64,000 nt of DNA, taken from the NCBI GenBank assembly GCA_026195275.1, contig JAPHQU010000003.1:7852-71851 (forward strand). The letters run 5' to 3'. Made by a program: the position numbers and the translations under genes. This document shows, one piece after another, positions 1-64,000 of this stretch. The DNA is from Minisyncoccota bacterium (GTDB taxonomy: Bacteria > Patescibacteriota > Minisyncoccia > Phycocordibacterales > JABMNX01). The notes under the pieces were generated by a model, which was given only the letters and a program-made list of their open reading frames with translations, was not told the DNA's origin and ran no database searches. Every line of letters starts with the position of its first letter. Within the stretch, counting starts at the first letter, position 1.

Positions 1-283
1 ACTACAAACGGTTGTGCGATAAAGACCCTGATCGGCACGACAATGAGTACAGCAAGAAAAACAATCTTGAGTATTTCAAAGAGGGTATCCTCTTTTTTTG
101 TTGTGTGCTCAGCTTGTGGAGGTTGCGGAGCGGCGGGAGTAGATGTTGGTGGTGCATCAAGATTATGGGATTGATCATTGTGTATGTGTTCACCAAACAT
201 GTTGCAAGTATTGTAGTATAAAGAAGTGTTTGACACAAAGAGCGATTCTGTGTTCTGTGTCTTTTCGTGTTAAAATTGAGCGA

Positions 284-874
284 ATGGAATACATAATAGT
301 CGGTCTCGGCAACACGGGAGAACAGTATGAAGACTCACGACACAACATGGGGCGCATTATAGTTGAAAGTCTTCGTGAGAAATTTAATCTTCCGGAATGG
401 GAGGAAGAAAAAAAGAAAGGCGCACTTGTTTCAAGTGGAAAGATGGGTAAACATACCGTCACACTGGTCTTGCCAGAACTCCTCATGAACCGATCGGGGA
501 GCGTCATCAAGAATTTCGCCACCAATAAGAAAAAGGCGGAACGACTAGTGGTTGTGTATGACGACATTGACCTTCCTTTCGGTGTAGAGCGGGTCTCATT
601 CTCGCGCGGCCCCGGTGGGCATCGCGGCGTTGCATCGGTTATCAAGAGCCTCGGTACAAAGGATTTCATTCGATTACGCATTGGCGTGTCTCCGACAACA
701 CCAAAGGGGACAGTTAAAAAACCAAAAGGAGAGGAGAAGGTGCTTGATTTTCTGATGGGGTCCTTTAATAAAAAAGAAAGAGATATGCTCCCGATTCTTG
801 CACGGAGAGCTTCAGACATTGTTGGAACCATCATCTCACACGGACACACGCAGGCGATGAACCGGTTTAATTAA
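284..874 (+). CDS. pth: peptidyl-tRNA hydrolase
   Basis: N-terminal IVGLGNTG...YxxSRHNMG motif typical of Pth. The ORF-track frame starts at 143, but I place the start at the internal ATG at 284, which gives 197 aa. Confidence 0.85.
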   Translation: MEYIIVGLGNTGEQYEDSRHNMGRIIVESLREKFNLPEWEEEKKKGALVSSGKMGKHTVTLVLPELLMNRSGSVIKNFATNKKKAERLVVVYDDIDLPFGVERVSFSRGPGGHRGVASVIKSLGTKDFIRLRIGVSPTTPKGTVKKPKGEEKVLDFLMGSFNKKERDMLPILARRASDIVGTIISHGHTQAMNRFN

Positions 875-919
875 TCACATAAGACTTAGTCAGATTAAGT
901 TAGTCTAAAAAACATATTA

Positions 920-952
920 AAAAACACCCAATTAGGTATTGGGTGTTTTTTA
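920..952. terminator. bidirectional rho-independent terminator between pth and rpsA
   Basis: Hairpin acacccaattaggtattgggtgt flanked by A and T tracts. Confidence 0.6.
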
Positions 953-974
953 AGAGCCAAGAGCTCGTCTGTTT

Positions 975-2099
975 CTACTCGTTTGCTTGTTTGTACGAGA
1001 GCGTCATGCGCTGCTCTTCTGGCTCGAAGAGTGTGATTGCGAGCTTATATGTCTTACCGAGCTCAAGAGTCTGATGGAGGTTTGTCTCAGTCTCAAATTC
1101 TGAGACATGAACCAACCCTGCGACTCCCTCCTCGATAGAAGCAAGTGCGCCATGTTTGTTGTATTTGATGATCACTCCATCTACAATGTCGCCCTTCTTA
1201 TATTTTGATCCGGCCTCCTTCCATGGGTTTTCCTTGAGTGCCTTGATCGAGAGCGAGACTTTCCCGTCTTGGATGTCAATCACTTTGACGTTGACTTTGT
1301 CCCCGACAGTGAAGAGTGTGTGTGGGTCCTCAACAAGTGCCCAGTCAATCTCAGAGATGTGAACAAGACCCTCGAGTCCTTCGCGAAGCTTCACAAAGAT
1401 ACCAAACTCAACAACACCAGTCACCTCACCTTCAACAACATCACCAAGTTCGTATTCTTTCGTTAGTGCCACCTTGCTTTCTTCAAGTTGGTCTTTCTCC
1501 GAGAAGATCAATTTATTCTCTTTCGGATCAGCGGTAATGATTGATACGGCAAGTTTTGTGCCGATGAGTCGGCGGAGTTCTTCGAGAATCCGCTCCTTAT
1601 CACCGTGCTCAACACGCGGATAGTGCTCTGCTTTCAGTTGTGATGCGGGGAGAAATCCGGGGATTCCCTGCCATTCAATAATGAGTCCGCCTTTGTTGGC
1701 GTCTTTCACCGGAAGCTCAAGTATTGTCTTATGTGTGATTGCTTCCTCAGCCTCTTCCCAGATGAGCGCTTGGCGCGCTTCCTTGAGTGAGAGCTCAATG
1801 TAACCGTGAAGCCCCTCAGTATCGACTACCTTTGCAGCGATACTGTCGCCAACATTCACTTTCCGCAAGATATCACGCGCATTCATGAACTCGCGACCAT
1901 AGATAATCCCCGTACCAAATGGTGCGAGGTTGATATAGATGTGCGATCGCTCGATAGCGATAACCGGTCCTTCAATCAGGTCGCCCGCCACTGGTGGGTT
2001 GGGCACTTTCGCGAGAAGGTCGGACATTACCGACTTTGCTCCTCCTTTTGGTGCGTCGTCCTGAGTCTTCTCAGGCGTCGCATCTTTTGTTTCTATCAT
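975..2099 (-). CDS. rpsA: 30S ribosomal protein S1 (short 4-S1-domain form)
   Basis: Repeated S1 (OB-fold) domains with the recurring pattern GxxVxGxV...FGxFV. 374 aa. Confidence 0.8.
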   Translation of the reverse strand: MIETKDATPEKTQDDAPKGGAKSVMSDLLAKVPNPPVAGDLIEGPVIAIERSHIYINLAPFGTGIIYGREFMNARDILRKVNVGDSIAAKVVDTEGLHGYIELSLKEARQALIWEEAEEAITHKTILELPVKDANKGGLIIEWQGIPGFLPASQLKAEHYPRVEHGDKERILEELRRLIGTKLAVSIITADPKENKLIFSEKDQLEESKVALTKEYELGDVVEGEVTGVVEFGIFVKLREGLEGLVHISEIDWALVEDPHTLFTVGDKVNVKVIDIQDGKVSLSIKALKENPWKEAGSKYKKGDIVDGVIIKYNKHGALASIEEGVAGLVHVSEFETETNLHQTLELGKTYKLAITLFEPEEQRMTLSYKQANE

Positions 2100-2477
2100 A
2101 TTTTAAATTGTGTGGTGCACAGTACTACCTGCCGTCTCAGGAGATTCTCTGTAGGTAGGATTAGCTCTGCACCACGGCTAACAAAAGACCCGTGATACAC
2201 GGGGTGGGTACACTATAGGCGGTGACTAACTAACAGTCAATAGGCGCCACTTTAAAAGAGAAACCCCGGTTTCCGAAGAAACCGGGGTGGGGTGACCACA
2301 TTTAGGGGGGGAGGGAGTGGTCACTGCTTGCCAGAGGGGGGATCACCGACAAGTACTTTGCCCAGTTGGAATACTAACACATGAAGATTAATTGTCAACA
2401 TCTCTGCTCGTTTTTGTGGTGTCGACAAACATTACGAGAATCGACTGTTTTTAGTGGGTCTGGTATACTACTTGGCA

Positions 2478-3110
2478 ATGGTAATCAGCTATCACGGTGG
2501 GGAATTCGTTAAAATCACGCAGGGTGACACAACGCTTGCGTTTAACCCGATCTCAAAAGACTCAAAGCTCTCGGGAGCAAAGTTTGGTGCGGACATTGTA
2601 CTTATTTCGACAGACGACAAAGATATGAACGGCGTCGAACAAGTGACCTACGGCGATCGAGCTCCATTTGTTATCCAGGGACCCGGTGAGTACGAGGTTG
2701 AGAAAGTCTTTATCAAAGGATTCCCTTCAACATCACACTATGGAGGTAAGGAGCGCCCCAATACGATCTACATCGTCACTATGGACGGGATGAATCTTTG
2801 CTTTCTTGGTGCACTTTCTGAAAAAGAAATTAATACGAAGGTCTTTGAGGACATCGACTCGATCGACATACTCTTTGTACCCATCGGTGGGGAAGGAGTC
2901 TTGAGCTCTTCTGACGCCCACCGCGTCGCGGTGAAGATCGAACCAAGGGTCATTGTTCCGATTCACTATGGCGCGGTTGGTGAGAAGGGCGCGCTTAAGA
3001 TATTCCTGAAAGAGGAGGGGGCCGAAGAAGTGAAGCCGATAGAGAAGTTAACGCTCAAGAAGAAAGATGTTGAAGGGAAGAACGGTGAGGTTGTTGTTCT
3101 TGCCGAGTAA
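2478..3110 (+). CDS. metal-dependent hydrolase, MBL-fold (UPF0173-like)
   Basis: N-terminal MVISYHGGEFVKI..., DxxD and HYG motifs resembling the UPF0173 beta-lactamase-fold family. The ORF-track frame begins at 2454; the ATG is at 2478. Confidence 0.55.
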   Translation: MVISYHGGEFVKITQGDTTLAFNPISKDSKLSGAKFGADIVLISTDDKDMNGVEQVTYGDRAPFVIQGPGEYEVEKVFIKGFPSTSHYGGKERPNTIYIVTMDGMNLCFLGALSEKEINTKVFEDIDSIDILFVPIGGEGVLSSSDAHRVAVKIEPRVIVPIHYGAVGEKGALKIFLKEEGAEEVKPIEKLTLKKKDVEGKNGEVVVLAE

Positions 3111-3133
3111 ACTCGAAAGCCACAATATATTAT

Positions 3134-3532
3134 ATGTTCCACTCACTCGAGCATATCCGCAATAAATCCCGTGCGGAGCGTCAGACCATCGCTTTTAGTA
3201 TTGCTGGTGGTATAACCGGGGTTGTCTTTCTCTTGTGGGCGGTGTCATTTCTTGCATCACTCGAACAAGAGTCAATCACCCCATCGACAGTAGACGAGCC
3301 CACTCATTTCTCCTCATTCGTGGGGTCTCTCCAAGATGCTTCAGTGATACTTCAAGAGCAGGCGCGCGCCCTCCGTGAAGGGATCCAGGCAGTCACTGAA
3401 GGAGAACAGTCGGCGGATCAGTTGCCGCAGCCAGATGTCACAGAAGCGCCTGTCGCCGCTTCTGAAGAGGATGCGCGACCGCAAGGCGAGATGACTGATT
3501 CGGGGCTTGAGATCATACAAGTTGAGCGTTAA
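3134..3532 (+). CDS. hypothetical membrane-anchored protein
   Basis: ORF with a single N-terminal TM helix and an acidic C-terminus. No family recognised. Confidence 0.35.
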   Translation: MFHSLEHIRNKSRAERQTIAFSIAGGITGVVFLLWAVSFLASLEQESITPSTVDEPTHFSSFVGSLQDASVILQEQARALREGIQAVTEGEQSADQLPQPDVTEAPVAASEEDARPQGEMTDSGLEIIQVER

Positions 3533-3612
3533 GCCAGCACGGTTCTCTGGCCTGGAATCGCTTTAATTAGGGGCTTATTTATAGTATACTAGGTACATCA
3601 TTGTAAGGTTTT

Positions 3613-6072
3613 ATGGCAGAAAAGAAGCCCAATAAAAACAAAGCGCCGGCGTACGATCAGATCATTCCGCAAGGGATTGGCGAGGAAATGCAGCAAGCAT
3701 ACCTTGACTATGCGATGACGGTCATTACTTCGCGCGCGCTCCCTGATGTACGCGACGGACTGAAGCCGGTCCACCGACGTATTCTCTTTACCATGCATCA
3801 AATGGGGCTCACTTCAAGTGCGCGTTTCCGTAAGTCGGCTGCGGTAGTTGGAGATGTGCTCGGTAAATTCCACCCACATGGTGATACTGCGGTCTACGAT
3901 GCGCTTGCAAAACTCGCGCAGGATTTCACTACCCGCTATCCGCTCATTATCGGTCAAGGCAACTTCGGTTCAGTCGATGGTGATGCTCCGGCGGCGATGC
4001 GTTACACCGAGGCGAAGATGGCAAAGCTCTCAGGTGAATACCTTCGGGACATTGAAAAAGAGACGGTAGAGTGGCGTGGCAACTATGACAACACGCGCAA
4101 GGAGCCAGTAGTCTTTCCTGCTGCCGCACCGGGGTTGCTCCTTAATGGCACACTTGGTATCGCGGTTGGTATGGCAACAAATATTCCGCCACACAATCTC
4201 ACTGAGGTTACTAACGCGACAGTGCATCTTATTGATAACCCAAAAGCGACCACCGAGGACCTCATGGAGTTTGTGAAGGGGCCAGACTTCCCAAGTGGTT
4301 GTGTCGCGTTTAATACGAAAGATATTCACCAGGCATACGCAAGCGGAAAGGGTGGTGTTGTGGTGCGTGGTGTTGCTGAAATCGTTGAAGACAAGAAGGG
4401 GAGTCCGCAAATCGTTATTTCATCAATACCGTATCGTGTGAACAAGGCGGATCTTATTACCAAGATCGCCGATTTGGTGCGCGATAAAAAAGTTGAGGGC
4501 ATCAAGGGGCTTCGCGATGAGTCAACTAAAGATACACGCGTGGTGATCGACCTCAAAGGAAGTTCACACCCACAAACCGTACTCAACACACTTTACAAAC
4601 ATACGCAGCTTGAAGAAACATTTCACTACAATATGGTTGCGCTCGTTGATGGGGTGCCGCAAACACTTTCGCTTAAGAGTATCCTCGAGTCGTTTATCAC
4701 ACACCGTAAGCAGGTAGTGACTCGCCGTACAGAGTTTGAACTCAAGAAAGCAGAGGCGCGCGAGCACATCTTGCTCGGCCTTAAGAAGGCACTTGATCAT
4801 ATTGATGCAATCATTAAGACGATTAAAAAGTCGAAAGACGCATCTGCGGCGCACACCGCACTCATGAAGGAGTTCAAACTTTCAGAACTTCAAGCAACCG
4901 CGATTCTCGAGATGCGCCTTCAAAAGTTGGCAGGACTCGAACGCAAAAAGATCGAAGACGAACTCAAAGAGGTCCAGCTACTTATCGAGGAGCTCAAAGA
5001 ATTACTCAAGAGTGAGAAAAAGATATTCGGTGTGGTTAAGGAGGAACTTAAGGAGCTTGCGAAGGTATACGGTGATGAGCGACGTACACAAATAATGACG
5101 CGTGGCGCAAAATCGCTGTCTGTTGAAGATCTTATCCCCGAGGAAGAGAGTGTCTTAGTTTTCACGAAAGGCGGCTATGTGAAGCGAACCAATCCGAATG
5201 AATATAAACGACAGAAACGCGGGGGTGTCGGTGTCGTCGACCTCAGTACCAAGGAAGAAGATGTGGTGACACGCTTCCTTACGACAAGCACACACAGTGA
5301 CCTGCTCTTCTTTACTGACAAAGGGAAGGTCTATCAGATCAAGATGTACGATATTCCTGAAGGACGACGTGCAACAAAAGGAAAGTCAATCATGAATTTC
5401 CTCTCAATCTCACAAGATGAGCATGTGACCTCTATCCTTGCTGTCCCCAAAGAGACCAAGAAAGACGACCTATCACTCCTGATGGTGACAAGGAACGGTG
5501 TAGCAAAGCGTGTTCCGGCTGAGAGTTTCTTTGATGTTCGTCGTAGTGGGCTTATCGCGATCACTCTTAAGAGCGATGACGTGTTGAAATCTGCCTCTTT
5601 TGTGAAAAACGGAGAGGGGGTGGTTGTTGTGACTCAAGAAGGACAATCAATCCGGTTTAAGAGCTCTGATATCCGCAAGATGGGTCGCACGGCAGCGGGA
5701 GTCATCGGGATAAAGCTCACTAAAGACGATAAGGTTGTTGGTGCTGAGGTGATCTGTGCGGAATACGAGAAGCCGGAATTGCTGGTCTTAACAGCGACTG
5801 GTTACGGGAAGAAGACTTCGCTCTCCGAGTACAAGGTACAAAAACGCGGCGGATCAGGTATCAAGACTGCTAAAGTAACCAATAAAACAGGAAATATTAT
5901 TGCGATGGCAGTAGTAGACGGTGCAGAAGGTGAGGTGGTCGCAGTATCTCAAAAAGGACAAGTAATCCGCACCGGTGTAGATGAGATTCCGTCACTTTCA
6001 CGTCAGACACAAGGTGTGCGCGTCATGAAACTTCGCGCAGGTGACCAAGTTGCTTCGATGGCGTTTGTATAA
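3613..6072 (+). CDS. gyrA: DNA gyrase subunit A
   Basis: AAMRYTEAKM active-site region and C-terminal beta-pinwheel repeats. 819 aa. Confidence 0.95.
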   Translation: MAEKKPNKNKAPAYDQIIPQGIGEEMQQAYLDYAMTVITSRALPDVRDGLKPVHRRILFTMHQMGLTSSARFRKSAAVVGDVLGKFHPHGDTAVYDALAKLAQDFTTRYPLIIGQGNFGSVDGDAPAAMRYTEAKMAKLSGEYLRDIEKETVEWRGNYDNTRKEPVVFPAAAPGLLLNGTLGIAVGMATNIPPHNLTEVTNATVHLIDNPKATTEDLMEFVKGPDFPSGCVAFNTKDIHQAYASGKGGVVVRGVAEIVEDKKGSPQIVISSIPYRVNKADLITKIADLVRDKKVEGIKGLRDESTKDTRVVIDLKGSSHPQTVLNTLYKHTQLEETFHYNMVALVDGVPQTLSLKSILESFITHRKQVVTRRTEFELKKAEAREHILLGLKKALDHIDAIIKTIKKSKDASAAHTALMKEFKLSELQATAILEMRLQKLAGLERKKIEDELKEVQLLIEELKELLKSEKKIFGVVKEELKELAKVYGDERRTQIMTRGAKSLSVEDLIPEEESVLVFTKGGYVKRTNPNEYKRQKRGGVGVVDLSTKEEDVVTRFLTTSTHSDLLFFTDKGKVYQIKMYDIPEGRRATKGKSIMNFLSISQDEHVTSILAVPKETKKDDLSLLMVTRNGVAKRVPAESFFDVRRSGLIAITLKSDDVLKSASFVKNGEGVVVVTQEGQSIRFKSSDIRKMGRTAAGVIGIKLTKDDKVVGAEVICAEYEKPELLVLTATGYGKKTSLSEYKVQKRGGSGIKTAKVTNKTGNIIAMAVVDGAEGEVVAVSQKGQVIRTGVDEIPSLSRQTQGVRVMKLRAGDQVASMAFV

Positions 6073-6210
6073 ACAAGCGGGGATATATGGAGTGCGTTAG
6101 AATTTCAACCCTTTATCTTGTTAAAGGGTGAGAAGCTATAGTCGCAAGGTATCGTTTCTGGGTGTTAGCCGCTGGACACTCTCGCGTGGTTTACTTTACA
6201 CTTACCATAT

Positions 6211-6744
6211 ATGCGTTTTGCTGATCCAACGGCCAACATTGAACAATTTCGACTTGACCCGGGAATGTCTGTCGCAGAACTCGGTGCGGGTATTGGTGCC
6301 TATTCTATCGCTGCCGCACGCGTCGTCGGTCGTCGGGGTGTAGTCTATGCAGTTGATATACAACAAGATCTTCTTGCGCGCATCGCACACACCGCTGATC
6401 GAGAGGGTCTTGAGAATGTCGAAGTGGTCTGGGGGGATATCGAAGCAGTTGGGGGTAGCAAACTCCTCGACGAGTCGATAGATGCTATTATAGTATCAAA
6501 CGTGCTTTTCCTTACAGAAGACAAAGACGGTGTCGCGAGAGAAGCGGTGCGCATCTTAAAGAAGAACGGGAAGGTGCTCGTTGTTGATTGGAAAGATTCG
6601 TTTGGTGGTCTCGGACCAAAGAGAGACTCTATCATCACTGCAAGTGAGACAAAAGAGCTCTTTGCCCGACATGGTCTTACGGTAGAGCGGGAGATTCAGG
6701 CGGGCGCACATCATTACGGCATTATTTTTAGACAAAAAAGATGA
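6211..6744 (+). CDS. class I SAM-dependent methyltransferase
   Basis: LGAGIGAYS glycine-rich SAM-binding motif. 177 aa. Confidence 0.65.
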   Translation: MRFADPTANIEQFRLDPGMSVAELGAGIGAYSIAAARVVGRRGVVYAVDIQQDLLARIAHTADREGLENVEVVWGDIEAVGGSKLLDESIDAIIVSNVLFLTEDKDGVAREAVRILKKNGKVLVVDWKDSFGGLGPKRDSIITASETKELFARHGLTVEREIQAGAHHYGIIFRQKR

Positions 6745-8045
6745 AAAAACTAAGCACGTTTCAGATAGTCGTTACCGCGGGATTTATTATATTTACTATT
6801 CTTGGCGTGCTGCTTTTCGCGGGAGTTGGTGGTTTTGGTGGAAGAGAGGACAAGGTTGGTCCGGTAGTTGTTTGGGGGACATACGATGAGAAGATTATGA
6901 AAGACGTTCTCCGCGAGCTTTCATATGACGACAATCGTTTTGATGAAGTGTCCTACGTCGAGAAAGATGCGCGTACATTTGATACCCAATTGGTTGAAGC
7001 GCTTGCAGCGGGGAGCGGTCCCGACCTCTTCTTCTTGCAGCAGGATACAATAGTACGCCACAAGGATAAGATATACCCAATTCCATACTCAGTGGTGTCT
7101 GAACGAGCGTTTAGGGATTCTTTTATAGAGGAAGGCGAATTGTTTCTTGGTCAACAAGGAATCTACGCAATGCCATTCATGGTTGATCCTATGGTGCTCT
7201 ACTGGAATCGCGACCACTACGCACGCGCAGGCATCGCCCGACCGCCGCGCTATTGGGATGAGCTTCTCGGGTACGCTGGTGACGGCGTGCTGACTCTGCG
7301 TGGGGAGAGTGGCGCGATCCTTCAGAGTGCTTTTGCTATTGGTGGGTACCGTAATATCACTCACGCGAAGGAATTGCTTTCTCTTCTTATGCTTCAGGCG
7401 GGGACACCAATAGTCGATGATCAAGCAGTTGAACCGACGGCGCAGTTGCGCTCGTATTCTGTTGAGGGAGTCACGCCCGCCGAGAACGCCCTGCGTTTCT
7501 ACACGGATTTCGCAAACCCATCAAAGTCTATCTACACTTGGAATAGTGCGCTTCCTGAAGCGCAAAAGGCATTTGTCTCCGGCATTCTCTCAAATTATGC
7601 TGGATTCGCGGGTGAACTCTCATCAATACGGAAACAAAACCCCAATCTCAACTTCGATGTTGCGCTCATACCACAGGTGCGTGAGAGTGGTCGGACCACT
7701 ACCTTTGGAAAGATGACTGCTCTTGCGGTTCCGAAGGGTGCGCAAAACCTAGGCGGTGGTATCGCTATTGCGCTCGCGCTCTCCGAAGACGTGTCGCTTC
7801 AGAAGGTTGTCGATATGACTGGGTTCGCACCGGTATCTCGAGCGCTCCTTGCAACACGCCCAACAGACCCCTTCAAAGCGGTATTGTGGGACGCAGCACT
7901 TCAGTCAGGTGCGTGGCTTGACCCAAGTGCCGAAGCAACCGAAGGGGTATTTCAGCGTATGATCGAGTCGGTCGTCTCCGGTCGTCTCCGGATCAGTGAA
8001 GCGGTGGATACTGCACATCGCGAGCTTGAGAATCTGTTACAATAA
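6741..8045 (+). CDS. extracellular solute-binding protein (ABC-type, family 1-like) with N-terminal TM anchor
   Basis: N-terminal TM helix followed by a periplasmic binding-protein-like fold. Its start overlaps the methyltransferase stop by 4 nt, implying an operon. Confidence 0.5.
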   Translation: MKKLSTFQIVVTAGFIIFTILGVLLFAGVGGFGGREDKVGPVVVWGTYDEKIMKDVLRELSYDDNRFDEVSYVEKDARTFDTQLVEALAAGSGPDLFFLQQDTIVRHKDKIYPIPYSVVSERAFRDSFIEEGELFLGQQGIYAMPFMVDPMVLYWNRDHYARAGIARPPRYWDELLGYAGDGVLTLRGESGAILQSAFAIGGYRNITHAKELLSLLMLQAGTPIVDDQAVEPTAQLRSYSVEGVTPAENALRFYTDFANPSKSIYTWNSALPEAQKAFVSGILSNYAGFAGELSSIRKQNPNLNFDVALIPQVRESGRTTTFGKMTALAVPKGAQNLGGGIAIALALSEDVSLQKVVDMTGFAPVSRALLATRPTDPFKAVLWDAALQSGAWLDPSAEATEGVFQRMIESVVSGRLRISEAVDTAHRELENLLQ

Positions 8046-8072
8046 AGAAGTCTCTTCAAAGACGCCGATTGT

Positions 8073-8408
8073 ATGAAAAAAATATTTCAAAGTATCATCG
8101 CCGCCGCTGTGTTTCTGCCGTACTCAGTAGCTGCGGCGACTGGTTTAAAGAATCCGCTTCGAAACATCAATAATTTTGAAGATTTTGTTGAACTTCTTCT
8201 CGAGGCGGTGATTCGGATCGGACTTCCGATCGCTGCACTCTTTATTGTCTACTCAGGACTTCTCTTTGTAACCGCACAGGGGAGTGAGGACAAGATAAAG
8301 AAGGCGAAAGACGTATTCTTCTACACCATTGTCGGGGTTGCGGTATTTCTTGGCTCGTGGACTCTGGCCAAGGTTATCCAAAGTACCATTAAACTATTAA
8401 CCGGTTAG
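8073..8408 (+). CDS. pilin-like small membrane protein (VirB2/TrbC-like architecture), paralog 1
   Basis: Signal peptide (AAA-TG) followed by two hydrophobic helices separated by a short charged loop. Paralogous to the next three ORFs. Confidence 0.5.
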   Translation: MKKIFQSIIAAAVFLPYSVAAATGLKNPLRNINNFEDFVELLLEAVIRIGLPIAALFIVYSGLLFVTAQGSEDKIKKAKDVFFYTIVGVAVFLGSWTLAKVIQSTIKLLTG

Positions 8409-8422
8409 TCCTTTATATATCT

Positions 8423-8695
8423 ATGAATTTCCCGATAACCTATAGTTTCTGCACTCCGGTCCAGACCTTTGGGGACTTGGTATGCCTCTTTATCTCGATC
8501 ATTAACCTCCTTATCCCGATTCTGATCTCTTTGGCGGTCCTCGGTTTCTTTTGGGGGGTATTCCAGTACGGGTTTACTGAAGGAAAGATAGAAGAAGGAA
8601 AGAAGATTATGACCTTTGGCGTGATTGCGATCTTCGTAATGGTCTCAATCTGGGGTATTCTGCGCGTCCTCGCAGAGACATTTCTTGGGGCATAG
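8423..8695 (+). CDS. pilin-like small membrane protein, paralog 2
   Basis: Shared motif LxxPIxIxLAVLxFFWG...G......G.xxMxWGIIAxFVMVSIWGxLRxL. Two TM helices. Confidence 0.5.
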   Translation: MNFPITYSFCTPVQTFGDLVCLFISIINLLIPILISLAVLGFFWGVFQYGFTEGKIEEGKKIMTFGVIAIFVMVSIWGILRVLAETFLGA

Positions 8696-8795
8696 CCGCT
8701 CTAAGTATCCACACGAATAGCGTTGCGTTTTTGCCGCAATGGCCCAATACTATACGTATACTGTTTATTACTAGGATTTAAGGATAATAAATTAC

Positions 8796-9122
8796 ATGAA
8801 AGCATTAGTAACAGCGTCAGCACTTCTCTTAACTCCGGTTCTTGTGCATGCGCAAGGGTTGCAAGGGGTTCTTGGGGTTTTCTCAGACCTCATCAATCTT
8901 GCCATTCCGCTCGTGATTGCACTTGCGGTACTTCTATTTTTCTGGGGTCTCGCTACGTACATCATGAAGGCTGGTGAGGAGAAGGAGCAGGGTCGCGATC
9001 TTATGATCTGGGGGATCATTGCCCTCTTCGTTATGGTATCAATTTGGGGTCTCGTTCGATTGCTCCAGGATACGTTTAACGTAGGTGATCAGACGCCAAT
9101 TATCCCTGGCCAGATTCGATAG
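8796..9122 (+). CDS. pilin-like small membrane protein, paralog 3
   Basis: Signal peptide (VHA-QG) plus the same two-helix motif. Confidence 0.5.
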   Translation: MKALVTASALLLTPVLVHAQGLQGVLGVFSDLINLAIPLVIALAVLLFFWGLATYIMKAGEEKEQGRDLMIWGIIALFVMVSIWGLVRLLQDTFNVGDQTPIIPGQIR

Positions 9123-9143
9123 TCAAAGACGTTCGATATTATT

Positions 9144-9386
9144 ATGTCGATTGAGCAATTTCTCCTACGCCTTGAGACGTTTATCCTCAATCCGATTCTT
9201 CTTCTCCTCTTCTCCGTTGCGCTCTTATATTTTCTGTGGGGCATCACCGTCTACATATGGAAGTCAGACAGCGAGGATGCACGAAGGAAAGGGGCGCAAC
9301 ACATGCTTTGGGGAATCATTGGTATGTTCATCATGGTTGCTGCCTACGCAATCATCAACCTTATCGGAAATACTTTTGGTATCTAA
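9144..9386 (+). CDS. pilin-like small membrane protein, paralog 4
   Basis: Same two-helix motif (LLYFLWG...WGIIGMFIMVAAYAI). Confidence 0.5.
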   Translation: MSIEQFLLRLETFILNPILLLLFSVALLYFLWGITVYIWKSDSEDARRKGAQHMLWGIIGMFIMVAAYAIINLIGNTFGI

Positions 9387-9607
9387 GGAAGATAAGACAA
9401 CCTATTAAAATAAACAACTCATACGTAATGTATGAGTTGTTTATTTTTTGCACCTCTACCGAACTTTTGTGTACAGGTTAGAGAGCAAGCCTACTCTGGC
9501 ACTTCCATTATTTCTAAAAGCTTCGCTCTAAGAAAAATTGGTCGGAAGTACTCTTATGGTAAACTTCCATGCCTTGCGGCGCCCCTATGTTCTGTAAAGC
9601 AAACACT

Positions 9608-9689
9608 GTGCGCGAGAGAGGACTCGAACCTCCACATCTTGCGATACCAGTTCCTAAGACTGGCGTGTCTACCAATTCCACCACTCGCG
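9608..9689 (-). tRNA. tRNA-Leu (anticodon TAG)
   Basis: Manually folded cloverleaf: anticodon loop CTTAGGA, long variable arm, T-loop GGTTCGAGTCC. Confidence 0.8.
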
Positions 9690-9825
9690 CACACTATTCA
9701 CTTTACAACGAACATTTCTTCGCCTCGCGAAGAATCGGATGAAAAGTAAAGCAGTTTACTTTTCATTCACACGGCAGGTTTAGTCTGACCTGTTTCACCA
9801 TCCCGGCACTTTAAACAAAATCACT

Positions 9826-9850
9826 GTCTGCCAATTCCACCACTCGCGTA
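9826..9850 (-). repeat. partial duplicate of the tRNA-Leu(TAG) 5' part (acceptor plus D-arm)
   Basis: gtctgccaattccaccactcgcg versus gtctaccaattccaccactcgcg in the intact gene. Confidence 0.55.
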
Positions 9851-9870
9851 TTCCCAGAACATCTGCAGGG

Positions 9871-9943
9871 TCCGCCCAGTAGGACTTGAACCTACGACCC
9901 ACCGCTTAAGAGGCGGTTGCTCTACCAACTGAGCTATAGGCGG
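9871..9943 (-). tRNA. tRNA-Lys (anticodon CTT)
   Basis: Manually folded: D-arm TAGCTCAGTTGGTAGAGCA, anticodon loop CTCTTAA, T-loop GGTTCAAGTCC. Confidence 0.8.
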
Positions 9944-10202
9944 ACTCTGCGGACGTTTCAGTGTACATGCATGTCAGTACAAAGAGAAATAATACACGGT
10001 TTGTGTGTTATTTTCAATGCTTTTATACCAAGAGCGGGGGAGGCGTCAGGTTTCTAAACTCGCTCCGCTCATTAAGAACCTCCTGCCCGGGCTCGGTTAT
10101 CGCCGCAGCACGGCTGCGTCGGCTTCGCAACCTCCGCCTTTCGATCCTCGCCTCAGCAAGAAACAAAATCGCGAGATACGCTGTATCCCGCTCTTTGTTT
10201 CT

Positions 10203-10286
10203 GGTGCCGAGGGCGGGGATCGAACCCACATCCCGTAAGGGACCCGATTTTAAGTCGAGCGTGTATACCAGTTCCACCACCTCGGC
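10203..10286 (-). tRNA. tRNA-Leu (anticodon TAA), CCA encoded
   Basis: Anticodon loop CTTAAAA, long variable arm, 3' CCA present in the DNA. Confidence 0.8.
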
Positions 10287-10317
10287 ATTTTATGTGCTGT
10301 CAGTATGCACCTCCGTG

Positions 10318-10389
10318 AGGCCCGGGCGGGAATCGAACCCGCGCATGGAGGATTTGCAGTCCCCAGCGTTACCACTTCGCCACCGAGCC
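10318..10389 (-). tRNA. tRNA-Cys (anticodon GCA)
   Basis: Anticodon loop CTGCAAA, T-loop GGTTCGATTCC, 7-bp acceptor stem with one G-U pair. Confidence 0.8.
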
Positions 10390-10550
10390 ATGATGATCAT
10401 CTTAACACGATTCCCGCCCGGATCGGGCGTGTAACGATCCTTGCAGGATCAGTACACCTTTCGGATGTTTTTGTTCGCTATACTCAAAAAATACCTCGAA
10501 AGGTTTTGCGATGCAGCTCCCGCTTCGCGGGTTCCCAGACGCTGCATCTC

Positions 10551-10603
10551 ACCCGCGCATGGAGGGTTTACGGTCTCTAGTGTTACCACTTCACCACCGT
10601 GCC
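10551..10603 (-). repeat. degenerate tRNA-Cys-like 5' half (pseudo-tRNA fragment)
   Basis: About 80% identical to tRNA-Cys positions 1-53, but the anticodon stem no longer pairs and the T-loop is replaced by a nested hairpin. Confidence 0.55.
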
Positions 10604-10608
10604 AATTA

Positions 10609-10932
10609 TTAGAAGTCCTGAGAGAGTTCTTCTATGTGTTGTCGATGTTTTTCTCCTTCATCAATCTTGAATTCAACAAAAGGAATCCTCTTAAGGGAGA
10701 GGTGCGACTTCAAGTATGATTTAAAGTCGCTCCGTCGTCTTCGAGCAAAATGGAGCGCTTGCTCTTCTTGGTCGCTTGGGTAGACGGTAAAGTACACCGT
10801 TGCATTACGAAAGTCCTTCGAAATGTCCGCTGACGTCACTGTGATAAGCGACAGTCGATTTGATTCAAGATTAAAGAAGTCAGCAGCAGCATCTTTGACT
10901 TGAAGCGCGACTTGCTCACTTCTTTGCGACAT
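10609..10932 (-). CDS. rbfA: ribosome-binding factor A
   Basis: Immediately downstream of infB, 107 aa, RbfA-like KH fold. Confidence 0.7.
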   Translation of the reverse strand: MSQRSEQVALQVKDAAADFFNLESNRLSLITVTSADISKDFRNATVYFTVYPSDQEEQALHFARRRRSDFKSYLKSHLSLKRIPFVEFKIDEGEKHRQHIEELSQDF

Positions 10933-10938
10933 AATAGC

Positions 10939-12450
10939 TTATTTCTTAACGATAACAAAGCTTTCAATCCTGTCGTGTGGTGCGAGTTCGACCCGTGATT
11001 CAATCTGTGCACCAAATTCGGTACCAGCGGCAACCTCCTTTGTTTCCGCTTTTTGTTGTTGAAGGTTGGTGATCTTGCCGGTACCGACTCGATTGTCGCG
11101 TCGGATTATCTGGACTGTGTTGCCAACCTTGAGAACACCCTCTTCAGCGCGCCCACCAACGACTTGTTTGTCTTTTGTTTTACTAAACACCTTAAGAAGT
11201 GTTGCGCGACCGGTAAGCTCTTCGACATCTATTTTGGGCGCGCGTTGCTTCACTTCTTCTTCAAGCCATTCGGCGAGTTTGTAGATAATATCAAAGGTAT
11301 ACACTTCAATTGCGCTACGTGTCGCAAGGTCGCGTGCCGCCGGGTCGGCACTTACGTTAAACCCGATTACGAGGGTATTTGGGTCGCCTTGTGCTGTCTT
11401 AATATCTCCCTCAGAAATTGATCCGACATTCTTTTGGATGACGCGGATATGCACTCGGTCATGCTGTATCTTCGCGATTTCGTGCTCAATCGCCTCAATA
11501 GAACCAAGAACGTCAGCGCGTAGAATCACGGGGATAGTCAACGTCTCGTCGCCCTCGGCAGTTATTGGCGCCATAACATCTGCTTGCGAGACCTCCTCTC
11601 GATGTGCGAGCGCGTCACGCTCGGCATCCTTCTTATTTGTATATGTTGCAAACAGTTCTCCTGCCGACGGCACCGAGTCGAAGCCGATGATACGTACCGG
11701 ACTTGAAAATTGTGCCGCAGTAATACTTTTGCCGGTGAAGTCTTCAAGGATGCGTACTGGCGCGACACTTCCACCAGCTCGCACGAACATACCTTTCTGG
11801 AGCGCGCCGTCTTTTATAAGGAGAGTGGCAAGGATGCCTTTTTGGGTATCGCGATACGCCTCAATCACCACTCCGGTTGCGAGTGTGTCGGGGTTACCTG
11901 AAAGATCAGCAAGGTCGGCAACCAGAAGCATCATATCGAGAAGATCGTCCACTCCCTCACCGCTTTTCGCTGAAATCGGAACAAAAGGGATATCGCCTCC
12001 CATGCCTTCAAGGTAGATGCCCGCTTCAAGCAGATTCGCTTTTGTGCGCTCAACGTTTGCTTCAGGCTTATCGATCTTGTTGATAGCGACAATGCAGGGG
12101 ACCCCGCTTTTCTTGATCGCCTCAAACGCCTCCATGGTCTGAGTCTTTGCACCTTCTTCAGCGGAGACGACTAGAATCGCGATATCAGCAACTTTACTCC
12201 CTCGCGAGCGCATCTTTGAGAAGGATTCATGCCCCGGGGTATCGAGGAAAGTGATCATGCGCAGCTCGCCCTCTTGATCGGTGTGTGCGACCTCATAAGC
12301 GGAGATATGTTGTGTAATACCACCTGCCTCTCCGGCGACTACGTTTGTTTTGCGGATGTAGTCAAGAAGCGCCGATTTACCATGATCGACATGACCCATA
12401 ACCACGATCACCGGGGCCCGTTTTCTTACGTTTTTTGCTTCTTTTTTCAT
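10939..12450 (-). CDS. infB: translation initiation factor IF-2 (short form lacking the N-terminal domains)
   Basis: GHVDHGKS G1 motif, DTPGH G3 motif, NKID G4 motif, C-terminal beta-barrels. 503 aa. Confidence 0.9.
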   Translation of the reverse strand: MKKEAKNVRKRAPVIVVMGHVDHGKSALLDYIRKTNVVAGEAGGITQHISAYEVAHTDQEGELRMITFLDTPGHESFSKMRSRGSKVADIAILVVSAEEGAKTQTMEAFEAIKKSGVPCIVAINKIDKPEANVERTKANLLEAGIYLEGMGGDIPFVPISAKSGEGVDDLLDMMLLVADLADLSGNPDTLATGVVIEAYRDTQKGILATLLIKDGALQKGMFVRAGGSVAPVRILEDFTGKSITAAQFSSPVRIIGFDSVPSAGELFATYTNKKDAERDALAHREEVSQADVMAPITAEGDETLTIPVILRADVLGSIEAIEHEIAKIQHDRVHIRVIQKNVGSISEGDIKTAQGDPNTLVIGFNVSADPAARDLATRSAIEVYTFDIIYKLAEWLEEEVKQRAPKIDVEELTGRATLLKVFSKTKDKQVVGGRAEEGVLKVGNTVQIIRRDNRVGTGKITNLQQQKAETKEVAAGTEFGAQIESRVELAPHDRIESFVIVKK

Positions 12451-12475
12451 AACCGATGTGTTGTGTATCCATACG

Positions 12476-12970
12476 CTACGCCTCTCTGTTCTTCATTGCA
12501 AGCTTTGCTCTCTGAATCGCTTCTTTCTCTTCATCGCTGAGTTCGTGAGGAGAGGCAAACTTCTCGATTGGTTTTGAGAAGAAACTCATACGATCTCGGG
12601 CGTAGAGTGTCGAGATAACCACACCATCGCCATCTTCATTGAGGAAGGCAGTTGAAAAACTCTGGTTGCCGCCCGTACCGACTCCCTTAAAGGGGTTGAA
12701 CCTGATGGTGCCTACCCCTTGTACACTTCTTCGGAGACGCACTTCTACGCTTTGTAGGTATTGCTCAACCTCATTTTGAAACAGAGAAAGTCTGCTGTGC
12801 CCGTCTCTAATGTTTTTTATTGTATCCTCAAGACTGCGTGCGTCTTTACCCATGAGTAAGCGACGCACCTTTATCTCCAACCGAATGTTCCAGACCAAAA
12901 GGAATACCAACAGAGTGCCAAGTGCATAGATAAGAACGTCTGCGTGTGTTTCAAAGAAGGGGAGAATCAT
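12476..12970 (-). CDS. DUF4446-like membrane-anchored protein
   Basis: N-terminal TM helix plus RFNPFxG...GGNQSFS motif. The family assignment is from memory. Confidence 0.4.
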   Translation of the reverse strand: MILPFFETHADVLIYALGTLLVFLLVWNIRLEIKVRRLLMGKDARSLEDTIKNIRDGHSRLSLFQNEVEQYLQSVEVRLRRSVQGVGTIRFNPFKGVGTGGNQSFSTAFLNEDGDGVVISTLYARDRMSFFSKPIEKFASPHELSDEEKEAIQRAKLAMKNREA

Positions 12971-13097
12971 AGGAGTCTACGTTATAGATAGGCATTATAC
13001 ACGGACACTTCAGTTTTGCAAAAGACAAAGAAAGGCTACAATAGCAGATAATGATTGCGCACATATGAAGAACTTCTTTCGGAAAAAACGTATCTAT

Positions 13098-14264
13098 ATG
13101 GATTATGCCGCGGCTACACCGCTTGATCGGCGGGTTGAGCGTGCAATGCGCCCTTACTGGAGCGAGCGCTTTGGAAACCCCGGTGGACTGCATCAGGAAG
13201 GACGGATTGCGAAAGAGGCGGTGGTTGAGGCACGCACCGCTATTGCACACACCCTCCATGTTCGGCCGGAAGAAGTGGTCTTTACCGGCAGTGGAACCGA
13301 AGGAAACAGCCTTGCGCTTATCGGGTATATGTATGCGCTCAAAGAGCGCAGTGAACTTAAGGGTGCACATATGATCGTGAGTGCGCTCGAGCACCCGTCG
13401 GTGCGAGACTGCTTCTCGTTCTTCGAGGAGATGGGGGTAGAGGTTGATTTTATTGATGGTGATGAGCAGGGCATCATCCGTCCCGAGCAAGTTCGCAAAT
13501 TTTTACGAAAAGAGACCCGCCTTGTCTCGGTCGGATACGTGAATAATGAGATCGGGACGGTACAGCCGATTAAAGAAATCGCACGTGAGATACGCGCATT
13601 CGAGAAGAAGGAAGATGTTTCTATTGTTTTCCATACTGATGCGAGTCAAGCGCCACTTTATTTTAATTGTACACCCGAGTACCTCGGTGTTGACCTCGAG
13701 ACATTTGATGGTCAGAAGATATATGGACCAAAGGGTGTCGGTTGTCTCTATAAGAGTAATAAGGTGACACTCTCGCCGATTATGCGCGGTGGCAGTCAAG
13801 AGTACGGTTTACGACCAGGAACAGAGAACGTCCCACTTATTGTTGGTATGAAGGAAGCGCTTATTCGGGCCGCAGCAGATTACATCCACGAAAGCAAAGA
13901 GATCGGGGAGCTTCAAGAATACTTTTTTGCGCTTCTCGAGAAAGAGATCCCGCGATCGATCGTCAACGGTACCCGTGCGCACCGCTCACCAAGCAACGTA
14001 AACATCTCCATACCGGGTATTGATAACGAGTACCTTGCGGTCGCACTCGATGAGCATGGAGTTGCGGTTGCAACAAAAAGCGCATGCATTGGACACGGGA
14101 CAGGGAAGCACTCGTATGTGGTTGCGTCGCTCTCAGGCGATGTCGAGCGGGCTGAAAGCGCGGTCAGATTCTCTCTTGGTCGAGGGGTTCGCAAGCGAGA
14201 TATTGATCGCGTTGTTGCTATTCTTAAAGCAGAGGTGGCAAAGATTGACAGGCTTAAGTTGTAG
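13098..14264 (+). CDS. cysteine desulfurase (aminotransferase class V, IscS/NifS-like)
   Basis: N-terminal MDYAAATP, PLP-lysine region, C-terminal CIGHG-like motif. Confidence 0.8.
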   Translation: MDYAAATPLDRRVERAMRPYWSERFGNPGGLHQEGRIAKEAVVEARTAIAHTLHVRPEEVVFTGSGTEGNSLALIGYMYALKERSELKGAHMIVSALEHPSVRDCFSFFEEMGVEVDFIDGDEQGIIRPEQVRKFLRKETRLVSVGYVNNEIGTVQPIKEIAREIRAFEKKEDVSIVFHTDASQAPLYFNCTPEYLGVDLETFDGQKIYGPKGVGCLYKSNKVTLSPIMRGGSQEYGLRPGTENVPLIVGMKEALIRAAADYIHESKEIGELQEYFFALLEKEIPRSIVNGTRAHRSPSNVNISIPGIDNEYLAVALDEHGVAVATKSACIGHGTGKHSYVVASLSGDVERAESAVRFSLGRGVRKRDIDRVVAILKAEVAKIDRLKL

Positions 14265-14357
14265 TGTTACTTTGCAATCGGTAGATTCTCTCTCGGAGTA
14301 TCTTCGATGGTGGCATCTCCTTGCGATGGTGATTGTGGTTCGGTATTATAGGAGCAT

Positions 14358-15266
14358 ATGGATATTGAGAGACTCACCAAAGCACAGATCGTCTTGCTAA
14401 CGCTCCTCGTCAGCTTTGTGACATCTATTGCAACCGGTATTGTTACGGTGACACTCCTTGACCAAGCTCCTCCGGTGGTCACACAGACCATTAACCGCGT
14501 CGTTGAACATACAGTAGAGCGCGTTGTTCCCGGTGAGCAGACCGCGACCGTGATAACGAAAGAGAAGACAGTTGTGGTCAACGAAGACGACCTGATCACG
14601 CAGTCTATCGAGGAGAACACCGACAAGATCGTTAAGGTGTACCGAGAGACAGAGCTTGGCTCGGTGTACCTCGGTGCTGGTGCAATCGTGTCAAAGGACG
14701 GTGTGGTCGCAGCTGCAATCGATCGATCAATGCTTGGTGGAGGAACATTCTTTACAGTTGTCTTCGGAAACGGTAAGACCGCCAAAGGTGAATTGGTGCC
14801 GCCCGCTCAGGAGAAGCCAACAGCGCTCATTCGGCTCACATTTACTGAAGAGAACGGCGTGATTCCCGGAAGTATCAAGTATGGTGACATCAACTCACTC
14901 AAGCTTGGACAACGTGTGCTTACCCTCTATGGTAAAGGACGACTCAGTGTTGAGACCGGTATCATCGCGGGTCTCGATGAAGAGGAAACCGAGATAGCAA
15001 AGACAGAAGAAGAAGAGGGCGCGCAGGACGCGGAGCCCACAATAGTGTCGGTTCTTACCGCTATCGAAACAAGCATGAGCGGTGCACACATAGAGAGAGG
15101 CGGTGTTCTCCTCAATCTCTATGGTGAAGTGGTTGGTATCAGCACAGCCAGGAGTCGCCTGGGCGGCGGCGCACGCTTCACCCCGATTCAGGTGGTGCAA
15201 TCACAAATAATCGAACTTGCCGCGGCAGAGGCGGCGGCCGCTGAAGGTGCGGAAGGATCACAATAG
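14358..15266 (+). CDS. membrane-anchored trypsin-like (HtrA/S1C-like) domain protein, probably catalytically degenerate
   Basis: N-terminal TM helix. The segments align to an HtrA protease domain, but the catalytic-His position reads VAAAID and the Ser motif is atypical (SMSGAH). Confidence 0.4.
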   Translation: MDIERLTKAQIVLLTLLVSFVTSIATGIVTVTLLDQAPPVVTQTINRVVEHTVERVVPGEQTATVITKEKTVVVNEDDLITQSIEENTDKIVKVYRETELGSVYLGAGAIVSKDGVVAAAIDRSMLGGGTFFTVVFGNGKTAKGELVPPAQEKPTALIRLTFTEENGVIPGSIKYGDINSLKLGQRVLTLYGKGRLSVETGIIAGLDEEETEIAKTEEEEGAQDAEPTIVSVLTAIETSMSGAHIERGGVLLNLYGEVVGISTARSRLGGGARFTPIQVVQSQIIELAAAEAAAAEGAEGSQ

Positions 15267-15315
15267 TAGGGTAAGTTGTATACCTCTAATCATCTAAAAC
15301 CTAATTCTCTGGGAC

Positions 15316-18006
15316 ATGACACCATTCAACAATTTCACGAATAAAGCAAAAGAAGCGGTGCGCAAGGCGCACGAGCTGGGGATTGAGCGTGGTCAAAATC
15401 ACATCAACCCTCTTCATCTTCTCACCGCACTTGTGCTGCAAGAAGAGAGTATGGTGCTTTCAATACTTGAGCGTATGGATATAGACACTATTGGACTCAC
15501 TGATGTCCTTATTGAGGCAATGGAGGGGTTTGAGGGAGGCTCGGTTCTCTCAACATCTCACCAACTCTATCTCACCCCTGAGCTCGCGCAGGTGCTTGAG
15601 GAAGCAGGTAAGGTAGCGGAGAGTTTCAGTGACTCGTTTGTCTCAACAGAGCATCTGCTCATCGCGATTATCGATAATCCGGGACCGGCACGCGAGGTAT
15701 TGATGCAGTTTCAGATTGATCGGAACGCAGTCCTCAATGTGTTTAACGAGCTTCGTGAGAGCGGTGAGGGAGCAGAGTCTTCTGGAAGTCGGCAGAACCG
15801 GGCACTCGGTCGCTACACACGCTCGCTTACGACGCTCGCTACCGAGAATAAACTCGACCCAGTCATTGGTCGTGATAAGGAGATTACACGAGTGATCCAG
15901 ATTCTCTCGCGCCGCACCAAGAACAACCCGATCCTTATTGGAGAGCCTGGAGTGGGAAAGACCGCAATTGCTGAGGGTCTTGCACAACGTATGGCCTCGG
16001 GCGACGTCCCTGAATCACTCAAGAATAAAGAACTCGTGATACTCGACCTTGGTCTTCTTATTGCGGGGACCAAGTACCGTGGAGAATTTGAAGAGCGTCT
16101 CAAGAGTATTATGAAAGAAGTTGAGCGTGCAGAAGGGAGAATCATTCTCTTTATTGACGAGATTCACACACTCGTGGGGGCCGGTGCCGCTGAAGGATCA
16201 ATGGACGCATCAAACATGCTCAAGCCCGCTCTTGCGCGAGGTGAGCTTCGGGTAATCGGTGCTACCACACTCAAGGAGTACCAAAAGCATATCGAACGAG
16301 ATGCCGCACTCACCCGTCGTTTTCAGCCGGTTTATGTAAGTGAGCCGGGTATCGAGGATGCGGTTGCTATTTTGCGCGGCCTTAAGGAAAAGTACGAACT
16401 CTTCCACGGCGTGCATATTACTGACGATGCAATCGTCTCAGCAGTGACGCTCTCATCACGTTATATTTCCGACCGATTTTTGCCCGATAAGGCGGTTGAT
16501 CTTATTGATGAAGCATCTTCATCACTTCGTATCTCTCTTGAGAATAAGCCGCCAATCCTTGAAGAGACACATCGTAAGGTTGTGCGTCTTGAGATCGAGA
16601 AGGAGGCACTGAAGAAAGATGCGGAGAGTGGCGACAAAAAGGCAAAGGAACGGACCAAGAAGATCGAAAAAGAGATCTCTGACCTTAAAGAAAAAACCTC
16701 AGAGCTTGAGCTCAAATGGACAAACGAGAAAGAGGTTCTTGGAGAGATTAAATCGCTTAAGAAGGAGCTTGAAGAGTTGCGTCTTGAGGCCGAGGCGGCA
16801 GAGGCAACTACCGACCTTGCGCGTGCCGCTGAGATCCGCTACGGTACGATCCCGCAGCTTGAGAAAGATCTCACAAGCAAGACAAAGAGACTTAAGAAGT
16901 TGCAGAGTTCGCGCCGTATTCTTAAAGAAGAGATCACCGAATCAGATATTGCTGACGTGGTGTCCCGCTGGACGGGAATCCCGGTTGCACGGATGCTCGA
17001 AGAAGAAGCAGAAAAACTCTCTCGCATGGAGGAAGAGTTGAAGACACACATTATCGGTCAAGATAATGCGGTGAAGTTGGTGTCTGATGCGGTGAAGCGG
17101 TCGCGTGCCGGGATTTCAGACCCTAATCGGCCGATTGGTTCGTTCCTCTTCCTTGGTCCGACCGGCGTGGGTAAGACTGAGCTTACCAAAGCACTCACTG
17201 AGTTTCTCTTTGATAACGATCAAGCGCTTGTGCGTGTTGATATGTCCGAGTACATGGAGAAACATTCGGTCTCAAAGATCATTGGCTCACCTCCCGGGTA
17301 TGTCGGACACGAAGAGGGAGGAAGTCTGACCGAGACGGTCCGTCACCGCCCGTACTCAGTGCTCCTCTTTGACGAGATCGAGAAGGCACATCCTGAAGTA
17401 TTCAATATCTTACTTCAAGTACTCGACAACGGTCACCTCACTGATGCGAAAGGGCGCAAGGTGAATTTTAAAAACACGGTCATCATTTTGACCTCGAATA
17501 TCGGTGCGACGTACATTGATAGTATGACAAAGTTTGGATTTGTGAATAGTGCCGATTCTGATGTCACGCAGTATGATGACGCGAAAGACAAGGTCATGCG
17601 CGCACTTAAAGACCATTTCCGTCCGGAGTTTATCAATCGTCTTGATGAGATTATTATTTTTGACATCCTTTCTCAAAAGGCGATAGAAGAGATTGTGAAG
17701 ATCCAAGTAGGGATTGTTATTGATCGCCTCAGCGAAAAGGAGATTAGACTCAAGGTATCGCCCGAAGTGCTCGCATACTTAGCGAAGAAGGGGTACAACC
17801 CACAGTATGGTGCGCGTCCGCTCAAACGCCTAATCCAGTCAAAGATTCTCACACCAATTGCGAGTCTTATGGTCTCGCGTGGTGTTATGGAAGGTGGAGC
17901 AATATCGGTTGACATAAAAGAGGACGAATTCACTTTTGATGTGAAGAAGCGCCCAGTACGGACACGGAAGATAGCGCCAAAAAAGAAAGCAAAAGTGGGC
18001 GTGTAG
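15316..18006 (+). CDS. clpB: ATP-dependent chaperone ClpB
   Basis: Clp N-domain repeats, two AAA+ modules (GEPGVGKTA; GPTGVGKTE), and the coiled-coil middle domain. 896 aa. Confidence 0.95.
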
Positions 18007-18027
18007 ACTGACACTTGTTTAAAAGAA

Positions 18028-18055
18028 AAACACCAACCCCGGGTTGGTGTTTTTG
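18028..18055. terminator. rho-independent terminator after clpB
   Basis: Hairpin caccaaccccgggttggtg followed by a T tract. Confidence 0.6.
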
Positions 18056-18059
18056 ATTG

Positions 18060-18143
18060 TGCGCCGGGTTGGATTTGAACCAACGTAGGGCGATGCCCGT
18101 CAGATTTACAGTCTGATGCAATTGACCACTCTGCCACCGACGC
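18060..18143 (-). tRNA. tRNA-Tyr (anticodon GTA)
   Basis: Anticodon loop CTGTAAA, long variable arm, T-loop GGTTCAAATCC. Confidence 0.8.
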
Positions 18144-18245
18144 AATACAGGCCATTTTATACTGTTTACACCTTTTTCTCAAGCATTTCATTTACACAAA
18201 GATACCTTGTCCTGAGCCGGATTCCCATATATTATTGAATACATA

Positions 18246-19082
18246 ATGAACCTCTCAAGACATTTCACCCCAATCCTCGTCTTTTTAATGGTCCTTGTTG
18301 CAGTGTTTTCTGTGTTCCTCCTCGTGCCACTAGAGGTGCAAGCAGCAGGGCTTGTGCCGTGTGGTGGCCCAGGCGAGCCGGAGTGTAACCTCTGCTATGC
18401 GATGCAGCTAATTCAGAATGTTATCGAGTTTGCGGTGCGCATCACTTTCATCCTCGCCGCACTCCTCTTTGCGTACGCAGGCTTTCTCTTCTTTACCGGC
18501 GGCTCAGACCCAGGGCAGATCAGCAAAGCAAAAAAGGTGTTCACCAATACTTTCATTGGTATTGTGATTGTGCTTACCTCATGGTTGGTTGTCGACATAC
18601 TCCTCAAGACGCTTGCTGGTCAAGGACTCACACCGTTCACGGATATTCTCTGTGGGCAGACGGAGGCTCCAAGGACACAGGCGACCCAACCCTCACAACA
18701 AGGAGGCGGTATACAAGCGAGCGGGAGCCAGCTTACCGGTCCGGGGAGTGGTGCAAAGGAGTACCAATGGACAACAGTTCCTTTTAACCAATACTGTAGT
18801 GATGTAAAAGGCGAAGGATGGGTGAATGTTGATTCGCGTTTTTGTGGCGGGTCCAATCCCGGATCAGAGACGAGTTGTTGTGGCCTCTTTCCTTCGTCAG
18901 CTGACATGGAGACAATAGGTTCGAGCGTCTTTGATGCGGCAAACACTCAAGGTGTTGAGAACTTTGCCAGCCAATGTGCTGATCAGGGTGGATATGTACG
19001 ATATTCATGCCTTTCTTGGGGGTATGACGCGGAGACCGACGTTGAGGTGTGCGAGCGTGCGGAATACAGCTGTATTAAGTAG
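18246..19082 (+). CDS. pilin-like two-TM module fused to a Cys-rich secreted C-terminal domain
   Basis: The N-terminal half is homologous to the 8073-9386 paralogs (AALLFAYAGFLFFTGG...IGIVIVLTSW). The C-terminal ~150 aa contains about 10 Cys. Confidence 0.5.
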   Translation: MNLSRHFTPILVFLMVLVAVFSVFLLVPLEVQAAGLVPCGGPGEPECNLCYAMQLIQNVIEFAVRITFILAALLFAYAGFLFFTGGSDPGQISKAKKVFTNTFIGIVIVLTSWLVVDILLKTLAGQGLTPFTDILCGQTEAPRTQATQPSQQGGGIQASGSQLTGPGSGAKEYQWTTVPFNQYCSDVKGEGWVNVDSRFCGGSNPGSETSCCGLFPSSADMETIGSSVFDAANTQGVENFASQCADQGGYVRYSCLSWGYDAETDVEVCERAEYSCIK

Positions 19083-19140
19083 GGGCGTTTGACCTTTCTC
19101 ACCCTTTTGTTATAGTGTGTGAACTTTTAAAATATACAAT

Positions 19141-19299
19141 ATGTCACAAGATAGATTGATAAAACTCGCGTGCCAGGACTGTAAGCGCATCAACTACTGG
19201 TCAAGCAAAAACAAGAAGCTTGTTGAGCGGAAGATTGAGCTCAAGAAGTGGTGTAAATGGTGCAAAAAGCAGACTCCTCACAAGGAGATGAAGAAATAA
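19141..19299 (+). CDS. rpmG: 50S ribosomal protein L33
   Basis: 52-aa ORF absent from the supplied track. KLACQDCKRINYWSSKNKK...KWCKWCKKQTPHKE zinc-ribbon, L33-like. Confidence 0.8.
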   Translation: MSQDRLIKLACQDCKRINYWSSKNKKLVERKIELKKWCKWCKKQTPHKEMKK

Positions 19300-19345
19300 T
19301 TTATCCAGGTTTTAGGGATTAGGTGTTAGGTAATAGGGGGAAACA

Positions 19346-19371
19346 GAAAAGTGCTCAAATGAGCACTTTTC
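19346..19371 (+). terminator. rho-independent terminator after rpmG
   Basis: Hairpin gaaaagtgctcaaatgagcacttttc. Confidence 0.5.
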
Positions 19372-19394
19372 TGTTATACTACACGGGTATATTT

Positions 19395-19465
19395 GGGCGA
19401 TTAGTTAAGTGGCATAACAAAGGTCTCCAAAACCTTAGTCGGGGGTTCGATTCCCTCATCGCCCG
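19395..19465 (+). tRNA. tRNA-Trp (anticodon CCA)
   Basis: Anticodon stem-loop AAGGT-CTCCAAA-ACCTT, T-loop GGTTCGATTCC. Confidence 0.8.
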
Positions 19466-19475
19466 CAACAAACAA

Positions 19476-19504
19476 GAACAACCCGATGAGGGTTGTTTTT
19501 GTTT
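19476..19504 (+). terminator. terminator after tRNA-Trp
   Basis: Hairpin aacaacccgatgagggttgtt followed by a T tract. Confidence 0.55.
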
Positions 19505-19618
19505 GTCAGAATTGGATGTGATGAGGGAATCGGTGTCAGCTCACTAACCCATTTTCATACGATATATCGTATGAAAATGGGGGGGTGGCTCCTACCCGGA
19601 CTCGCTTCACTCCGTCCT

Positions 19619-19641
19619 TCGATCCTCTCATTGCCCGCAAC
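19619..19641 (+). repeat. direct repeat of the tRNA-Trp 3' end (att-like)
   Basis: tcgatcctctcattgcccgcaac versus tcgattccctcatcgcccgcaac at 19447-19469. The match runs 4 nt past the tRNA 3' end. Confidence 0.55.
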
Positions 19642-19685
19642 ATTTCCATTTCAATGCTCCATCTCGGGCACATTGAAATTGTAGC

Positions 19686-20603
19686 TTACTCTTCCATGAA
19701 TTCGTCGACTGTCCTGAGCACTTCTTTTATATCTTGTGGCGAGAACCATTTGATATCTTTGTCTCGCTTGAACCACGTCCGTTGACGTTTTGCGTACTGC
19801 CAGATCTTTTGCTCAAGCTCTGCGAGCATCTCTTCTCTTGATATCAATCCTTGAAGGTGACGAGCCATGTAGCGGTACTCAAGTCCGAGCTGCTCCATGC
19901 GCTCCCACGAGACACCTTCTTCGTGAAGTCGTTCCGCTTCTTCAAGCATCCCCTCTTCCATGCGAGAGAGAAGCCGACGGTGAATCTTGTCTTTAAGCAC
20001 ATCATCGGGTAGATCGATACCAATCTTGAGGGCGCCATATGGGCAGTCCTGCTTTGGTCGGGGCACACTCCCAAGTGCTTCTGCTATCTCAATAGCGCGT
20101 ACGAGGCGCGACTTGTTACTCTGGTCGATCGTCTCTGCTCGCGCCTGGTCAAGCTCTAAGAGTCGCTCGAGAAGTTCCTCTTTGGAGAGCTTCTCAAGTA
20201 CTTCACGAAGCTTCATGTTCGGTTCAACTTCAGGGAGTGATGTCTCACCAAGGAACGCGGAGAGATAAAAGCCGGTACCACCCGCGATGATGGGAAGCTT
20301 GCTTCGCTCGAGTATGTCCACTACTGCGCTTTGCGCCATTTGAGTAAAATCTGCCGCAGTGAAGACACCTTTCGGGTCGGCGACATCGAGGAGGTGGTGC
20401 GGGACACCACGCATTTCATCTTCGGTGATCTTGCCTGAGCCAATATCGAGCCCTCGGTAGACTTGCCGTGAATCAACCGAGACGACTTCGCCATCAAATT
20501 GGAGCGCAATCTCGACCGCAAGGTCGCTCTTACCGGAAGCTGTTGGACCAACGACTGCAATGATCTTTGGACGCATTTCTTTTGTTGTCGTCTTTTTTGA
20601 CAT
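19686..20603 (-). CDS. miaA: tRNA dimethylallyltransferase
   Basis: P-loop GPTASGKS, then DSRQVYRGLDIGSGK and AKRQRTWF motifs. Confidence 0.9.
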   Translation of the reverse strand: MSKKTTTKEMRPKIIAVVGPTASGKSDLAVEIALQFDGEVVSVDSRQVYRGLDIGSGKITEDEMRGVPHHLLDVADPKGVFTAADFTQMAQSAVVDILERSKLPIIAGGTGFYLSAFLGETSLPEVEPNMKLREVLEKLSKEELLERLLELDQARAETIDQSNKSRLVRAIEIAEALGSVPRPKQDCPYGALKIGIDLPDDVLKDKIHRRLLSRMEEGMLEEAERLHEEGVSWERMEQLGLEYRYMARHLQGLISREEMLAELEQKIWQYAKRQRTWFKRDKDIKWFSPQDIKEVLRTVDEFMEE

Positions 20604-20658
20604 GTATTCTGGTATTGATATACTTTTCAGTGTTACACACTTAAAACAAACATAGCAT

Positions 20659-21195
20659 ATGTCAGAAAATCACACAGCAGAAGGGAAGCCTATCCCGAGC
20701 GTAGTCTTTAAGATGCGCGTAAAGAACGAATCTGGAGACTTCGACTGGAAGGACGTCTCAAGTGACGAGATCTTCAGTGGAAAGAAGGTAGTGCTCTTCG
20801 CACTTCCGGGAGCGTTCACCCCAACTTGTTCATCAACCCACTTGCCGGGGTATGAGGCGTCATATGACGAACTCAAAGGACTCGGTGTTGATGAGGTGTA
20901 CTGCCTTTCGGTGAACGATGCATTCGTGATGAACGCATGGGCAAAGGACCAGGGGGTCAGTAAAGTAAAGCTTATTCCTGACGGAAGCGGGGAGTTCACA
21001 CGCGCTATTGGTATGATGGTCAAGAAGGAAAACCTCGGATTTGGCGATCGTTCATGGCGCTACAGCCTCCACGCAGAAGACGGAATCATTAAGAAGATGT
21101 TCATCGAGCCGGGGTTTGAGGACAACTGTTCTTCTGATCCATTTGAGGTGTCAGATGCACAGACCATGATTCGACACCTTAAGGGGGAAGAGTAA
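20659..21195 (+). CDS. peroxiredoxin, Prx5-like (AhpC/TSA family)
   Basis: LPGAFTPTCS peroxidatic-Cys motif. Confidence 0.8.
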   Translation: MSENHTAEGKPIPSVVFKMRVKNESGDFDWKDVSSDEIFSGKKVVLFALPGAFTPTCSSTHLPGYEASYDELKGLGVDEVYCLSVNDAFVMNAWAKDQGVSKVKLIPDGSGEFTRAIGMMVKKENLGFGDRSWRYSLHAEDGIIKKMFIEPGFEDNCSSDPFEVSDAQTMIRHLKGEE

Positions 21196-21362
21196 CCAAA
21201 CAGCATATACACCAAACACAAACACCCCACACGAGTGGGGTGTTTGTATTACTCGCCAACGTAGCCTGAGTATGTTGAGAAAATAAATGACCCACATGTG
21301 CGCCATTTATTTTTTGTGCCGACAGGCAGGTTTTGAGACTTTCTGTTTTTCTTCAGAACAAA

Positions 21363-21447
21363 TGGTGGGCGTGGAGGGGGTCGAACCCTCAAGCCTTGCG
21401 GCACACGATTTTGAGTCGTGCGCGTATACCAATTCCGCCACACGCCC
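21363..21447 (-). tRNA. tRNA-Leu (anticodon CAA), CCA encoded
   Basis: Anticodon loop CTCAAAA, long variable arm, T-loop GGTTCGACCCC. Confidence 0.8.
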
Positions 21448-21493
21448 CCCATTTGTTCTGAAGAATGATGAATAGCTTTCAGTCATCGCTATT

Positions 21494-21520
21494 CATTACC
21501 AATTCCGCCATCTCGGCATG
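21494..21520 (-). repeat. partial duplicate of the tRNA-Leu(CAA) 5' part
   Basis: taccaattccgcca shared with the D-arm region of the adjacent tRNA. Confidence 0.45.
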
Positions 21521-21589
21521 TACGTTGTGTACGCAAAGTGTATCTAAATTTAGAACGCTTCGCAATTAGTGGTATAATATTGTGCAACC

Positions 21590-22651
21590 ATGACAGACAG
21601 TTTCTATAACAATTCGATCTTCTGGGTTGAGGTTGAGAAGGTGCATCCGAACCCATATCAGCCACGAAAAGAGTTTGATGAAGCTCGCCTCAGCGACCTT
21701 GCAGATTCGATTCGTCAGTATGGGGTTCTTCAGCCGCTTGTTGTCACACGTTATGAAATCGAGAAAGAAGACGGTGGACTCGCGACCGAGTACGAGCTTA
21801 TCGCAGGTGAGCGACGTCTTCGCGCATCACGCTTAGCCGGACTCGCGCAAGTGCCGGTGTTGATCCGCGCGCAAGAAGATTCAAGCAAGGCAAAACTCGA
21901 GCTTGCAATCATTGAAAACTTGCAGCGAGAGGATCTTAATCCGGTTGATCGCGCACGCGCGTTCAGACGACTTGCAGACGAATTCAAACTTAAACACACT
22001 GAAATCGGTAAGAAGGTCGGTAAGAGTCGCGAATATGTCTCTAACACACTGCGCCTCCTTACCATGCCGGAGGAAATGCAGGTTGCCCTTGCTGAAGGCA
22101 AGATCACCGAGGGGCACACACGACCGATTCTTATGCTCTCCGACAAGGAAGACGAACAACACACTCTCTTCAAAGAGATTCTCTACAAGAAGCTCACTGT
22201 GCGTGAGGCAGAATCTATCGCGCGGCGCGCAGCGCAAAATCGTGTACGGAAGCGAGAGTACACCATGACTCCTGAACTTCTCGAGTTAGAGAACCAGCTG
22301 ACTGAGCGTCTCGGTACGCGCGTACAGATCGAGAAGCGTGAAGCGGGAGGGCGCGTACACATCGACTATTTCACACTTGAAGATCTTCGCGCCATCCTCG
22401 AGAAGATAGAGGGCGAGCGGACTGCTAATGGTGAAGAAAAAGGATTTCTCAGTCGACTTGCGGCTTTCGCTGCACAGGAGCCACAAAAAGGAGAGACCAC
22501 TGAATCTCGAGAAGAGGTAGCAATAGAGGAGCAACTCACACACACAGAAGCTAGCGAAGCGGAAGAGCTACCTATTGATGACCGCACAGCAGAAGAGCAA
22601 AGAAGAGATGAAGACGAGGATCTGTATTCAGTGAAGAATTTTTCAATCTAG
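21590..22651 (+). CDS. parB: ParB/Spo0J-like partition protein with acidic C-terminal tail
   Basis: ParB N-terminal nuclease-like domain (GERRLRA), HTH, and a Glu/Asp-rich C-terminus. Confidence 0.8.
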   Translation: MTDSFYNNSIFWVEVEKVHPNPYQPRKEFDEARLSDLADSIRQYGVLQPLVVTRYEIEKEDGGLATEYELIAGERRLRASRLAGLAQVPVLIRAQEDSSKAKLELAIIENLQREDLNPVDRARAFRRLADEFKLKHTEIGKKVGKSREYVSNTLRLLTMPEEMQVALAEGKITEGHTRPILMLSDKEDEQHTLFKEILYKKLTVREAESIARRAAQNRVRKREYTMTPELLELENQLTERLGTRVQIEKREAGGRVHIDYFTLEDLRAILEKIEGERTANGEEKGFLSRLAAFAAQEPQKGETTESREEVAIEEQLTHTEASEAEELPIDDRTAEEQRRDEDEDLYSVKNFSI

Positions 22652-22691
22652 ACTCTAGAGTAATCCTAAAGACGCAGCCCTTGTTGTGTGT

Positions 22692-24212
22692 CTACTTTGT
22701 AGGCTCAAGCGCGCTCCTGATATGACGCTTAGCGAGCGTTGTCTTTGCAAACTGGAGCCATTTGCGGCTTGGTTTGCTTTTTTCTTTAGTGAGGACTTCT
22801 ACAATATCGCCGTTCTTGAGTTTGGTGTCGAGTGACGCCATTTTTCCATTCACTTTCACACCCGATATATGATCACCAATGTCTGAGTGGATTGCGTAGG
22901 CAAAGTCGATTGGGCTGGAGTCAATCGGGAGATCGATCACATCTCCGTCAGGAGTGAAGGCAAAGACACGATGGCTAAAGAAATCAGCTTTGATATCGCT
23001 CAGATATTCTTCTCGTCCTCGCTTTGTTGTGGTGTGTGCCTCAGCGACCTGTTTAATCCACCCCGGAATATTTTCCTGCACGGTCGTGTTTTCCTTTTTG
23101 TTTTGTTTTGCGGTTCTCTCAACACCGAGAAGCGGTAGGAACTGCCGTACCCAATCAAGTCCAAGATGTTTTTCGCCGCGTTGATCTGCCTTGTATGAGA
23201 TATGTGACGCAATACCGAATTCTGCCTCGTGATGCATCTGCTCGGTCCGTATCTGCACCTCAACAGCTCCGGTTATTCCGGTAAATACTGTGGTATGTAT
23301 ACTCTGATAACCGTTTGGCTTGGGGAAAGCAATATAGTCTTTAATTTTTCCCGGAAGCGGACGCCACATACCATGCACGACACCAAGTACGCGATAACAA
23401 TCACCGACGGTCGGTACGATGATTCGGATTGCGGTTATGTCGTGTATCTTTGATATATCAAAATCCTTTCTCTCAAGTTTCTTGAAGAGGCTATACACAC
23501 TCTTTACCCGCTCCTCTGATCTAAAGTCGGTAATGCCTTCTTCGACCAACCCCTTCTTTATGGAACGAAGTACTTTCTGGAGATTCTTCTCGCTTTCAGC
23601 GCGACGCGCCTTGAGGAGCTTCTTCACTTCTTCACTCTCCTTGGGGTAGATGTACGGGAAAGCAAGATCCTCAAGTTCGCGCCTGATCTTACCCATACCG
23701 AGTCGATCGGCGATCGGCGCGTAGATCTCGAGGGTCTCAAGTGCGATACGGCGCTGTTTCTCTGTTGGTACATGTTCGAGTGTCATCATGTTGTGCCGAC
23801 GATCCATGAGTTTAATGATGACTACTCGCACATCTTGCGAGGTAGCGACAAAAAGCTTGCGCAGGCTTTCTGTGTGACGCTCTACGCCGCGGTAACGAAC
23901 CTTTCCAAGTTTGGTCACCCCGTCGACAAGGAAGAGGACCTCTTTGCCAAACTCCTTCTCTATTGTCTCAGGGGAGACTTCTGCATCCTCGATGGTGTCG
24001 TGGAGGAGTCCCGCAGCTATCGACTGGGCACCGACACCAATATCAGCAAGGCCTTTTGCGGTCTCAGAGAGATGGTTGAAGTATGGCTCACCTGAGTAGC
24101 GGGTGTGTTCTTTATGTGCTTCTTTCGAGAATTCATACGCCTTGGTTATGAGCGCGACGTCTTTCTCGCTAGGCGAGTTGAGTAGTTTGATGATTTCCTT
24201 GACATCAGTCAT
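22692..24212 (-). CDS. rel: (p)ppGpp synthetase/hydrolase Rel (HD + synthetase + TGS; no ACT domain)
   Basis: HD motif (HDTIED), RelA/SpoT synthetase core, TGS domain (GDVIDLP...AYAIHSDIG). 506 aa. Confidence 0.85.
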   Translation of the reverse strand: MTDVKEIIKLLNSPSEKDVALITKAYEFSKEAHKEHTRYSGEPYFNHLSETAKGLADIGVGAQSIAAGLLHDTIEDAEVSPETIEKEFGKEVLFLVDGVTKLGKVRYRGVERHTESLRKLFVATSQDVRVVIIKLMDRRHNMMTLEHVPTEKQRRIALETLEIYAPIADRLGMGKIRRELEDLAFPYIYPKESEEVKKLLKARRAESEKNLQKVLRSIKKGLVEEGITDFRSEERVKSVYSLFKKLERKDFDISKIHDITAIRIIVPTVGDCYRVLGVVHGMWRPLPGKIKDYIAFPKPNGYQSIHTTVFTGITGAVEVQIRTEQMHHEAEFGIASHISYKADQRGEKHLGLDWVRQFLPLLGVERTAKQNKKENTTVQENIPGWIKQVAEAHTTTKRGREEYLSDIKADFFSHRVFAFTPDGDVIDLPIDSSPIDFAYAIHSDIGDHISGVKVNGKMASLDTKLKNGDIVEVLTKEKSKPSRKWLQFAKTTLAKRHIRSALEPTK

Positions 24213-24275
24213 AATCTACATGATACTGTTATATTAGATTTTGGCAAATAAGGGAATAAGGAAAGGTATCCTAGT

Positions 24276-24506
24276 ATGGCGGGAAACAACACAAAAGTCT
24301 TTCAGACCCCCCTTGCGCCAGGCGAGACTGCGACCATGAACCTTGGTCTTGGGAGGACGCTCAGGGTCGTATGTCACGACGACGGCACAATCGAGGCGAC
24401 GGAAGAATTCAACTCCAACCTTCGTTGCGCGATTCTCGAGGGTGAACAGCAAGAAGAATCCCCAGATGAAGCCGCTCACTTCTTGGTCTCAAATCCATTG
24501 TTTTGA
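24276..24506 (+). CDS. hypothetical small acidic protein
   Basis: 76-aa ORF lying between convergent terminators. No family recognised. Confidence 0.25.
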   Translation: MAGNNTKVFQTPLAPGETATMNLGLGRTLRVVCHDDGTIEATEEFNSNLRCAILEGEQQEESPDEAAHFLVSNPLF

Positions 24507-24527
24507 GGACGCCACACAAAACAACAC

Positions 24528-24551
24528 AGGCCGCTACGAAAGTAGCGGCCT
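24528..24551. terminator. bidirectional terminator
   Basis: Hairpin aggccgctacgaaagtagcggcct. Confidence 0.6.
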
Positions 24552-24574
24552 GATATTTATTTTATATAGTTAAG

Positions 24575-26968
24575 CTAATTTTGTTTATACAACTCAAGCG
24601 CGTCTTCAACAGTGAGTGCATCAACATCAGTATTCTCAGGGAGCATAATGCGCTTAAATCCCTTCTTTAGGTATCTGCCCGATTTCGACTCAAAGACCTT
24701 AATCATGTTCTTGGTCTTGGGGTTAAGTCCAACCTCCTTAATAAGTTTCTCTCCGGCACGGGTCTTCTTTGGTTCCTTGAGTATCTCAAGTGCACGCTCG
24801 AAAGTGATAGTATATGGGTCGTCCTCGCCTTTCAGTGAGCGGAAGTCGCCGACGTGAACAATGTATGGCCCAAAGCGCCCAACATTTGCGACAACCGGCT
24901 CGTCGGTCTCCGGGTGTGTTCCAAGTTCACGAGGAAGTGAAAGATACTTCAGCGCATCCTCGAGGGTTACCTCATCGGGTTTCTTGTCTTTAGGTATACC
25001 CGCGCGGCGTGGTTTCGGGTCGCGTTTCGCGACCGGGATCGTCTTACCGTCGTCGTTTTTTGTTGCGGGCATCTCGCCAAGCTGGACGTATGGTCCGAAG
25101 CGGCCGGTGAGTACGTAGATATTCTCACCAGTCTCCGGATGTACACCAATTGGTTCGTCTCCTTTAATCTCGGAACCGTCAATCATGCGCGCACCGGTGC
25201 ACTCAGGGAACTTGCTACACGAGAGGAATTTGCCACCGCGGCCGAGTTTGATGACCATTGAAGCATTACACTCGGGGCAGGGGAATTCTTTCGGCCCTTC
25301 ACCAAGGTTGGTGAGCTTCTCGATATCTTCCTTTGATGCGACCGCTTTTGAGAATGGTGTGTAAAAGTCTTTAAGTGTTTTTGTGTACTCGCGTGACCCT
25401 TCAGCAATCTCATCGAGCTCGTGCTCCATTTCGCTGGTAAAGGTGTCTGAAATGTAATTTGCAAAATGTTCCTCAAGAAAGGTTGAGACTACGTCTCCGG
25501 TGTCAGTTGGAATAAGTGTACGTCCTTCTTTCTCGACGTACCCACGGTCATTGAGTGTCTTCATGGTCGAGGCATATGTCGATGGGCGACCGATGCCGCG
25601 TTTTTCAAGCTCTTTGATGAGCCCCGCCTCAATGTAACGGTTCGGTGGTTCGGTTTGCTTCGCTTCGACCTCAACCTCACTAACAGAAAGGGAGTCGCCT
25701 TTCGCGAGTTTCGGTACTTCAATATCTTCGCCACGTGCGCGAGTGTCTACCTTGAGCCATCCGTCAAAGACGACTCGAGAACCATTCACGGCAAAGTCGG
25801 GGATAGACTCGCTTGTGCCCGAGACATTAGCGAGCACTTTGGTTCGTTTGATTTTCGCGTCAGTCATCTGTGATGAGACAGCACGTTCCCAGATGAGCTC
25901 ATAGAGTCGTTTTTGGTCCTCGGTTGTGCCGACTGAGCGTTTTGCGAAATTTGACGGACGGATGGCCTCGTGGGCTTCTTGCGCTGACGCGCTCTTGGTC
26001 TTGTAGGTACGTGGTGCTACGTACTCCGCTCCGTATTCTTCATGAAGGAGGGCGAGGATTTGCTTTTGCGCAACCGCACTCATATTGGTCGAGTCAGTAC
26101 GCATGTAGGTGATGTGCCCAGCTTCGTAGAGCTTTTGCGCGGCACCCATGGTGCGACTCGGCGCAAAGCCGAGTCGGGTTGAGGCCGACTGCTGGAGCGT
26201 CGAGGTGGTGAATGGCGCGCGCGCCGATCGTTTTGCCTCAGTCTCTTTTATGTCGGTGACCGCCCAGTTGTGTGCTTCGCCAATTTTCTTGATACGGTCT
26301 ACTTCCTTCTTTGCATTGGGCTTTTCGGTGCAAAGGAAGGGTATTGCTGTCTTGTTTTGTGCTTCGGCGTGTGCAGTGAGTACGAAGAATTCCTCAGGCT
26401 CAAATGCACGGATCTCGCGTTCGCGCTCCATGATGATGCGAAGTGCGGGGGACTGCACACGTCCGGCAGAGAGTCCGTAGCGTACTTTCTTCCAGATGAG
26501 TCCTGAGAGGTCGTAGCCGACAAGACGGTCAAGCACTCTACGCGCTTCTTGCGCCTGCTTCAGGTGCTCGTCAATGGTGCGCGGATGCTTCATCGCTTCC
26601 TGTACCGCGTCTTTAGTGATCTCGTAGAATACCACACGCTTTGGTTTTTTAAGATCAAGCGCTTCCTTGAGGTGCCACGCAATCGCTTCGCCTTCGCGAT
26701 CGGGGTCGGTCGCGAGAATCACCTCTTCGGCTTCCTTAGCAAGCTCGGTGAGCTCTTTGATAACTTTTTCTTTACCAATGCTTATCTCGTACTGCGGCAC
26801 AAAACCCGCATCGATATCAATCGCGTTCTTATTGCTCTTAGGAAGATCACGAACATGTCCGACTGAGGCTCGGACGGTGTATTCGCCCGCCTGTCCGGCA
26901 GGCAAGCTATCAAGATATTTTGATATGGTCTTCGCTTTTGCGGGGGACTCTACTATTAATAGTTTCAT
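24575..26968 (-). CDS. topA: DNA topoisomerase I
   Basis: TOPRIM and Topo IA core (ITYMRTDST active-site Tyr region), C-terminal zinc ribbons. 797 aa. Confidence 0.95.
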   Translation of the reverse strand: MKLLIVESPAKAKTISKYLDSLPAGQAGEYTVRASVGHVRDLPKSNKNAIDIDAGFVPQYEISIGKEKVIKELTELAKEAEEVILATDPDREGEAIAWHLKEALDLKKPKRVVFYEITKDAVQEAMKHPRTIDEHLKQAQEARRVLDRLVGYDLSGLIWKKVRYGLSAGRVQSPALRIIMEREREIRAFEPEEFFVLTAHAEAQNKTAIPFLCTEKPNAKKEVDRIKKIGEAHNWAVTDIKETEAKRSARAPFTTSTLQQSASTRLGFAPSRTMGAAQKLYEAGHITYMRTDSTNMSAVAQKQILALLHEEYGAEYVAPRTYKTKSASAQEAHEAIRPSNFAKRSVGTTEDQKRLYELIWERAVSSQMTDAKIKRTKVLANVSGTSESIPDFAVNGSRVVFDGWLKVDTRARGEDIEVPKLAKGDSLSVSEVEVEAKQTEPPNRYIEAGLIKELEKRGIGRPSTYASTMKTLNDRGYVEKEGRTLIPTDTGDVVSTFLEEHFANYISDTFTSEMEHELDEIAEGSREYTKTLKDFYTPFSKAVASKEDIEKLTNLGEGPKEFPCPECNASMVIKLGRGGKFLSCSKFPECTGARMIDGSEIKGDEPIGVHPETGENIYVLTGRFGPYVQLGEMPATKNDDGKTIPVAKRDPKPRRAGIPKDKKPDEVTLEDALKYLSLPRELGTHPETDEPVVANVGRFGPYIVHVGDFRSLKGEDDPYTITFERALEILKEPKKTRAGEKLIKEVGLNPKTKNMIKVFESKSGRYLKKGFKRIMLPENTDVDALTVEDALELYKQN

Positions 26969-27015
26969 AAGGATACAGATGTACGCGAAATTAACGTTGT
27001 TGTCAAATACGGTGA

Positions 27016-27876
27016 TTATTCAGCGTGTCGTAATTCTCCGAGTCGCTCAACAATAAACCCTTTCAGTTCCATTGAAGAGAGCAGTACATTTGCTTCAGTA
27101 ATCGGAAGCCCGAGTTGCTCAAGTAGCTCATCACGTGGCATTGGGTGTTCCAGCAACTTTAACACTTTTTGTTCATTTGCTGAAAGGTTTTCATGCTGTT
27201 TCTTTTTATCAGAAGTTGTCTCCAGCCCGAGTGCCTCAAGAATGTCATCGCTCGTGGTGACCGGAGTCGCCCCATTACGAATAAGCATGTGAGGGCCATA
27301 TGATAGCTTCGAGAACACTGAGCCGGGAACAGTGAGTACGTCTCGGTTATACTCCATAGCGAGTCGTGCGGTAATAAGTGTCCCTGAACGATCGCCCGCT
27401 TCTATGACCAGTGTCGCGTGTGACATCCCCGCCATAATACGGTTGCGTTGTGGGAAGCTGTACGGTGTCGCGTGGAAGGTCGGCTCAAACTCCGAGAGGA
27501 GGGCGCCGCTCGCCTTGAGTATCTCTCGAGCAAGTATATGGTTGGTGCGCGGATAGAGTACATTGTCATTGAGTCCCGAGCCAGGCACTGCTATTGTCTT
27601 AAGTCCTGCGCTAAGCGCCGCTTTGTGTGCAATTGCGTCCATGCCAAGCGCGAGCCCTGAGACGATTGCGATGTCGTGACCAAATAGCCCCCTAATGAGT
27701 GTCTCGCAGGCATCTTTTCCATACGGCGAGTGTCGGCGCGAGCCGACCACAGCGAGCAGTTTAGTCTCAGGTGAAGGAAGTACCCCACGCACAAAGAGTC
27801 GCTTCGGCGGGTCAGGTATCTCCGAGAGAAGTGGCGGAAACTCGATGCGTTTCAGTTGTCTCACCTCGTGCTCCAT
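27016..27876 (-). CDS. dprA: DNA processing protein DprA (Smf)
   Basis: Rossmann-like DprA domain (GxALGxDAxAH) and C-terminal winged helix. Confidence 0.85.
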   Translation of the reverse strand: MEHEVRQLKRIEFPPLLSEIPDPPKRLFVRGVLPSPETKLLAVVGSRRHSPYGKDACETLIRGLFGHDIAIVSGLALGMDAIAHKAALSAGLKTIAVPGSGLNDNVLYPRTNHILAREILKASGALLSEFEPTFHATPYSFPQRNRIMAGMSHATLVIEAGDRSGTLITARLAMEYNRDVLTVPGSVFSKLSYGPHMLIRNGATPVTTSDDILEALGLETTSDKKKQHENLSANEQKVLKLLEHPMPRDELLEQLGLPITEANVLLSSMELKGFIVERLGELRHAE

Positions 27877-27914
27877 AGTACTATGTATTCTAACACCCAG
27901 GCGGTGGACACTCT

Positions 27915-29177
27915 ATGTTGGATATTAATTTTATACGCGAAAATAAAGAACTTCTAAAAGAAGGAGCGCAGAAAAAGCACATGGAAGTCGACATCGACCG
28001 ACTTCTTGAGCTTGACGAGAAGCGTCGAGAACTCCTCGGGGTAGTTGAAGAGAAGCGCGCGAAGCAAAACGCGGCAAATGAAGGGATTGCGCAGGCCGAC
28101 GACGAGTCCCGCTCAAAGCTCATAGCTGAGATGAAAGATATCAAAGAGGGTCTGCAGAAAGAAGAAGAAGAGCTTAAGAAGATAATGGAAGAGTGGCAGA
28201 CGCTTATGCTTCGCGTGCCGAACATTCCGGACGTGTCGGTCCCTGAAGGCGCAAGCGATGAAGATAATCAAGAGGTGAAAGTGTGGGGGGAGAAGCCACA
28301 GTTTGACTTCACCCCAAAGAGTCACATTGATATTATGACCACGCTTGATATGGTCGACTTTGAGCGAGGTGCGAAGGTGCACGGTTTTCGCGGATACTTT
28401 CTCAAGAATGACGGAGCACTTCTTTCATACGCAATCTGGGACTACGCACGTGACTTCTTCCTGAAGAAGGGGTTTGACCCGATGATCGTCCCTGCGATTG
28501 TCCGAAAGAGCAATCTCTACGGCACCGGGCACCTCCCAAATGAGGCGGAAGATCTCTACGAGACACAGGATGGCGACTACCTTTCGGGCACCGCGGAGGT
28601 AGCGACAATGGGTTACTACTCAGACGAGACACTTAAAGCAGAAGACCTTCCAATCAAGAATCTTTCCTTCTCTCCATGTTTCCGTAGAGAGGCGGGAAGC
28701 CACGGTAAAGATACCAAGGGGCTCATTCGAGTTCACGAGTTCTACAAATTTGAGCAGGTCATTCTTTGTGAAGCGAGTCATGAAGAGTCTGTTAAGTGGC
28801 ATGAGTGGCTCAATCGCAACACGGAAGAATTCATTGAGTCGCTCGGTATTCCGTATCACACTGTCGTGAATTGTGGTGGCGACCTTGGGCAAGGTCAGGT
28901 GAAGAAGTACGACGTCGAGCTTTGGGTGCCGCTTGAGGAGAAGTATCGTGAAATCGGCTCGACCTCATACTTCCACGATTTTCAGACCCGACGTTTCAAT
29001 ATCAGATACCGCGACAAAGAGGGGAAGAGCCGCTACGCACATTCACTGAACGCCACCGCGATCCCCACGCCACGTATCCTCGTGTCGTTAGTTGAGAACT
29101 TCCAGCAAAGTGATGGCTCAGTGATGGTTCCAGAAGTGCTTCGTCCGTATCTGGGCAAAGACCTCATAACGAAATAA
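27915..29177 (+). CDS. serS: seryl-tRNA synthetase
   Basis: N-terminal coiled-coil arm and class II aaRS motifs. 420 aa. Confidence 0.95.
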   Translation: MLDINFIRENKELLKEGAQKKHMEVDIDRLLELDEKRRELLGVVEEKRAKQNAANEGIAQADDESRSKLIAEMKDIKEGLQKEEEELKKIMEEWQTLMLRVPNIPDVSVPEGASDEDNQEVKVWGEKPQFDFTPKSHIDIMTTLDMVDFERGAKVHGFRGYFLKNDGALLSYAIWDYARDFFLKKGFDPMIVPAIVRKSNLYGTGHLPNEAEDLYETQDGDYLSGTAEVATMGYYSDETLKAEDLPIKNLSFSPCFRREAGSHGKDTKGLIRVHEFYKFEQVILCEASHEESVKWHEWLNRNTEEFIESLGIPYHTVVNCGGDLGQGQVKKYDVELWVPLEEKYREIGSTSYFHDFQTRRFNIRYRDKEGKSRYAHSLNATAIPTPRILVSLVENFQQSDGSVMVPEVLRPYLGKDLITK

Positions 29178-29181
29178 TGAT

Positions 29182-30003
29182 ATGCTTTTTCGCCGACGAA
29201 GAGTTCGATCGGAGAAGTTGGTGCGACGCAGACGCCAAGTAATCCTCGCACGACTCGGGGTCACCATTCTCATGGTGCTAATCCTTGTTGGTGGTGCTTC
29301 GTGGCTTCTACATAACCCGGCGATCACGCTGACTGATGTGGTTATCCAGGGCAACCACGTGGTAAGCGACGAGGAAATACTCCGCGTGGTCGATAAGACG
29401 CTCGCAGGGTCATACCTTCTAATCTTCCCGCGTCGTAGCAGTTTGGTCTATCCCGAGCGTGAACTCAGTCAGCGTTTGTTGGAGGATCTTCCGCGCATCA
29501 AGTCGGTAGAGCTCGTGCGTGTAGACCCACACACTCTCTCAATTGAGGTGCGAGAACAACAGCCATCAGTTCTTTGGTGTCGCGAGAGTGCCGAGGGGGC
29601 GCTTGATGAGTGTTACTTCGTGAATGAAGACGGGTTTGTGTACGCGCCGGCGCCGAACTTTACCGGCAATGTATTTTTTCGATTTTATGGGGATATCGTC
29701 GCTGATAATCCGGTCGGAGAGCACGTGTGGGGATCAGATTTTGATCGGGTGATGCTCTTGATTGGTTCTCTTGGCGACCTTAATATGGTACCGGTTGCAC
29801 TCCGGCCACTTGATAGGAGTGACGTACGACTTGAGATGGAAGATGGCAGCGCGATCCTCTTTGGCAGAAAACAGCGTCCATCTGAGGTAATCGACAACCT
29901 CAACGCGGTGCTCGGTTCAGAAACGTTCGAAGGAGTTTTGGGCGAGGATATCGACTACATCGATCTGCGTTTTGGTAACAAGGTGTACTTTAAGTTACGT
30001 TAA
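29182..30003 (+). CDS. ftsQ: cell division protein FtsQ/DivIB-like (POTRA domain)
   Basis: Basic N-terminus, single TM helix, POTRA plus beta domain. Confidence 0.6.
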   Translation: MLFRRRRVRSEKLVRRRRQVILARLGVTILMVLILVGGASWLLHNPAITLTDVVIQGNHVVSDEEILRVVDKTLAGSYLLIFPRRSSLVYPERELSQRLLEDLPRIKSVELVRVDPHTLSIEVREQQPSVLWCRESAEGALDECYFVNEDGFVYAPAPNFTGNVFFRFYGDIVADNPVGEHVWGSDFDRVMLLIGSLGDLNMVPVALRPLDRSDVRLEMEDGSAILFGRKQRPSEVIDNLNAVLGSETFEGVLGEDIDYIDLRFGNKVYFKLR

Positions 30004-30219
30004 TACCAATAATAGATATTGACCAAGACACAACGGAGATAAGATAAAAGACCGCCGCAACTTTTGGTTGCGGCGAGGAAAGCGAGTTATTCCGATGAAT
30101 AGTGTTCCTCGAAATACTGCGGCGAGGTGAGACACTTAATGAGCTCACCCAAAAGATCAGAGACCTTCTTGATCAAAGTCATTGTTCAACTCCCTTCATC
30201 TGATACACTGCTATTCAAT

Positions 30220-31191
30220 ATGATACAAGGATTCTGGGCAGAAATCAAAAAACCTTTTTTTGTACTTGCACCGATGGCGGATGTCACCGATGTGGCATTT
30301 CGGCGTGTTATTGCAAAATATGGAAAACCGGATGTCACCTGGACAGAATTTGTCTCAGCTGACGGGCTCTTCCTCGCAACTGACGAAGGCAGAGAAAAGA
30401 TTGAACATGATTTACTCTACACCGAGAATGAGCGCCCGATCGTCGTCCAGTTCTTCACCGCGCATCCCGAGATGATGGAGCGTGCTGCGAGACATGCGGC
30501 AGAACTCGGTTTTGACGGGTTTGATATCAACATGGGGTGTCCCGATCGAAGTGTCGAGAAACAGGGCTCAGGCGCGGCGCTCATGAAAGACCCTAAGCGA
30601 TCGCAGGAACTCATTCGTGCGGCAAAACGCGGCATTGAAAGATCTGGTCGCGATATCCCGGTTTCAGTTAAGACCCGTATCGGTTACAACAAGAATGAAC
30701 TTGAGACATGGCTCCCAATGCTTCTTGAGGTTGAGCCGGCGGCAATCACGGTCCATGCGCGTACACGCAAAGAGATGTCGAAGGTGCCGGCAGACTGGTC
30801 GCAGGTTGAGCGTGCAGTTGAGATCCGTGATGCGCTCGGGAAGAAAACGCTCATCATCGGCAATGGTGATGCGCTTGATATAGAGGATGCACGCAAGAAA
30901 GCACTTGAAAGTGGTTGCGACGGGGTGATGCTTGGTCGCGCTATCTTTGGTAACCCATGGCTATTCTCGGAGAAGAAGGACATCTCGATTGAAGAGAGAC
31001 TCCGTGTCCTTGTTGAACACACCAAACTTTTTGAAGAGCTGCTTGGTGGTGTGAAAAGCTTTGCCGTCATGAAGAAACACTATAAAGCATATGTGCACGG
31101 ATGGGATGGCGCAAAAGAACTACGGATGAAGCTCATGGATGCGGCTGATGCTGCTGAGGTGGAGCAGATTATTTCTAGATACATAGGTTGA
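30220..31191 (+). CDS. tRNA-dihydrouridine synthase
   Basis: LAPMADVTD N-terminal motif and TIM-barrel Dus family. The ORF-track frame begins at 30127; the ATG is at 30220. Confidence 0.85.
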   Translation: MIQGFWAEIKKPFFVLAPMADVTDVAFRRVIAKYGKPDVTWTEFVSADGLFLATDEGREKIEHDLLYTENERPIVVQFFTAHPEMMERAARHAAELGFDGFDINMGCPDRSVEKQGSGAALMKDPKRSQELIRAAKRGIERSGRDIPVSVKTRIGYNKNELETWLPMLLEVEPAAITVHARTRKEMSKVPADWSQVERAVEIRDALGKKTLIIGNGDALDIEDARKKALESGCDGVMLGRAIFGNPWLFSEKKDISIEERLRVLVEHTKLFEELLGGVKSFAVMKKHYKAYVHGWDGAKELRMKLMDAADAAEVEQIISRYIG

Positions 31192-31251
31192 CTGATCCTG
31201 TAAGCGTGTTACTATTATTTTTAGTAAGTTCAATATTTTCAGGGGGCTATA

Positions 31252-31473
31252 GTGAATAGACTTCATGACTTCAGGGTTGGTGAGACGGTTGTGGTGAAGG
31301 AAGAGCTCGCCGCAATTTTCTTAAACGAAAGAGATAAGAGAAGCTGGGCGACCATTCTCAAGGTTGAGCGACGCAGAGGTATGCACCCACTGCTTCACCT
31401 GAGGTTTCCGACCGGGACTAAGGCAACAATTTACACCGATGGTGTGGTTCGTCTCCAAAAGGACAGCGTATAG
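31252..31473 (+). CDS. hypothetical small protein
   Basis: 73-aa ORF, no family recognised. Confidence 0.25.
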   Translation: MNRLHDFRVGETVVVKEELAAIFLNERDKRSWATILKVERRRGMHPLLHLRFPTGTKATIYTDGVVRLQKDSV

Positions 31474-31574
31474 ATCTTTCGTCATCTCGTTCTAACCCCA
31501 CTAAAAAAGCCGTCATCTCGATAGTATGGCGGTTTTTCACTTTCTCCCTAAAAAGTATCTGCTATACTAAGCCC

Positions 31575-32627
31575 ATGTCAGCAGGTTCTCATACAAGCAG
31601 CGCGCTCTACCGCAAATACCGTCCGCAGTCATTCAAGGATGTACTTGGTCAGGAACACATTGTCTCCGTACTTGAGGGTGCTATTGCACAAGGTAATATC
31701 GCCCACGCGTATCTCTTCTCAGGCACGCGTGGCACGGGTAAGACATCGGTCGCGCGCATCCTTGCGCGCGAGATCGGGTGCTCCGACAAGGATCTCTACG
31801 AGATAGATGCTGCGAGCAACCGCGGCATTGACGACATACGCGAACTCCGCGACTCGGTGCACACACTTCCATTTGAATCTCCGTATAAGGTGTATATCAT
31901 CGATGAGGTACACATGCTCACCAAGGAAGCGTTCAATGCACTCTTGAAAACACTCGAAGAACCACCACAGTATGTGGTCTTCGTGCTTGCCACGACCGAG
32001 CTTGAAAAACTCCCCGAGACAATCGTCTCGCGTTGCCAGAGCTTCGCTTTTAAAAAACCGACACAGCAGATGCTCAAGGATATGATTATCCGTGTCGCAA
32101 AAAAGGAAGGCTTCTCCGTCGAGACGGCCGCCGCTGATCTTCTTGCGACTCTTGCTGAAGGATCCTTTCGTGATGCGCACGGGGCACTCCAGAAGATCGT
32201 CTCATCAAGCATTGACAAGAAAGTAAGCGTCGATGAGGTTGAGCAGGTCACCGGCGCTCCGAAGGGCGAGCTGGTAAATGGACTACTTGAAGCACTTCAG
32301 GCGAGAGATCTTAATCAGGCACTTTCCGTGGTCGCGAAGGTTGTCGAGCAGAATGTCGACATGCGCGTCTTTATGAAGATTCTTCTTCAGAAGATGCGCG
32401 CAGTGCTCCTGCTTCGCTATGCGAAAGACATGGAGGACAGTTTTAAAGAGCAGTTTACCAAAGAAGACCTCGACCTCCTCAAGAAGCTCAGCGGGGAAGT
32501 GGAAGTGCATATTAACTCCAAAGTAATCGATGCTCTTCTTGGTGCTTACACTCACACACAACATACATACATCCCACAACTCCCGCTTGAGCTCGCTCTT
32601 GTGAAGCTTCTTGGGAAAGACGAATGA
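31575..32627 (+). CDS. dnaX: DNA polymerase III subunit gamma/tau (short form, domains I-III)
   Basis: Walker A GTRGTGKTS, Walker B IIDEVH, sensor motifs. 350 aa. Confidence 0.9.
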   Translation: MSAGSHTSSALYRKYRPQSFKDVLGQEHIVSVLEGAIAQGNIAHAYLFSGTRGTGKTSVARILAREIGCSDKDLYEIDAASNRGIDDIRELRDSVHTLPFESPYKVYIIDEVHMLTKEAFNALLKTLEEPPQYVVFVLATTELEKLPETIVSRCQSFAFKKPTQQMLKDMIIRVAKKEGFSVETAAADLLATLAEGSFRDAHGALQKIVSSSIDKKVSVDEVEQVTGAPKGELVNGLLEALQARDLNQALSVVAKVVEQNVDMRVFMKILLQKMRAVLLLRYAKDMEDSFKEQFTKEDLDLLKKLSGEVEVHINSKVIDALLGAYTHTQHTYIPQLPLELALVKLLGKDE

Positions 32628-32716
32628 TACTTTAAGAGGACTTGCTCCTTTTTGTAGCAGGCGTATAGTGGTTTCAGAAGTATCTGTTAGAGATTGGAAA
32701 GAAGGAGGTTGGCAAA

Positions 32717-33151
32717 ATGATTAGCAATCTTCATGAATGGAAGGAGGAAGTTTTGCTCGACCGGAGGGGCCGCTGGAAAAGATGTGCGTGGGGTGAGATA
32801 ACCAAGGAATTTAACGATTCCTTGGCCAAGCTGAAGGAACCAGTAGCACTTACTGTCCCCGGATATCCCGAGATCGAGAGGATCCTCAATTTAACGATGC
32901 TCACCGTTGAGTTTTGCGAGAGCGTTAAGGACCCTTCAGCGGACTTCATGGCGAAGAAAAGAGGTATTTACCAAGCCATCTTGAACAACCTCACAAGGAG
33001 TCTGCATGTTGTGGACAGGGTCTCTACATTCTCGGATCTTCCTTCGCAAGAAATCCAGACCAGGATCACCGGACTTTGTGTCACTATCAGTAACATTATG
33101 CGCACAGAGAGATATCTTCTTGAGTGCGAGATATCGGTCTCGGTACACTGA
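32717..33151 (+). CDS. hypothetical protein
   Basis: 144-aa ORF, no family recognised. Confidence 0.3.
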   Translation: MISNLHEWKEEVLLDRRGRWKRCAWGEITKEFNDSLAKLKEPVALTVPGYPEIERILNLTMLTVEFCESVKDPSADFMAKKRGIYQAILNNLTRSLHVVDRVSTFSDLPSQEIQTRITGLCVTISNIMRTERYLLECEISVSVH

Positions 33152-33228
33152 CACGTCAACGCCCGAAGCAAAAGCTTCGGGCGTTACTCACTTGATATTA
33201 CTCAATGCTTCAGGCAAGATATACACAT

Positions 33229-33299
33229 TGCCGGATCGTCTAATGGTAGGACTGCGGTTTTTGGTACCGTCTATCGGGGTTCGAATCCCTGTCCGGCAG
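33229..33299 (+). tRNA. tRNA-Gln (anticodon TTG)
   Basis: Acceptor TGCCGGA/TCCGGCA (U1-A72 as in E. coli tRNA-Gln), anticodon stem-loop GCGGT-TTTTGGT-ACCGT, T-loop GGTTCGAATCC. Confidence 0.75.
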
Positions 33300-33390
33300 C
33301 TAACTAGAGCGCGGGTTCGCGTTCGTCGTTTCGCAAGCGAGCCTTTAGCGCTCAAGTCACTGTGCTCTTGCACTGTGACACGTAGTCCTT

Positions 33391-33429
33391 AGCCCTGTGC
33401 ACCTCCGGGTAGCGCAGGGCTATCTTTTT
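33391..33429 (+). terminator. rho-independent terminator
   Basis: Hairpin agccctgtgcacctccgggtagcgcagggct followed by a T tract. Confidence 0.55.
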
Positions 33430-33597
33430 GTAAAATTATACATGGTACTAGGTGAATATGTGGATGGCTATTAGATTTCTCTTGGGCTTTCTGCTACATA
33501 AGTCCAATCTCGAAGCAAATAAGCACTCCGCTTGCTTTTCTTTGCTGAGAGGCGTAGGTTGGGGGTAGGCATAAATTAAGTTGCATAGGAGAGTGAC

Positions 33598-33939
33598 ATG
33601 GGCGAGCAAGTCCTTATTGACGGCATGTCGTTCGAGGAGTGGGTGGAACTTTTCAAGGATAATTCTGATGAGTTTGAGCGAAAGAGGCTTGCTCTACTTA
33701 ATGCGGAGATTGAAAAGCATCCAGACGAGAACGTACGCGAGCGATTACGTGCAGTCTTGTGGGAATTTGAAACGAGGATGGGTAAGGTGGATAATCCGAT
33801 TGCTCGATTCAATGCAGTTGTAGCGGATCTTCTTGGAAATCGTCTACAAGCGCTTAATGACGCACTTAACAACCCACCTGCTGTTCTACGCGGAGACGGC
33901 GCGGATATTGTCCAACTTTTTCCTGGAGATAAGGAATGA
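33598..33939 (+). CDS. hypothetical acidic protein
   Basis: 113-aa ORF, no family recognised. Confidence 0.35.
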   Translation: MGEQVLIDGMSFEEWVELFKDNSDEFERKRLALLNAEIEKHPDENVRERLRAVLWEFETRMGKVDNPIARFNAVVADLLGNRLQALNDALNNPPAVLRGDGADIVQLFPGDKE

Positions 33940-34006
33940 GAAGGTTTACTTGAAAGAGCTGCGAATATATCGCAGCTCTTTTTCTTTTACCTGGTATACT
34001 TTCTGT

Positions 34007-34525
34007 ATGAAGTCGTACAAGAAGATTGTCGTGAATAACAAGATGCAGCGTGGATATCGCTACGAGCTCACGGCGCGTGAGGGGAAGGATTTTGATAAAG
34101 ACTTCAAGCCGGAGCTCACCCCGAAGCAGATGCTCGCACTCGGTGTCTTTGGTGGAGTGTATATGCGTGACTGCATCAAGGAGTTTCCAAAGGACTGGTT
34201 TACGAAAGCTAAGTTCCAAAAGGAGGGAAGTTACGTGCATGATCCGGAGATAAACTTCTTTGGTGTGAATGCGAGTCAGCCGCTCTCTGTCTGGAGAAAG
34301 AAAGGGTGGATACACAAGGATGACCCTCGTGGATGGCTAGAGTGGTACTGCCGCTACTACAGGGGGCGAAGGCACGAAGACGATGCGCGGCAAATCAAGA
34401 GGTGGAAGGCATTTCGAAGGCATGCGGCGCAAGTGGCGAAGAACTGCCGCAAGGGAGACTTCTCGTGTCGCCCCAAGCAGCGCCAGGCGCTGCTTCACTG
34501 GGCGTATGACAGTCGAAAGATATAA
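34007..34525 (+). CDS. hypothetical basic Trp/Arg-rich protein
   Basis: 173 aa starting MKSYKK. Locally higher GC (about 58% in its 3' half). No family recognised. Confidence 0.4.
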   Translation: MKSYKKIVVNNKMQRGYRYELTAREGKDFDKDFKPELTPKQMLALGVFGGVYMRDCIKEFPKDWFTKAKFQKEGSYVHDPEINFFGVNASQPLSVWRKKGWIHKDDPRGWLEWYCRYYRGRRHEDDARQIKRWKAFRRHAAQVAKNCRKGDFSCRPKQRQALLHWAYDSRKI

Positions 34526-34545
34526 AAGAATTAGATCATAAAAAA

Positions 34546-34582
34546 CAGCCGAGTGTTGCTAGATAAGCAATACTCGGCTGTC
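34546..34582. terminator. bidirectional terminator
   Basis: Long hairpin acagccgagtgttgctagataagcaatactcggctgt. Confidence 0.6.
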
Positions 34583-34596
34583 TGTCATCCTTCGAA

Positions 34597-35325
34597 TCAC
34601 TGTGGTATTCTCGATATCCAGCGTTGGATACCCTCCACAACTTCTCCTCGCTTCTCTGAAGCGAGGACATAGTGTCCTGATTCAGAGACCTCGTATGAGG
34701 TAACGGTAGCCGAAGATCTCTTCCTCAGCTTTGCTCCGAATCGGTGTTGCGCATGCGGTGCGATCCATCGATCTTTAGAACCCCACATGTGAAGTGTTGG
34801 ATACGAATACCCGACAAATCGAGGGGGGCAGAATGCCAATCGGCGTGCTTCCACGCCGGAGACTTCTCTGCCGGACTTCACGATCTCATTCATCTTATCT
34901 TGATGAATTGGAGAAGCAAGTGTTTGATACTCGCGCTCAGAGAGCAGAAAAGTTCTTCCGAGGATGATGTCGGCCACCCGGTCCTTCATAACCTTCACGA
35001 GTTCTTTGGTCGCGAAAGGGATAAAAGCTGGCATAGCCGGTGCTAAGAGGACAACTCCGGCAACATCTTCGCCGGCACGCTCTAGTCGCTCCGCGGCGAT
35101 TCGGACCGCACTCCCTCCGGCAGAGAAGCCGACAAGGAAGATGGTTTGAGGTTTGTTCGCGTGATATGCATCGAGAACGAGTTGCACTCGATCTTCGTGC
35201 GTGCGAACAGTTGCCGTATCAACAAGGACAACATGGTGCCCGTCTGACTCAAGGGTGTCTTTTAATCCCTTGAACGTTGTTTCCGGATGGCCGGCGAGGC
35301 CATCCATACAGATGACTGTTGCCAT
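34597..35325 (-). CDS. alpha/beta hydrolase fold protein
   Basis: GFSAGG nucleophile-elbow motif. Confidence 0.65.
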   Translation of the reverse strand: MATVICMDGLAGHPETTFKGLKDTLESDGHHVVLVDTATVRTHEDRVQLVLDAYHANKPQTIFLVGFSAGGSAVRIAAERLERAGEDVAGVVLLAPAMPAFIPFATKELVKVMKDRVADIILGRTFLLSEREYQTLASPIHQDKMNEIVKSGREVSGVEARRLAFCPPRFVGYSYPTLHMWGSKDRWIAPHAQHRFGAKLRKRSSATVTSYEVSESGHYVLASEKRGEVVEGIQRWISRIPQ

Positions 35326-35510
35326 CGGAACCTCCTCTTGAGGATGAAAGGGAACAAGAAATTACTATTATAATTATATCTAATATCGCCAAAATGTCAA
35401 GTGTATACAGGTTCACACTGCAAGAAAATATGGACGACGTCAGGTGTCGTCCACTCACTCCAGAAGTTACTGTTGGGTACCCAATGCCCAACATATCTTA
35501 AGAGCCAGGT

Positions 35511-36773
35511 CTATACACGATTGCCGGCGACATATCCGGTAGTCCAGCAGAGCTGGAGCGAATAGCCACCCGACGGGCGGTTGATGTGGAGCATGTCGCC
35601 GGTTATGTAGAGGTTGGGGTAGAGTTTTGATTGCATTGTCTTGGTGTCAATCTCGGTGAGTGGTACACCGCCGTCTGAAACAACCGCACGTTCAAACCCC
35701 ATAAGCCCCAAGATAGTAAGTGGTAACCCTTTGAGTGCATGCACAAGTGCTCTGCGTTCCTCTTTGGTGACGCTGTGCACTTTTTTCTCAATAATATCTT
35801 TAAAGGGTGCGATATCTGCAAGCGACTTTGCAGTACCATGCGGGACAATCTCATCGAGGATATTCTTAAAGTCTTTGTTCTTGTGCTGATCGAAGAGCGC
35901 AATAATGCGTCGCTCAAGTTGTGCGAAGTCGGTGTCTGGGTAGCAATCAATAGTTGCGGTAACCACGCCTGCGCGTAAGAGCTCTTTTACCTTTCGTGCG
36001 GCGTTCAAGATGAGTGGTCCAGAGATGCCGAAGTGTGTAAAGAGGATCTTCCCTTCCAAAGAGAATTTTTGGACATTGTCGAGGTAGAAGGTTATCTTCA
36101 TAAACGAAAGCGACGTCCCCGAGAGGTTAGTGACCCAAGTCTCTTCAACACGAAGGGGGACAATGTCGGGACTCGGTTCTCTCACTGTATGACCAAGCTG
36201 TTTCAAGAATCGGAATCCGTCACCTGTCGTACCTGTCTCGGGGTGGGAGACACCGCCGAGCGCGATGATGATATTTTTGCCGATAAAGGATCTATCTCTC
36301 GTGTCTACACGAACAGTGTGAGCGTTTTCAATTGTAATCTTTGTCACGGTGGATTCGGTTTGCACATCGACGTTGCTTTCTCTGACATAGCGCTCCATGA
36401 CCGCAGTGACATCTTTTGCGTTTTGTGTCTTTGGGAACGCGCGCTTGCGTGCTTCGACAACGAGCGGTAACCCGCGCGACTCGAAGAAAGCAAACGTGTC
36501 CTCTACGCCGTATTGTGAGAAGGGGGAGTAGAGTGGCTGCTCCGCATCGCCGTAGTGCGAAAGAAGTGTGCGCGTATCAAACTCGGCGTTGGTGATGTTG
36601 CAGCGCCCGCCTCCGGTGATGTTGAGCTTTTCTCCGAGTCTTCTGTTCTTCTCGATAAGGAGTACGCGTTTACCGCGCTCCGCGGCGCGTCCGGCGGACA
36701 TCATTCCCGAAGGTCCACCACCAATGACCATGACGTCGTATGCTTCTGTCTTGCCGCTGCCTCCTTTCATCAT
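35511..36773 (-). CDS. NAD(P)/FAD-dependent oxidoreductase, HI0933/BaiN-like flavoprotein
   Basis: VIGGGPSG dinucleotide motif plus HI0933-like insert and C-terminal domains. The start is uncertain (36773 or 36812). Confidence 0.7.
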   Translation of the reverse strand: MMKGGSGKTEAYDVMVIGGGPSGMMSAGRAAERGKRVLLIEKNRRLGEKLNITGGGRCNITNAEFDTRTLLSHYGDAEQPLYSPFSQYGVEDTFAFFESRGLPLVVEARKRAFPKTQNAKDVTAVMERYVRESNVDVQTESTVTKITIENAHTVRVDTRDRSFIGKNIIIALGGVSHPETGTTGDGFRFLKQLGHTVREPSPDIVPLRVEETWVTNLSGTSLSFMKITFYLDNVQKFSLEGKILFTHFGISGPLILNAARKVKELLRAGVVTATIDCYPDTDFAQLERRIIALFDQHKNKDFKNILDEIVPHGTAKSLADIAPFKDIIEKKVHSVTKEERRALVHALKGLPLTILGLMGFERAVVSDGGVPLTEIDTKTMQSKLYPNLYITGDMLHINRPSGGYSLQLCWTTGYVAGNRV

Positions 36774-36857
36774 ATGGCGAAAGTATAGCATGTGGTGTGC
36801 GGAGTGGAGCAATATCGTATACTGTAGAAAAAGGTATTAGCGTAATACAAAAAAGAC

Positions 36858-37247
36858 ATGAAAGGATATATCACCAATATTGAAAAGGATACACTTGAGA
36901 ACACCGACTATCGTCGAGTGCTTTACACGGGCAAGAACAGTCAGCTTGTGTTGATGAATCTTCAGCCGGGAGAAGAGATCGGCAACGAGCTTCATGAACT
37001 CGATCAGTTTATCCGCTTTGAGCAGGGGAGTGCAAAAGTGATACTCAACAACGAGGACGAACACGAGGTGAGTGCCGATTTTGCGGTTGTGATCCCTGCG
37101 GGCACCTGGCACAACGTCATCAACACGGGCGATACGGAGCTTAAACTCTACACAGTCTACTCACCGCCCGAGCACAAGGATGGTGTCGTGCAGAGAACAA
37201 AGGAAGACGAGAAAGAAGAGCACTTTGACGGAGTAACCACTGAGTAA
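36858..37247 (+). CDS. cupin domain protein
   Basis: Cupin_2-like G(x)5HxH...G...W region (ELHELDQF ... AGTWHNV). Confidence 0.6.
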   Translation: MKGYITNIEKDTLENTDYRRVLYTGKNSQLVLMNLQPGEEIGNELHELDQFIRFEQGSAKVILNNEDEHEVSADFAVVIPAGTWHNVINTGDTELKLYTVYSPPEHKDGVVQRTKEDEKEEHFDGVTTE

Positions 37248-37467
37248 AGCAAGAGCGCATACGCCCCTGGTATCATCCTGATGAAATTCACTAAGCAGTC
37301 GTTGTTAAGAACGGATTACATCTTCTTGTTTCTGGTGGTAGCGTCCCTGCCGACAGACTTCTTTTTGGTATATTCGTGTGTACTCACTTTGGTGCGTAGA
37401 CACCTTTGCGCAACATCAGGATAACTCCGTGTTATGGATACCACGCCTCTGATATACTTTATGGTAA

Positions 37468-38931
37468 ATGAGCAATACTTCATTTGATTTTAATCTAAAG
37501 ATATTGCCAGCTGCAATCATGTGTGCCGGTCTGGTTGTTCTTCTATTCCTGCACCCTAATGTGTACGATGCGCAAGCGACAACAACTGCCTACCAATTTC
37601 CAAACGTCTTAGCTGACGGATCGCTTGATACTGCGTGCGCGGATGGTGCTGCTCAAGTAACATTTACCGGCTATGTCGTGACTCAGTTGATACCGAGTGC
37701 GAGTGCAAGTTGTTCTGGCGACAAACCGAAAAGAGACAGGGTAAACTACACAATATCTAGTACCGCAGAGCAAGACCTGATCATGTCGTATCTTGATAAT
37801 GGTGGATATGCTGCTGATACAGTGGTCACTGGACAGGCCTCAGGAAATGATATCTATCTGAAAATCAAAGATACTAATGGGACGGGATACATTAAGCTCG
37901 TTGAAGTTAATCCTGCTAATGGTGCGGTTATCTCGACGGTTGACACGTACTCATTTCCAATGACAATGAATATAAAATATTTGGTTACTGACCTATCGGG
38001 CTTGTTTGGTACCATCCCTGCAGGAAGTACATTCGGTATAAAATTATCTATTACCCCCGATGATCTTACGAGTACGCAAGTTGAAACCAAGTTCGGTCTA
38101 TATGGGACCACCGAGAAGCAAGACTTAGTCAATATCGATGAGACCGAGGTGGTTGTTCCTTCTGGCACGGGTGACCCATCGGACGTTGGTGGTGGTCCTG
38201 CTACGCAGGTCTATTTCTCCGGTCAGGCCTACCCATCAAGCACCGTTGAGGTTCTCAGGAGGAGTTTCATTGAAGATGTTTACCGGAATACTCCAGAAAC
38301 GACTATCGTCATGAATCCCGATGGATCGTTTTCAAATACATACGTCGGACTTTTGAGCAGTGACTATGTCTTTACGCTGCGTGCATATGACGTTGACGGA
38401 CGAACCTCAGGAGCACTCTCCTTTGTTGCCGACCTTCTCTTCACTGACACGCTAAGAGTTGAAGACATCTTCTTCCCGCCGACAGTCGGCTTCAGGAAGT
38501 CGGCGGCCCTCAAAGGCGAAGATGTGTATATCGTCGGTTATGCCGCAGGTGGGAATACGGTACTATTAGATGTAGCTGGGGTTGGTGTGCTTGAGACAAC
38601 TGCAGCAACGTCAACCGGATTCTATGAAGTGTCGCTATCGACAGACAATCTTGCAGCGGGGAGTTACTCTGTTGTCGCGAGGCAGATATCAGACACCCAG
38701 GAGAGTAATTACTCCACACCCAGATCATTCCGCGTGAGCACGTGTTGTATTCGGACTGATTTTAACGCTGATAATGAGGTAAATATAACTGATTGGAGTA
38801 TCTTCCTATACCGCTTCCAGTCCCAAGATAAGTCACTCCACGCTTCAGTAGACCTTAATGGCGATGGAAAGACTGATATCACTGACTTTAGTCTCTTCCT
38901 GCAATCCATCACAATACCCGACATCCTCTAA
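37468..38931 (+). CDS. secreted surface protein with C-terminal type-I dockerin module
   Basis: N-terminal signal/TM. The C-terminus has two Ca-binding segments, DFNADNEVNITD and DLNGDGKTDITD, each followed by SxF(L) helices. This is the canonical dockerin duplicated F-hand. Confidence 0.7.
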   Translation: MSNTSFDFNLKILPAAIMCAGLVVLLFLHPNVYDAQATTTAYQFPNVLADGSLDTACADGAAQVTFTGYVVTQLIPSASASCSGDKPKRDRVNYTISSTAEQDLIMSYLDNGGYAADTVVTGQASGNDIYLKIKDTNGTGYIKLVEVNPANGAVISTVDTYSFPMTMNIKYLVTDLSGLFGTIPAGSTFGIKLSITPDDLTSTQVETKFGLYGTTEKQDLVNIDETEVVVPSGTGDPSDVGGGPATQVYFSGQAYPSSTVEVLRRSFIEDVYRNTPETTIVMNPDGSFSNTYVGLLSSDYVFTLRAYDVDGRTSGALSFVADLLFTDTLRVEDIFFPPTVGFRKSAALKGEDVYIVGYAAGGNTVLLDVAGVGVLETTAATSTGFYEVSLSTDNLAAGSYSVVARQISDTQESNYSTPRSFRVSTCCIRTDFNADNEVNITDWSIFLYRFQSQDKSLHASVDLNGDGKTDITDFSLFLQSITIPDIL

Positions 38932-40589
38932 TGTTCATTTATATAGTTATGACCACACAGTATCGATACAAACAGATAATCTATGGAGGACTCCTGAGTG
39001 TTTTCTTATTCTTTACCATTACGTCAATGGCGCATGCCGCAACGTTACGCTTGTTGCAGAATGGCGAGTTTGATACCGGTCCCGGAGGGAAGATATCGGT
39101 GAATCTTGTGGTTGATACCGGGAGTATCTATATTAATGCCGCTGAGGCAAAAGTTTCCTTCTCAAATGATATTCTTGAACTGGTGAGTGTGGAGCGCACT
39201 GGTTCAATCTTCAACTTCTGGCTCAAAGAGCCGGAGTACTCAAATAAGGAAGGCGTTATGACGTTTGCCGGGGGTACGCCGCGTGGTGTCTCCGGTAATT
39301 CGCTACAGATACTCAGACTTCATTTCCTCGTGAAGGGCGTTGGGGATGCCGATGTGCAAATAGAGGACGGGGTAGTAAGCGCGAACGACGGAAAAGGGAC
39401 TAACGTGCTCTTTAATATCGAGAATCTCTGTATCGAGAGTTGTGGGATTGGTGCCCAGACCGTGACGACCGCGCGGCAGCCCGTAGCAGGACAAGAGCAA
39501 CCAGTTGAGGTTGTTCATACGCCAGTGCCTGGAGAAGCAACGCCCGAAGCACCGGAGCTTCGGGTGAACCTCTATTCTGATCAGACTCTGTGGCATAACT
39601 ACACCGGAGACACAATTGTGTTGTGGAAACTACCAAATGACGTAACAAAGATCGCAACCGCCTTAAACCATAATCCGAATGGAGTGCCGCAGACCTCTAC
39701 CAGCCAGCTCTCAACCGGAAAGGATTTCGGCGCACTTGATGAAGGTGTCTGGTACGTCCATGTTCAATTTAAGAACAATGTGGGCTGGGGTGCGGTCGCA
39801 CACCATCGCATCGCGATAGACACGACGCCACCGACTGTACTCGAAGTGGAAATTGAGAGAGACTCTGAGGAGGATCCGACTGCAGAGATAACACTTCACG
39901 GACACGACGCGCTCTCGGGAATCTCCCATGCAGATATTTATATTGATGGAGAGAAGATAGAAACTGTCTCATCAAGAGAAGGACATCTCGAAACATCTCG
40001 CCTTGTTCTCCCATCGGTTAATCCGGGCCGTCATGTGATTGGTGTTGAGATGTTTGATGTTGCCGGAAATAGTATTGAAGAGCGAATGGAGATTGATGTC
40101 TTACCAATCCAAACTCCGAGGATTGTTTTTAAGCCTGAGGTTGCGCACCTTGCTGGTGGTGAATTTGTATGGGGGTACGGAATGGCGCACACGCTCGTCA
40201 CGCTTCGGCTGGTCTCCGAAGAAGGGTTTGAAGTCTTCTCAAAGACCGTAGAGAGTACCGGCGAGGGACATTGGATGGTGAATCTCGACACAGCACTTCC
40301 TAATGGTGTGTACACACTCGAGGTGAGCGCTGAAGATGAGCGCGGTGCACGAAGCTACCCAACTACAACAGCATTGGTGGTTAAAGAAGAGATATGGATA
40401 TTCACAATTGGCGCTCACGACTTTAGTCTGCTCGAGATTGTACTTGCCGGCGCCCTACTGCTCATCTTTGTGTCTGGGTTTGTACCTGAATCACGAAAAG
40501 AGGCAATCTTACGAAGATTCTTTGCCCAGAAGGAAAAGAGCAAGGAAAAGAAGCCGACAAAGGAGAAGCGTGCTTCAACGGGACGGTGA
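38931..40589 (+). CDS. membrane-anchored protein with N-terminal cohesin-like domain
   Basis: After the signal/TM comes GKISVNLVVDTGSIYINAAEAKVSFSNDILELVSVERTGSIFNF..., matching the cohesin beta-sandwich pattern. Ig-like middle region, C-terminal TM helix and basic tail. Confidence 0.5.
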   Translation: MFIYIVMTTQYRYKQIIYGGLLSVFLFFTITSMAHAATLRLLQNGEFDTGPGGKISVNLVVDTGSIYINAAEAKVSFSNDILELVSVERTGSIFNFWLKEPEYSNKEGVMTFAGGTPRGVSGNSLQILRLHFLVKGVGDADVQIEDGVVSANDGKGTNVLFNIENLCIESCGIGAQTVTTARQPVAGQEQPVEVVHTPVPGEATPEAPELRVNLYSDQTLWHNYTGDTIVLWKLPNDVTKIATALNHNPNGVPQTSTSQLSTGKDFGALDEGVWYVHVQFKNNVGWGAVAHHRIAIDTTPPTVLEVEIERDSEEDPTAEITLHGHDALSGISHADIYIDGEKIETVSSREGHLETSRLVLPSVNPGRHVIGVEMFDVAGNSIEERMEIDVLPIQTPRIVFKPEVAHLAGGEFVWGYGMAHTLVTLRLVSEEGFEVFSKTVESTGEGHWMVNLDTALPNGVYTLEVSAEDERGARSYPTTTALVVKEEIWIFTIGAHDFSLLEIVLAGALLLIFVSGFVPESRKEAILRRFFAQKEKSKEKKPTKEKRASTGR

Positions 40590-40655
40590 TGGTGGATGGC
40601 TTACAACGTAGCACGTCAACTTCATATCTAACAGATTTGTGGTAATATAATCCAT

Positions 40656-41111
40656 ATGAACAAACGTATTTCTGGGTTTACTATTCTCGAACTCTTAGTC
40701 GTTGTTGCAATCATTGGTATCATGACCTCGATTGCACTTTTCATGCTCACTGATGCGCGGGAGAAGGGGCGTGATAGTCGTCGTTTCGATGATCTCGCAC
40801 AGATCAAGAATGCGCTCGAGCTCTACAGTTCTGACAACAACGCACTCTACCCGGCTGGTAGTAGTCTCGACTCCGTAGTGAACGGCGGTTATCTAAAGAA
40901 GCTCCCAGTAGACCCGCTTAATACCGGAGTGTACACATATATGTATCAAGCGACTGACTTCTCTGGTACTGCTTGCAATAGCAATGCCTGCACCAGCTAC
41001 GTGCTCAAGGGTGTCCTTGAGCAGACAGAACAAGAAGCGCTTGTCTCAGACGTTGATGGTGTTATTGGAGGGTTGGATTGCGCTGACCCGGCACTTTGTA
41101 TCACCCCATAG
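40656..41111 (+). CDS. type IV pilin / pseudopilin (prepilin-type N-terminal cleavage/methylation domain)
   Basis: MNKRISGFTILELLVVVAIIGI class III signal with the G-FTxxE motif. Confidence 0.8.
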   Translation: MNKRISGFTILELLVVVAIIGIMTSIALFMLTDAREKGRDSRRFDDLAQIKNALELYSSDNNALYPAGSSLDSVVNGGYLKKLPVDPLNTGVYTYMYQATDFSGTACNSNACTSYVLKGVLEQTEQEALVSDVDGVIGGLDCADPALCITP

Positions 41112-41138
41112 AGAGGTAAGAGATAACCAGTTCAGCTT

Positions 41139-41513
41139 ATGAATAATAGAATGATTATAGGGGTACTTGTAGTAATTGCGTTGCTCTTTGGGTGGTATTA
41201 CTACAATGAGGGCACTGCTGCTGGTCAGTATGACGAGTTTGCTCAATGTATTACTGATAGCGGTACAAAATTCTACGGAACATTCTGGTGTCCGCATTGT
41301 CAAAACCAAAAGAAGGTTTTTGGTTCATCAGAAAAATTCTTACCGTACATCGAGTGCTCAACCCCGAATGGACAAGCACAGCTTCAGATCTGTAAAGATG
41401 CGGGAGTCATGGGATATCCCACGTGGGAGTTCCCTGATGGAAGTCGTCTGACCGGGGAAGTGGAATTCTCAACACTTGCTGAGGAGACTGGCTGCACGTT
41501 GCCACAGCAGTAA
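41139..41513 (+). CDS. thioredoxin-fold protein (DsbA/VKOR-partner-like), CPHC active site
   Basis: N-terminal TM helix; FWCPHCQ redox motif. Confidence 0.65.
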   Translation: MNNRMIIGVLVVIALLFGWYYYNEGTAAGQYDEFAQCITDSGTKFYGTFWCPHCQNQKKVFGSSEKFLPYIECSTPNGQAQLQICKDAGVMGYPTWEFPDGSRLTGEVEFSTLAEETGCTLPQQ

Positions 41514-41526
41514 TGAAATCATTGAT

Positions 41527-42063
41527 ATGACATCATTTGTTGAACAACTTAATCTCATCCTCTCTTTAGGTATTATCGCGCTTCAAATGTCTGCATGTTT
41601 CGTCTTCCTCCTTTTTCTCTTTAAGAAGAAACACCCTGTTCTGAGGCTTATACGCAAGTACGGACTTTTAATCGTGTTTGCCCTCTCTCTGTTGGGGGCA
41701 GTCATGACACTTGTGTACTCTGAGGTTTTTGGTTTTGTCCCGTGTAGTTTGTGTTGGCTTCAACGAGTCTTCTTGTATTCACAGGTAGTTGTTGTAGGGA
41801 TTGCTTTGGTAAAACGAGAACAAGTCGCTATGGTGGCGGATTATCTCATAGGACTCTCGGTTTTCGGTGCGGTTGTTGCGCTTTATCAGCACCTCTTGCA
41901 GGTAGGTGAGCGCGATCTTGTTGGTTGCCCAGTATCAGGCGGGGACTGCTCACAGCGCATCCTCTTTGAGTTTGGTTACATTACCTTCCCGCTTATGGCG
42001 TTCACGCTTTTTGCTGCAATCACTGTATTTATGCTTGCGGCACGTCGTGTTCGGACGTCATAA
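41527..42063 (+). CDS. disulfide bond formation protein B (DsbB/BdbC family)
   Basis: Four TM helices with Cys pairs in both periplasmic loops (CSLCWLQR; CPVSGGDC). Confidence 0.65.
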   Translation: MTSFVEQLNLILSLGIIALQMSACFVFLLFLFKKKHPVLRLIRKYGLLIVFALSLLGAVMTLVYSEVFGFVPCSLCWLQRVFLYSQVVVVGIALVKREQVAMVADYLIGLSVFGAVVALYQHLLQVGERDLVGCPVSGGDCSQRILFEFGYITFPLMAFTLFAAITVFMLAARRVRTS

Positions 42064-42160
42064 GGCAAGCCACATCCATGTGGTATTGGCTAAACGGAGT
42101 CTTCTGTAAGCCACAATAAACGCCAACCTTGGGTTGGCGTTTCTGCTATACTAAGTACCA

Positions 42161-43420
42161 ATGAGACGAGAATTTCCAAAAGGTTTTTTCTGGGGTGCGT
42201 CAACCTCTGCACACCAGGTTGAAGGAGGTACTCACAACGACTGGAGTGAGTGGGAGAAGGAAAACGCAAAACGGCTAGCCGAGAGTGCTGGCGTGGGCAC
42301 CGATGTGTGGAAGAGTTGGGAATCGCGTGATCGAGGACGCTTCCCAGAAATGCTTGAAGAAGCAAACTATATTTCGGGTAGAGCAGCTGACCATTACAAC
42401 CGCTTTGAGAAAGATTTTGATATCGCGAAATCGCTCGGGCACAATGCGCACCGCTTCTCGATCGAGTGGTCGCGTATAGAGCCGGAAGAAGGGAAGTTTG
42501 ACGAAAAAGAAATAGAACATTACCGCACTGTCATCGCAGCACTTCGTGCGCGGGGTATGGAGCCGTTTGTAACTCTTTGGCACTGGCCGATCCCGCTGTG
42601 GCTTGAGAAGAAAGGAGGTCTTGAGTCACGGGAGTTTGTGTCACATTTCACTCGTTATACAGAAAAGGTTGTTGCGGCACTTGGTGCAGATGTTGTGTTC
42701 TGGATCACACTCAATGAACCCGAGGTGGTTGCTGGTCATGCATACCTTAAGGGATGCTGGCCTCCACAGAAGAAAAGCTATAGTGCATACCGCCGGGTCA
42801 TTAGAAACCTGATCCGAGCGCACAAGGCAGCGTACACAGTTATCAAGGAATCCCACCCTGAAGCAAAGGTGTGCGTCGCGAAGCACAACATCTACTTCGA
42901 GAGTGCTGGAGGGTTCATCAACAAGGCACTCAAGTGGGTCGCAGATCGGTGGTGGAATGATTGGTTCCTCAATGAGACCAAAGGGTATCAAGATGTCATC
43001 ACGCTCAATCATTACCACCGTAACCGCATCAATTACGGGTTTAATGAAGATCACAATGAGCGTATCTCCGATATGGGCTGGGAGCTCCACCCGGAGTCGC
43101 TTGCGCAGATGGCACGTGAGATGCACGAGAAATATAAACTCCCGATCTACGTGACCGAGCATGGGCTTGCGGATGCGGATGACTCTCACCGCGAGTGGTT
43201 CATTACCGAATCACTCAAACATCTACACCATGCGATTGAAGAAGGGGTTGATGTGCGCGGGTACCTGCACTGGTCGCTCCTTGATAATTTCGAGTGGGAC
43301 AAGGGCTTCTGGCCGCGCTTTGGACTTGTGGCGGTTGATTTTAAAACTCAGGAGCGAAAAGTCCGCCCTTCTGCACAGGTGTATAAGAAGGTCTGCGAGT
43401 CGAACGTGTTAGAATTATAA
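42161..43420 (+). CDS. beta-glucosidase, glycoside hydrolase family 1
   Basis: FPKGFFWGASTSAHQVEGG N-terminal signature, NEP acid/base motif and ITEHG/YVTEHG nucleophile motif. Confidence 0.9.
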   Translation: MRREFPKGFFWGASTSAHQVEGGTHNDWSEWEKENAKRLAESAGVGTDVWKSWESRDRGRFPEMLEEANYISGRAADHYNRFEKDFDIAKSLGHNAHRFSIEWSRIEPEEGKFDEKEIEHYRTVIAALRARGMEPFVTLWHWPIPLWLEKKGGLESREFVSHFTRYTEKVVAALGADVVFWITLNEPEVVAGHAYLKGCWPPQKKSYSAYRRVIRNLIRAHKAAYTVIKESHPEAKVCVAKHNIYFESAGGFINKALKWVADRWWNDWFLNETKGYQDVITLNHYHRNRINYGFNEDHNERISDMGWELHPESLAQMAREMHEKYKLPIYVTEHGLADADDSHREWFITESLKHLHHAIEEGVDVRGYLHWSLLDNFEWDKGFWPRFGLVAVDFKTQERKVRPSAQVYKKVCESNVLEL

Positions 43421-43434
43421 AAACCTATTACACC

Positions 43435-44379
43435 ATGTCTGTCTGGATCCTTCTCGTCGTCGTTGCTCAATTTCTGAACGCAATTGTTGCGGTTATTGAT
43501 AAATATATTGTGACCGCGCGTGTGGTACACAAACCGATTACATATGCGTTTTACGTGAGCATTCTCTCGGTGTTCGCGATATTTGTCTTTTTCTTTAGTT
43601 GGGTTGAGATACCGCTTGATGGCGTTTCCATTCCTTCGATTGAGAACGTTGGTTTTCCCAACATTGAAATACTGCTTCTCTCGGTCATTGCCGGGTTTGC
43701 ATTCTTTGGTTCTCTGGTTGCGCTCTTTACCGCGCTCCGTGATGCAGACACTTCAGACGTTATCCCGGTTGTTGGTGCGTTCTCCGCGATTGGGTCATTT
43801 GTCTTGAGTTTTTATTTTTTAGAGTTCTCTCTCACTCATAATTTTCTTTGGGGGTTCGCGCTTCTGGTCATCGGTACGCTACTCATCTCACTCTTTCGTT
43901 TTTTAAAAGCGCAGACTCTTCTCGTCGCGATTGTCTCTGGATTGCTTTTTGCGACACATTTCGTGTGTCTCAAGGTGCTCTTTGGTTATACACACTTTGA
44001 TAATGCGTTCTTTTGGTCGCGTGTTGGTATTGTCATCCCGGCGCTCCTGGTGTTTGTCCTTCCGTGGATACAGATCCACCCAAAGAAGAAAGCAATGTCC
44101 GCTGAGGTGCCGCGCAAGAATGCTATTGCGATTATATTGGGAAATAAACTCCTTGCTGGGATTGCGAGTATTATGATACTTAAGAGTATTGAACTTGGAG
44201 AGGTGAGTATTGTGCAGGCGCTTGGTGGGCTGCAGTTTGTCTTTCTTCTTATGTTTGCGGTTATCAGCGGTAAGAGTTTGCCGCAGGCGTGTGGAGAGAG
44301 ATGCTCGAGGTATGACGTCTGGCAGAAGATCATATCGGTCAGTATTATTACCGCCGGATTCTTTGTTCTCTTCCTCTAG
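43435..44379 (+). CDS. DMT-superfamily (EamA-like) membrane transporter
   Basis: About 10 TM helices arranged as two repeats. Confidence 0.5.
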   Translation: MSVWILLVVVAQFLNAIVAVIDKYIVTARVVHKPITYAFYVSILSVFAIFVFFFSWVEIPLDGVSIPSIENVGFPNIEILLLSVIAGFAFFGSLVALFTALRDADTSDVIPVVGAFSAIGSFVLSFYFLEFSLTHNFLWGFALLVIGTLLISLFRFLKAQTLLVAIVSGLLFATHFVCLKVLFGYTHFDNAFFWSRVGIVIPALLVFVLPWIQIHPKKKAMSAEVPRKNAIAIILGNKLLAGIASIMILKSIELGEVSIVQALGGLQFVFLLMFAVISGKSLPQACGERCSRYDVWQKIISVSIITAGFFVLFL

Positions 44380-44391
44380 GCACCGGTTATT

Positions 44392-45396
44392 ATGAAGAAA
44401 TGGCACAAAATAATTATCATTCTCGGAGTAATCGCTCTAACTGTCGTGCTGCTGCTCTCCTTGTTGTCGTATCGCCCTGTGCCAGAGCGGATCACATATG
44501 GGATGTCGTTCAATACACTCTATGCGGAGGAGTTGGGGCTTGACTGGAGAGAAACATACGACGCCATCATCGAAGATCTTGGTGTTCGACACCTTCGACT
44601 TGCTGCTCACTGGGATTTGATCGAGCCGGGAAAAGATTTCTACGACTTTAGTGAGATTGACTACCAGGTCAATGAGGCGTCAGCGCGCGGGGTTGATATG
44701 GTGGTTGGTGTCGGGCGGCGACTTCCGCGTTGGCCAGAGTGCCATACTCCGCGTTGGGCATCCGACCTCTCTTGGGAAGAGCAGAAAGTGGAGATACGAG
44801 AGATGATTAAGACGGTGGTGAACCGCTACAAGGACAACGAGAATATTCTCTACTGGCAAGTCGAGAATGAGCCGTATCTCACCGTCTTTGGAAAAGAATA
44901 TTGTGGAGAGTTTGATGAAGTATTTCTTAAAGAAGAGATTGCATTAGTCAAAGAGCTTGATCCGGGGCGTCCGATTCTCTTAACTGACAGTGGCAACCTT
45001 GGCACATGGGCGGGGGCGTACAAGAACAGCGACGTATTCGGGACCAGTGTGTATGTCTATTTCTGGAATGAAAATGTTGGACCATTTAAGTCTGTTTTAC
45101 CGCCCGCGTACTACCGTCTTAAGTACAACCTTGCACGTCTTTGGTATGGTCCTAAGACAGCGCTACTCATCGAACTTTCGGCTGAGCCGTGGCTCCTGCA
45201 GCCAATCGTTGAGACACCAATTGAGACCCAGCGTGAGCGTATGAATCTGGAGAAATTTGAGAATATCATCGCGTTTGCGCGAAAGACCGGTTTTGATACG
45301 CAGTACCTCTGGGGTGCTGAGTGGTGGTACTGGCTTAAGGAGCAAGGGGATGATGACTTTTGGCGTCGTGCGCAAGAACTGTACAAAGAGGAATAA
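44392..45396 (+). CDS. membrane-anchored glycoside hydrolase, clan GH-A (GH5-like)
   Basis: N-terminal TM helix and a (beta/alpha)8-like fold with the WQVENEP acid/base motif. Confidence 0.5.
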   Translation: MKKWHKIIIILGVIALTVVLLLSLLSYRPVPERITYGMSFNTLYAEELGLDWRETYDAIIEDLGVRHLRLAAHWDLIEPGKDFYDFSEIDYQVNEASARGVDMVVGVGRRLPRWPECHTPRWASDLSWEEQKVEIREMIKTVVNRYKDNENILYWQVENEPYLTVFGKEYCGEFDEVFLKEEIALVKELDPGRPILLTDSGNLGTWAGAYKNSDVFGTSVYVYFWNENVGPFKSVLPPAYYRLKYNLARLWYGPKTALLIELSAEPWLLQPIVETPIETQRERMNLEKFENIIAFARKTGFDTQYLWGAEWWYWLKEQGDDDFWRRAQELYKEE

Positions 45397-45504
45397 ACCT
45401 CTGCGTATCTTTGGGGTATAATCAAGATAATGAAACATGTGCCCCAGGAAATCGTACTTCTCGTTGTGTTTGGTGTCATGGTAATATTTTTCATTCTCTA
45501 AATT

Positions 45505-46434
45505 ATGTACCGCGAAATTCTCAATTCTTTTGATATATACTCTCTCCCTAATCTTGATACTGCGGTGTTAGGCGCGCTTGAGCTTTTTAAAGAGACGCCA
45601 CCGCAAGAATTTAACACCGCTTCTGTTGGCGCACGACCGCTGGTTATTGGAAGTGCGAACGCATGTGCGGTCGGCAAGATTATCTTTCGAGACACTGCCG
45701 CAATTTTTGCTGAAGAGAGTGATTATCGAAAGAAGCTCAAGATTTACCCTGATCGCGATAGCGTGGTCATTATCTCTTCCTCCGGTGGAAAACATGCAGT
45801 TTCGATAGCGGAAGAGTTTGCTGGCTCGGATATCCCGGTCTGGATCCTCACAAACAACCAACAGGCGCCTGCGGCGCGACATATTGACCCGGCACGCGTG
45901 ATACTCTTTCCAAAAAATCGTGAACCGTACACCTACAACACTTCAACATACCTCGGGATGATACTCGCTGGCTCAAGTGAGATGTGCCCCTGTGATCTTG
46001 AATACTTCTCAGAAGTGGCGCGTGTTCTACCAAGCGATATCGGAGAGTATGAAGCGTTCCTTATGACTATCCCAGGTGAATATGCAGAGTTGCGGTATAT
46101 GTTTCAGACCAAGTTCGATGAGCTTTTTGGTGGGCGTGTTACGGGGCGCGTATTCACCACTGAGGAGGTGAAGCACGCAAAGACTGTCGTGCCGTACGAG
46201 AAAGAACTCTTTATTCATCTTGGTGAAGGGAGCGAGTTGTTTCCCGAGAAGAAAGAGAGGGTTGTTGTGCCGCTTTCCGACACACTTGGATATGCAGGCA
46301 TGCTCGCACTTGGGTACTTTATCATTGGAAAAATTCAGGAAGCACACCCCCCATACTTCATCGAGAGTCTAGTTGCGTATACAAAACACGCATCAGAATT
46401 ATTTGGTCAGGATATTAGTCCTATCGTCGAGTAA
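45505..46434 (+). CDS. SIS-domain-like protein (sugar-phosphate binding), uncertain
   Basis: DSVVIISSSGGKHAVSIAEEFAGSDIPVWILTNN resembles SIS-domain motifs. Confidence 0.35.
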   Translation: MYREILNSFDIYSLPNLDTAVLGALELFKETPPQEFNTASVGARPLVIGSANACAVGKIIFRDTAAIFAEESDYRKKLKIYPDRDSVVIISSSGGKHAVSIAEEFAGSDIPVWILTNNQQAPAARHIDPARVILFPKNREPYTYNTSTYLGMILAGSSEMCPCDLEYFSEVARVLPSDIGEYEAFLMTIPGEYAELRYMFQTKFDELFGGRVTGRVFTTEEVKHAKTVVPYEKELFIHLGEGSELFPEKKERVVVPLSDTLGYAGMLALGYFIIGKIQEAHPPYFIESLVAYTKHASELFGQDISPIVE

Positions 46435-46436
46435 AT

Positions 46437-47279
46437 ATGTACATCCTTTTCGACATTGGTGGCACTAAAATGCGCATTGCCGGCTCGCGCGATCTTAGTG
46501 CGTTTGTGGGAGACCCGCTTATCATAGAAACTCCAGAGGATTTTGAAGAGGGGATACGGGTTCTTATTGATAAGATTTCAATTCTTGCAACTGGAGAGAG
46601 TATTGAAGGGATTGCCGGGGGAATCGCCGGACCGGTTGATCAGGGGCGCGGGATGCTTCTCGGTGGTCCAAATCTCAAAGGATGGGTGGGTAAACCGCTC
46701 GCTACGCGACTCGCGGAGCATTTCGGTGTATCGGTAAAAATAGCGAATGACACTGCGCTCGTTGGGCTTGGGGAGATACACTTCGGTGCGGGGGGTATGG
46801 AAGGGATAAGTGCATACCTAACAGTAAGCACCGGTGTCGGAGGTTGTCGTTTTGTTGACGGAGAGATAGACATGGCCTCAGTTGGTTTTGAGCCCGGACA
46901 CCAGATTATTGATGCGGGGAAGGGACTCTGTTCGCAGTGTGAAAGCGGTACGCTCGAGAGTTATATCGGCGGAGCGGCGACACAACGGCGAATGAAAAAG
47001 AGACCGTATGACATAGACGATCTTGGATTTTGGGATGAATATGCAAAGTGGCTTGCGTATGGACTTAATAATGTTGCGGTATTCTGGTCTCCAAAGACAA
47101 TTGTGCTCGGCGGCTCCATGATTGTAGGTGACCCAGCAATACCGCTTGATCACACTAAGGAGTGTCTCAAGGGGATTCTCAAGATATTCCCAGAGATACC
47201 GGAGATAAAAAAGGCTGAACTCAGTGACCTTGGTGGACTTTATGGCGGGATGATACTCATTAAACAGTCGGGTTCTTAG
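46437..47279 (+). CDS. ROK-family sugar kinase (glucokinase-like)
   Basis: DIGGTK ATP-binding motif and the ROK Cys motif CSQCESGTLE. Confidence 0.75.
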   Translation: MYILFDIGGTKMRIAGSRDLSAFVGDPLIIETPEDFEEGIRVLIDKISILATGESIEGIAGGIAGPVDQGRGMLLGGPNLKGWVGKPLATRLAEHFGVSVKIANDTALVGLGEIHFGAGGMEGISAYLTVSTGVGGCRFVDGEIDMASVGFEPGHQIIDAGKGLCSQCESGTLESYIGGAATQRRMKKRPYDIDDLGFWDEYAKWLAYGLNNVAVFWSPKTIVLGGSMIVGDPAIPLDHTKECLKGILKIFPEIPEIKKAELSDLGGLYGGMILIKQSGS

Positions 47280-47315
47280 AGAGAGTTTAAAAGTTGAAGA
47301 AAGGAAAAAGAAAAA

Positions 47316-47339
47316 CCCCGAGCGCGTGTGCGCTCGGGG
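47316..47339. terminator. bidirectional terminator
   Basis: Hairpin ccccgagcgcgtgtgcgctcgggg. Confidence 0.6.
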
Positions 47340-47348
47340 GATGTTGTG

Positions 47349-47954
47349 TCAGTTCAGCCCGCCAGGAATTCCCGTCGGTGCGGGCGTGGGAATGACGCTG
47401 GATACCGGGGGTTGAGACCCGGAGCCATTGGAGCTGCGTCCAGTCATCCATTTGGGAAGCCACTTGGGCTTCACAACACGGACACCGACAACAATCGCGA
47501 CTGCCGCAATCCGCGTCTTGTTGGCGTAAATTGGGTCGTCGTCTCCAAGGTCAATGCCAATACACCCGTTATCGTTGCAGTGAATCGCAACGATGCGGGA
47601 GAGATGGTCGATAACTGAATCAACCTCTTCTCCGGCGACTTCGTAGAACTGCACCATACTCCCATCGGGGAGGACGTGCACTTCACGACCACCGACGATA
47701 TACGAACGTTCGTAGAAGTCTTCGGGCAGTGTGAACGTTTGCGCGTCCGGTGCGCACCCAGGGGTGCATTCGAACACAACGCTGTCGATGCGGTCCCAGA
47801 AAGGACCCCACGCGCTCCGGGTCACTTCGACTCGAAGTACCCCACCATCTTGCTTTTCGACTGCCATGTCAACACCGGCAGACGCCGGTGTTGCGTCAAT
47901 AACGAAAAGTCCAGTGAGAAAGAGAACGGCAAAAGCCGCGGTCAATTTTTTCAT
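47349..47954 (-). CDS. hypothetical secreted protein
   Basis: Signal peptide ending ASA-GV. Several Cys. Locally elevated GC. Confidence 0.4.
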   Translation of the reverse strand: MKKLTAAFAVLFLTGLFVIDATPASAGVDMAVEKQDGGVLRVEVTRSAWGPFWDRIDSVVFECTPGCAPDAQTFTLPEDFYERSYIVGGREVHVLPDGSMVQFYEVAGEEVDSVIDHLSRIVAIHCNDNGCIGIDLGDDDPIYANKTRIAAVAIVVGVRVVKPKWLPKWMTGRSSNGSGSQPPVSSVIPTPAPTGIPGGLN

Positions 47955-48138
47955 AGTCAGGGCCCTCCTTGGCCGAATTTTGTGGTTACCATCGCTCGGA
48001 TGGGAATGTTTTTCTATGTCTACAGTATCACATAAATATGCCTATTGTCAAGCGTGGTGTACACATGGCTGAGCGTACGTGCATGCGGTATAGTAAGTAA
48101 TTATTAATAGTAACAATTTACCAGTAAGTCTTTGATCT

Positions 48139-48741
48139 ATGGATACCAAACTTATTACCATCAGTGTTCTTGTGGCAGTTGTCGTCAGTGCGGTTACGGC
48201 GACCATTGTCTCTCGCAACGGTTTTATTAGTAGTGATGACGCGCATATCAAGGCTTTTTATGCAGCCGAAGTTGCAGTGCATGTGAGCCCACATGGTCTC
48301 CGTAAACACATGGATAAAGGAGACGATACTTTTATTCTTGTTGATTTGCGCTCTCAAGAGGAATATGAGCGCGAGCACATCATCGGTGCGATTAACATAC
48401 CTGCGTACAAAGATCCGTATACTTCAGCATATGGTGATGTAGAGCGTATTGTAAATTCTTTCAGCGAACTCGATCAAGAAAAGGACATCATCGTCTATTG
48501 CTACAGTATTCCGTGTATGACCGGACGAAAGATCGGCAATATGCTTGCGGAGCACGGTATATATGTACAGCTTCTCAGTGTCGGGTGGAACGAATGGAGA
48601 TATCACTGGACACTCTGGAATCATGAGCACGAGTGGGATGAAACAGATGTCTCTGACTATGTCATCTCAGGGTCTGAGCCGGGAGTGCCGCAGATGCGCG
48701 ACGGATCATCCTGCACAATAGAGAACGAACTTGGTTGTTAG
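48139..48741 (+). CDS. rhodanese-domain protein with N-terminal TM anchor
   Basis: Rhodanese fold with active-site-loop Cys (YCYSIPCMTGRK). Confidence 0.7.
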   Translation: MDTKLITISVLVAVVVSAVTATIVSRNGFISSDDAHIKAFYAAEVAVHVSPHGLRKHMDKGDDTFILVDLRSQEEYEREHIIGAINIPAYKDPYTSAYGDVERIVNSFSELDQEKDIIVYCYSIPCMTGRKIGNMLAEHGIYVQLLSVGWNEWRYHWTLWNHEHEWDETDVSDYVISGSEPGVPQMRDGSSCTIENELGC

Positions 48742-48819
48742 TTCAGTGTGTAGGTATGGTGTTGGTGGAGTATTGTCGTATAATAGAAAGTACTTATTAA
48801 CCGCACCATATATGTACCC

Positions 48820-49299
48820 ATGCAAGAAATGAATCGAAACGAGAAGGTTGCGGTAGCTGTCGGTCTGGTAGCTGTCGCAATCATACTCTTTATTGGTATT
48901 GTTAACGCACTTATTTCTCGGTCTGCGCCGCAGGGTGTCGGGTCGACCATGCCTATGGAAGAAAATCTCCCTGGAGGATTGATCATTGAAGATGTTGTTG
49001 TTGGTGAAGGGGCTGAGGCGACACCCGGCTCTATTGTGGTTGCCCACTACACCGGAACGCTTGAAGACGGGACTGTGTTTGACAGCTCGGTGAGTCGGGG
49101 TGTGCCATTTAGTTTTATGCTCGGAGCAGGGCAGGTTATCCGTGGGTGGGATCTTGGAATTGCCGGTATGAAAGTCGGCGGCAAACGAAAGCTTATCATC
49201 CCCGCAGAGCTCGCATACGGTGAGCGTGCGATTGGTTCAATCCCAGCAAACTCCACACTCCTCTTTGAGGTTGAGCTCATTGATGTAAAAAGTCAGTAG
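48820..49299 (+). CDS. FKBP-type peptidyl-prolyl cis-trans isomerase, membrane-anchored
   Basis: N-terminal TM helix and an FKBP domain ([15 protein letters not shown]...[26 protein letters not shown]). Confidence 0.85.
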
Positions 49300-49301
49300 A
49301 T

Positions 49302-49517
49302 ATGAGTATTGAACAGACGCTCCTTGCTCTTGCCGCAGTGTTGGCGCTTGGTGGGACATATGCATGGGTGCAATTCGTCTTCTCGCTCTTAAGACATTCT
49401 TCCGAGCTTGAGGGTAAGCCACTTCGTTCAAAGTGCTTTATTGGGGCGGTTATCTTTACTCTCGGTTTTTTACTCGCGATTCACGCGCTTAGATCTTCTT
49501 GCGGCGTTGCATTGTAG
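49302..49517 (+). CDS. hypothetical small membrane protein
   Basis: 71 aa with two hydrophobic segments. Confidence 0.3.
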   Translation: MSIEQTLLALAAVLALGGTYAWVQFVFSLLRHSSELEGKPLRSKCFIGAVIFTLGFLLAIHALRSSCGVAL

Positions 49518-49544
49518 CTTCCCCACGAAAAACAACATTCATCA

Positions 49545-50744
49545 ATGTCAGCAATCTCTTTTCGTATCGACAAGAGGCTCCCGGGGCGCCTTGGGCGAGC
49601 GGGAGTCATTAAGACGCCACATGGCCACATTGAGACCCCTGCGTTCGTTGTTGTGGGCACGAAAGCAACAGTGAAAGCGCTTACTCCGGAGCAGCTGCTT
49701 GCAGATGTGGGCGCACAGGCGGTGCTTGCTAACACGTACCACCTCTACCTTGAGCCTGGTGAGGAGATCCTTAAGGAGGCCGGCGGATTACATGGATTCA
49801 TGAATTGGCAGGGTCCGTCATTCACTGACTCGGGTGGATTTCAGGTGTTTTCACTCGGTGCGGGACTTGGTCGAGGGTTGAGTAAGTTTGGTCCAACTAA
49901 TGCAGCTGCCATTGAGGATGTGCGGACCGAAACACGCGAGACCATGGTGAAGATTGATGAAGACGGTGTGTCGTTTCAGTCATATATTGACGGAAGCAGC
50001 CACCGCTTCACTCCCGAGCGTTCGATGGAGATACAGCACGCGATCGGCGCAGATATTATGTTTGCGTTTGACGAGTGTCCATCGCCGACAACAACAAAAG
50101 AATATCAGCGTGAAGCAATGGAGCGCACACACCGGTGGGCGGAGCGCAGTCTTCTGCACCATAAGGCACAGGGAGGAGATGCAGCGCAGGGGCTTTTTGG
50201 GATTGTCCAAGGTGGTGCATTTGAAGATCTGCGCAAAGAGAGCGCACAGACGCTTGCCAAGATGGACTTTGCTGGGTTTGGCATTGGTGGCTCATACACT
50301 AAAGAAGATTTTAAGGAGATCTTACCGGCAGTGAACAGCATTCTACCGGAGGAGAAACCGCGACACCTCCTGGGTATTGGTGAGCCGGCAGATCTCTTTG
50401 TAGGTATTGAGCACGGTATCGATACATTTGACTGTGTAGCACCAACACGTATCGCACGCAATGGCATGCTCTACACTAAAGACGGGCTTATTAATATACT
50501 CAACAGCAAATACCGAACCGACTTCTCTCTCATTGATCCTGATACACCAAGTTATACATCAAACCACTATACGCGTGCGTACCTGGCGCACCTCTTCCGC
50601 TCTAAAGAGATGCTCGGTGCGACGCTTGCGTCCATCCACAACCTTTATTTCATTGTTACGCTGGTGAAAGATATTCGTCAGTCAATCCTAGATGATAGAT
50701 TTGACAGATTCAGAGAAGAATTTTTGGGGAGATATCTTGGGTGA
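49545..50744 (+). CDS. tgt: queuine tRNA-ribosyltransferase
   Basis: TIM-barrel Tgt motifs (TDSGGFQ, active-site Asp region, Zn-binding CxCxxC...H). Confidence 0.9.
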   Translation: MSAISFRIDKRLPGRLGRAGVIKTPHGHIETPAFVVVGTKATVKALTPEQLLADVGAQAVLANTYHLYLEPGEEILKEAGGLHGFMNWQGPSFTDSGGFQVFSLGAGLGRGLSKFGPTNAAAIEDVRTETRETMVKIDEDGVSFQSYIDGSSHRFTPERSMEIQHAIGADIMFAFDECPSPTTTKEYQREAMERTHRWAERSLLHHKAQGGDAAQGLFGIVQGGAFEDLRKESAQTLAKMDFAGFGIGGSYTKEDFKEILPAVNSILPEEKPRHLLGIGEPADLFVGIEHGIDTFDCVAPTRIARNGMLYTKDGLINILNSKYRTDFSLIDPDTPSYTSNHYTRAYLAHLFRSKEMLGATLASIHNLYFIVTLVKDIRQSILDDRFDRFREEFLGRYLG

Positions 50745-50812
50745 TGCAGTGGTGAGTAACGAGAGCGCGGGTGGCAAGCATAGCCCCTCTCTGATATGCT
50801 CTTCGATAACAT

Positions 50813-52825
50813 ATGAAGAAGTTTAAACTCCACTCCCCATATAAACCCGCCGGAGATCAGCCGGGTGCGATCAAGACACTTACAGAGGGTGTAAAGAGAG
50901 GCGAACGACACCAGACGCTTTTAGGAGTGACCGGCTCGGGGAAGACCTTCGTGGTTGCGAGTGTTATTGAAGAGGTGCAAAAGCCGACCTTGGTCATCGC
51001 GCACAACAAGACCCTCGCCGCGCAGCTTGCGCAAGAGTATCGAGAGTTCTTCCCCGAGAATGCGGTACATTACTTCGTGTCGTATTACGACTACTACCAG
51101 CCGGAGGCATACGTGCCGACTTCTGATACTTATATTGAGAAAGAAGCACAGATCAACGAAGAAATTGATCGTCTACGTCACGCATCAACTCAAGCGCTCC
51201 TCACTCGCAATGATGTCATCATTGTTGCATCGGTTTCGTGTATTTATGGACTTGGTTCCCCCGAGGAGTATAAAAAAGTGCATCTTAATGTGGCTGTTGG
51301 CGAGAAGCTCTCGCGGGCTGACTTCATACGTAAACTCGTTGATATTTATTTCGAGCGCACCAACGCCGACCTTACCCCCGGCACCTTTCGTGCACTTGGG
51401 AACTATATCGAGATCATGCCAACGGGTGAGCGTGTTATTTATCGTATCACCATGACCCCGGAAGGAGTGACCGGCATCACGGTCATTGACGCGCTATCGC
51501 GGCAAATACTTGAGGAGAGAGAGAATCTTTTCATATTTCCGGCGAAGCACTACGTCACGCCCGAGCACGAACGCGCGCAGGCAATCGCAGACATTAAAAA
51601 GGAGCTTGCTTCGCAACTCAAGAAGTTTGAGCGAGAAGGGAAGGCGCTTGAAGCAGAACGCCTCAAACGACGTACTCAACAAGACCTTGCACTTATTCGT
51701 GAGATTGGATACTGCAACGGTATCGAGAATTATTCGCGGCACTTTGATCGCCGTAAGGAAGGTGAGCCGCCGTACACGTTGCTTGACTATTTCCCTCATA
51801 AAAAGGATGGTACGCCGGATTTCCTCACAGTGATCGATGAATCACACGTGACCATCCCGCAGATTGGTGGAATGTACGCAGGCGACCAGGCACGCAAACA
51901 GAACCTTGTTGCATATGGTTTTCGCTTACCATCAGCAAAGGACAACCGCCCGCTCAACTTCGAGGAATTTGAGAGGCGGGTCGGTGAAAGTCTTTACACT
52001 TCTGCAACCCCAGGTGTATATGAGATTGAGTGTTCAGGCAAACCAGTCGAGTTGGTCATCCGCCCGACCGGACTTGTTGATCCGGAGATTGAGGTAAAAC
52101 CAATTGTGGAGAAGGGTGCATACAAAGGACAAATCCAAGACTTTATCGCGGAGACAGAAAAGACGGTAAAGAGAGGCGGGCGTGTTTTAGTAACAACGCT
52201 GACTAAGAAGATGGCGGAAGACCTCAGTGAATTCTTGAAAGACAAGGATATTAAAGCAACATACATTCACAGCGATGTAAAAACCATCGAGCGTATCGAG
52301 ATACTTACTCAATTCCGTAAAGGGGAGTTCGATGTGCTTGTTGGGGTGAACCTGCTTCGCGAAGGACTTGATCTTCCCGAAGTGGAACTGGTCGGTATTC
52401 TCGATGCTGATAAAGAAGGATTTCTTCGCTCAGAGACCTCGCTCATCCAGACCATTGGTCGCGCAGCGCGCAATGTTCTCGGGCAAGTGATTCTCTACGC
52501 AGACGAGATGACCGGCTCTATGGAGCGAGCGATTGGAGAGACCAACCGCCGCCGCGAGAGGCAGCTCGCGTACAATAAAGAGCACGGTATCACACCACAG
52601 ACCATTAAGAAGCAAATCAAGGACATCACTGAGCAGTTGCGTACGGAGCACCAGAAGTCAGTCAGTACGCTACTTACGATTGATAAAGAGCTCTACAAGA
52701 AGAATCCAGAGAAGTTCATTAAGGAGAAACGCAGGCAAATGGAAAAAGCGGTCAAAGAACTCGATTTTGAGACAGCTGCAATCATCCGCGATGAGATCTA
52801 CATACTCGAAAGCAGAAGCAAATAA
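50813..52825 (+). CDS. uvrB: excinuclease ABC subunit B
   Basis: Helicase motifs (GVTGSGKT, DESH), beta-hairpin region, C-terminal UVR domain. 670 aa. Confidence 0.95.
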   Translation: MKKFKLHSPYKPAGDQPGAIKTLTEGVKRGERHQTLLGVTGSGKTFVVASVIEEVQKPTLVIAHNKTLAAQLAQEYREFFPENAVHYFVSYYDYYQPEAYVPTSDTYIEKEAQINEEIDRLRHASTQALLTRNDVIIVASVSCIYGLGSPEEYKKVHLNVAVGEKLSRADFIRKLVDIYFERTNADLTPGTFRALGNYIEIMPTGERVIYRITMTPEGVTGITVIDALSRQILEERENLFIFPAKHYVTPEHERAQAIADIKKELASQLKKFEREGKALEAERLKRRTQQDLALIREIGYCNGIENYSRHFDRRKEGEPPYTLLDYFPHKKDGTPDFLTVIDESHVTIPQIGGMYAGDQARKQNLVAYGFRLPSAKDNRPLNFEEFERRVGESLYTSATPGVYEIECSGKPVELVIRPTGLVDPEIEVKPIVEKGAYKGQIQDFIAETEKTVKRGGRVLVTTLTKKMAEDLSEFLKDKDIKATYIHSDVKTIERIEILTQFRKGEFDVLVGVNLLREGLDLPEVELVGILDADKEGFLRSETSLIQTIGRAARNVLGQVILYADEMTGSMERAIGETNRRRERQLAYNKEHGITPQTIKKQIKDITEQLRTEHQKSVSTLLTIDKELYKKNPEKFIKEKRRQMEKAVKELDFETAAIIRDEIYILESRSK

Positions 52826-52930
52826 CCATCACCTCTAACACTCAACATTCAATATCTAATACATAATACGCAACACATAACATCTAACACATACAACGCA
52901 TAACACCCAACACACATCACCCAACACACA

Positions 52931-52966
52931 TCACCGAACACTACCATATATGGTAGTGTTCGGTGA
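52931..52966. promoter_or_regulatory. 36-bp perfect palindrome tcaccgaacactaccatatatggtagtgttcggtga (candidate operator 1)
   Basis: Exact inverted repeat, verified base by base. Contains the shared 16-bp core CTACCATATATGGTAG. Confidence 0.6.
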
Positions 52967-53025
52967 TGAACAATAAAGCAATCAGGTAGAGGATAAAGCT
53001 TAAGTAAAACAAGTGCACAAAAAAA

Positions 53026-53059
53026 CAACCAATACTACCATATATGGTAGTATTGGTTG
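53026..53059. promoter_or_regulatory. 34-bp perfect palindrome caaccaatactaccatatatggtagtattggttg (candidate operator 2, abuts the regulator start codon)
   Basis: Exact inverted repeat with the same 16-bp core. Ends 3 nt before the ATG at 53063. Confidence 0.6.
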
Positions 53060-53062
53060 TAT

Positions 53063-53527
53063 ATGAAGAAACGCTCTAACGACCTCTCTGATTTTGAACG
53101 CATGCAGACGCTCGACATGCTCTATACAGCAACGTCGGGAGTGCGTGGACGAGATTCAATGAGACGTTTTTTGCGCGACCTATTGACTGAGAGTGAACGC
53201 ATTATGCTCGGACGGCGTATTTGGATCGCAAGATTATTATTACAAGATTGGACATATGATGAGATAGCGATTGAGCTAAAGGTTGGCTATGGAACAATAA
53301 GTCGTGTTGATAGGTGGCTTCGTGATCAGATGCCGGGCTATGAAGAGGCAATACAGGCACTTTACGAAGAAGATGCAAAGCGCGAAAAGGGACGTGCGGT
53401 TGCTATGAATCCTTTTGGACTCACTGCTCTTAAGAAGAAGTACCCGCTACACTTTCTCCTTTTTCCAGATCCGGTAAAAGTTAAAAAGGTAAAGAATTCA
53501 AGGAGAAGGGGAAAAAGAAAAGATTAG
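53063..53527 (+). CDS. TrpR/YerC-like helix-turn-helix DNA-binding protein
   Basis: LLTESERIMLGRRIWIARLLLQDWTYDEIAIELKVGYGTISRV matches the Trp-repressor-like (YerC/YecD) fold pattern. The ORF track extends to a TTG at 53057. Confidence 0.55.
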   Translation: MKKRSNDLSDFERMQTLDMLYTATSGVRGRDSMRRFLRDLLTESERIMLGRRIWIARLLLQDWTYDEIAIELKVGYGTISRVDRWLRDQMPGYEEAIQALYEEDAKREKGRAVAMNPFGLTALKKKYPLHFLLFPDPVKVKKVKNSRRRGKRKD

Positions 53528-53535
53528 ACAAAAAT

Positions 53536-53577
53536 AAAAAACCACCTTACTACCATATATGGTAGTAAGGTGGTTTT
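53536..53577. promoter_or_regulatory. 42-bp perfect palindrome aaaaaccaccttactaccatatatggtagtaaggtggttttt (candidate operator 3 / terminator)
   Basis: Exact inverted repeat with the same 16-bp core. It sits between the regulator stop and uvrA. Confidence 0.6.
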
Positions 53578-53661
53578 TATTTTGCTTTCATAATTCTATC
53601 TTCCTGATATACTCACTCTATATACCCCTATGCGCGCAAGCGTTGGGGCTTTCCGTGTGGT

Positions 53662-56286
53662 ATGACAGAAAACAACTCAAAAAAGAAGAATAAAGACGTT
53701 ATAGGCACCCACAAAATCTGTGTTCGAGGTGCCAAGACACACAACCTAAAGAACGTGGATATTGAGATGCCGCGCGATAAAATGGTGGTCTTTACCGGAG
53801 TCTCCGGCTCGGGTAAATCATCGCTCGCATTCGATACGATCTTTGCTGAAGGGCAGCGCAAATACGTTGAGTCACTCTCTTCGTATGCGCGACAGTTCCT
53901 TCGTCAGATGCAGAAGCCGGATGTTGAGGAGATTACCGGGCTTTCTCCCGCTATCTCAATTGATCAGAAGAGTCGCTCGAACAATCCGCGCTCAACTGTC
54001 GCGACCATTACCGAGATCTACGACTATCTGCGTATCCTCTACGCACGAATCGGCAAGCCATACTGTCTGCACCACGATGTCGAAATCAAGAGACTTTCAC
54101 ACGAAGAAGTGGTACAGGTGATTCTCTCAACAATCAAAAAGACTGACATTAAAAAAGGAAGCAAGAAAGTGCTCGGGGCGGAATATTCTGATCTGAAACT
54201 TCGTATTTACTCACCACTTGTGGTGGGGCGGAAGGGGGAATACTACCAACTCCTCTATGATCTTCTTGGTAAGGGCTACGAGCGCGTGCTCATCGACGGA
54301 TCGCTCAAGAGACTGCGCGAGCGCATAGAACTCAAGAAGACCAAGAAGCACGATATTGATGTGCTTGTTGATGAGATCTATGTGAGCGAGTTTACTGATG
54401 ACAAGAAGAGCGCACTCGAGCGGCTTTCTGAGGCTGTTGAGCGCGCCCTTGAGGAGAGCGATGGCTTGATCAAGATTGAAAGCCCCGATGGAGAGATGCG
54501 CACACTCTCAGCAAAGTTCATCTGTCCGGAGGATGGGAGCTCATTTCCTGAGGTTGAACCGCGACTTTTCTCATTCAACTCACCATATGGCGCGTGCTCA
54601 GAGTGTAATGGGCTCGGCACCAAGTATTTCTTTGGAAGTGAGGTGTGTGATTTGTGTCAGGGCGCACGCCTGCGCCCAGAAGCACTCCGTGTCTATCTTG
54701 GTGGCGACCCAAAGAGCGGCAAGAACATCGTTGACTTTACTGCACTCTCGATAGCGGATGCATATGAGTTTTTGGGGACCCTCAAGCTGACCAAGAAAGA
54801 TCAGGAGATCTCAAATGTGATTATCAAAGAGATTTTGAGTCGGTTGCAGTTTATGATTGACGTGGGCATTGAGTATCTCTCGCTTGATCGTCGGGCAAAT
54901 ACACTCTCTGGTGGAGAAGCGCAGCGCATCCGCCTCGCGAGCCAACTCGGCTCCGGTCTCGTCGGTGCGCTCTATGTGCTTGATGAGCCGACGATTGGGC
55001 TTCACCAGCGTGATAACGACCGCCTTATCAAGACATTGCTTAACTTGCGCGACTTGGGCAACACGATTGTTGTTGTTGAGCATGATGAAGATACAATCTA
55101 TGCGGCGGATTATATTGTTGATATCGGTCCGGGGGCAGGGGTTCATGGTGGAGAGATCGTTGTATCCGGGTGGCTTGATGAGCTTCTCACAGCAAAAACC
55201 AACAAGTCGGAGTCAGTCACGCTTGAGTATCTGCGTGGAGAGAGGGTGATTGAAGTGCCTTCCAGTCGCCGTGATGGAGAGAAAGGAAAGCTCATCGTGC
55301 GCGGTGGCAACATCTTTAATATTAAAAACATGAACGTGGATGTACCACTTGGGCGACTCTCGGTCGTGACGGGTGTTTCCGGTTCAGGTAAGTCGAGTTT
55401 TCTCTATGAGATTCTCTACAAAAACCTCCGTGCACGGTTTGATCGAAAGTATCGCTCAGCTCAGGTATATAACTGTTCGAAGTTTGACGGTACCGAGTAT
55501 CTCGGACGTTCAATCCTTATCGACCAGTCGCCGATCGGGCGTACACCGCGCTCAAACCCAGCGACATACACTGGTGCGTTTACCCATATCCGCGACCTCT
55601 TCGCCGCAACAAATGAAGCGCGTGCACGTGGTTGGAAAGCAGGGCGATTCTCATTCAACGTAAAAGGTGGGCGTTGCGAAGCATGTCAGGGGAACGGCAC
55701 GATTGCAGTGGAGATGCACTTCCTCCCGACAGTGCATGTATCGTGCGATGTTTGTGGTGGCAAGCGCTTCACCAAAGAGACGCTCGAGGTGAAATATAAA
55801 CACAAGAACATCTACGAGGTGCTCCAGATGACAATTGAAGAGGCGCTTGAATTCTTTAACGATATCCCGGCTATCTACGATCGACTCAAAACACTGAATG
55901 ACGTCGGGCTTGGCTACCTTGAGCTTGGACAGTCAGCAACCACTCTCTCAGGGGGTGAAGCGCAGCGTGTAAAAATCTCAAGTGAGCTCTACCGCCCGCA
56001 TACACAAAAAACAATTTACCTGCTCGACGAGCCAACAATCGGACTTCACTATGAGGATGTGAAGAAGCTTATTGAGATTCTCCAGGAACTCGTAAATAAA
56101 GGGAATACGGTTATCTTAATTGAGCACAGCATGGATATCATCAAGAGTGCCGATTATGTTATCGATATTGGGCCCGAAGGCGGTGTTGGTGGTGGTAAGG
56201 TGGTTGCAAAAGGAACTCCCGAGGAAGTGGCACAATCAAAAGAATCGTATACGGGAAAGTATTTAAAGCACGTACTTAAGAAATAA
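53662..56286 (+). CDS. uvrA: excinuclease ABC subunit A
   Basis: Tandem ABC ATPase modules (GVSGSGKSS; LSGGEAQR signature twice) and zinc-finger Cys clusters. 874 aa. Confidence 0.95.
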   Translation: MTENNSKKKNKDVIGTHKICVRGAKTHNLKNVDIEMPRDKMVVFTGVSGSGKSSLAFDTIFAEGQRKYVESLSSYARQFLRQMQKPDVEEITGLSPAISIDQKSRSNNPRSTVATITEIYDYLRILYARIGKPYCLHHDVEIKRLSHEEVVQVILSTIKKTDIKKGSKKVLGAEYSDLKLRIYSPLVVGRKGEYYQLLYDLLGKGYERVLIDGSLKRLRERIELKKTKKHDIDVLVDEIYVSEFTDDKKSALERLSEAVERALEESDGLIKIESPDGEMRTLSAKFICPEDGSSFPEVEPRLFSFNSPYGACSECNGLGTKYFFGSEVCDLCQGARLRPEALRVYLGGDPKSGKNIVDFTALSIADAYEFLGTLKLTKKDQEISNVIIKEILSRLQFMIDVGIEYLSLDRRANTLSGGEAQRIRLASQLGSGLVGALYVLDEPTIGLHQRDNDRLIKTLLNLRDLGNTIVVVEHDEDTIYAADYIVDIGPGAGVHGGEIVVSGWLDELLTAKTNKSESVTLEYLRGERVIEVPSSRRDGEKGKLIVRGGNIFNIKNMNVDVPLGRLSVVTGVSGSGKSSFLYEILYKNLRARFDRKYRSAQVYNCSKFDGTEYLGRSILIDQSPIGRTPRSNPATYTGAFTHIRDLFAATNEARARGWKAGRFSFNVKGGRCEACQGNGTIAVEMHFLPTVHVSCDVCGGKRFTKETLEVKYKHKNIYEVLQMTIEEALEFFNDIPAIYDRLKTLNDVGLGYLELGQSATTLSGGEAQRVKISSELYRPHTQKTIYLLDEPTIGLHYEDVKKLIEILQELVNKGNTVILIEHSMDIIKSADYVIDIGPEGGVGGGKVVAKGTPEEVAQSKESYTGKYLKHVLKK

Positions 56287-56376
56287 AGAGTGGTTGGACT
56301 TTTTTGTGAGTAGTGGTAATCTAAGACTTTAGAATGCTCTCATCTTTCTGGAATCAGGATTTAGGGGGGGTCTGTC

Positions 56377-56643
56377 ATGTTTGACCAGAAACAAACGTTT
56401 AACAACATTACCTTTTCGCAAGAAGAGGTGCTTAAAATGCTCAAGAAGCATTTTGGTGTAATAACCATAAAGGGGGTCTTTCTAGCGTCGTACCACTCAC
56501 AGTATGGGCCGGAGTCTAAGTCCCGTCCGCACAAAGAAGTAAGTTGTTGTATTAATCGGGAGTTGGCGTGTGCACGTAGGCTCGCACAGTTGCCGTATTT
56601 TGTTATGCGGACATACCAGCTCATTGCTGAAGAGGGGGAATAG
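56377..56643 (+). CDS. hypothetical small protein
   Basis: 88-aa ORF between uvrA and uvrC. No family recognised; it may not be real. Confidence 0.15.
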   Translation: MFDQKQTFNNITFSQEEVLKMLKKHFGVITIKGVFLASYHSQYGPESKSRPHKEVSCCINRELACARRLAQLPYFVMRTYQLIAEEGE

Positions 56644-56667
56644 AGACCCTTCGTCCGCCGCGGTCTC

Positions 56668-57927
56668 ATGACCGCGGCGACTTATTTATACATGCAGGTA
56701 AAAGATTTAAAAAAGAATGACTTACCAGATACACCTGGTGTGTACATCTTTCGTGGCACCAAAAAAGAGATACTTTACATCGGTAAGGCAACTAGTCTGC
56801 GCGACCGTGTGCGCAGTTATTTTGCCTCCGATATCGCAACCGTACGCAGTCCACTTATTGCACGTATGGTCGATGAAGCAAAGGATATTACCTGGGAGGA
56901 AACTGATTCGGTACTCGACGCGCTCATACTTGAGGCGAATTTGATTAAGAAACATCAGCCAATTTACAACTCGAGGGAGAAGGACGATAAGAGTTTTAAC
57001 TATGTGGTCATCACAAACGAAATGTTTCCGCGCGTGCTTTCAGTGCGCGGGAAGGATCTGCCAACTTTCAAAGTTGGACAGGTCGGAGTAAAAGCAATCT
57101 ATGGTCCCTACCCAAAAGGGGGTCAGTTCAAGGAAGCTATTAAAATCATCCGCAAGATCTTTCCATTCTTTGATACAAAGTTTCCAATTACCGACACGCT
57201 CACTAGAGCCCAAGAAAAGTCGGTGCGTTTCAATCAGTCAATCGGTGTCTACCCGGGGCGAGCGGGCGAGAAGCTTGATAAGAAAGGGTACGCGCGCACC
57301 GTGCGACATCTTAAGCTTTTCTTCGAGGGTAAGAAGAAGCAGCTCATCAAACAGCTTGAACGCGAGATGAAACAGTTTGCCAAGGAAGAGCGTTTTGAAG
57401 AGGCGACAGAGGTCAGGCGACAGCTTTTTGCACTCACACATATTCAGGATGTATCGCTCGTTAAGGAGGAGTATCAGCCGGTGCGTGCCGAGGCATTCCG
57501 CATTGAGGCATATGACGTGGCGCACACGTCAGGCAAGCAGGTAACGGGTGTTATGACTGTGATTGTAGACGGGGAAGCGCAGAAAGGTGAGTTTCGAAAG
57601 TTCAAAGTGTCGAGAGACGCCAACAATGACGTTGCTGCACTTCGCGAAGTTCTCTCGCGCCGACTCGGGCACAGTGAGTGGCGCTACCCGAAACTGATTG
57701 TTGTGGATGGCGGTGCTGCGCAAGTGAACATTGCAAAGAAAGTTCTTGCTGAATACGGATATGCAATACCGGTTGTTGGGGTGGTAAAGGACGAACATCA
57801 CCGTCCAAAGGGGTTTGTTGGCGATAAGGACTACATGAAGGAGTATGAGCGGGATATCGTCCTTGCTAACGCCGAAGCACATCGATTTTCAGTTTTGTAT
57901 CATAGGAAACTTCGTAGCGGACTCTAG
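56668..57927 (+). CDS. uvrC: excinuclease ABC subunit C, short form (GIY-YIG + UVR + RNase H-like endonuclease; no HhH)
   Basis: GIY-YIG motif (PGVYIFRG...ILYIGKA), UVR-like helix, C-terminal YDVAHTSG endonuclease domain. 419 aa. The start may be at 56692. Confidence 0.8.
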   Translation: MTAATYLYMQVKDLKKNDLPDTPGVYIFRGTKKEILYIGKATSLRDRVRSYFASDIATVRSPLIARMVDEAKDITWEETDSVLDALILEANLIKKHQPIYNSREKDDKSFNYVVITNEMFPRVLSVRGKDLPTFKVGQVGVKAIYGPYPKGGQFKEAIKIIRKIFPFFDTKFPITDTLTRAQEKSVRFNQSIGVYPGRAGEKLDKKGYARTVRHLKLFFEGKKKQLIKQLEREMKQFAKEERFEEATEVRRQLFALTHIQDVSLVKEEYQPVRAEAFRIEAYDVAHTSGKQVTGVMTVIVDGEAQKGEFRKFKVSRDANNDVAALREVLSRRLGHSEWRYPKLIVVDGGAAQVNIAKKVLAEYGYAIPVVGVVKDEHHRPKGFVGDKDYMKEYERDIVLANAEAHRFSVLYHRKLRSGL

Positions 57928-57967
57928 AGGTATTAATGCTCTGGTGGGAGCGTGATATACTTTTAGT

Positions 57968-58936
57968 ATGTCAAAATTACGGGTAGGGGTTCTTCGCGGT
58001 GGGCAATCGAGCGACTATGATATGTCGCTGAAGACGGGCGGGCGTGTGTTACAACATCTCTCAAAGGAGAAATACACCACGCACGATATCTACATTTCCC
58101 GTAACGGTGTGTGGCATATGCGTGGGTTTGAGGTGTCGCCGGAACGCGCACTAAAACAGGTTGACGTGGTCTTTAATGCGCTCCATGGTGAGTACGGTGA
58201 AGACGGGGTGGTACAAAAACTTCTCGACACCTTCGGTGTGCCGTACACCGGCTCTGGAGCTCTCCCTTCAGCGCTTGCGATGAGTAAATTGCGCGCCAAG
58301 GAAATCGTCTCTCGACTCGGTGTACGCACACCCATGACTCGTTTAGTCGAACACAATTCTGATCTTCGTTCGTGCGCACTCGAGATATTCCGCACCTTCC
58401 CATTTCCGCTTCTTATTAAACCTGTTCGTGGTGGATCATCACGAGGCATCGTCTTTGTCGGTTCTTTTTATGAACTCGAACAGGCTCTCGAATACACATT
58501 TGAATCTCTGGGAGAGATAATGATCGAAGAATATGTTCGTGGGAAAGAGGTTACTAGTGGTGTAATTAAAAATTTTCGAGGTGAAGATCACTACACGCTT
58601 TTGCCGATTGAAATTGAGTTAGAAGGAGAGAGGCCATATCTTGATACCGAGGCAAAACACAGCGGTCTCTATCGCGCACATTGCCCGGGAGGCCTCTCGG
58701 CGGAGGAGAAACTGCGTGTTCGTGAGGCAACACGATTAGTGCACGATGCATTAGGGCTTGGTCAGTATTCTCGTTCAGACTTCATATGTACTCCGCGTGG
58801 TATCTATTTTCTTGAGGCGAATACTCAGCCCGACCTACGGGAAGAATCCCTCGTCAACCGCGCACTTTCTGAAGTGGGGTGTTCTTTTTCTGAGTTTGTT
58901 GAACACACGATCAATCTTGCGGTAGAAGGAAAGTAG
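57968..58936 (+). CDS. ddl: D-alanine--D-alanine ligase
   Basis: ATP-grasp fold. N-terminal VGVLRGGQSSDYDMSL and ALHGEYGEDG motifs. Confidence 0.9.
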   Translation: MSKLRVGVLRGGQSSDYDMSLKTGGRVLQHLSKEKYTTHDIYISRNGVWHMRGFEVSPERALKQVDVVFNALHGEYGEDGVVQKLLDTFGVPYTGSGALPSALAMSKLRAKEIVSRLGVRTPMTRLVEHNSDLRSCALEIFRTFPFPLLIKPVRGGSSRGIVFVGSFYELEQALEYTFESLGEIMIEEYVRGKEVTSGVIKNFRGEDHYTLLPIEIELEGERPYLDTEAKHSGLYRAHCPGGLSAEEKLRVREATRLVHDALGLGQYSRSDFICTPRGIYFLEANTQPDLREESLVNRALSEVGCSFSEFVEHTINLAVEGK

Positions 58937-58960
58937 GGTATAATACTTCGGTACTTAGAT

Positions 58961-59033
58961 GGGCCTGTAGCTCAGTTGGCTAGAGCACTTGTTTTGCACT
59001 CAAGAGGTCGCAGGTTCGATTCCTGTCAGGTCC
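58961..59033 (+). tRNA. tRNA-Ala (anticodon TGC)
   Basis: G3:U70 identity pair, anticodon loop TTTGCAC, T-loop GGTTCGATTCC. Confidence 0.8.
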
Positions 59034-59042
59034 ACAAAATAC

Positions 59043-59072
59043 AAAACACCTCACAATCTCGTGAGGTGTTTT
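59043..59072 (+). terminator. terminator after tRNA-Ala
   Basis: Hairpin aaaacacctcacaatctcgtgaggtgtttt. Confidence 0.55.
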
Positions 59073-59213
59073 GTATTTTGTGGACTAATAGACAGGGATC
59101 AAACGACGGAACTCCGCATGAAGCGGGGTTTTTTGTTTTGGTTGTGTCCATATCTGAATCAAAATGCTATTGATTCCTCATTACCGCAACTTTTTTGTAT
59201 ACTACCTATACAT

Positions 59214-59627
59214 ATGAAGAAAAGAAACATACTCGTACTCGCCATACTGGTCTTGCTGATAATCGTAATCCACGATGATCAAAGTTTTGAACCTCAGGAT
59301 ATTGGAGAGTTGCGCAAAGAGGTCTACTCAAGTATTGAGGTGCCACCTCCATACGTGTTCACGACCGACGGGTGCAGCCTCTGGCCAAATAGCATCTGGG
59401 GTGAAGATCTGACAGATATCTGTATCGAGCATGATATTGAATACTGGAGAGGAGGAAGTGCCGAAGAAAGGAAACAAGCAGACGATTTATTGCGAGAGAG
59501 GGTAAACAAACGTGCACCTTTTGTGGGGGATATCATGTATCTTGGAGTCCGGGCGTTCGGTGGGTTGTTTATGCCCACATCATGGAGGTGGGGATACGGT
59601 TTTAACTACCCGGGATTCTCATACTGA
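59214..59627 (+). CDS. hypothetical secreted/anchored protein (C..HD..EYW region)
   Basis: 137 aa with an N-terminal hydrophobic segment. No family recognised. Confidence 0.35.
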   Translation: MKKRNILVLAILVLLIIVIHDDQSFEPQDIGELRKEVYSSIEVPPPYVFTTDGCSLWPNSIWGEDLTDICIEHDIEYWRGGSAEERKQADDLLRERVNKRAPFVGDIMYLGVRAFGGLFMPTSWRWGYGFNYPGFSY

Positions 59628-59676
59628 TCCTTTGAAGATAACCACAGGCAATGTTTAGTAGAAATATGTAGAAAAT

Positions 59677-59705
59677 AAACACCAACCCGGGTTGGTGTTT
59701 ATTTT
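59677..59705 (+). terminator. terminator hairpin (same stem motif as at 18031)
   Basis: aaacaccaacccgggttggtgttt followed by a T tract. Confidence 0.5.
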
Positions 59706-59897
59706 GGCTTATAATAAACCTATTTCCGGGCAATTAGCCGGCATTTTAAGGATAATATTACACCATATATATGGATACATGTAAATATTTACAAAAACAT
59801 CTTTTTAGAGTTAAATACTACGAGCCGCACCACTTTGGTGTGGTTTTGTCTCAAGTGAGGCAGAACGTTCTTTTCACAAACGAAAGAGGAATTTCAC

Positions 59898-60314
59898 ATG
59901 CAGATCAAGAAAACCTTCTTGGCCGCCGTTGCGGTCTTTGCTCTGGTCGCCCTCAGCATCTCGGCTCCGTCCTTCGCGGGCGGCGGCAATCACAACGATT
60001 ACAGCGGCGGGTTCGCCAATGGCGCCTCCGCTATCAGCGGTGTCGCGGGTGGTTCCTTCGCTGTTGCCGGCCCTGGCAATGCCAGTGGATACGCCGGTAC
60101 GGCGGCGAGCGTTTCGACCCGTGCCAGCGTGGACGGTTGCGGCTGTGACATGTCTGCCTCGGGTGCTTCGTCTGGCATGAGCGACTCGTATGCGCGTACC
60201 TCCGGCAACGCCGAAGCCGGCGCCGGTTCCGATTTCTGGGGCGAATCGTTCGCTTCCGATTTCGACTACGGCGACTGGTCCGGTCACAGCCACGGTCACG
60301 GTCACGGTCACTAG
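59898..60314 (+). CDS. secreted Gly/Ala/Ser-rich protein with C-terminal HGHGHGH tail (high-GC island gene 1)
   Basis: Signal peptide (SFA-GGG), low-complexity G/A/S-rich body with a CGCD motif, terminal SHGHGHGH. About 63% GC versus about 47% in the flanks. Confidence 0.55.
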   Translation: MQIKKTFLAAVAVFALVALSISAPSFAGGGNHNDYSGGFANGASAISGVAGGSFAVAGPGNASGYAGTAASVSTRASVDGCGCDMSASGASSGMSDSYARTSGNAEAGAGSDFWGESFASDFDYGDWSGHSHGHGHGH

Positions 60315-60387
60315 ACCTGGTCGATGACCAAAGGGGTGAGAGATTCCTCTCACCCCTCCTCTACACCCTCGAAAGGAGAAGTGAGCC

Positions 60388-60948
60388 ATGAAAAAATATC
60401 TTCTCATGCTCGCGTCACTCGCTATGGCGGCGTTCGTCTCGGTGGGACCGGCTTTTGCTGGCGACACTTCGGCTGAAGCCGCGGCGCAAGCCGTTAGCGG
60501 CTCGGGCGCTGTCAGTCAGCAGGGGCAATCGATCTACCAGAACTTCGAGGGTTCAACCTCGAACACCAAGGTGGTCAATGCTCCTGACGCGGTTGCGCCG
60601 GGTCTTACGACCTCGTACGCAAACACCTGTCACGGCTCGACCAGTGGCGGCGCATCCTTCGGGAATGGTGCCGTTGCAATCGGTGCGTCCTTCGGGACGA
60701 CCTGGAAAGACGAGGGGTGCGAAGCGCGCCTCGACTCTCGAGAACTCCGTTCTCTCGGACAGAAGGAAGCCGCTCTCGAGCGACTCTGCCAGATTCCCGA
60801 GAATGCGGCCGCTCTCAGAGCCGCCGGACGTCCGTGTCTCGCTGATCAGCAGAAGACACAGGCCGAAGCTGCCGAAGCCCAGGCGTATCTTGAGCAAGGC
60901 AACGTTCCTCAAGTGGTTGCGAAACTCGAGCCCAACAGTAATACGTGA
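60388..60948 (+). CDS. secreted hypothetical protein (high-GC island gene 2)
   Basis: Signal peptide (AFA-GD), four Cys, high GC. RBS aaggagaag upstream. Confidence 0.5.
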   Translation: MKKYLLMLASLAMAAFVSVGPAFAGDTSAEAAAQAVSGSGAVSQQGQSIYQNFEGSTSNTKVVNAPDAVAPGLTTSYANTCHGSTSGGASFGNGAVAIGASFGTTWKDEGCEARLDSRELRSLGQKEAALERLCQIPENAAALRAAGRPCLADQQKTQAEAAEAQAYLEQGNVPQVVAKLEPNSNT

Positions 60949-61026
60949 ATCCGGGCAAGGAATCCAACCCAAAGCAACGCCACTCCAGGAGTTCTCTCCT
61001 CGAGTGGCGTTTTTCTTTAGAGGCTA

Positions 61027-61055
61027 TTGACAGTAAATGAATAATACTGTAGAAT
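61027..61055 (+). promoter_or_regulatory. near-consensus sigma70 promoter TTGACA-N17-TAGAAT
   Basis: ttgaca gtaaatgaataatactg tagaat, followed by RBS aaaggagaa and the ATG at 61094. Confidence 0.55.
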
Positions 61056-61093
61056 CTGCTTAGATTAGAGTATTCAGGAAAGGAGAACACTCG

Positions 61094-61606
61094 ATGAATA
61101 TCAAGATGCTCGTTGGGGCGTTCGGCCTCATTGTCTCGCTCTCGGCGTGTGCCGCGACCGGCAGCCAAACTGGCTTTGCCGAGCCACCGCCCGAGGCGAT
61201 GCAGCCAAAGATCGACCTGAAACCACTTTCGAAGAAGGTCGGCGAAAAGCTTGTTGGTACCACATGGACCGGCAATCTCTCTCTCATGAACTGTGAGGAT
61301 GCGGAAGTGAGATACGAGGTGGTGAAGTACCTCGAGAACGCGAACCGCCTCCTCGTCAAAGTGGAGAGCAAAGAATGCTCGGCGATGGATGGCAACTACG
61401 TCGGTCTGATTCTTCCGAATGGCCGTGTGGTTGTCGCGGATCGCTACGAAGTCCGACAGATTGATGCCGACCTCGGCGCCAACCAGGAGACCGGCGAAAT
61501 CAAAGACGAGGGTCTTTTCACCTTCGTCATCAACGACCGCCGCGACAACACTTTTCGTGAAATCATCCGGAGGGTGACCAAGCTTTTGCGGACCGACACT
61601 CGGTAA
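61094..61606 (+). CDS. putative lipoprotein (high-GC island gene 3)
   Basis: Lipobox-like LSLSAC at the end of the signal peptide. High GC. Confidence 0.5.
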   Translation: MNIKMLVGAFGLIVSLSACAATGSQTGFAEPPPEAMQPKIDLKPLSKKVGEKLVGTTWTGNLSLMNCEDAEVRYEVVKYLENANRLLVKVESKECSAMDGNYVGLILPNGRVVVADRYEVRQIDADLGANQETGEIKDEGLFTFVINDRRDNTFREIIRRVTKLLRTDTR

Positions 61607-61637
61607 GAGAAAATTCCTGTTCTTTCGAGTAAATAAC

Positions 61638-61705
61638 AACCCCAGTGCTTATGCACTGGGGTTTTCTTTTTAACGCCTCACTTCGAATGAGGCGTTAATT
61701 TTTAT
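61638..61705 (+). terminator. tandem rho-independent terminators closing the island
   Basis: Hairpins aaccccagtgcttatgcactggggtt and taacgcctcacttcgaatgaggcgtta, each followed by T tracts. Confidence 0.6.
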
Positions 61706-61728
61706 TTAAAACATGGTATTCTTGCGGC

Positions 61729-62013
61729 ATGTTTAAACGAGTTGAAGAAGATTTCATATGCGAGCGTTGCGGGTACGAGGTGCCCGGAAGTGGCTATACC
61801 AACCACTGTCCGGAGTGTCTCTGGAGCAAACATGTCGACAATGAGCCGGGAGACCGCGCAAATGAGTGTGGCGGCATGATGCGCCCTGTCGCACTTGAGC
61901 CGCATCACAGCGAGTACCGCATACTCCACCGATGTACGCTCTGTGGGCATGAAAAGTACAATAAATTGCAAGAAGGGGATATATTTGACCCCGAACTTGT
62001 TTTAAACAGTTAG
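61729..62013 (+). CDS. RNHCP-domain zinc-ribbon protein
   Basis: CERCGYEV...YTNHCPECLWSKH...CTLCGHE contains the eponymous N-H-C-P motif and paired CxxC. Confidence 0.5.
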   Translation: MFKRVEEDFICERCGYEVPGSGYTNHCPECLWSKHVDNEPGDRANECGGMMRPVALEPHHSEYRILHRCTLCGHEKYNKLQEGDIFDPELVLNS

Positions 62014-62052
62014 TGCTAGTTATATTATGCACATATGGGATACTAAAGGTAT

Positions 62053-62472
62053 ATGCAAGACCCAATAGAATATTCAATACAGTCAGGAGAAGAACAGGTC
62101 CCACACTATCATGGTGATGTGGTACGGATTCTCTTCCTTGTTGGTGGCGTCATCATTCTTGCAACGTTGCCGTTTTATAAGAATCTCCTTCCGGTTGGAA
62201 CCAGCTTCCTGACGGTGTTTGTGGTCCTCCTCGCGCTTGGCGGGGCCATCGTTAATCCCTTTCAACGATGGACCGTCTTTGTTGATCTTGTTATCTCGGC
62301 GGTAGCGGTAGTGCTCTTTGAGTACGCCGCGGTTATCAGGTATGGATACGACGAAGGGCTCCTCTCGCTCATTCGACAACTCTTAGCTATCGTCTTCCTC
62401 TTTGCGCTCTATTATAGTGGCCGAACACTCCGCGCTATGGTCATGCACCAGATCAAACAGAGTGGCGATTAG
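62053..62472 (+). CDS. hypothetical membrane protein (4 TM)
   Basis: Hydrophobic helices. No family recognised. Confidence 0.35.
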   Translation: MQDPIEYSIQSGEEQVPHYHGDVVRILFLVGGVIILATLPFYKNLLPVGTSFLTVFVVLLALGGAIVNPFQRWTVFVDLVISAVAVVLFEYAAVIRYGYDEGLLSLIRQLLAIVFLFALYYSGRTLRAMVMHQIKQSGD

Positions 62473-62523
62473 TTACACTCACCACCTGCGGCGTTTCGGA
62501 TAATTTGATATACTACCTCTCAT

Positions 62524-62751
62524 ATGTTTAAGAATATGATCATGAAGCGACTATTGAAGTCGAAGATGAAAGATGTCCCTGAAGAACAGCAGGAACAGAT
62601 ATTTGCAGCTATTGAAAAGAACCCCGAGTTCTTCCAGAAAGTCGGAGTTGAGGTCCAAGCAAAGATGAAAGAAGGGAAGGATCAGATGACCGCCACTATG
62701 GAGGTTATGCAAGCGCATCAGAGTGAACTTCAAGAGATAATGAAGAAATAA
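62524..62751 (+). CDS. hypothetical small helical protein
   Basis: 75-aa Lys/Glu-rich ORF. Confidence 0.25.
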   Translation: MFKNMIMKRLLKSKMKDVPEEQQEQIFAAIEKNPEFFQKVGVEVQAKMKEGKDQMTATMEVMQAHQSELQEIMKK

Positions 62752-62759
62752 GTTAAAGC

Positions 62760-63257
62760 ATGGATATCTATAACATCTTAGTCTTTCTTCATATCGCAGG
62801 GGTCATCCTTGGTGTTGGCGGAGCGACCCTTGCCGAGGTTTTCTACCTTATGGCCCTCAAAGACGGCGATGTTGATGCAAGCGAACGGCGCATGATGCAC
62901 GCCAACTATCGCACATTGCGAGTTGGTTTGGTGTTGATCATATTCTCGGGGATCGCCATGGTATGGTGGCTGGTCTCTGTGGAAGGTCACACGTGGCCAC
63001 TTCACAGTGCAAAATTATGGGCAAAGGAGGTGATGACCGCAGTAATCATTATAAACGCGGTTCTTATTTCAAAACGATGGGTTCCAATGTGGTTAGGGGC
63101 GTCGCTCTCGTTCACGTCGTGGTGGGCAGCGACGCTTCTGGGGACTTGGCGGGACCTCTCATATTCCTTTGGGGAGGTCATGATAGGATACGGTATTGCC
63201 GTATTTGTTGTGGCGGCGATTCTCGAAAGTATTAAAAAGTGGTATCTAAAAAAATAG
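62760..63257 (+). CDS. hypothetical membrane protein
   Basis: 4-5 TM helices. No family recognised. Confidence 0.35.
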   Translation: MDIYNILVFLHIAGVILGVGGATLAEVFYLMALKDGDVDASERRMMHANYRTLRVGLVLIIFSGIAMVWWLVSVEGHTWPLHSAKLWAKEVMTAVIIINAVLISKRWVPMWLGASLSFTSWWAATLLGTWRDLSYSFGEVMIGYGIAVFVVAAILESIKKWYLKK

Positions 63258-63262
63258 TCGAT

Positions 63263-63859
63263 ATGGAAAAGAAAAAAATATTTATACTTGTTGGAAACTC
63301 GGACTTGGATTCTATTTCAGGTATGCTTGCAAGCGCCTACGAAGACGGTGCGCGCGAAGCGGGGCATGAGGTTCGACGTACAAACATCGGCGAGATGTCA
63401 TTCGACCCGATACTTCACAAAGGGTATAAAGAGATTCAGGAGCTTGAGCCAGATCTTATTAAAGTGCAGGAGGATTTTACGTGGGCGGATCATATTGTGA
63501 TCCTCTATCCGAACTGGTGGTGTACCATGCCCGCGATCCTCAAAGGTATGTTTGACCGGATGTGGCTTCCCGGGTTTGCTTTCAATTTTAAGAAAGACGC
63601 AGAAGGGAAGCGCACAAACACGGTGGTTCGGATGCTTAAAGGCAAGAGTGCTCGCGTGATCATCACGAGCGGTACGCGACCACTCTTCTTGCGAGTACAA
63701 TTCGGCGACTACACCAATGAGATTGCACGCGGCATTCTAGGATTTGCGGGAGTCGCACCAGTCCGTATCTCAACCATTGGTCCATGCGAACATGCATCTG
63801 ATGAGAGGATGGATGTATGGAAAGAAGAAGTCCGCCGACTTGGTGAGAGGGTACGCTAA
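63263..63859 (+). CDS. NAD(P)H-dependent oxidoreductase, flavodoxin-like fold (NQO/MdaB-like)
   Basis: KIFILVGNS...DHIVILYPNWW pattern of the Flavodoxin_2 family. Confidence 0.6.
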   Translation: MEKKKIFILVGNSDLDSISGMLASAYEDGAREAGHEVRRTNIGEMSFDPILHKGYKEIQELEPDLIKVQEDFTWADHIVILYPNWWCTMPAILKGMFDRMWLPGFAFNFKKDAEGKRTNTVVRMLKGKSARVIITSGTRPLFLRVQFGDYTNEIARGILGFAGVAPVRISTIGPCEHASDERMDVWKEEVRRLGERVR

Positions 63860-63943
63860 GCTACTCTCACCCCACCCCAGGCGGGGTTTCTCATAAGCGC
63901 GTTTGGGTGGTATAGTTGCTCCCATAATTTTCGATTCAAATAT

Positions 63944-64000
63944 ATGTCACTCTCTATTGGTATCGTTGGCTTGCCAAATGTGGGCAAGTCAACATTGTTT
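63944..64000 (+). CDS. ychF: ribosome-binding ATPase YchF (5' end only; continues past the window)
   Basis: MSLSIGIVGLPNVGKSTLF is the YchF/Obg-family G1 motif at the N-terminus. Confidence 0.6.
   Translation, partial: MSLSIGIVGLPNVGKSTLF

What the first reader, a model, noticed from the sequence alone, without database searches (positions are those of the whole stretch)
8073..9386. Tandem array of four paralogous two-helix pilin-like genes
Four consecutive small ORFs of 80-111 aa share a conserved two-TM motif (…LAVLxFFWG… loop …WGIIAxFVMVSIWG…). Two of them carry cleavable signal peptides. This architecture matches VirB2/TrbC-type or type-IV-secretion-like pilins, but the family identity is not certain from sequence alone. 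Tandem diversification of a surface filament subunit suggests antigenic or functional variation, for example in cell-cell attachment or DNA uptake. A fifth paralog with a Cys-rich domain is at 18246.
Basis: partly seen in the sequence, partly recalled or inferred. Interest (0 to 1): 0.55.

Follow-up and report, generated by a model that had tools for sequence, protein, structure and literature searches.

The report
Conserved VirB2-like pilin gene array
Four small neighbouring genes (plus a fifth nearby) in an ultra-small "Patescibacteria" bacterium encode distant relatives of conjugative-pilus subunits; such pilin arrays are already known in this phylum, so the find is real but not new, although here the set is ancient, kept in a fixed order, and joined to a sugar-binding-protein-like gene instead of to secretion-machine genes.

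Summary
Four + strand ORFs (8073-8408, 8423-8695, 8796-9122, 9144-9386) and a fifth (18246-19082) are real, conserved genes of Pfam PF18895 (T4SS_pilin). The window is housekeeping chromosome of a Candidatus Paceibacteria MAG. Profile-profile comparison links the ORF1/ORF5 class to experimentally known VirB2/TrbC pilins (94.5%; reversed and shuffled controls 2.3% or less). The other classes link to that class at 98-99.8%. Arrays of divergent VirB2-like pilins in Patescibacteria are published (Wang 2023; Quinonero-Coronel 2025), so this is a new member of a known kind. The "tandem diversification / antigenic variation" reading is not supported. In 80 related genomes the array has positional classes (head, middle, leaderless tail). 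Orthologues are 57-74% identical against 15-46% for paralogues. dN equals that of neighbouring housekeeping genes. New details: the array always follows a membrane-anchored solute-binding-protein-like gene. No T4SS ATPase lies within the window or within 6 kb in relatives. Head-class relatives are often fused to lytic transglycosylase domains. A conserved spacer before ORF3 carries a DnaA-box-like motif and a promoter. The most likely function is a heteromeric VirB2-like envelope filament or conduit. That function is inferred, not shown.

The parts
6211..6744 (+). Class I SAM-dependent methyltransferase gene. It is the first gene of the apparent operon, and its stop overlaps the start of the next gene (ATGA).
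   Evidence: Pfam Methyltransf_31/11/25. It lies directly upstream of the SBP-like gene in 72 of 80 related loci, at a median distance of 5 nt. A promoter-like site lies at 6173-6202. Whether it belongs to the functional module is inferred from position only.
6741..8045 (+). Membrane-anchored protein (one N-terminal TM helix) resembling a family-1 carbohydrate ABC solute-binding protein. There is no adjacent permease or ATPase gene.
   Evidence: PDB 4r9f MBP1 E=1.6e-8 over residues 84-398, plus many other sugar SBPs. NCBI names it 'extracellular solute-binding protein'. No Pfam hit at 1e-3. At least 522 relatives exist in GTDB genomes. It is followed at once by pilin-like ORFs in essentially all loci that have downstream sequence.
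8073..8408 (+). ORF1: head-class (subclass B) VirB2-like pilin. It has a signal peptide and two TM helices.
   Evidence: PF18895 32.6 bits (cut-off 26.6) and TrbC PF04956 25.5 bits (cut-off 27.9). Its best hits in other arrays are at position 2 (40 loci) or position 1 (20 loci). The class profile matches canonical VirB2 at 94.5%.
8423..8695 (+). ORF2: middle-class pilin-like hairpin protein without a signal peptide.
   Evidence: PF18895 21.2 bits, below the cut-off. My own family HMM gives E=7.6e-29. It is 46% identical to ORF3. Orthologues are 59-69% identical in L001/L002.
8696..8795 (+). Conserved ~100-nt spacer holding a DnaA-box-like motif GTATCCACA (8705-8713) and a sigma70-like promoter candidate (TTGCGT 8723-8728, 17-nt spacer, AATACT 8746-8751).
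   Evidence: The median gap before the penultimate gene is 100 nt, against 6-18 nt at the three neighbouring positions. ATCCACA occurs in 20 of 64 such spacers, against 1.4 expected, and in several relatives is followed by a clear TTGnnn-N17-TAnAAT. This is the only TATCCACA in the 64-kb window. Function is inferred.
8796..9122 (+). ORF3: middle-class (subclass E) pilin with a signal peptide. It is the candidate major subunit.
   Evidence: PF18895 31.5 bits. 429 homologues were found, mostly carrying PF18895. Its best hits are at the penultimate position in 31 of 53 loci. The AF2 model is a helical hairpin, pLDDT 82.5.
9144..9386 (+). ORF4: tail-class, leaderless 80-aa hairpin protein. It is single-copy and almost always the last gene of the array.
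   Evidence: PF18895 33.8 bits. The tail class has 56 genes in 55 loci and is last in 49 of 53 complete arrays; ORF4's own best hit is the last gene in 47 of 52 loci. 51 of 55 members lack a signal peptide.
9407..9449 (+). Intrinsic terminator that ends the operon.
   Evidence: An 18-bp hairpin followed by a U run, dG -22.4 kcal/mol, z -6.55, 0 of 200 shuffles as stable.
18246..19082 (+). ORF5: head-class (subclass A) pilin. It has a signal peptide, a GLVPCG..C..C motif, two TM helices, a disordered linker and a Cys-rich C-terminal domain of unknown fold.
   Evidence: PF18895 35.5 bits. NCBI names it 'pilin'. Its best hits in other lineages are the first gene of the SBP-linked array in 40 of 41 loci. 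AF2 gives a hairpin at residues 49-123 and a confident small alpha/beta domain at about 221-278. There is no significant PDB fold match.

Best explanation
The four ORFs and the fifth paralogue are subunits of the Patescibacteria-type VirB2-like ('T4SS_pilin', PF18895) system. Each is a small membrane hairpin protein, remotely homologous to the VirB2/TrbC pilins of conjugative type IV secretion systems. In this Paceibacteria genome they form the 3' part of one operon: methyltransferase, membrane-anchored solute-binding-protein-like gene, ORF1, ORF2, internal promoter, ORF3, ORF4, terminator. They are not recent duplicates. They represent old, non-interchangeable classes kept in a fixed order under purifying selection: a head class with a signal peptide and a long exoplasmic N-terminus, often carrying an added C-terminal domain; a middle class; and a leaderless tail class. 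The most likely mechanism, which is inferred, runs as follows. The hairpins insert into the cytoplasmic membrane with both ends outside. They are then extracted and co-polymerised into one heteromeric VirB2-like filament or envelope-spanning conduit by the VirB4/VirB6/VirB3-type machinery encoded elsewhere in the genome. ORF3, which has its own promoter, would be the abundant subunit. Head-class members would display add-on domains on the outside or tip: peptidoglycan hydrolases in relatives, and the Cys-rich domain in ORF5. The structure would serve contact with, or exchange with, a host cell. Shown here: the genes, their homology, the operon anatomy, the class order and the purifying selection. 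Inferred: filament formation, dependence on a T4SS, the role of each subunit and the part played by the SBP-like protein.
For: PF18895 hits lie above the gathering score for ORF1, 3, 4 and 5, and ORF1 also has a near-threshold TrbC hit. hhalign of the head class gives 94.5% against six annotated MPF_T VirB2/TrbC proteins including A. tumefaciens VirB2, colinear from the signal-peptide end through both helices. It gives 97% against a Macrococcoides plasmid TrbC/VirB2 protein and 93% against a Haloarcula plasmid pilin; the first lies beside an annotated VirD4-like and pLS20-type conjugation gene, the second a few genes from one annotated only as 'conjugal transfer protein'. Reversed and locally shuffled controls give 2.3% or less. 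The middle and tail classes match the head class at 98-99.8%. Topology is a signal peptide plus a helical hairpin. About 20 of 49 long family members (ORF5 homologues and long in-array members) carry SLT, SLT_3, Transglycosylase, VanY or phage-lysozyme domains, a fusion of VirB2-like and VirB1-like functions. In canonical operons virB1 sits directly upstream of virB2. Natural fusions of two or three hairpins in one chain show that neighbouring hairpins work side by side. Order and classes are conserved in 63 complete arrays. Orthologues are 57-74% identical and paralogues 15-46%. dN is 0.21-0.39 for the pilins, 0.23-0.35 for the MTase and 0.25-0.31 for the SBP. Of four array-bearing assemblies that appear in the published table, three have VirB4. 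In Southlakia epibionticum a six-gene PF18895 array is essential and lies inside the T4SS cluster (PMC10633639). Arrays of 2-11 such genes are reported in 383 assemblies (PMC12102498).
Against: No VirB4, VirD4, VirB6 or VirB3/PrgI gene lies in the 64-kb window. None was seen within 6 kb of the array in 80 related loci; that check covered only the large flanking ORFs and the shared neighbour families, not every ORF. Whether this particular genome has a T4SS could not be checked. The middle and tail classes reach canonical VirB2 only through the head class. Neither a sequence-profile search nor a Foldseek search of the PDB recovers solved VirB2/TraA pilins. No pilus made of PF18895 proteins has been observed experimentally in any organism according to the papers read. 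Two members lack signal peptides. The conserved partner is a solute-binding-protein-like gene, which no known T4SS pilus needs.
Confidence: 0.6

Rival explanations
1. The hairpin proteins do not form a filament. Together with the co-transcribed membrane-anchored SBP-like protein they form a membrane complex, for example a channel or ring of two-helix hairpins that takes up a sugar-like ligand captured by the SBP domain, working independently of a T4SS.
For: The SBP-like gene and the array are adjacent in about 74-76 of 76 loci. They stay together in lineages where the upstream MTase/GyrA neighbours have been replaced (L017/18, L025, L039). No ABC permease or ATPase and no T4SS gene is nearby. 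The tail class and part of the middle class are leaderless membrane hairpins. Multi-hairpin fusions resemble duplicated proteolipid subunits.
Against: Homology points to VirB2/TrbC pilins. Related arrays in Saccharimonadia lie in the T4SS cluster without an SBP gene. Head-class fusions are to cell-wall hydrolases, which fits an envelope-crossing apparatus better than a transporter. Synteny alone also links GyrA to the block, so adjacency is weak evidence of joint function.
Confidence: 0.2
2. The array is a set of interchangeable variants of one pilus subunit, diversified in tandem for antigenic variation or to match different host strains.
For: Identity between members is low, 15-46%. Array size varies from 2 to 7 among complete arrays of relatives, up to 8 by raw HMM hits. 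There are analogies with the virB2 paralogues of Bartonella and Anaplasma cited in PMC12102498.
Against: Each position has its own orthologue group conserved across genomes whose GyrA is only 56-67% identical. The tail class is single-copy and last in 49 of 53 arrays. The LVPC-motif head subclass occurs only at position 1. Orthologues evolve no faster than neighbouring housekeeping genes, and dN/dS is 0.16 or less in the few comparisons where it could be computed. The classes differ in architecture (leader or none, add-on domains) and not just in surface residues.
Confidence: 0.08
3. They are type IV pilus or competence pseudopilus pilins, or phage-type holins or other unrelated small membrane proteins.
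For: They are small, hydrophobic and clustered. The genome does have DprA and a type IV pilin gene elsewhere.
Against: There is no class III signal peptide or N_methyl motif, although that motif is detected in the true type IV pilin at 40656-41111. No holin or other Pfam family scores at E of 0.005 or better apart from PF18895/TrbC. No PHROG family is hit. The locus is conserved chromosomal synteny and not a prophage.
Confidence: 0.02

Closest known systems
Patescibacteria VirB2-like pilin arrays (Southlakia epibionticum SEML1_0014-0019, Wang et al. 2023, PMC10633639; survey by Quinonero-Coronel et al. 2025, PMC12102498)
   Same: The Pfam family is the same (PF18895), the phylum is the same, the genes are in tandem on one strand, identity between members is low, and the proteins are a signal peptide plus a two-helix hairpin.
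   Different: The array here is not in or beside a T4SS gene cluster. It follows a solute-binding-protein-like gene inside a conserved S1 / Lactamase_B_3 / gyrA / MTase block. It is smaller (4 + 1 genes). It contains leaderless members. The head/middle/tail order, the SBP link, the internal DnaA-box-like promoter and the frequency of hydrolase fusions did not turn up in text searches of those papers or in the passages read; none was read in full.
VirB2/TrbC conjugative pilins of diderm MPF_T systems (Agrobacterium VirB2, Pfam PF04956)
   Same: The layout is colinear: leader, helix, short polar loop, helix. The head class matches by profile-profile comparison at 94.5%. There is a functional link to lytic transglycosylase, as a neighbouring virB1 gene there and as a fusion in relatives here.
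   Different: Those systems have one pilin gene per system, next to virB1/virB3/virB4, in a diderm envelope. Sequence similarity is very low (15% identity in the hhalign alignment). ORF1 falls just below the PF04956 gathering score. No cyclisation motif was examined.
TrbC/VirB2-family or 'pilin' genes of monoderm and archaeal conjugative plasmids (Macrococcoides pB8, Haloarcula pHH126) and the Mycoplasma ICE Mbov_0395 family (NF045849)
   Same: These are the best, though weak, direct sequence matches of ORF1 in 72,556 plasmids (E 0.02-3). By hhalign they reach 93-97%. ORF4 scores 28.5 bits against NF045849 (cut-off 40). All are from monoderm hosts, as Patescibacteria are.
   Different: Those genes are single-copy. 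The Macrococcoides gene lies beside annotated VirD4-like and pLS20-type conjugation genes; the Haloarcula gene lies a few genes from one annotated only as 'conjugal transfer protein'. Both are on plasmids. Here the genes are chromosomal, multiplied, and away from such genes.
Minor/major pilin sets of type IV pili and type II secretion pseudopili (analogy only)
   Same: Several conserved, non-redundant, divergent pilin paralogues are encoded in fixed order in one operon. Some carry extra domains ('modular pilins').
   Different: The fold, signal peptide and assembly machinery are unrelated. There is no homology.

Membership tests
Pfam PF18895 T4SS_pilin (VirB2/TrbC-like superfamily) | Match to the family profile at or above the curated gathering score (26.6 bits) | tested here: met
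   ORF1 32.6, ORF3 31.5, ORF4 33.8 and ORF5 35.5 bits. ORF2 scores 21.2 bits, below the cut-off, but is 46% identical to ORF3 and matches the family HMM built here at E=7.6e-29.
Pfam PF18895 T4SS_pilin (VirB2/TrbC-like superfamily) | Architecture: optional leader, then two hydrophobic helices joined by a short polar loop, with a mature part of about 70-90 aa | tested here: met
   Hydropathy segments. AF2 model of ORF3 has helix 2-57, loop 58-60 and helix 61-94, pLDDT 82.5. ORF5 has its hairpin at 49-123.
Pfam PF18895 T4SS_pilin (VirB2/TrbC-like superfamily) | Detectable homology to experimentally characterised VirB2/TrbC pilins | tested here: met
   The head class (ORF1, ORF5) matches an alignment that includes A. 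tumefaciens VirB2 at 94.5%, E 7.5e-8, over 84 columns; controls give 2.3% or less. The middle and tail classes (ORF2-4) link only through the head class, at 98-99.8%; directly they reach 5.3% or less. Profile search and Foldseek against the PDB found nothing.
T4SS pilin in the functional sense (subunit assembled by a type IV secretion machine) | Encoded with, or at least in the same genome as, VirB4 / VirB6 / VirB3-type assembly genes | tested here: inconclusive
   There are none in the 64-kb window. None was seen within 6 kb of the array in 80 related loci, judging from the large flanking ORFs and the shared neighbour families. Three of four array-bearing relatives listed in Table S1 of PMC12102498 have VirB4 somewhere in the genome. 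The rest of this MAG could not be read.
T4SS pilin in the functional sense (subunit assembled by a type IV secretion machine) | Polymerises into an extracellular filament | not testable with these tools
   This needs microscopy or proteomics. None of the papers read shows a filament made of PF18895 proteins.
Patescibacteria VirB2-like pilin array (PMC10633639, PMC12102498) | Two or more PF18895 genes in tandem, or separated by one gene, in a Patescibacteria genome, with low mutual identity (reported mean 25%, maximum 54%) | tested here: met
   Four consecutive genes, 15-46% identical. The source is a Candidatus Pacebacteria MAG, locus tags OQJ98_01625-01640.
Patescibacteria VirB2-like pilin array (PMC10633639, PMC12102498) | Location inside the T4SS gene cluster, as in S. 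epibionticum, and essentiality for epibiotic growth | tested here: not met
   The location criterion is not met. PMC12102498 found pilin genes near virB4 in only 1135 of 1948 assemblies, so this is not a strict requirement. Essentiality cannot be tested here.
Type IV pilins (T4P / competence pseudopilins) | Class III signal peptide with the N-methylation motif (Pfam N_methyl, G|FTLIE) | tested here: not met
   No N_methyl hit for ORF1-5. The motif is found in the unrelated gene 40656-41111.
ABC-transporter family-1 solute-binding protein (the upstream partner gene 6741-8045) | Sequence similarity across both lobes to solved sugar SBPs | tested here: met
   4r9f E=1.6e-8, residues 84-398 of 434, plus about 30 further sugar SBPs at weaker E-values. 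NCBI names it 'extracellular solute-binding protein'. It is below the reporting threshold in Pfam.
ABC-transporter family-1 solute-binding protein (the upstream partner gene 6741-8045) | Encoded next to cognate permease and ATPase genes | tested here: not met
   The neighbours are a methyltransferase and the pilin array, in the window and in 72 or more related loci.

The most novel reading that the evidence does not exclude
The unit made of the SBP-like gene plus the ordered pilin set, found across Paceibacteria, is a distinct apparatus and not just the pilus of the Patescibacteria T4SS. In this reading it is a heteromeric VirB2-like conduit whose base or tip works with a membrane-anchored carbohydrate-binding protein. 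Its head subunits carry cell-wall hydrolases to breach a host envelope. Its main subunits are transcribed from a DnaA-box promoter, which would tie building of the host-contact organelle to the replication cycle. That would be a nutrient-uptake or host-tapping pilus of a new type.
Probability: 0.1. Interest if true: 0.75.

Novelty: new member of a known kind. Interest (0 to 1): 0.35.

Why it matters
Patescibacteria make up a large share of bacterial diversity and appear to live off host cells. The one genetic study available found the VirB2-like pilin array essential for epibiotic growth, yet nobody knows what the array builds. This window adds no new kind of system. It does show that in Paceibacteria, the largest class, the array is an ancient set of distinct subunit classes in fixed order under purifying selection. 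It is detached from the T4SS genes and tied to a solute-binding-protein-like gene, and relatives of its head class are fused to cell-wall hydrolases. That argues for a multi-subunit machine and against antigenic variation. It also gives concrete hypotheses about which subunit is major, which sits at the tip and which at the base, for structural and genetic work in culturable relatives.

Tried and rejected
1. A sequence-profile search of the ORF3 class against all PDB chains found nothing significant; the best hit was FliL at E 0.024.

2. Foldseek of the ORF3 hairpin model against the PDB gave no hit. A two-helix hairpin is too simple for this test to say anything.

4. An exact look-up of the encoding contig for ORF3 failed because this MAG is not in that index. 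The rest of the 155.6-kb contig, and therefore any VirB4 gene of this genome, could not be reached.

6. A search for T4SS genes among the large ORFs flanking 80 related arrays found only housekeeping and surface proteins.

7. PHROGs gave no hits, so holin and phage readings are rejected. NCBIfam gave only sub-threshold hits to the Mycoplasma ICE pilin-like family.

8. Rfam found only tRNAs in the window.

9. The supplement of PMC12102498 does not list the closest relatives by accession and is truncated. Only four array-bearing assemblies could be checked for VirB4.
Full report
**Where the window comes from.** ORF3 is identical to NCBI protein 'hypothetical protein OQJ98_01635 [Candidatus Pacebacteria bacterium]' on a 155,612-bp MAG contig. 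ORF1, ORF2 and ORF4 are OQJ98_01625, 01630 and 01640, all named 'hypothetical protein'. The upstream gene is named 'extracellular solute-binding protein' and ORF5 'pilin'. The rest of the window is ordinary chromosome: Pth, S1, GyrA, IF2, RbfA, ClpB, MiaA, ParB, RelA/SpoT, TopA, DprA, SerRS, FtsQ, Dus, DnaX, Tgt, UvrABC, Ddl, nine tRNAs and a small sugar-use cluster. No ORF resembles VirB4, VirD4, VirB6, VirB3/PrgI or VirB8.

**Checking the observation.**
- The four ORFs are at the stated coordinates, on the + strand, separated by 14, 100 and 21 nt.
- Each has two long hydrophobic helices separated by a short charged loop.
- ORF1, ORF3 and ORF5 have an additional N-terminal signal-peptide-like segment. 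ORF2 and ORF4 do not and cannot be extended upstream.
- Pairwise comparison shows two groups. ORF2-ORF3 are 46% identical, ORF3-ORF4 37% and ORF2-ORF4 31%. ORF1-ORF5 are 32% identical. ORF1 is only about 19% identical to ORF3 or ORF4.
All five are still one family.
- A strong hairpin plus U run (9407-9449, dG -22.4 kcal/mol, z -6.55) ends the unit after ORF4.

**Family identity.**
- Pfam PF18895 (T4SS_pilin) is hit above its gathering score by ORF1 (32.6 bits), ORF3 (31.5), ORF4 (33.8) and ORF5 (35.5), and below it by ORF2 (21.2). ORF1 also scores 25.5 bits on TrbC/VirB2 PF04956, whose cut-off is 27.9.
- PF18895 is itself a predicted family, so I tested the link to proven pilins directly. tblastn of ORF1 against 72,556 plasmids gave only weak hits (E 0.02-3). 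Nine of the twelve lie under features annotated 'TrbC/VirB2 family protein' (Macrococcoides/Macrococcus) or 'pilin' (Haloarcula). I inspected two of them: the Macrococcoides gene lies beside annotated VirD4-like and pLS20-type conjugation genes, and the Haloarcula gene a few genes from one annotated only as 'conjugal transfer protein'.
- I fetched six annotated MPF_T VirB2/TrbC genes, including A. tumefaciens Ach5 virB2, and ran hhalign against class profiles built from 80 related loci.
- The head class (ORF1/ORF5) matches the canonical alignment at 94.5% probability (E 7.5e-8, 84 columns). The match is colinear from the end of the leader through both helices. It matches the Macrococcoides protein at 97.0% and the Haloarcula pilin at 93.3%.
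- Reversed targets and 20 local column shuffles, which keep the hydrophobic layout, gave 2.3% or less.
- The middle class (ORF2, ORF3) and the tail class (ORF4) do not reach canonical VirB2 directly. They match the head class at 99.1% and 98.0%, and each other at 99.8%.
- A PDB profile search and Foldseek with the AF2 hairpin model (pLDDT 82.5) were uninformative.
- No type IV pilin motif, holin family or phage family is hit.

**What is already known.**
- Wang et al. [quoted passage not shown] Their tables list SEML1_0014-0019 as PF18895 proteins and as essential.
- Quinonero-Coronel et al. 2025 (PMC12102498) searched 3,035 Patescibacteria genomes with PF04956 and PF18895. They report 441 arrays of 2-11 pilin genes in 383 assemblies, with mean identity 25%. 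They suggest antigenic variation or host-range adaptation.
- A 2025 review repeats this (PMC12857230).
- A profile of the ORF3 class finds 11,327 cluster representatives at E of 1e-3 or better among 1.84 billion proteins.
- The kind of thing is therefore known and common.

**What the comparative data add.**

*The operon and its neighbours.*
- I used the upstream 434-aa gene (6741-8045) as a probe. It has one N-terminal TM helix. It resembles family-1 sugar-binding proteins of ABC transporters across both lobes (4r9f, E 1.6e-8).
- It has at least 522 relatives in GTDB genomes. The 80 best are 28-67% identical and come from MAGs labelled Kaiser-, Adler-, Taylor-, Nomura-, Ryan-, Portnoy- and Tagabacteria and others.
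- In essentially every locus with downstream sequence, 2-8 pilin-like ORFs follow on the same strand, starting a few nucleotides after the stop.
- The block S1 / Lactamase_B_3 / GyrA / methyltransferase / SBP-like / array is shared by about 74 loci. Synteny breaks downstream of the array.
- In L017/18, L025 and L039 the upstream neighbours are different genes, but the SBP-like gene and the array stay together.
- Among the large flanking ORFs and shared neighbour families, no T4SS gene was found within 6 kb of any array.

*Classes and order.*
- Community clustering of 350 array proteins gives three main classes.
- The head class sits at positions 1-2; 104 of 119 members have a signal peptide, and TM1 starts near residue 53.
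- Of the middle class, 89 of 129 members have a signal peptide.
- The tail class has 56 genes in 55 loci and is last in 49 of 53 arrays. It is about 80-93 aa long, and 51 of 55 members are leaderless.
- ORF4's best hit is the last gene in 47 of 52 loci. ORF3's is the penultimate gene in 31 of 53. ORF1's is position 2 (40 loci) or 1 (20 loci). ORF5's is position 1 in 40 of 41.
- The GLVPCG..C..C subclass to which ORF5 belongs occurs only at position 1. In this lineage, as in L001 and L002, that gene lies 9 kb away behind clpB.

*Rates of change.* Window proteins against L001/L002 orthologues are 57-74% identical for the pilins, 56-67% for the methyltransferase, 61-67% for the SBP-like protein and 68-71% for IF2. 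dS is saturated. dN is 0.21-0.39 for the pilins, 0.23-0.35 for the MTase and 0.25-0.31 for the SBP. dN/dS could be computed in only three of the twelve pilin comparisons, where it is 0.07-0.16. This pattern is that of old, specialised subunits and not of a variable antigen.

*Fusions.* Of 49 long family members (ORF5 homologues and long in-array members), about 20 carry lysozyme-like or cell-wall domains. These are SLT 10, SLT_3 6, Transglycosylase 3, VanY 1 and Phage_lysozyme2 1; others carry PKD or Fn3 domains. In canonical operons the lytic transglycosylase VirB1 is the gene just upstream of virB2. These fusions therefore independently tie the family to an envelope-crossing apparatus. ORF5 instead carries a disordered linker and a Cys-rich domain with a confident small alpha/beta core (residues about 221-278) that has no PDB match. 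DsbB and a thioredoxin-like gene are present in the window. Proteins with two or three hairpins fused by Gly/Ser/Pro linkers also exist.

*Internal promoter.* The 100-nt spacer before ORF3 is a conserved feature. The median gap before the penultimate gene is 100 nt, against 6-18 nt at the three neighbouring positions. Twenty of 64 spacers contain ATCCACA (1.4 expected), usually as (T)TATCCACA, which is the DnaA-box consensus as I know it from E. coli and B. subtilis. A TTGnnn-N17-TAnAAT promoter follows 6-9 nt later. In the window these elements are at 8705-8713, 8723-8728 and 8746-8751. This is the only TATCCACA in 64 kb. Three of the nine 9-mers within one mismatch of the DnaA box lie in the 1.3-kb array.

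**Interpretation.**
- Shown: real genes; membership of PF18895; remote homology of the head class to VirB2/TrbC; the operon anatomy; the positional classes; purifying selection; and separation from T4SS genes.
- Inferred: the hairpins co-assemble into one heteromeric VirB2-like filament or conduit made by a T4SS encoded elsewhere. VirB4 is reported in three of the four array-bearing assemblies I could look up.
- Also inferred: ORF3 is the abundant subunit, and the head-class members display add-on domains.
- The role of the SBP-like protein is open. A rival reading, in which the hairpins and the SBP-like protein form a non-filament membrane complex, cannot be excluded. I give it about 0.2.
- Antigenic variation, type IV pilins and holins are disfavoured.

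**Verdict.** The diversification idea is not supported. This is a new member of a known kind, with some apparently unreported regularities that are specific to Paceibacteria.

Noticed in passing
window 6741-8045 (+): A membrane-anchored protein resembling a family-1 sugar solute-binding protein, with no ABC permease or ATPase gene beside it. It lies directly upstream of the pilin array here and in about 74-76 of 76 related Paceibacteria loci, and stays linked to the array where the other neighbours change. Searches of the three papers on Patescibacteria T4SS and pilins turned up no mention of this link.
   Followed up: partly
window 8696-8795 (motif 8705-8713; -35 at 8723-8728; -10 at 8746-8751); also 8374-8382 and 9181-9189: The conserved spacer before the penultimate pilin gene carries a DnaA-box-like GTATCCACA next to a sigma70-like promoter. 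ATCCACA occurs in 20 of 64 orthologous spacers, against 1.4 expected. Three of the window's nine near-consensus DnaA boxes fall inside the 1.3-kb array. This hints at DnaA-linked control of the last two pilin genes.
   Followed up: partly
P0124, P0127, P0135, P0140, P0142 and others; loci L022, L059, L061, L079, L081 (first array gene): Head-class pilin domains are often fused at the C-terminus to peptidoglycan hydrolase domains (SLT, SLT_3, Transglycosylase, VanY, phage lysozyme) or to PKD/Fn3 domains. These amount to VirB2-VirB1-type fusions.
   Followed up: partly
P0157, P0159, P0163 (three hairpins), P0169 (two hairpins): Single polypeptides contain two or three complete pilin hairpins joined by Gly/Ser/Pro-rich linkers, with no internal restart signals. 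They look like genuine gene fusions of neighbouring array members.
   Followed up: partly
window 18246-19082, residues 36-50 and 136 of ORF5: Four conserved cysteines (GLVPCG..C..C before helix 1 and one just after helix 2) lie on the predicted outer side. They could tie the two ends of the hairpin together with disulfide bonds, which recalls head-to-tail cyclisation in TrbC/VirB2/TrhA pilins. This is speculative.
   Followed up: no
window 6211-6744 (+): A small SAM-dependent methyltransferase gene is translationally coupled (ATGA overlap) to the SBP-like gene and is conserved in that position in 72 of 80 loci. Its substrate is unknown.
   Followed up: no
window 37468-42063 (+): A separate surface-structure cluster. 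It holds two large secreted proteins (a dockerin-like C-terminus; a Big_13 Ig-like domain with a C-terminal TM helix), a true type IV pilin with a class III signal peptide (40656-41111), a thioredoxin-like CPHC protein (41139-41513) and DsbB (41476-42063).
   Followed up: partly
window 59898-60948 (+): A locally GC-rich stretch (56% in 60-62 kb, against about 48% elsewhere) encodes two small secreted Gly/Ser/Ala-rich proteins, one ending in HGHGHGH. Long spurious ORFs overlap on both strands, and no family was assigned.
   Followed up: no
window 42161-47279 (+): A sugar-use cluster (GH1 beta-glucosidase, EamA transporter, a GH5/GH42-like hydrolase, an unknown 309-aa protein, a ROK kinase/regulator). 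It is the only carbohydrate-related context for the orphan SBP-like gene in the window.
   Followed up: no

Follow-up and report, generated by a model that had tools for sequence, protein, structure and literature searches.

What does a CPR bacterium do with a dockerin protein and a cohesin protein that are encoded back to back? The two genes lie within a 64-kb stretch of DNA (the window), the part of the genome that was examined, and a preliminary description had proposed them as a candidate cellulosome-like pair in a small-genome lineage. The lineage was read correctly: the organism is a CPR bacterium, and each of the two proteins has a 100% identical database entry from a Candidatus Pacebacteria MAG. 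No part of the CPR is larger or less well understood than Paceibacteria/Parcubacteria. Few have been cultured, and the means by which they attach to hosts and surfaces are largely obscure. The protein domains of the pair are already present in automated annotation, and a search of the literature turned up no earlier account of a cohesin-dockerin pair in CPR/Patescibacteria. The comparisons described below suggest that the pair is probably a non-cellulosomal cohesin-dockerin tether, a conserved two-gene module of Paceibacteria/Parcubacteria.

Both of the genes described earlier were recovered from the ORF list:

37468..38931, + strand: ORF1, the dockerin carrier ("cargo"), an ORF of 487 aa including the stop
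38931..40589, + strand: ORF2, the cohesin anchor, 552 aa if translation starts at the first ATG or 546 aa if it starts at the ATG at 38949

Database comparison showed that ORF1 matches P0121 ("hypothetical protein OQJ98_01815 [Ca. Pacebacteria]") and ORF2 matches P0001 ("cohesin domain-containing protein [Ca. Pacebacteria]", 546 aa), in both cases with 100% identity. The junction between them reads CTC TAATG TTC, so that the stop (TAA) and the initial ATG of ORF2 have one base in common. This 1-nt overlap, which had been reported previously, hinges on the choice of start codon because P0001 begins at the second ATG (38949), and with that start the two ORFs are separated by a gap of 17 nt. Their tight linkage is independent of the start. 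A promoter and terminator scan of the window, which performed at chance level overall, identified no terminator-like site between the two ORFs.

ORF1 can be divided into the following features:

37468..37575, + strand: predicted Sec signal peptide, aa 1-36 (...VYDAQA/TT), read by eye from the sequence
37576..38157, + strand: variable head, aa 37-230, an extracellular, so far unannotated module in which two Cys are near-invariant
38158..38745, + strand: conserved stalk, aa ~231-426, a pair of Ig-like modules ahead of the dockerin
38746..38916, + strand: type I dockerin module, aa 427-483, from Pfam Dockerin_1 and a local family HMM
38758..38793, + strand: Ca2+-binding loop 1, DFNADNEVNITD, aa 431-442, predicted from ligand positions
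38851..38886, + strand: Ca2+-binding loop 2, DLNGDGKTDITD, aa 462-473, predicted from ligand positions

The predicted signal peptide has a basic n-region, a hydrophobic core (ILPAAIMCAGLVVLLFL) and an AxA site. At the other end of the protein, residues 430-476 match Pfam PF00404 (Dockerin_1) with 26.2 bits, above the curated gathering score of 22.9, and the module scores 104.6 bits against the local family HMM. The two loops, DFNADNEVNITD and DLNGDGKTDITD, are spaced 31 residues apart, carry Asp or Asn at the predicted Ca-ligand positions 1, 3, 5, 9 and 12, and are each followed by the motif (W/F)S(I/L)FL. We compared these positions across related loci from species-representative Paceibacteria/Parcubacteria genomes, 81 of which were assessable, and found the ligands to be near-invariant in the 80 that encode a carrier. 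In loop 1, position 1 is D in 80/80, position 3 is N in 68 and S in eight, position 5 is D in 74 and N in five, position 9 is D/N in 72, and position 12 is D in 80/80. In loop 2, the corresponding counts are 79/80 (D), 79 (N/D), 79 (D/N), 76/79 (D/N) and 79/79 (D). The best matches of the dockerin family profile are solved type I dockerins (2yik, 2y3n, 1daq, 4fl4 and 2mte), with EF-hand proteins mixed among them at similar scores, as the fold predicts. Judged by these profile matches and ligand positions, the C-terminus of ORF1 is a genuine type I dockerin with two Ca-loops, as first described. When 57 carriers from the retrieved loci were scanned with Pfam, Dockerin_1 was identified at E<=1e-5 in 19 of them. 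The two Ig-like modules of the stalk are common to all 79 other carriers; Pfam finds a weak Big_6 match at aa 346-408 of ORF1 and Big_6 in 6/57 carriers.

The features of ORF2 are as follows:

38931..39038, + strand: predicted signal peptide, aa 1-36 (...SMAHA/ATL), with a model helix at aa 3-29 and the AxA site read by eye
39039..39437, + strand: cohesin module, aa 37-169, a type I-like nine-strand beta-sandwich
39438..39605, + strand: Pro/Glu-rich flexible linker, aa ~170-225, low pLDDT
39606..40388, + strand: stalk of approximately four Ig-like domains, aa ~226-486, from the AF2 model and Pfam
40422..40484, + strand: C-terminal transmembrane helix, aa ~498-518, LLEIVLAGALLLIFVSGFV, with a model helix at aa 500-517
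40485..40589, + strand: short basic tail (predicted cytoplasmic), 34 aa plus stop

The cohesin was harder to recognise than the dockerin. The sequence of ORF2 itself has no match to Pfam PF00963 even at E<=1, no cohesin match in NCBIfam, and no match to PDB cohesins using phmmer. PF00963 is, however, matched by 28 of 61 aligned full-length ORF2 homologues (best 5.6e-9), and the ORF2 family profile reaches the Ruminococcus flavefaciens cohesins 5aoz (0.0056) and 5m2o (0.018). The AF2 model of full-length ORF2 (pLDDT 87.7) resembles multi-Ig/FN3 chains in Foldseek searches, and because these generic chains swamped the results we modelled the N-terminal module alone. It was predicted to form a nine-stranded beta-sandwich (jelly-roll), with no helices and no flaps, that can be superposed on solved cohesins. 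Its top structural matches include the OlpA/OlpC cohesin complexes 3ul4 and 4dh2, and further matches include a cohesin from Archaeoglobus fulgidus (2xdh) and cohesins from Clostridium perfringens (2jh2, 2vo8 and 2w1n). The cohesin-like N-terminal beta-sandwich of the preliminary description is confirmed by a family-level profile and a predicted fold, not by a direct HMM match to ORF2, and it is solely by such family-level and structural methods that the N-terminus of ORF2 is identified as a genuine cohesin. Invariant residues of the module map to strands 3, 5, 6 and 8 and to the 8/9 loop of the model, a placement that is only suggestive of dockerin binding through the 8-3-6-5 sheet.

The remainder of ORF2 has the predicted architecture of a membrane-anchored stalk. 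There is no Cys at the predicted signal peptide, so ORF2 is not a lipoprotein. In the AF2 model, pLDDT falls below 50 at aa 172-184 of the linker and regular structure is absent until approximately aa 226, after which the stalk consists of beta-strand blocks with pLDDT above 90. Pfam Big_13 matches aa 422-482 (33.6 bits; cut-off 27), and the family profile matches the Ig domains of SiiE (2yn3, 1.7e-6). The C-terminal transmembrane anchor with a basic tail, also noted at the outset, was borne out by a segment with a mean Kyte-Doolittle hydropathy of 2.55 over 19 aa, followed by a tail of 34 aa compared with a family median of 77 aa.

Are the two proteins partners? An ORF2-type anchor is encoded in at least 575 species-representative genomes, and in 80 of the 81 assessable loci the gene immediately upstream of the cohesin gene, on the same strand, encodes a dockerin-ended protein. 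One of the loci with the pair, L043, comes from a Yanofskybacteria MAG. The sole exception (L049) has the anchor and no carrier. Across the 80 loci, the dockerin is always at the extreme C-terminus of its carrier and the distance from the end of the dockerin module to the cohesin module is 16-190 nt. Apparent second dockerins in five loci were rejected as sub-threshold fragments inside the same ORF. The dockerin and the cohesin are also the best-conserved portions of carrier and anchor, with mean p-distances of 0.50 and 0.55 versus 0.70 and 0.61 for the respective stalks. In a mirror-tree analysis (partial Mantel), dockerin and cohesin distances were significantly correlated (partial r 0.41), as were those of the carrier stalk and the cohesin at 0.45; all segments co-vary, so this signal is not specific to the dockerin and cohesin, is not usable as evidence of binding, and may reflect shared descent alone. 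It is the near-universal adjacency of the two genes in relatives that strongly suggests that ORF1 and ORF2 are cognate partners. If they were not, the dockerin-like module might be stabilised by Ca2+ and serve a structural or ligand-binding purpose, and the cohesin-like sandwich might bind carbohydrate, a host surface or another protein, with adjacency reflecting a common process and not docking. We consider this unlikely, given a single, adjacent carrier per anchor with its dockerin always terminal, the conservation of precisely these two modules within otherwise fast-evolving proteins, and the observation that all solved cohesins among the top structural matches are dockerin receptors.

If the dockerin is the constant part of the carrier, the head is the variable part. 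Only the C-terminal ~250 aa, comprising the two Ig-like modules and the dockerin, are conserved among all carriers. Heads range from approximately 150 to 1,700 aa and consist of modules of adhesin type, and carrier ORFs that lie whole within their contig and locus are approximately 350 to 1,985 aa long. The modules identified in the 57 scanned carriers include FN3, Ig-like, YDG, InlB-B-repeat, Sortilin/BNR, RTX, Calx-beta, SusE, CBM96 and beta-helix, and none of the 57 has a GH catalytic domain. A database search with the dockerin profile yielded short fragments only and was not used as a census of cargo architectures. The ORF1 head is absent from the other 79 carriers, save for partial sharing with that of locus L001, and its profile matches no Pfam family and no PDB entry. 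It has 53 representatives among 1.84e9 proteins, mostly within large surface proteins that carry Laminin_G_3, DUF2341, PKD, cadherin-like or Peptidase_C25 domains. No fold or family could be recognised for the head, so its role is argued from this domain company, which suggests that it is most likely a binding module (an adhesin or ligand-recognition module) and not an enzyme.

Together, these features outline a probable mechanism, and the pair does look like the minimal surface-display system, with a membrane-anchored cohesin partner, that was first envisaged. ORF2 would be exported by Sec and retained in the cytoplasmic membrane by its C-terminal helix, leaving the short basic tail inside the cell. 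With this predicted topology, the stalk and the Pro/Glu-rich linker would project outward and present the single type I-like cohesin at the membrane-distal N-terminal tip. ORF1 would be secreted separately, and we infer that its C-terminal dockerin, loaded with Ca2+, plugs into the ORF2 cohesin in a Ca2+-dependent manner. The two conserved Ig-like modules of ORF1 may behave like the X-modules of type II/III dockerins. The lineage-specific N-terminal head would thereby be held non-covalently at the cell surface as the functional payload, presumably in an adhesive role, with a host cell, a surface or a polymer as its ligand.

A surface-contact sensor would be compatible with such a tether: the head would sense a ligand or host, and the anchor tail would signal to the single-domain receiver (REC) proteins, and sometimes to the kinases, encoded beside the pair in most relatives. 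REC-only genes lie within 100 nt of the pair upstream in 27 (400-nt window) and/or downstream in 36 of the 80 loci, a sensor-less HisKA-HATPase follows the anchor in L002, a dCache-PAS kinase adjoins the pair in L003, and the cytoplasmic tail of the family is helical, conserved and approximately 77 aa long. However, neither our window nor its closest relative has a REC neighbour, and their tails are truncated (34 and 23 aa), so the idea cannot fully apply to the pair described here. Tail length and REC adjacency are not associated (Mann-Whitney p=0.84), and the flanking REC genes may merely regulate expression. We regard a sensing function as very unlikely. A broader scenario, in which the pair works across the phylum as a plug-and-play device for host recognition whose constant anchor and joint carry diversifying heads that set the host or surface, with relay through the ~77-aa tail to REC in most lineages, is likewise improbable. 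If true, this would be the first cohesin-dockerin complex serving as a transmembrane contact sensor.

Finally, ORF2 could be a scaffoldin that anchors carbohydrate-active enzymes through their dockerins, forming a minimal cellulosome tied to the glycoside hydrolases downstream. The cohesin and dockerin are structurally nearest to cellulosomal type I modules, a GH1 and a clan GH-A-like hydrolase are encoded 1.6-3.8 kb downstream of the pair, this synteny is retained in the closest relative, and CBM96 plus a beta-helix were found in 1/57 carriers. Most of the neighbours named earlier were confirmed, namely the two hydrolases, a pilin-like N_methyl protein and DsbB, alongside an EamA protein, but "DsbA" is merely a CxxC protein with no Pfam match and the putative sugar kinase (45505-46434) had no Pfam match. 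Neither hydrolase has a dockerin; the GH1 has no N-terminal signal sequence by inspection and the clan GH-A-like hydrolase has an N-terminal transmembrane segment. The 64-kb window contains one cohesin and one dockerin, the latter on ORF1, which has no catalytic domain, and no dockerin-bearing CAZyme is encoded within it. ORF2, with one cohesin and no CBM detected by Pfam, does not resemble a multiple-cohesin or CBM-bearing scaffoldin. In more distant relatives this hydrolase neighbourhood is absent and receiver and kinase genes flank the pair in its place. Dockerin-bearing enzymes could be encoded elsewhere in the genome, outside the 64 kb examined. With a single cohesin and dockerin, dockerin-free hydrolases and no GH domain in any scanned carrier, the term "cellulosome-like" is unsupported and enzyme display is highly improbable; an adhesion complex, the other role suggested for the pair, is a better fit to the sequence evidence.

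A syntenic module found in at least 80 species, with its anchor in at least 575, is a concrete candidate for an attachment apparatus of Paceibacteria/Parcubacteria, one that would combine a constant anchor and joint with a hypervariable adhesin-like head. The carrier head could mark host or substrate specificity in metagenomes, and the small dockerin and cohesin modules are open to recombinant binding studies that make cultivation unnecessary. It would also represent an unusually widespread use of cohesin and dockerin as a general joint for surface tethering, unconnected with polysaccharide degradation.

Three groups of known systems bear comparison with the pair. The cellulosomal anchoring scaffoldins OlpA and OlpC of Clostridium thermocellum similarly place a single type I cohesin on a surface anchor that captures a type I dockerin, as predicted here. 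They attach to the cell wall through SLH domains and capture enzymes, whereas ORF2 is anchored by a transmembrane helix and its captured protein is predicted to be non-enzymatic. The modules of A. fulgidus (2xdh) and of the C. perfringens toxin complexes (2jh2, 2vo8 and 2w1n) are non-cellulosomal, but in the matched entries the cohesins are parts of glycoside hydrolases (GH33 sialidase and GH84C NagJ), whereas ORF2 is a dedicated membrane-anchored stalk. We know of no similar pair of cargo and anchor, syntenic across a phylum and with interchangeable heads, described for these modules. In R. flavefaciens, cttA is located directly upstream of scaE (PMC4081043), and the CttA adhesin is kept on the cell by binding of its XMod-Doc to the cohesin of ScaE, whose own attachment is by way of its C-terminal side (PMC4266597). 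The gene order and the geometry are the same here, with the dockerin carrier predicted to be held by a single-cohesin anchor. At the position of the CttA-type X-module, the carriers have two Ig-like modules before the dockerin (79/79 others), which are possibly analogous to it and whose distances track those of the cohesin (partial r 0.45). The two systems differ in that ScaE is attached covalently to peptidoglycan by sortase, while ORF2 has no LPXTG motif and ends in a transmembrane helix and basic tail; the cohesin of ScaE belongs to type III and has extra elements, while that of ORF2 is a plain type I-like sandwich atop a long Ig stalk; ScaE additionally anchors a full cellulosome via ScaB, while the window encodes no other dockerin proteins; and the heads of CttA are cellulose-binding CBMs, while those of the carriers are hypervariable. 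Of the readings considered, the best fit is that ORF1 and ORF2 would serve, by analogy with CttA-ScaE, to tether variable adhesin-like heads outside any cellulosome.

The dockerin carrier ORF1 and the cohesin anchor ORF2 are adjacent genes with the following features:

37468-38931, + strand: ORF1, 487 aa
ORF1 aa 1-36: signal-peptide-like N-terminus (..AQA/TT)
37576-38157, + strand: ORF1 head, aa 37-230
ORF1 aa ~231-426: two Ig-like modules
ORF1 aa 427-483: dockerin
ORF1 aa 431-442, + strand: Ca2+ loop 1, DFNADNEVNITD, Asp/Asn at ligand positions 1, 3, 5, 9 and 12
ORF1 aa 462-473, + strand: Ca2+ loop 2, DLNGDGKTDITD, Asp/Asn at ligand positions 1, 3, 5, 9 and 12
38931-40589, + strand: ORF2, 552 aa from the first ATG
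ORF2 aa 3-29: N-terminal helix (signal peptide, AHA/A site)
ORF2 aa 37-169: cohesin
ORF2 aa ~170-225: Pro/Glu-rich disordered linker
ORF2 aa ~226-486: about four Ig-like domains (Big_13; similar to SiiE Ig repeats)
ORF2 aa ~498-518: TM helix
40485-40586, + strand: basic tail of ORF2, 34 aa (aa 519-552)

The junction reads CTC TAATG TTC, and the public ORF2 entry begins at the next ATG (38949), giving 546 aa. The genes therefore either overlap or lie 17 nt apart: the overlap of stop and start in the preliminary description holds for the first ATG (one shared base) but not for the second. No terminator-like site was found between ORF1 and ORF2, and promoter and terminator matches in a scan of the region around the pair were at chance level. 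Each protein has a 100% identical counterpart in a Candidatus Pacebacteria MAG. The domain calls are already known from automated annotation, in which ORF2 is named 'cohesin domain-containing protein' and ORF1, a 'hypothetical protein', carries a precomputed PF00404 match.

Pfam Dockerin_1 matched ORF1 aa 430-476 with 26.2 bits (gathering score 22.9), and each loop is directly followed by (W/F)S(I/L)FL. The ligand positions are near-invariant across 80 related loci, with D at position 1 in 80/80 (loop 1) and 79/80 (loop 2) and at position 12 in 80/80 and 79/79, which bears out the type I dockerin with two Ca2+ loops originally proposed. Solved type I dockerins ranked first against the dockerin-family profile (2yik, 2y3n, 1daq, 4fl4, 2mte), intermixed with EF-hand proteins as expected for the fold. 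The two halves are near-symmetric (consensus I-x-D-W-S-I-F-L and I-x-D-F-S-I-F-L). A dual binding mode accompanies symmetry of this kind in type I dockerins (cf. PDB titles 2vn5, 2vn6), and this dockerin may share that mode.

The cohesin was less apparent from sequence: ORF2 alone had no Cohesin match in Pfam, NCBIfam or PDB sequences, but its family did. This family is large (215 matches, ~570-590 aa) and well aligned (alignment A1); 28/61 members matched Pfam Cohesin (best 5.6e-9) and 60/61 matched Big_13, and the family profile weakly reached Ruminococcus flavefaciens cohesins (5aoz, E=0.0056). AlphaFold2 modelled ORF2 aa 28-172 from a 61-sequence alignment with a pLDDT of 93.5 and a pTM of 0.88, as nine main strands and zero helices. 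The first 38 Foldseek matches to this module in the PDB were all cohesins (E down to 1.8e-8, TM ~0.75), spanning types I, II and III and non-cellulosomal examples. The cohesin fold is thus confirmed by two methods, and the module was assigned as type I-like because it has no helix or flap insertions. In the full-length model (pLDDT 87.7), the TM helix and basic tail appear at the C-terminus, as first described. The ORF2 sequence contains neither an LPXTG motif nor a lipobox cysteine, and ORF2 is inferred to be a type I membrane protein with its cohesin at the far tip of the stalk.

A scan of species-representative genomes identified ORF2 relatives in at least 575 genomes. Eighty loci carry labels from many Paceibacteria/Parcubacteria lineages, among them Giovannoni-, Nealson-, Wolfe-, Yonath-, Lloyd-, Harrison-, Staskawicz-, Kaiser-, Adler-, Azam-, Buchanan-, Magasanik- and Yanofskybacteria. 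Record titles of several pair contigs (L009, L046, L067, L071, L072, L080) read 'uncultured Gammaproteobacteria', 'Methylococcaceae' or 'Deferribacteres', and 'Saccharibacteria' is a frequent title; mislabelling or contamination of MAG bins is the probable cause, not true occurrence outside Patescibacteria. Local HMMs of both modules were run on six-frame ORFs from 83 non-duplicate loci including the window, 81 of them assessable (L021 and L080 are truncated upstream). In 80/81, 16-190 nt separate the end of a dockerin module from the cohesin module that follows it on the same strand, a gap approximating the length of the anchor signal peptide; only L049 has an anchor and no carrier. In all 80 loci the dockerin forms the very C-terminal end of the carrier, and carrier ORFs uncut by contig or locus edges range from ~350 to ~1,985 aa. 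In four loci two cohesin genes follow the carrier in tandem: in three the additional gene encodes a short cohesin protein of ~320 aa between carrier and full-length anchor (L075:5812-8510, L078:5034-7707, L082:5040-7716), and in the fourth a second full-length anchor (L054:5896-9440). The L073 cohesin gene lies in two frames (frameshift or assembly error). Apparent second dockerins in relatives were rejected as sub-threshold fragments.

Dockerin and cohesin are conserved better than any other part of their proteins (mean p-distance 0.50 for dockerin and 0.55 for cohesin; stalks, 0.70 and 0.61). Partial Mantel tests correlated the carrier stalk with the cohesin (0.45) as well as the dockerin with the cohesin (r=0.41, p=5e-4), which indicates co-inheritance, not specific co-evolution. 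That the modules are co-located and do not interact is unlikely, given the pairing in 80/81 loci.

ORF1 aa ~225-483 is the only part common to all 79/79 other carriers. Searched exhaustively with HMMER against 1.84 billion representatives, the ORF1 head has 53 relatives, none (0/53) with a dockerin motif. The majority are large surface proteins, reaching ~2,700 aa, in which the head is accompanied by Laminin_G_3, DUF2341, PKD, cadherin-like or Peptidase_C25 domains, the last C-terminal and gingipain-like. The unannotated ~190-aa head sometimes occurs twice per giant surface protein (database proteins P0138-P0175). It has two near-invariant cysteines, its profile matched nothing in Pfam or among solved structures, and it is a candidate for a new domain family.

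Of the relatives, only the closest, L001, shares the genes that surround the pair here; in more distant relatives, receiver and kinase genes flank the pair. REC-only CheY-type genes (~125-135 aa) adjoin it in most loci, upstream in 27 and/or downstream in 36 of 80, mostly within 100 nt (e.g., L005:3861-4654, L016:3086-3887, L058:7728-8168; also L002 and L003). A sensor-less HisKA-HATPase lies directly 3' of the L002 anchor gene, and L049 has a kinase and REC where the carrier would stand. The anchor family has a conserved, helical, cytoplasmic tail of ~77 aa (motif ..ARDIDKL..LL.DDLK..; window compared with L002, L003 and L005-L007), against 34 aa in the window and 23 aa in L001. The flanking genes and the tail would suit a contact sensor elaborated from a tether; such a role is improbable, as there is no REC gene at 36800-41200 of the window or in L001 and tail length showed no association with REC adjacency across loci (p=0.84).

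Upstream of the pair are an alpha/beta hydrolase, an HI0933-like flavoprotein and a cupin. Downstream, the anticipated pilin and glycoside hydrolases were recovered as a pilin-like N_methyl protein, a GH1 and a clan GH-A-like hydrolase with an N-terminal TM segment, alongside an EamA gene. The supposed DsbAB pair stood in part: a DsbB-family gene (41476-42063) is present, but its partner is a small CxxC (FWCPHCQ) protein without a Pfam match (41139-41513, N-terminal hydrophobic segment), encoded directly ahead of the DsbB gene and overlapping that gene when the TTG at 41476 is taken as its start, an arrangement also found in L001. Speculatively, the two could form an oxidative-folding pair for secreted Cys proteins such as ORF1, which has a cysteine pair in its head and CC before the dockerin. 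The 309-aa ORF at 45505-46434, previously called a sugar kinase, had no Pfam match at E<=1e-3. Elsewhere, the window has nine tRNA genes, four clustered at 9609-10389 (- strand). Positions 60001-62000 have a GC content of 0.563 (~0.47-0.51 elsewhere) and no Rfam families at the gathering threshold; long ORFs overlap on both strands at 59874-61639.

The cellulosome-like scaffold first proposed is not borne out: the 64 kb contain one cohesin and one dockerin, and no neighbour gene up- or downstream of the pair carries a dockerin. A Pfam scan of 57 carriers found fn3 (13), the FN3-like Pur_ac_phosph_N (12), Big_6, NDNF, YDG, Big_3_5, InlB-B-repeat, Sortilin/BNR, DUF4215, SusE, RTX, CBM96, beta-helix and Calx-beta, and no glycoside-hydrolase catalytic domain. 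This content suggests that the carrier heads are adhesin-type binding modules. Enzyme display, for which the nearby glycoside hydrolases might speak, is thus the least probable reading.

With module identity, architecture and conserved pairing established, the pair is probably a tether for an adhesin-like head. Both proteins would be exported, ORF2 remaining in the membrane and holding its cohesin out on the stalk; the Ca2+-loaded dockerin of ORF1 would dock there, possibly with support from the conserved Ig-like modules, in the manner of X-modules in type II/III complexes, and the variable head would thereby be displayed at the surface.

Cohesin and dockerin modules outside cellulosomes are already known (Peer et al. 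2009, as cited in PMC10066038). Full-text literature searches and a Paceibacteria parasitism paper yielded no account of a conserved carrier-anchor cohesin-dockerin pair in CPR/Patescibacteria. The load path proposed for ORF1/ORF2 matches the geometry of the R. flavefaciens CttA-ScaE adhesion complex, running from the head through Ig modules, a C-terminal dockerin and a cohesin to an anchor attached C-terminally of the cohesin (PMC4266597), and cttA lies directly upstream of scaE (PMC4081043), as the carrier gene does of the anchor gene here.

Follow-up and report, generated by a model that had tools for sequence, protein, structure and literature searches.

Our analysis suggests, with a probability of roughly 70%, that a 154-aa TrpR-like protein and the palindromes around its gene constitute a self-contained, autoregulated cassette, whose wider behavior may resemble that of REP/RAYT pairs or of site-specific chromosomal binding systems. 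The gene is located between uvrB and uvrA in a 64-kb stretch of Minisyncoccota DNA, which was analyzed at its full length and is called the window below, with the palindromes P1 and P2 upstream and P3 downstream of it (Table 1). This reading rests on sequence comparisons, in which the same arrangement recurred at orthologous loci and the palindrome core was found to covary with residues of the helix-turn-helix.

Table 1. Coordinates of the genes, palindromes and spacer discussed, as positions in the window.
Feature	Position	Strand	Description
Orphan palindrome	19548..19581	.	34-bp perfect palindrome, same architecture, other core TACGATATATCGTA
uvrB	50813-52825	+	
Spacer	52826..52928	+	AC-rich, nearly G-free, from uvrB stop to P1; direct sequence reading
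P1	52929..52968	.	40-bp perfect palindrome, CATCACCGAACACTACCATA/TATGGTAGTGTTCGGTGATG; read as additional upstream binding site
P2	53025..53060	.	36-bp perfect palindrome, ACAACCAATACTACCATA/TATGGTAGTATTGGTTGT; read as putative auto-operator
TrpR/YerC-like helix-turn-helix gene, CPR-type	53063..53527	+	154 aa; Pfam PF01371
P3	53537..53578	.	42-bp perfect palindrome, AAAAACCACCTTACTACCATA/TATGGTAGTAAGGTGGTTTTT; read as downstream binding site
uvrA	53662-56286	+	
uvrC	56668-57927	+	Short, 419 aa

The protein belongs to the TrpR/YerC family of helix-turn-helix proteins, as the preliminary description of this DNA had proposed, and its length is 154 aa instead of the 155 aa given there. Residues 15-99 match positions 1-86 of the 88 positions of the Pfam profile Trp_repressor (PF01371) with 59.4 bits against a cut-off of 27, and the sole other Pfam match is a weak one to HTH_23. 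The scores remain under the cut-offs of the NCBIfam TrpR equivalog TIGR01321 (25.1 bits, cut-off 67.25) and of YerC/YecD TIGR02531 (36.7 bits, cut-off 42.2). Profile matches to the PDB entries 3frw, 3kor and 3g1c are limited to residues 10-104. The AF2 model is all-helical (pLDDT 74; helices 10-24, 30-40, 43-60, 65-72, 76-88, and 93-115), and its best Foldseek matches are the YerC-like and TrpR structures 3frw, 3kor and 1tro (probability 0.99-1.0, target-normalised TM-score 0.57-0.67). An identical protein (100%) is encoded in a 'Candidatus Pacebacteria bacterium' MAG, and with E up to 0.001 the subfamily comprises 946 clusters at 50% identity; the protein would be a member of a Patescibacteria-wide subfamily of TrpR-fold helix-turn-helix proteins. 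Identity across CPR classes amounts to 55-70%, which suggests a host function. A phage or defence association was looked for and not found: there were no relatives in viral contigs, and neither PHROGs nor PADLOC gave a match.

By sequence and structure, the closest group is YerC/YecD, that is HisR, the predicted histidine repressor of Firmicutes (PMC9413887). HisR motifs are 20-bp palindromes with a lineage-specific consensus, as in the present palindromes, and HisR proteins, of less than 100 aa, have their sites in front of operons for histidine biosynthesis and transport (PMC9413887). In contrast, the present protein has 154 aa, its candidate sites flank the regulator gene or lie at 3' ends and in ORF interiors, and there are no his genes. 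E. coli TrpR has the same fold and Pfam family and a palindromic site of similar length (approximately 18-20 bp in both); it also autoregulates trpR via a palindromic operator, and here one palindrome overlaps the start region of the gene itself. Unlike E. coli TrpR, the present protein ends in a C-terminal extension of 50 aa that includes the invariant motif YPLHFLLFP, its gene is followed by a second site of the same core, and the palindromes are perfect, reach 40-54 bp and have copies dispersed inside ORFs. Moreover, no trp genes lie nearby, and neither trp nor aro genes adjoin any of the sites examined. The conserved tail around the motif, LKKKYPLHFLLFPxP, is invariant in alignments A1 and A4.

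P1, P2, and P3 are zero-loop palindromes that have an exact core of 18 bp in common, ACTACCATATATGGTAGT. The preliminary description had reported palindromes of 36, 34, and 42 bp with an identical 16-bp core; the three palindromes and the 42 bp of P3 were reproduced, whereas P1 measures 40 bp and P2 36 bp, and the 16-mer is contained in the longer shared core. P3 can be extended to 52 bp at 92%. The reported placement was also recovered, with P1 104 nt past the uvrB stop (its centre 114 nt ahead of the start codon of the TrpR-like gene) and P3 between the gene and uvrA, starting 10 nt past the stop codon of the former and ending 84 nt upstream of the ATG of the latter. P2 does lie just before the ATG (53063), although it ends 2 nt rather than 3 nt upstream of it, its centre being 20 nt upstream. 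Allowing up to 3 mismatches, the 16-mer occurs at only 3 sites in the 64 kb (0.11 expected; 0 of 100 shuffles reached 3), no mismatch-free half-site of the core was found elsewhere in the window, and dispersal of the 18-mer core was not seen there. This shuffle control and the same architecture at about 60 loci rule out a chance origin of the palindromes. As a side observation on the spacers, those between five upstream palindromes at one related locus (L012) are strand-asymmetric, CT-rich and purine-poor, likewise to the AC-rich spacer in front of P1.

The order of palindrome, ATG, gene and palindrome of the same core is conserved at approximately 60 orthologous loci of Patescibacteria. These loci are metagenomic, and in about 50 of the roughly 60 the gene is preceded by a perfect zero-loop palindrome whose centre lies 15-21 nt ahead of the ATG; past the stop codon comes a second palindrome, with which the first shares at least 14 bp of core. 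Additional upstream palindromes, approximately 60-95 bp apart, are present at L012, L014, L028, L078, and L128, and arrays of 3-5 sites adjoin the gene at some loci. A paralog of 24% identity in L002 is also flanked by same-core palindromes, and one genome may carry several paralogs of differing specificity, each with its own repeat type. Among all the DNA retrieved, ATATAT forms the centre of 264 of the 308 perfect palindromes whose arms reach 9 nt or more. Their arms stop abruptly, pairing being resumed beyond the first mismatch in 8 of the 308, with no G-T-tolerant extension. No description of this cassette was found in the literature on YerC/TrpR in CPR, on palindromes in Patescibacteria or on the SOS response of Patescibacteria.

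The core varies by lineage (for example GATAGT or CAAACT), and this variation follows residues of the helix-turn-helix. Residue 77 pairs with bases -5/-4: Asp is accompanied by TG at 18 of 18 loci and Asn by TC at 11 of 16, and CC goes with Gly, Ala or Thr. The partners of base -8 are residues 76 and 80. For all pairs, 0 of 2000 permutations reached the observed covariation, in statistics that ignore kinship. Many different residues precede Asp, which suggests that several lineages are represented. In an independent set, none of the 8 genes flanked by ACTACCATA encodes Asp at residue 77, where Gly, Ala, Ser, Cys or Asn stands instead. L002 and L004, which are closely related, differ by compensatory C-to-T and G-to-A changes that leave the palindrome perfect. 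By the offset of the PDB profile match, residues 76, 77, and 80 align with Ile79, Ala80, and Thr83 of E. coli TrpR, which are operator-contacting positions that determine specificity. Because the core covaries with residues at these positions, P1, P2, and P3 are read as the probable binding sites of the TrpR-like protein itself.

Copies of the core also occur away from the gene. The 18-mer was present in 100 stretches of the genome collection, against approximately 9 expected for a random 18-mer in a collection of this size, and the TrpR-like gene adjoins it in only 9 of the 100. Among the stretches listed, 80 are titled; 12 of these belong to other phyla, and the remainder come from MAGs that are Patescibacteria-type or unclassified. 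The matches outside CPR (Agathobacter, Bacillota, Treponema) had no TrpR-like ORF nearby and were set aside as unrelated. Related genomes hold from at least 4 to 13 exact copies each, with at least 12 in the MAG G04_MAG_00032, at least 10 in one Saccharibacteria MAG and 4 in a complete chromosome of 993 kb. These sites are mostly found at gene 3' ends and in frame within housekeeping ORFs: 44 of 95 fall within ORFs, and the intergenic ones comprise 10 convergent and 1 divergent, compared with a baseline of 73 to 65. The intergenic copies have A- and T-tracts and long arms, as in bidirectional terminators. The ORFs with sites encode DnaG, UvrB, tRNA synthetases, a Mur ligase, enolase, Dus and an HhH-GPD glycosylase. 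Read in frame, the site gives TTIYGS in 12 unrelated protein clusters and LPYMVV in 4, and the reading frame with a stop codon is used by none of the protein clusters carrying an in-frame site. Relative to orthologs, the DnaG linker contains an 8-aa insertion and UvrB a 12-codon, 36-bp insertion that is the whole palindrome; at the PheT and Mur-ligase sites, native sequence is replaced and the length is unchanged. The same UvrB loop was hit by two independent events, each with a different core, and the UvrB genes of L060 and L137 carry the palindrome of their own genome in frame.

The window itself holds one palindrome of another core, with a tRNA gene on one side and, on the other, the 3' end of a miaA-like gene in convergent orientation. 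The 14-mer core of this orphan flanks TrpR-like genes in L002 (paralog 1), L022, and L037, and no second TrpR-like ORF that would account for it was found in the window. The orphan may be one dispersed copy from a second specificity class.

In the explanation that we propose, the three palindromes would be high-affinity sites of the 154-aa protein, presumably a dimer by analogy with TrpR, and the palindrome-gene-palindrome unit would travel together with the gene without being tied to the uvr genes. Since the protein's own sites flank the gene and one of them abuts the start codon, autoregulation is the natural reading, and it likely acts through P2. In a genome with leaderless or short-leader mRNAs, a dimer at P2 would occlude the promoter or the start of transcription, thereby repressing the gene that encodes it. 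The right half of P2 (TG-G-TAGTAT, 53045-53053) has a weak consensus resemblance to TGnTAnnnT boxes, which in the window precede the start codons of ddl and uvrB by 6-12 nt, and on this resemblance P2 might have a promoter role. P3 would end the transcript and offer a second site approximately 500 bp away, P1 would serve as an auxiliary upstream site, and cooperative binding or looping among the sites is plausible. The earlier proposal of an autoregulated TrpR-family protein gains support from the conserved cassette and the residue-base covariation, and from these we infer repression. The other same-core sites, in related genomes, are mainly placed at the 3' ends of genes, in convergent spacers and in frame within housekeeping ORFs, and this placement makes the pair more similar to REP/RAYT systems or to Rickettsia palindromes than to a promoter regulon. 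Some points count against the explanation. The outer arms differ between copies yet remain perfectly self-complementary; dimer binding to an operator of 18-20 bp needs no perfect outer arms, so an extra explanation is required, such as a hairpin or cruciform function or template-switch correction. In addition, autoregulation alone would leave the protein without a purpose.

The preliminary description had favored another role, with the protein acting in place of LexA as repressor of a DNA-damage regulon and the three palindromes as operators that co-regulate uvrB, uvrA, and uvrC. The gene order on which it drew was confirmed: uvrB, uvrA, and the short uvrC are consecutive on the + strand, followed by ddl. 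A tblastn search with E. coli LexA found no homologue in the window, a result informative for these 64 kb only. The gene is situated in or beside the uvr cluster at five loci of one sub-clade, in differing arrangements (uvrB-gene-uvrA in the window, uvrA/gene/uvrC in L063, uvrC-ddl-gene in L057, and tgt-gene-x-uvrB in L060); in L054 and L063 it is divergent from uvrC with a palindrome in between. Another paralog group adjoins genes of UDG, an Ogt-like protein and a PD-(D/E)XK nuclease (L002, L004, and L067), and the proximity of P3 to uvrA and the sites in UvrB of L060 and L137, in DnaG and in the HhH-GPD glycosylase point in the same direction. Nevertheless, we consider such a regulon quite unlikely. 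In the window, uvrB and uvrC have neither a site nor a half-site in front of them, and P1 is downstream of uvrB, which argues against the palindromes as operators of the uvr genes. Among 139 ORFs neighboring the orthologs, Obg, SecA, MurB, RpoD, and DnaG recur most often; these neighbors are mostly unrelated housekeeping genes and not repair genes. Dispersed sites are rare in divergent promoter regions (1 of 11) and occur in tRNA synthetases, Mur ligase, enolase and Dus as well. With LexA/SOS systems the sole likeness is a palindromic site near repair genes; the fold is different here, the self-cleaving S24 peptidase domain of LexA was absent from the protein in the Pfam search, and the sites are not at repair-gene promoters. 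Scatter of the core through the genome, as of a generic repeat, had been named beforehand as evidence against the regulon, and in related genomes copies of the 18-mer are spread over gene 3' ends and ORF interiors. Conservation of gene and palindrome between uvrB and uvrA in relatives had been suggested as a check; the gene and its palindromes are kept together, whereas the uvr linkage is confined to one sub-clade and most orthologs lie elsewhere. The uvrB and uvrA neighbors therefore appear to represent lineage-specific synteny, with at most a local effect on uvrA; the link with nucleotide-excision repair is apparently not general, and some support remains for a local link to repair genes in one sub-clade.

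The dispersed copies raise a different possibility, which overlaps with the autoregulated cassette: the palindromes could be selfish, self-propagating elements, similar to REPs or to the Rickettsia palindromic elements (RPE), with the TrpR-like protein as cognate recognition partner and regulation of the gene secondary. We hold this reading only tentatively. In REP/RAYT pairs (REPtrons), the protein gene is likewise flanked by its cognate repeat, the repeat type is matched to the protein, and repeats lie mainly downstream of genes, with some intragenic, notably in replication and repair genes (PMC3733652). A gene flanked by cognate palindromes that are also dispersed in the genome, one of the features of a REPtron, was found here. 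The paralog-specific repeats, the copy numbers in G04_MAG_00032 and the Saccharibacteria MAG, the preference for gene 3' ends and convergent spacers, the in-frame sites in unrelated essential genes, with the DnaG and UvrB insertions among them, and the UvrB loop struck twice with differing cores all agree with features reported for REPs (PMC3733652). The RPE likeness lies in the in-frame insertion of palindromes into loops or linkers of essential genes in reduced genomes; RPEs are, however, approximately 100-150 bp long and have no known cognate protein, whereas the inserts here span 18-48 bp and a cognate binding protein may be deduced. From RAYTs the partner differs in being a helix-turn-helix protein without an IS200/IS605-type HUH/Y1 tyrosine transposase domain, and searches with Pfam and NCBIfam profiles found no HUH or DDE catalytic domain in it. 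From REPs the palindromes differ in being perfect and fully paired, without an unpaired GTAG tag outside the stem, and in number, with exact copies from few to about a dozen per genome against tens to thousands of REPs; mobility here is putative. The few exact sites (those in the complete chromosome and the 3 in the window), the PheT and Mur-ligase replacements at unchanged length, the identity across CPR classes and the lack of relatives in viral contigs, PHROGs or PADLOC also speak against selfish elements. With the same reserve, a REPtron-like system of Patescibacteria may possibly be envisaged, whose partner is a TrpR-fold helix-turn-helix protein and not a transposase, each paralog having its own ATATAT-centred palindromes. 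These would stand on both sides of the gene, build up as bidirectional terminators and either invade essential genes in frame or originate there, as in those of DnaG, UvrB, tRNA synthetases and Mur ligase. The perfect symmetry of the arms would be kept by hairpin-templated correction and the core by protein binding, and the protein might silence, stabilise or help propagate the elements.

Dispersed sites need not be at promoters under a chromosome-level role either, in which the protein would be a site-specific binder that acts as a roadblock or enforces termination where genes converge, or that organises the chromosome in the manner of ParB, Noc or MatP. ParS and Noc sites also lie within ORFs and at 3' ends, and the terminator-like intergenic copies as well as the arrays of 3-5 sites adjoining the gene would fit. 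We nonetheless judge this role unlikely, as paralogs of different specificity coexist in a genome and the core changes quickly between lineages, which is hard to square with one chromosome-wide system. That the palindromes are mere intrinsic terminators or RNA hairpins, unconnected to the adjacent protein, is highly improbable. Their predicted hairpins are very stable (for P1 as single-stranded DNA, -21.4 kcal/mol, z = -10.8), and the terminator pattern of a G+C-containing stem followed by a T-tract occurs on both strands of P3, which also looks like a bidirectional intrinsic terminator, and on the minus strand only of P2. It occurs on neither strand of P1, which without a T-tract on the + strand is not terminator-like on that strand; the coding strand of P2 has no T-tract either, and P2 stands directly before a start codon. 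Furthermore, the centre of the palindromes is itself palindromic, and plain hairpins or terminators were rejected on the abrupt arm ends and on the covariation of the core with helix-turn-helix residues of the neighboring protein.

CPR/Patescibacteria possess tiny genomes with very few regulators, and hardly anything has been described of their gene control; the subfamily described here is widespread and has an unusually clear, self-documenting DNA target. Its protein-palindrome pairs offer a natural data set on the recognition code of the TrpR fold, such as Asp77 with TG at -5/-4. For annotation, such genes should not be named 'trp operon repressor', nor should their neighbors be taken for their regulon. 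The dispersed in-frame palindromes in essential genes would be a second case, after Rickettsia, of coding sequence colonised by palindromic DNA in reduced genomes, and unlike in the Rickettsia case, a candidate cognate protein exists here.

The palindromes P1, P2 and P3, which surround the TrpR/YerC-like gene between uvrB and uvrA, have the 18-mer ACTACCATATATGGTAGT in common; beyond this shared core their arms are unlike one another, each copy being still perfectly self-complementary. Because the palindromes, the ORF and the neighboring genes were all found as the preliminary description had them, that description proved right except for minor slips of length and offset: it gave the palindromes as 36, 34 and 42 bp, of which only the last agrees with our measurement, the protein as 155 aa, and the gap to the start codon as 3 nt. 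When up to three mismatches were allowed, the 16-mer core named there matched only P1–P3 in 64 kb (0.11 matches expected), and no exact half-site was present elsewhere in the 64-kb window. The approximately 100 nt from the uvrB stop to P1 (52826-52928) form an AC-rich tract, almost free of G, in which the direct repeat CCCAACACACATCAC occurs twice; at comparison locus L012 (positions 60-420), the spacers among five upstream palindromes are likewise strand-asymmetric, CT-rich and purine-poor.

Features of the window, in its own coordinates
Feature	Position	Size	Description
Orphan palindrome CCCATTTTCATACGATATATCGTATGAAAATGGG	19548-19581	34 bp	Perfect; between a tRNA (19395-19465, +) and the 3' end of a miaA-like gene (19695-20573, -)
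P1	52929-52968	40 bp	Zero-loop perfect palindrome
P2	53025-53060	36 bp	Zero-loop perfect palindrome; ends 2 nt before the ATG
TrpR-like ORF	53063-53527	154 aa	Pfam Trp_repressor, 59 bits (cut-off 27)
P3	53537-53578	42 bp	Zero-loop perfect palindrome
UvrA	53662-56286	874 aa	
UvrC	56668-57927	419 aa	GIY-YIG, UVR and RNase H-like domains

The 154-aa protein is identical to one from a 'Candidatus Pacebacteria bacterium' MAG; its relatives number over 1,200, almost all from Patescibacteria (CPR) and either unnamed or labeled YerC or Trp-family, and at E up to 0.001 the family resolves into 946 clusters (50% identity). The YerC-like crystal structures 3frw, 3kor and 3g1c align with residues 10-104, as does, more weakly, E. 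coli TrpR. The AF2 model is all-helical, and the C-terminal extension, which carries an invariant KYPLHFLLFP, had no match in the PDB. Because the protein scores too low for the NCBIfam cut-offs of both YerC/YecD and TrpR, it represents a CPR-type subfamily of its own within the TrpR fold. YerC of B. subtilis is a predicted histidine repressor, HisR, with 20-bp palindromic motifs (PMC9413887); this role is not transferable to the 154-aa protein. A single genome harbors several paralogs of the TrpR-like gene, and their palindromes differ (L004 and L063, on the same contig, Ga0207952_1000032; L002, 4430-4846 and 6001-6432): TATCTTATAAGATA is found next to UDG, Ogt and PD-(D/E)XK genes, CACCCATATATGGGTG within the uvr cluster, and TACGATATATCGTA with a distant paralog that has no YPLHF tail. 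A paralog group other than that of the uvr-linked genes adjoins UDG, Ogt-like and PD-(D/E)XK genes.

The gene and its palindromes form a conserved cassette. Our comparison set consisted of 80 orthologous metagenomic loci and three more obtained by exact protein look-up, with crude gene calls. About 60 loci had adequate flanks, and in about 50 of these a perfect palindrome is centered 15-21 nt before the ATG and a palindrome with the same core (at least 14 bp) lies past the stop; even a 24%-identical paralog in L002 has this layout, with a palindrome of its own. Extra copies form short arrays at a spacing of about 60-95 bp (L012, L078, L128 and P1 of the window), and across all comparison DNA, 308 perfect palindromes have arms of 9 nt or more, 264 of them with ATATAT at the center. 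A few orthologs (L017, 200-260 and 690-760; L039; L045) have the same half-sites spaced, for example AGTATGATA-N8-TATCATACT, instead of zero-loop palindromes, and site geometry is therefore variable within the family.

Cores vary among loci (ACTACCATA, ACTATCATA, ACTATGATA, AGTTTGATA, TTTATCTTA and others), and the two copies in one locus agree. In a comparison of 51 non-redundant loci, the top mutual-information pairs all fell in the helix-turn-helix motif: residue 77 varied with bases -4/-5 of the core (Asp with TG in 18/18 loci, Asn with TC in 11/16, Gly/Ala/Thr with CC), residues 76 and 80 with base -8, and residues 66 and 69 with base -9. In a permutation test uncorrected for phylogeny, the strongest residue-base pairs were reached in 0 of 2000 permutations, and A69 with base -9 in 2 of 2000. 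By the offset of the structural-profile alignment, residues 76, 77 and 80 align with Ile79, Ala80 and Thr83 of TrpR, which are operator-contacting positions. Eight further, independent genes with flanking ACTACCATA had Gly, Ala, Ser, Cys or Asn at residue 77 and in no case Asp. This covariation strongly suggests that the palindromes are the TrpR-like protein's own sites.

As single strands, P1–P3 have predicted folding energies of -16 to -21 kcal/mol. L002 and L004, which are close relatives, differ by a C-to-T change in the left arm that is mirrored by G-to-A in the right; the palindromes stop abruptly, with pairing resumed beyond the first mismatch in just 8 of 308 cases, and no G-T-tolerant extension of the arms was found among these 308 perfect palindromes. 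Palindrome symmetry thus seems to be actively maintained, and these observations argue for a constraint or process at the DNA level, such as dimer binding together with hairpin-templated correction, over RNA structure.

It had also been proposed that the repressor controls the excision-repair genes, in a possible alternative DNA-damage regulon of this lineage. The ORF is flanked in the window by uvrB, uvrA, a short uvrC (in whose product Pfam matched no C-terminal HhH region) and ddl. Among 139 ORFs adjoining orthologs, the commonest families were Obg, SecA, MurB, RpoD and DnaG; only the window, L054, L057, L060 and L063 had uvr genes close by, and there the position and orientation of the gene in the cluster differ. 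Because neighbors are diverse, uvr linkage is restricted and no site lies upstream of uvrB or uvrC in the window, a general excision-repair or DNA-damage regulon is not supported; a local association with uvr genes in one sub-clade is possible.

Dispersed sites were ascertained through exact match to the 18-mer. The species-representative genome collection contains it in 100 stretches, where about 9 would be expected for a collection of this size. Twelve of the 80 titled stretches came from other phyla and the rest from Patescibacteria-type or unclassified MAGs; one MAG held at least 12 copies, another at least 10, and a complete 993-kb Kaiserbacteria chromosome four. The TrpR-like gene was present in only 9 of the 100. 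Intergenic sites away from it were convergent, divergent or tandem in 10, 1 and 16 cases (baseline 73, 65 and 261), and many intergenic sites have A- and T-tracts and long arms. In several non-CPR genomes the 18-mer was found once each (L086, L093, L108, L114, L135 and L142, Agathobacter/Lachnospiraceae; L090 and L118, Bacillota; L119, Treponema), mostly intergenic and with no TrpR-like ORF near; these copies may be an operator of another factor or chance.

Sites inside ORFs (44/95) fell in unrelated housekeeping proteins (HhH-GPD glycosylase, TrpRS/TyrRS, DnaG, PheT, reverse transcriptase, Mur ligase, Dus, ArgRS, enolase, UvrB and MiaA), invariably in open frame, reading TTIYGS in 12 unrelated protein clusters and LPYMVV in four. 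RVT_1 reverse-transcriptase genes of three CPR genomes (L100, L127, L141) have the palindrome in frame as LPYMVV. Relative to orthologs, the palindrome is an 8-aa insertion in DnaG and, as an entire 36-bp palindrome, a 12-aa insertion in UvrB; in PheT and Mur ligase it replaces native sequence with length unchanged. The same UvrB loop contains different cores in two genes, each of its own genome's type, and in L060 one arm is native uvrB coding sequence and the other its inverted copy.

The orphan palindrome of the window shares its 14-mer core with those around the TrpR-like genes of L002, L022 and L037, and no TrpR-like gene matching this core was found in the window. Its core differs from that of P1–P3, and it lies between convergent genes; it fits the dispersed class. 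A further family of palindromes, perfect or nearly so (18026-18054, 59672-59705, 42118-42142), with A-/T-tract flanks and the common core CACCAACCC(C)GGGTTGGTG, looks like sequence-sharing bidirectional intrinsic terminators.

Binding of the palindromes by the TrpR-like protein, with P2 as its auto-operator, is the best-supported mechanism, and P3 is predicted to serve as transcript end and second binding site. No Shine-Dalgarno sequence was found for eight confident genes (48139-58936), and ddl and uvrB have TGnTAnnnT boxes (TG-A-TATACT and TG-A-TATGCT) 6-12 nt ahead of the ATG, which suggests that mRNAs are leaderless or have very short leaders. Dispersed sites could be roadblocks or termination aids, silenced promoter-like elements, or selfish DNA. 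We found no literature description of this cassette or its palindromes in CPR. The closest analogy is REP/RAYT, in which the gene lies between cognate repeats, and repeats occur downstream of genes, some of them inside genes for replication and repair (PMC3733652). The TrpR-like gene likewise lies between its putative cognate palindromes, with downstream copies and some intragenic ones, replication and repair genes included; unlike RAYT, however, the partner lacks any recognizable catalytic domain, and exact copies are few. We infer a putative site-specific binder of the TrpR family whose sites behave in a REP-like manner.
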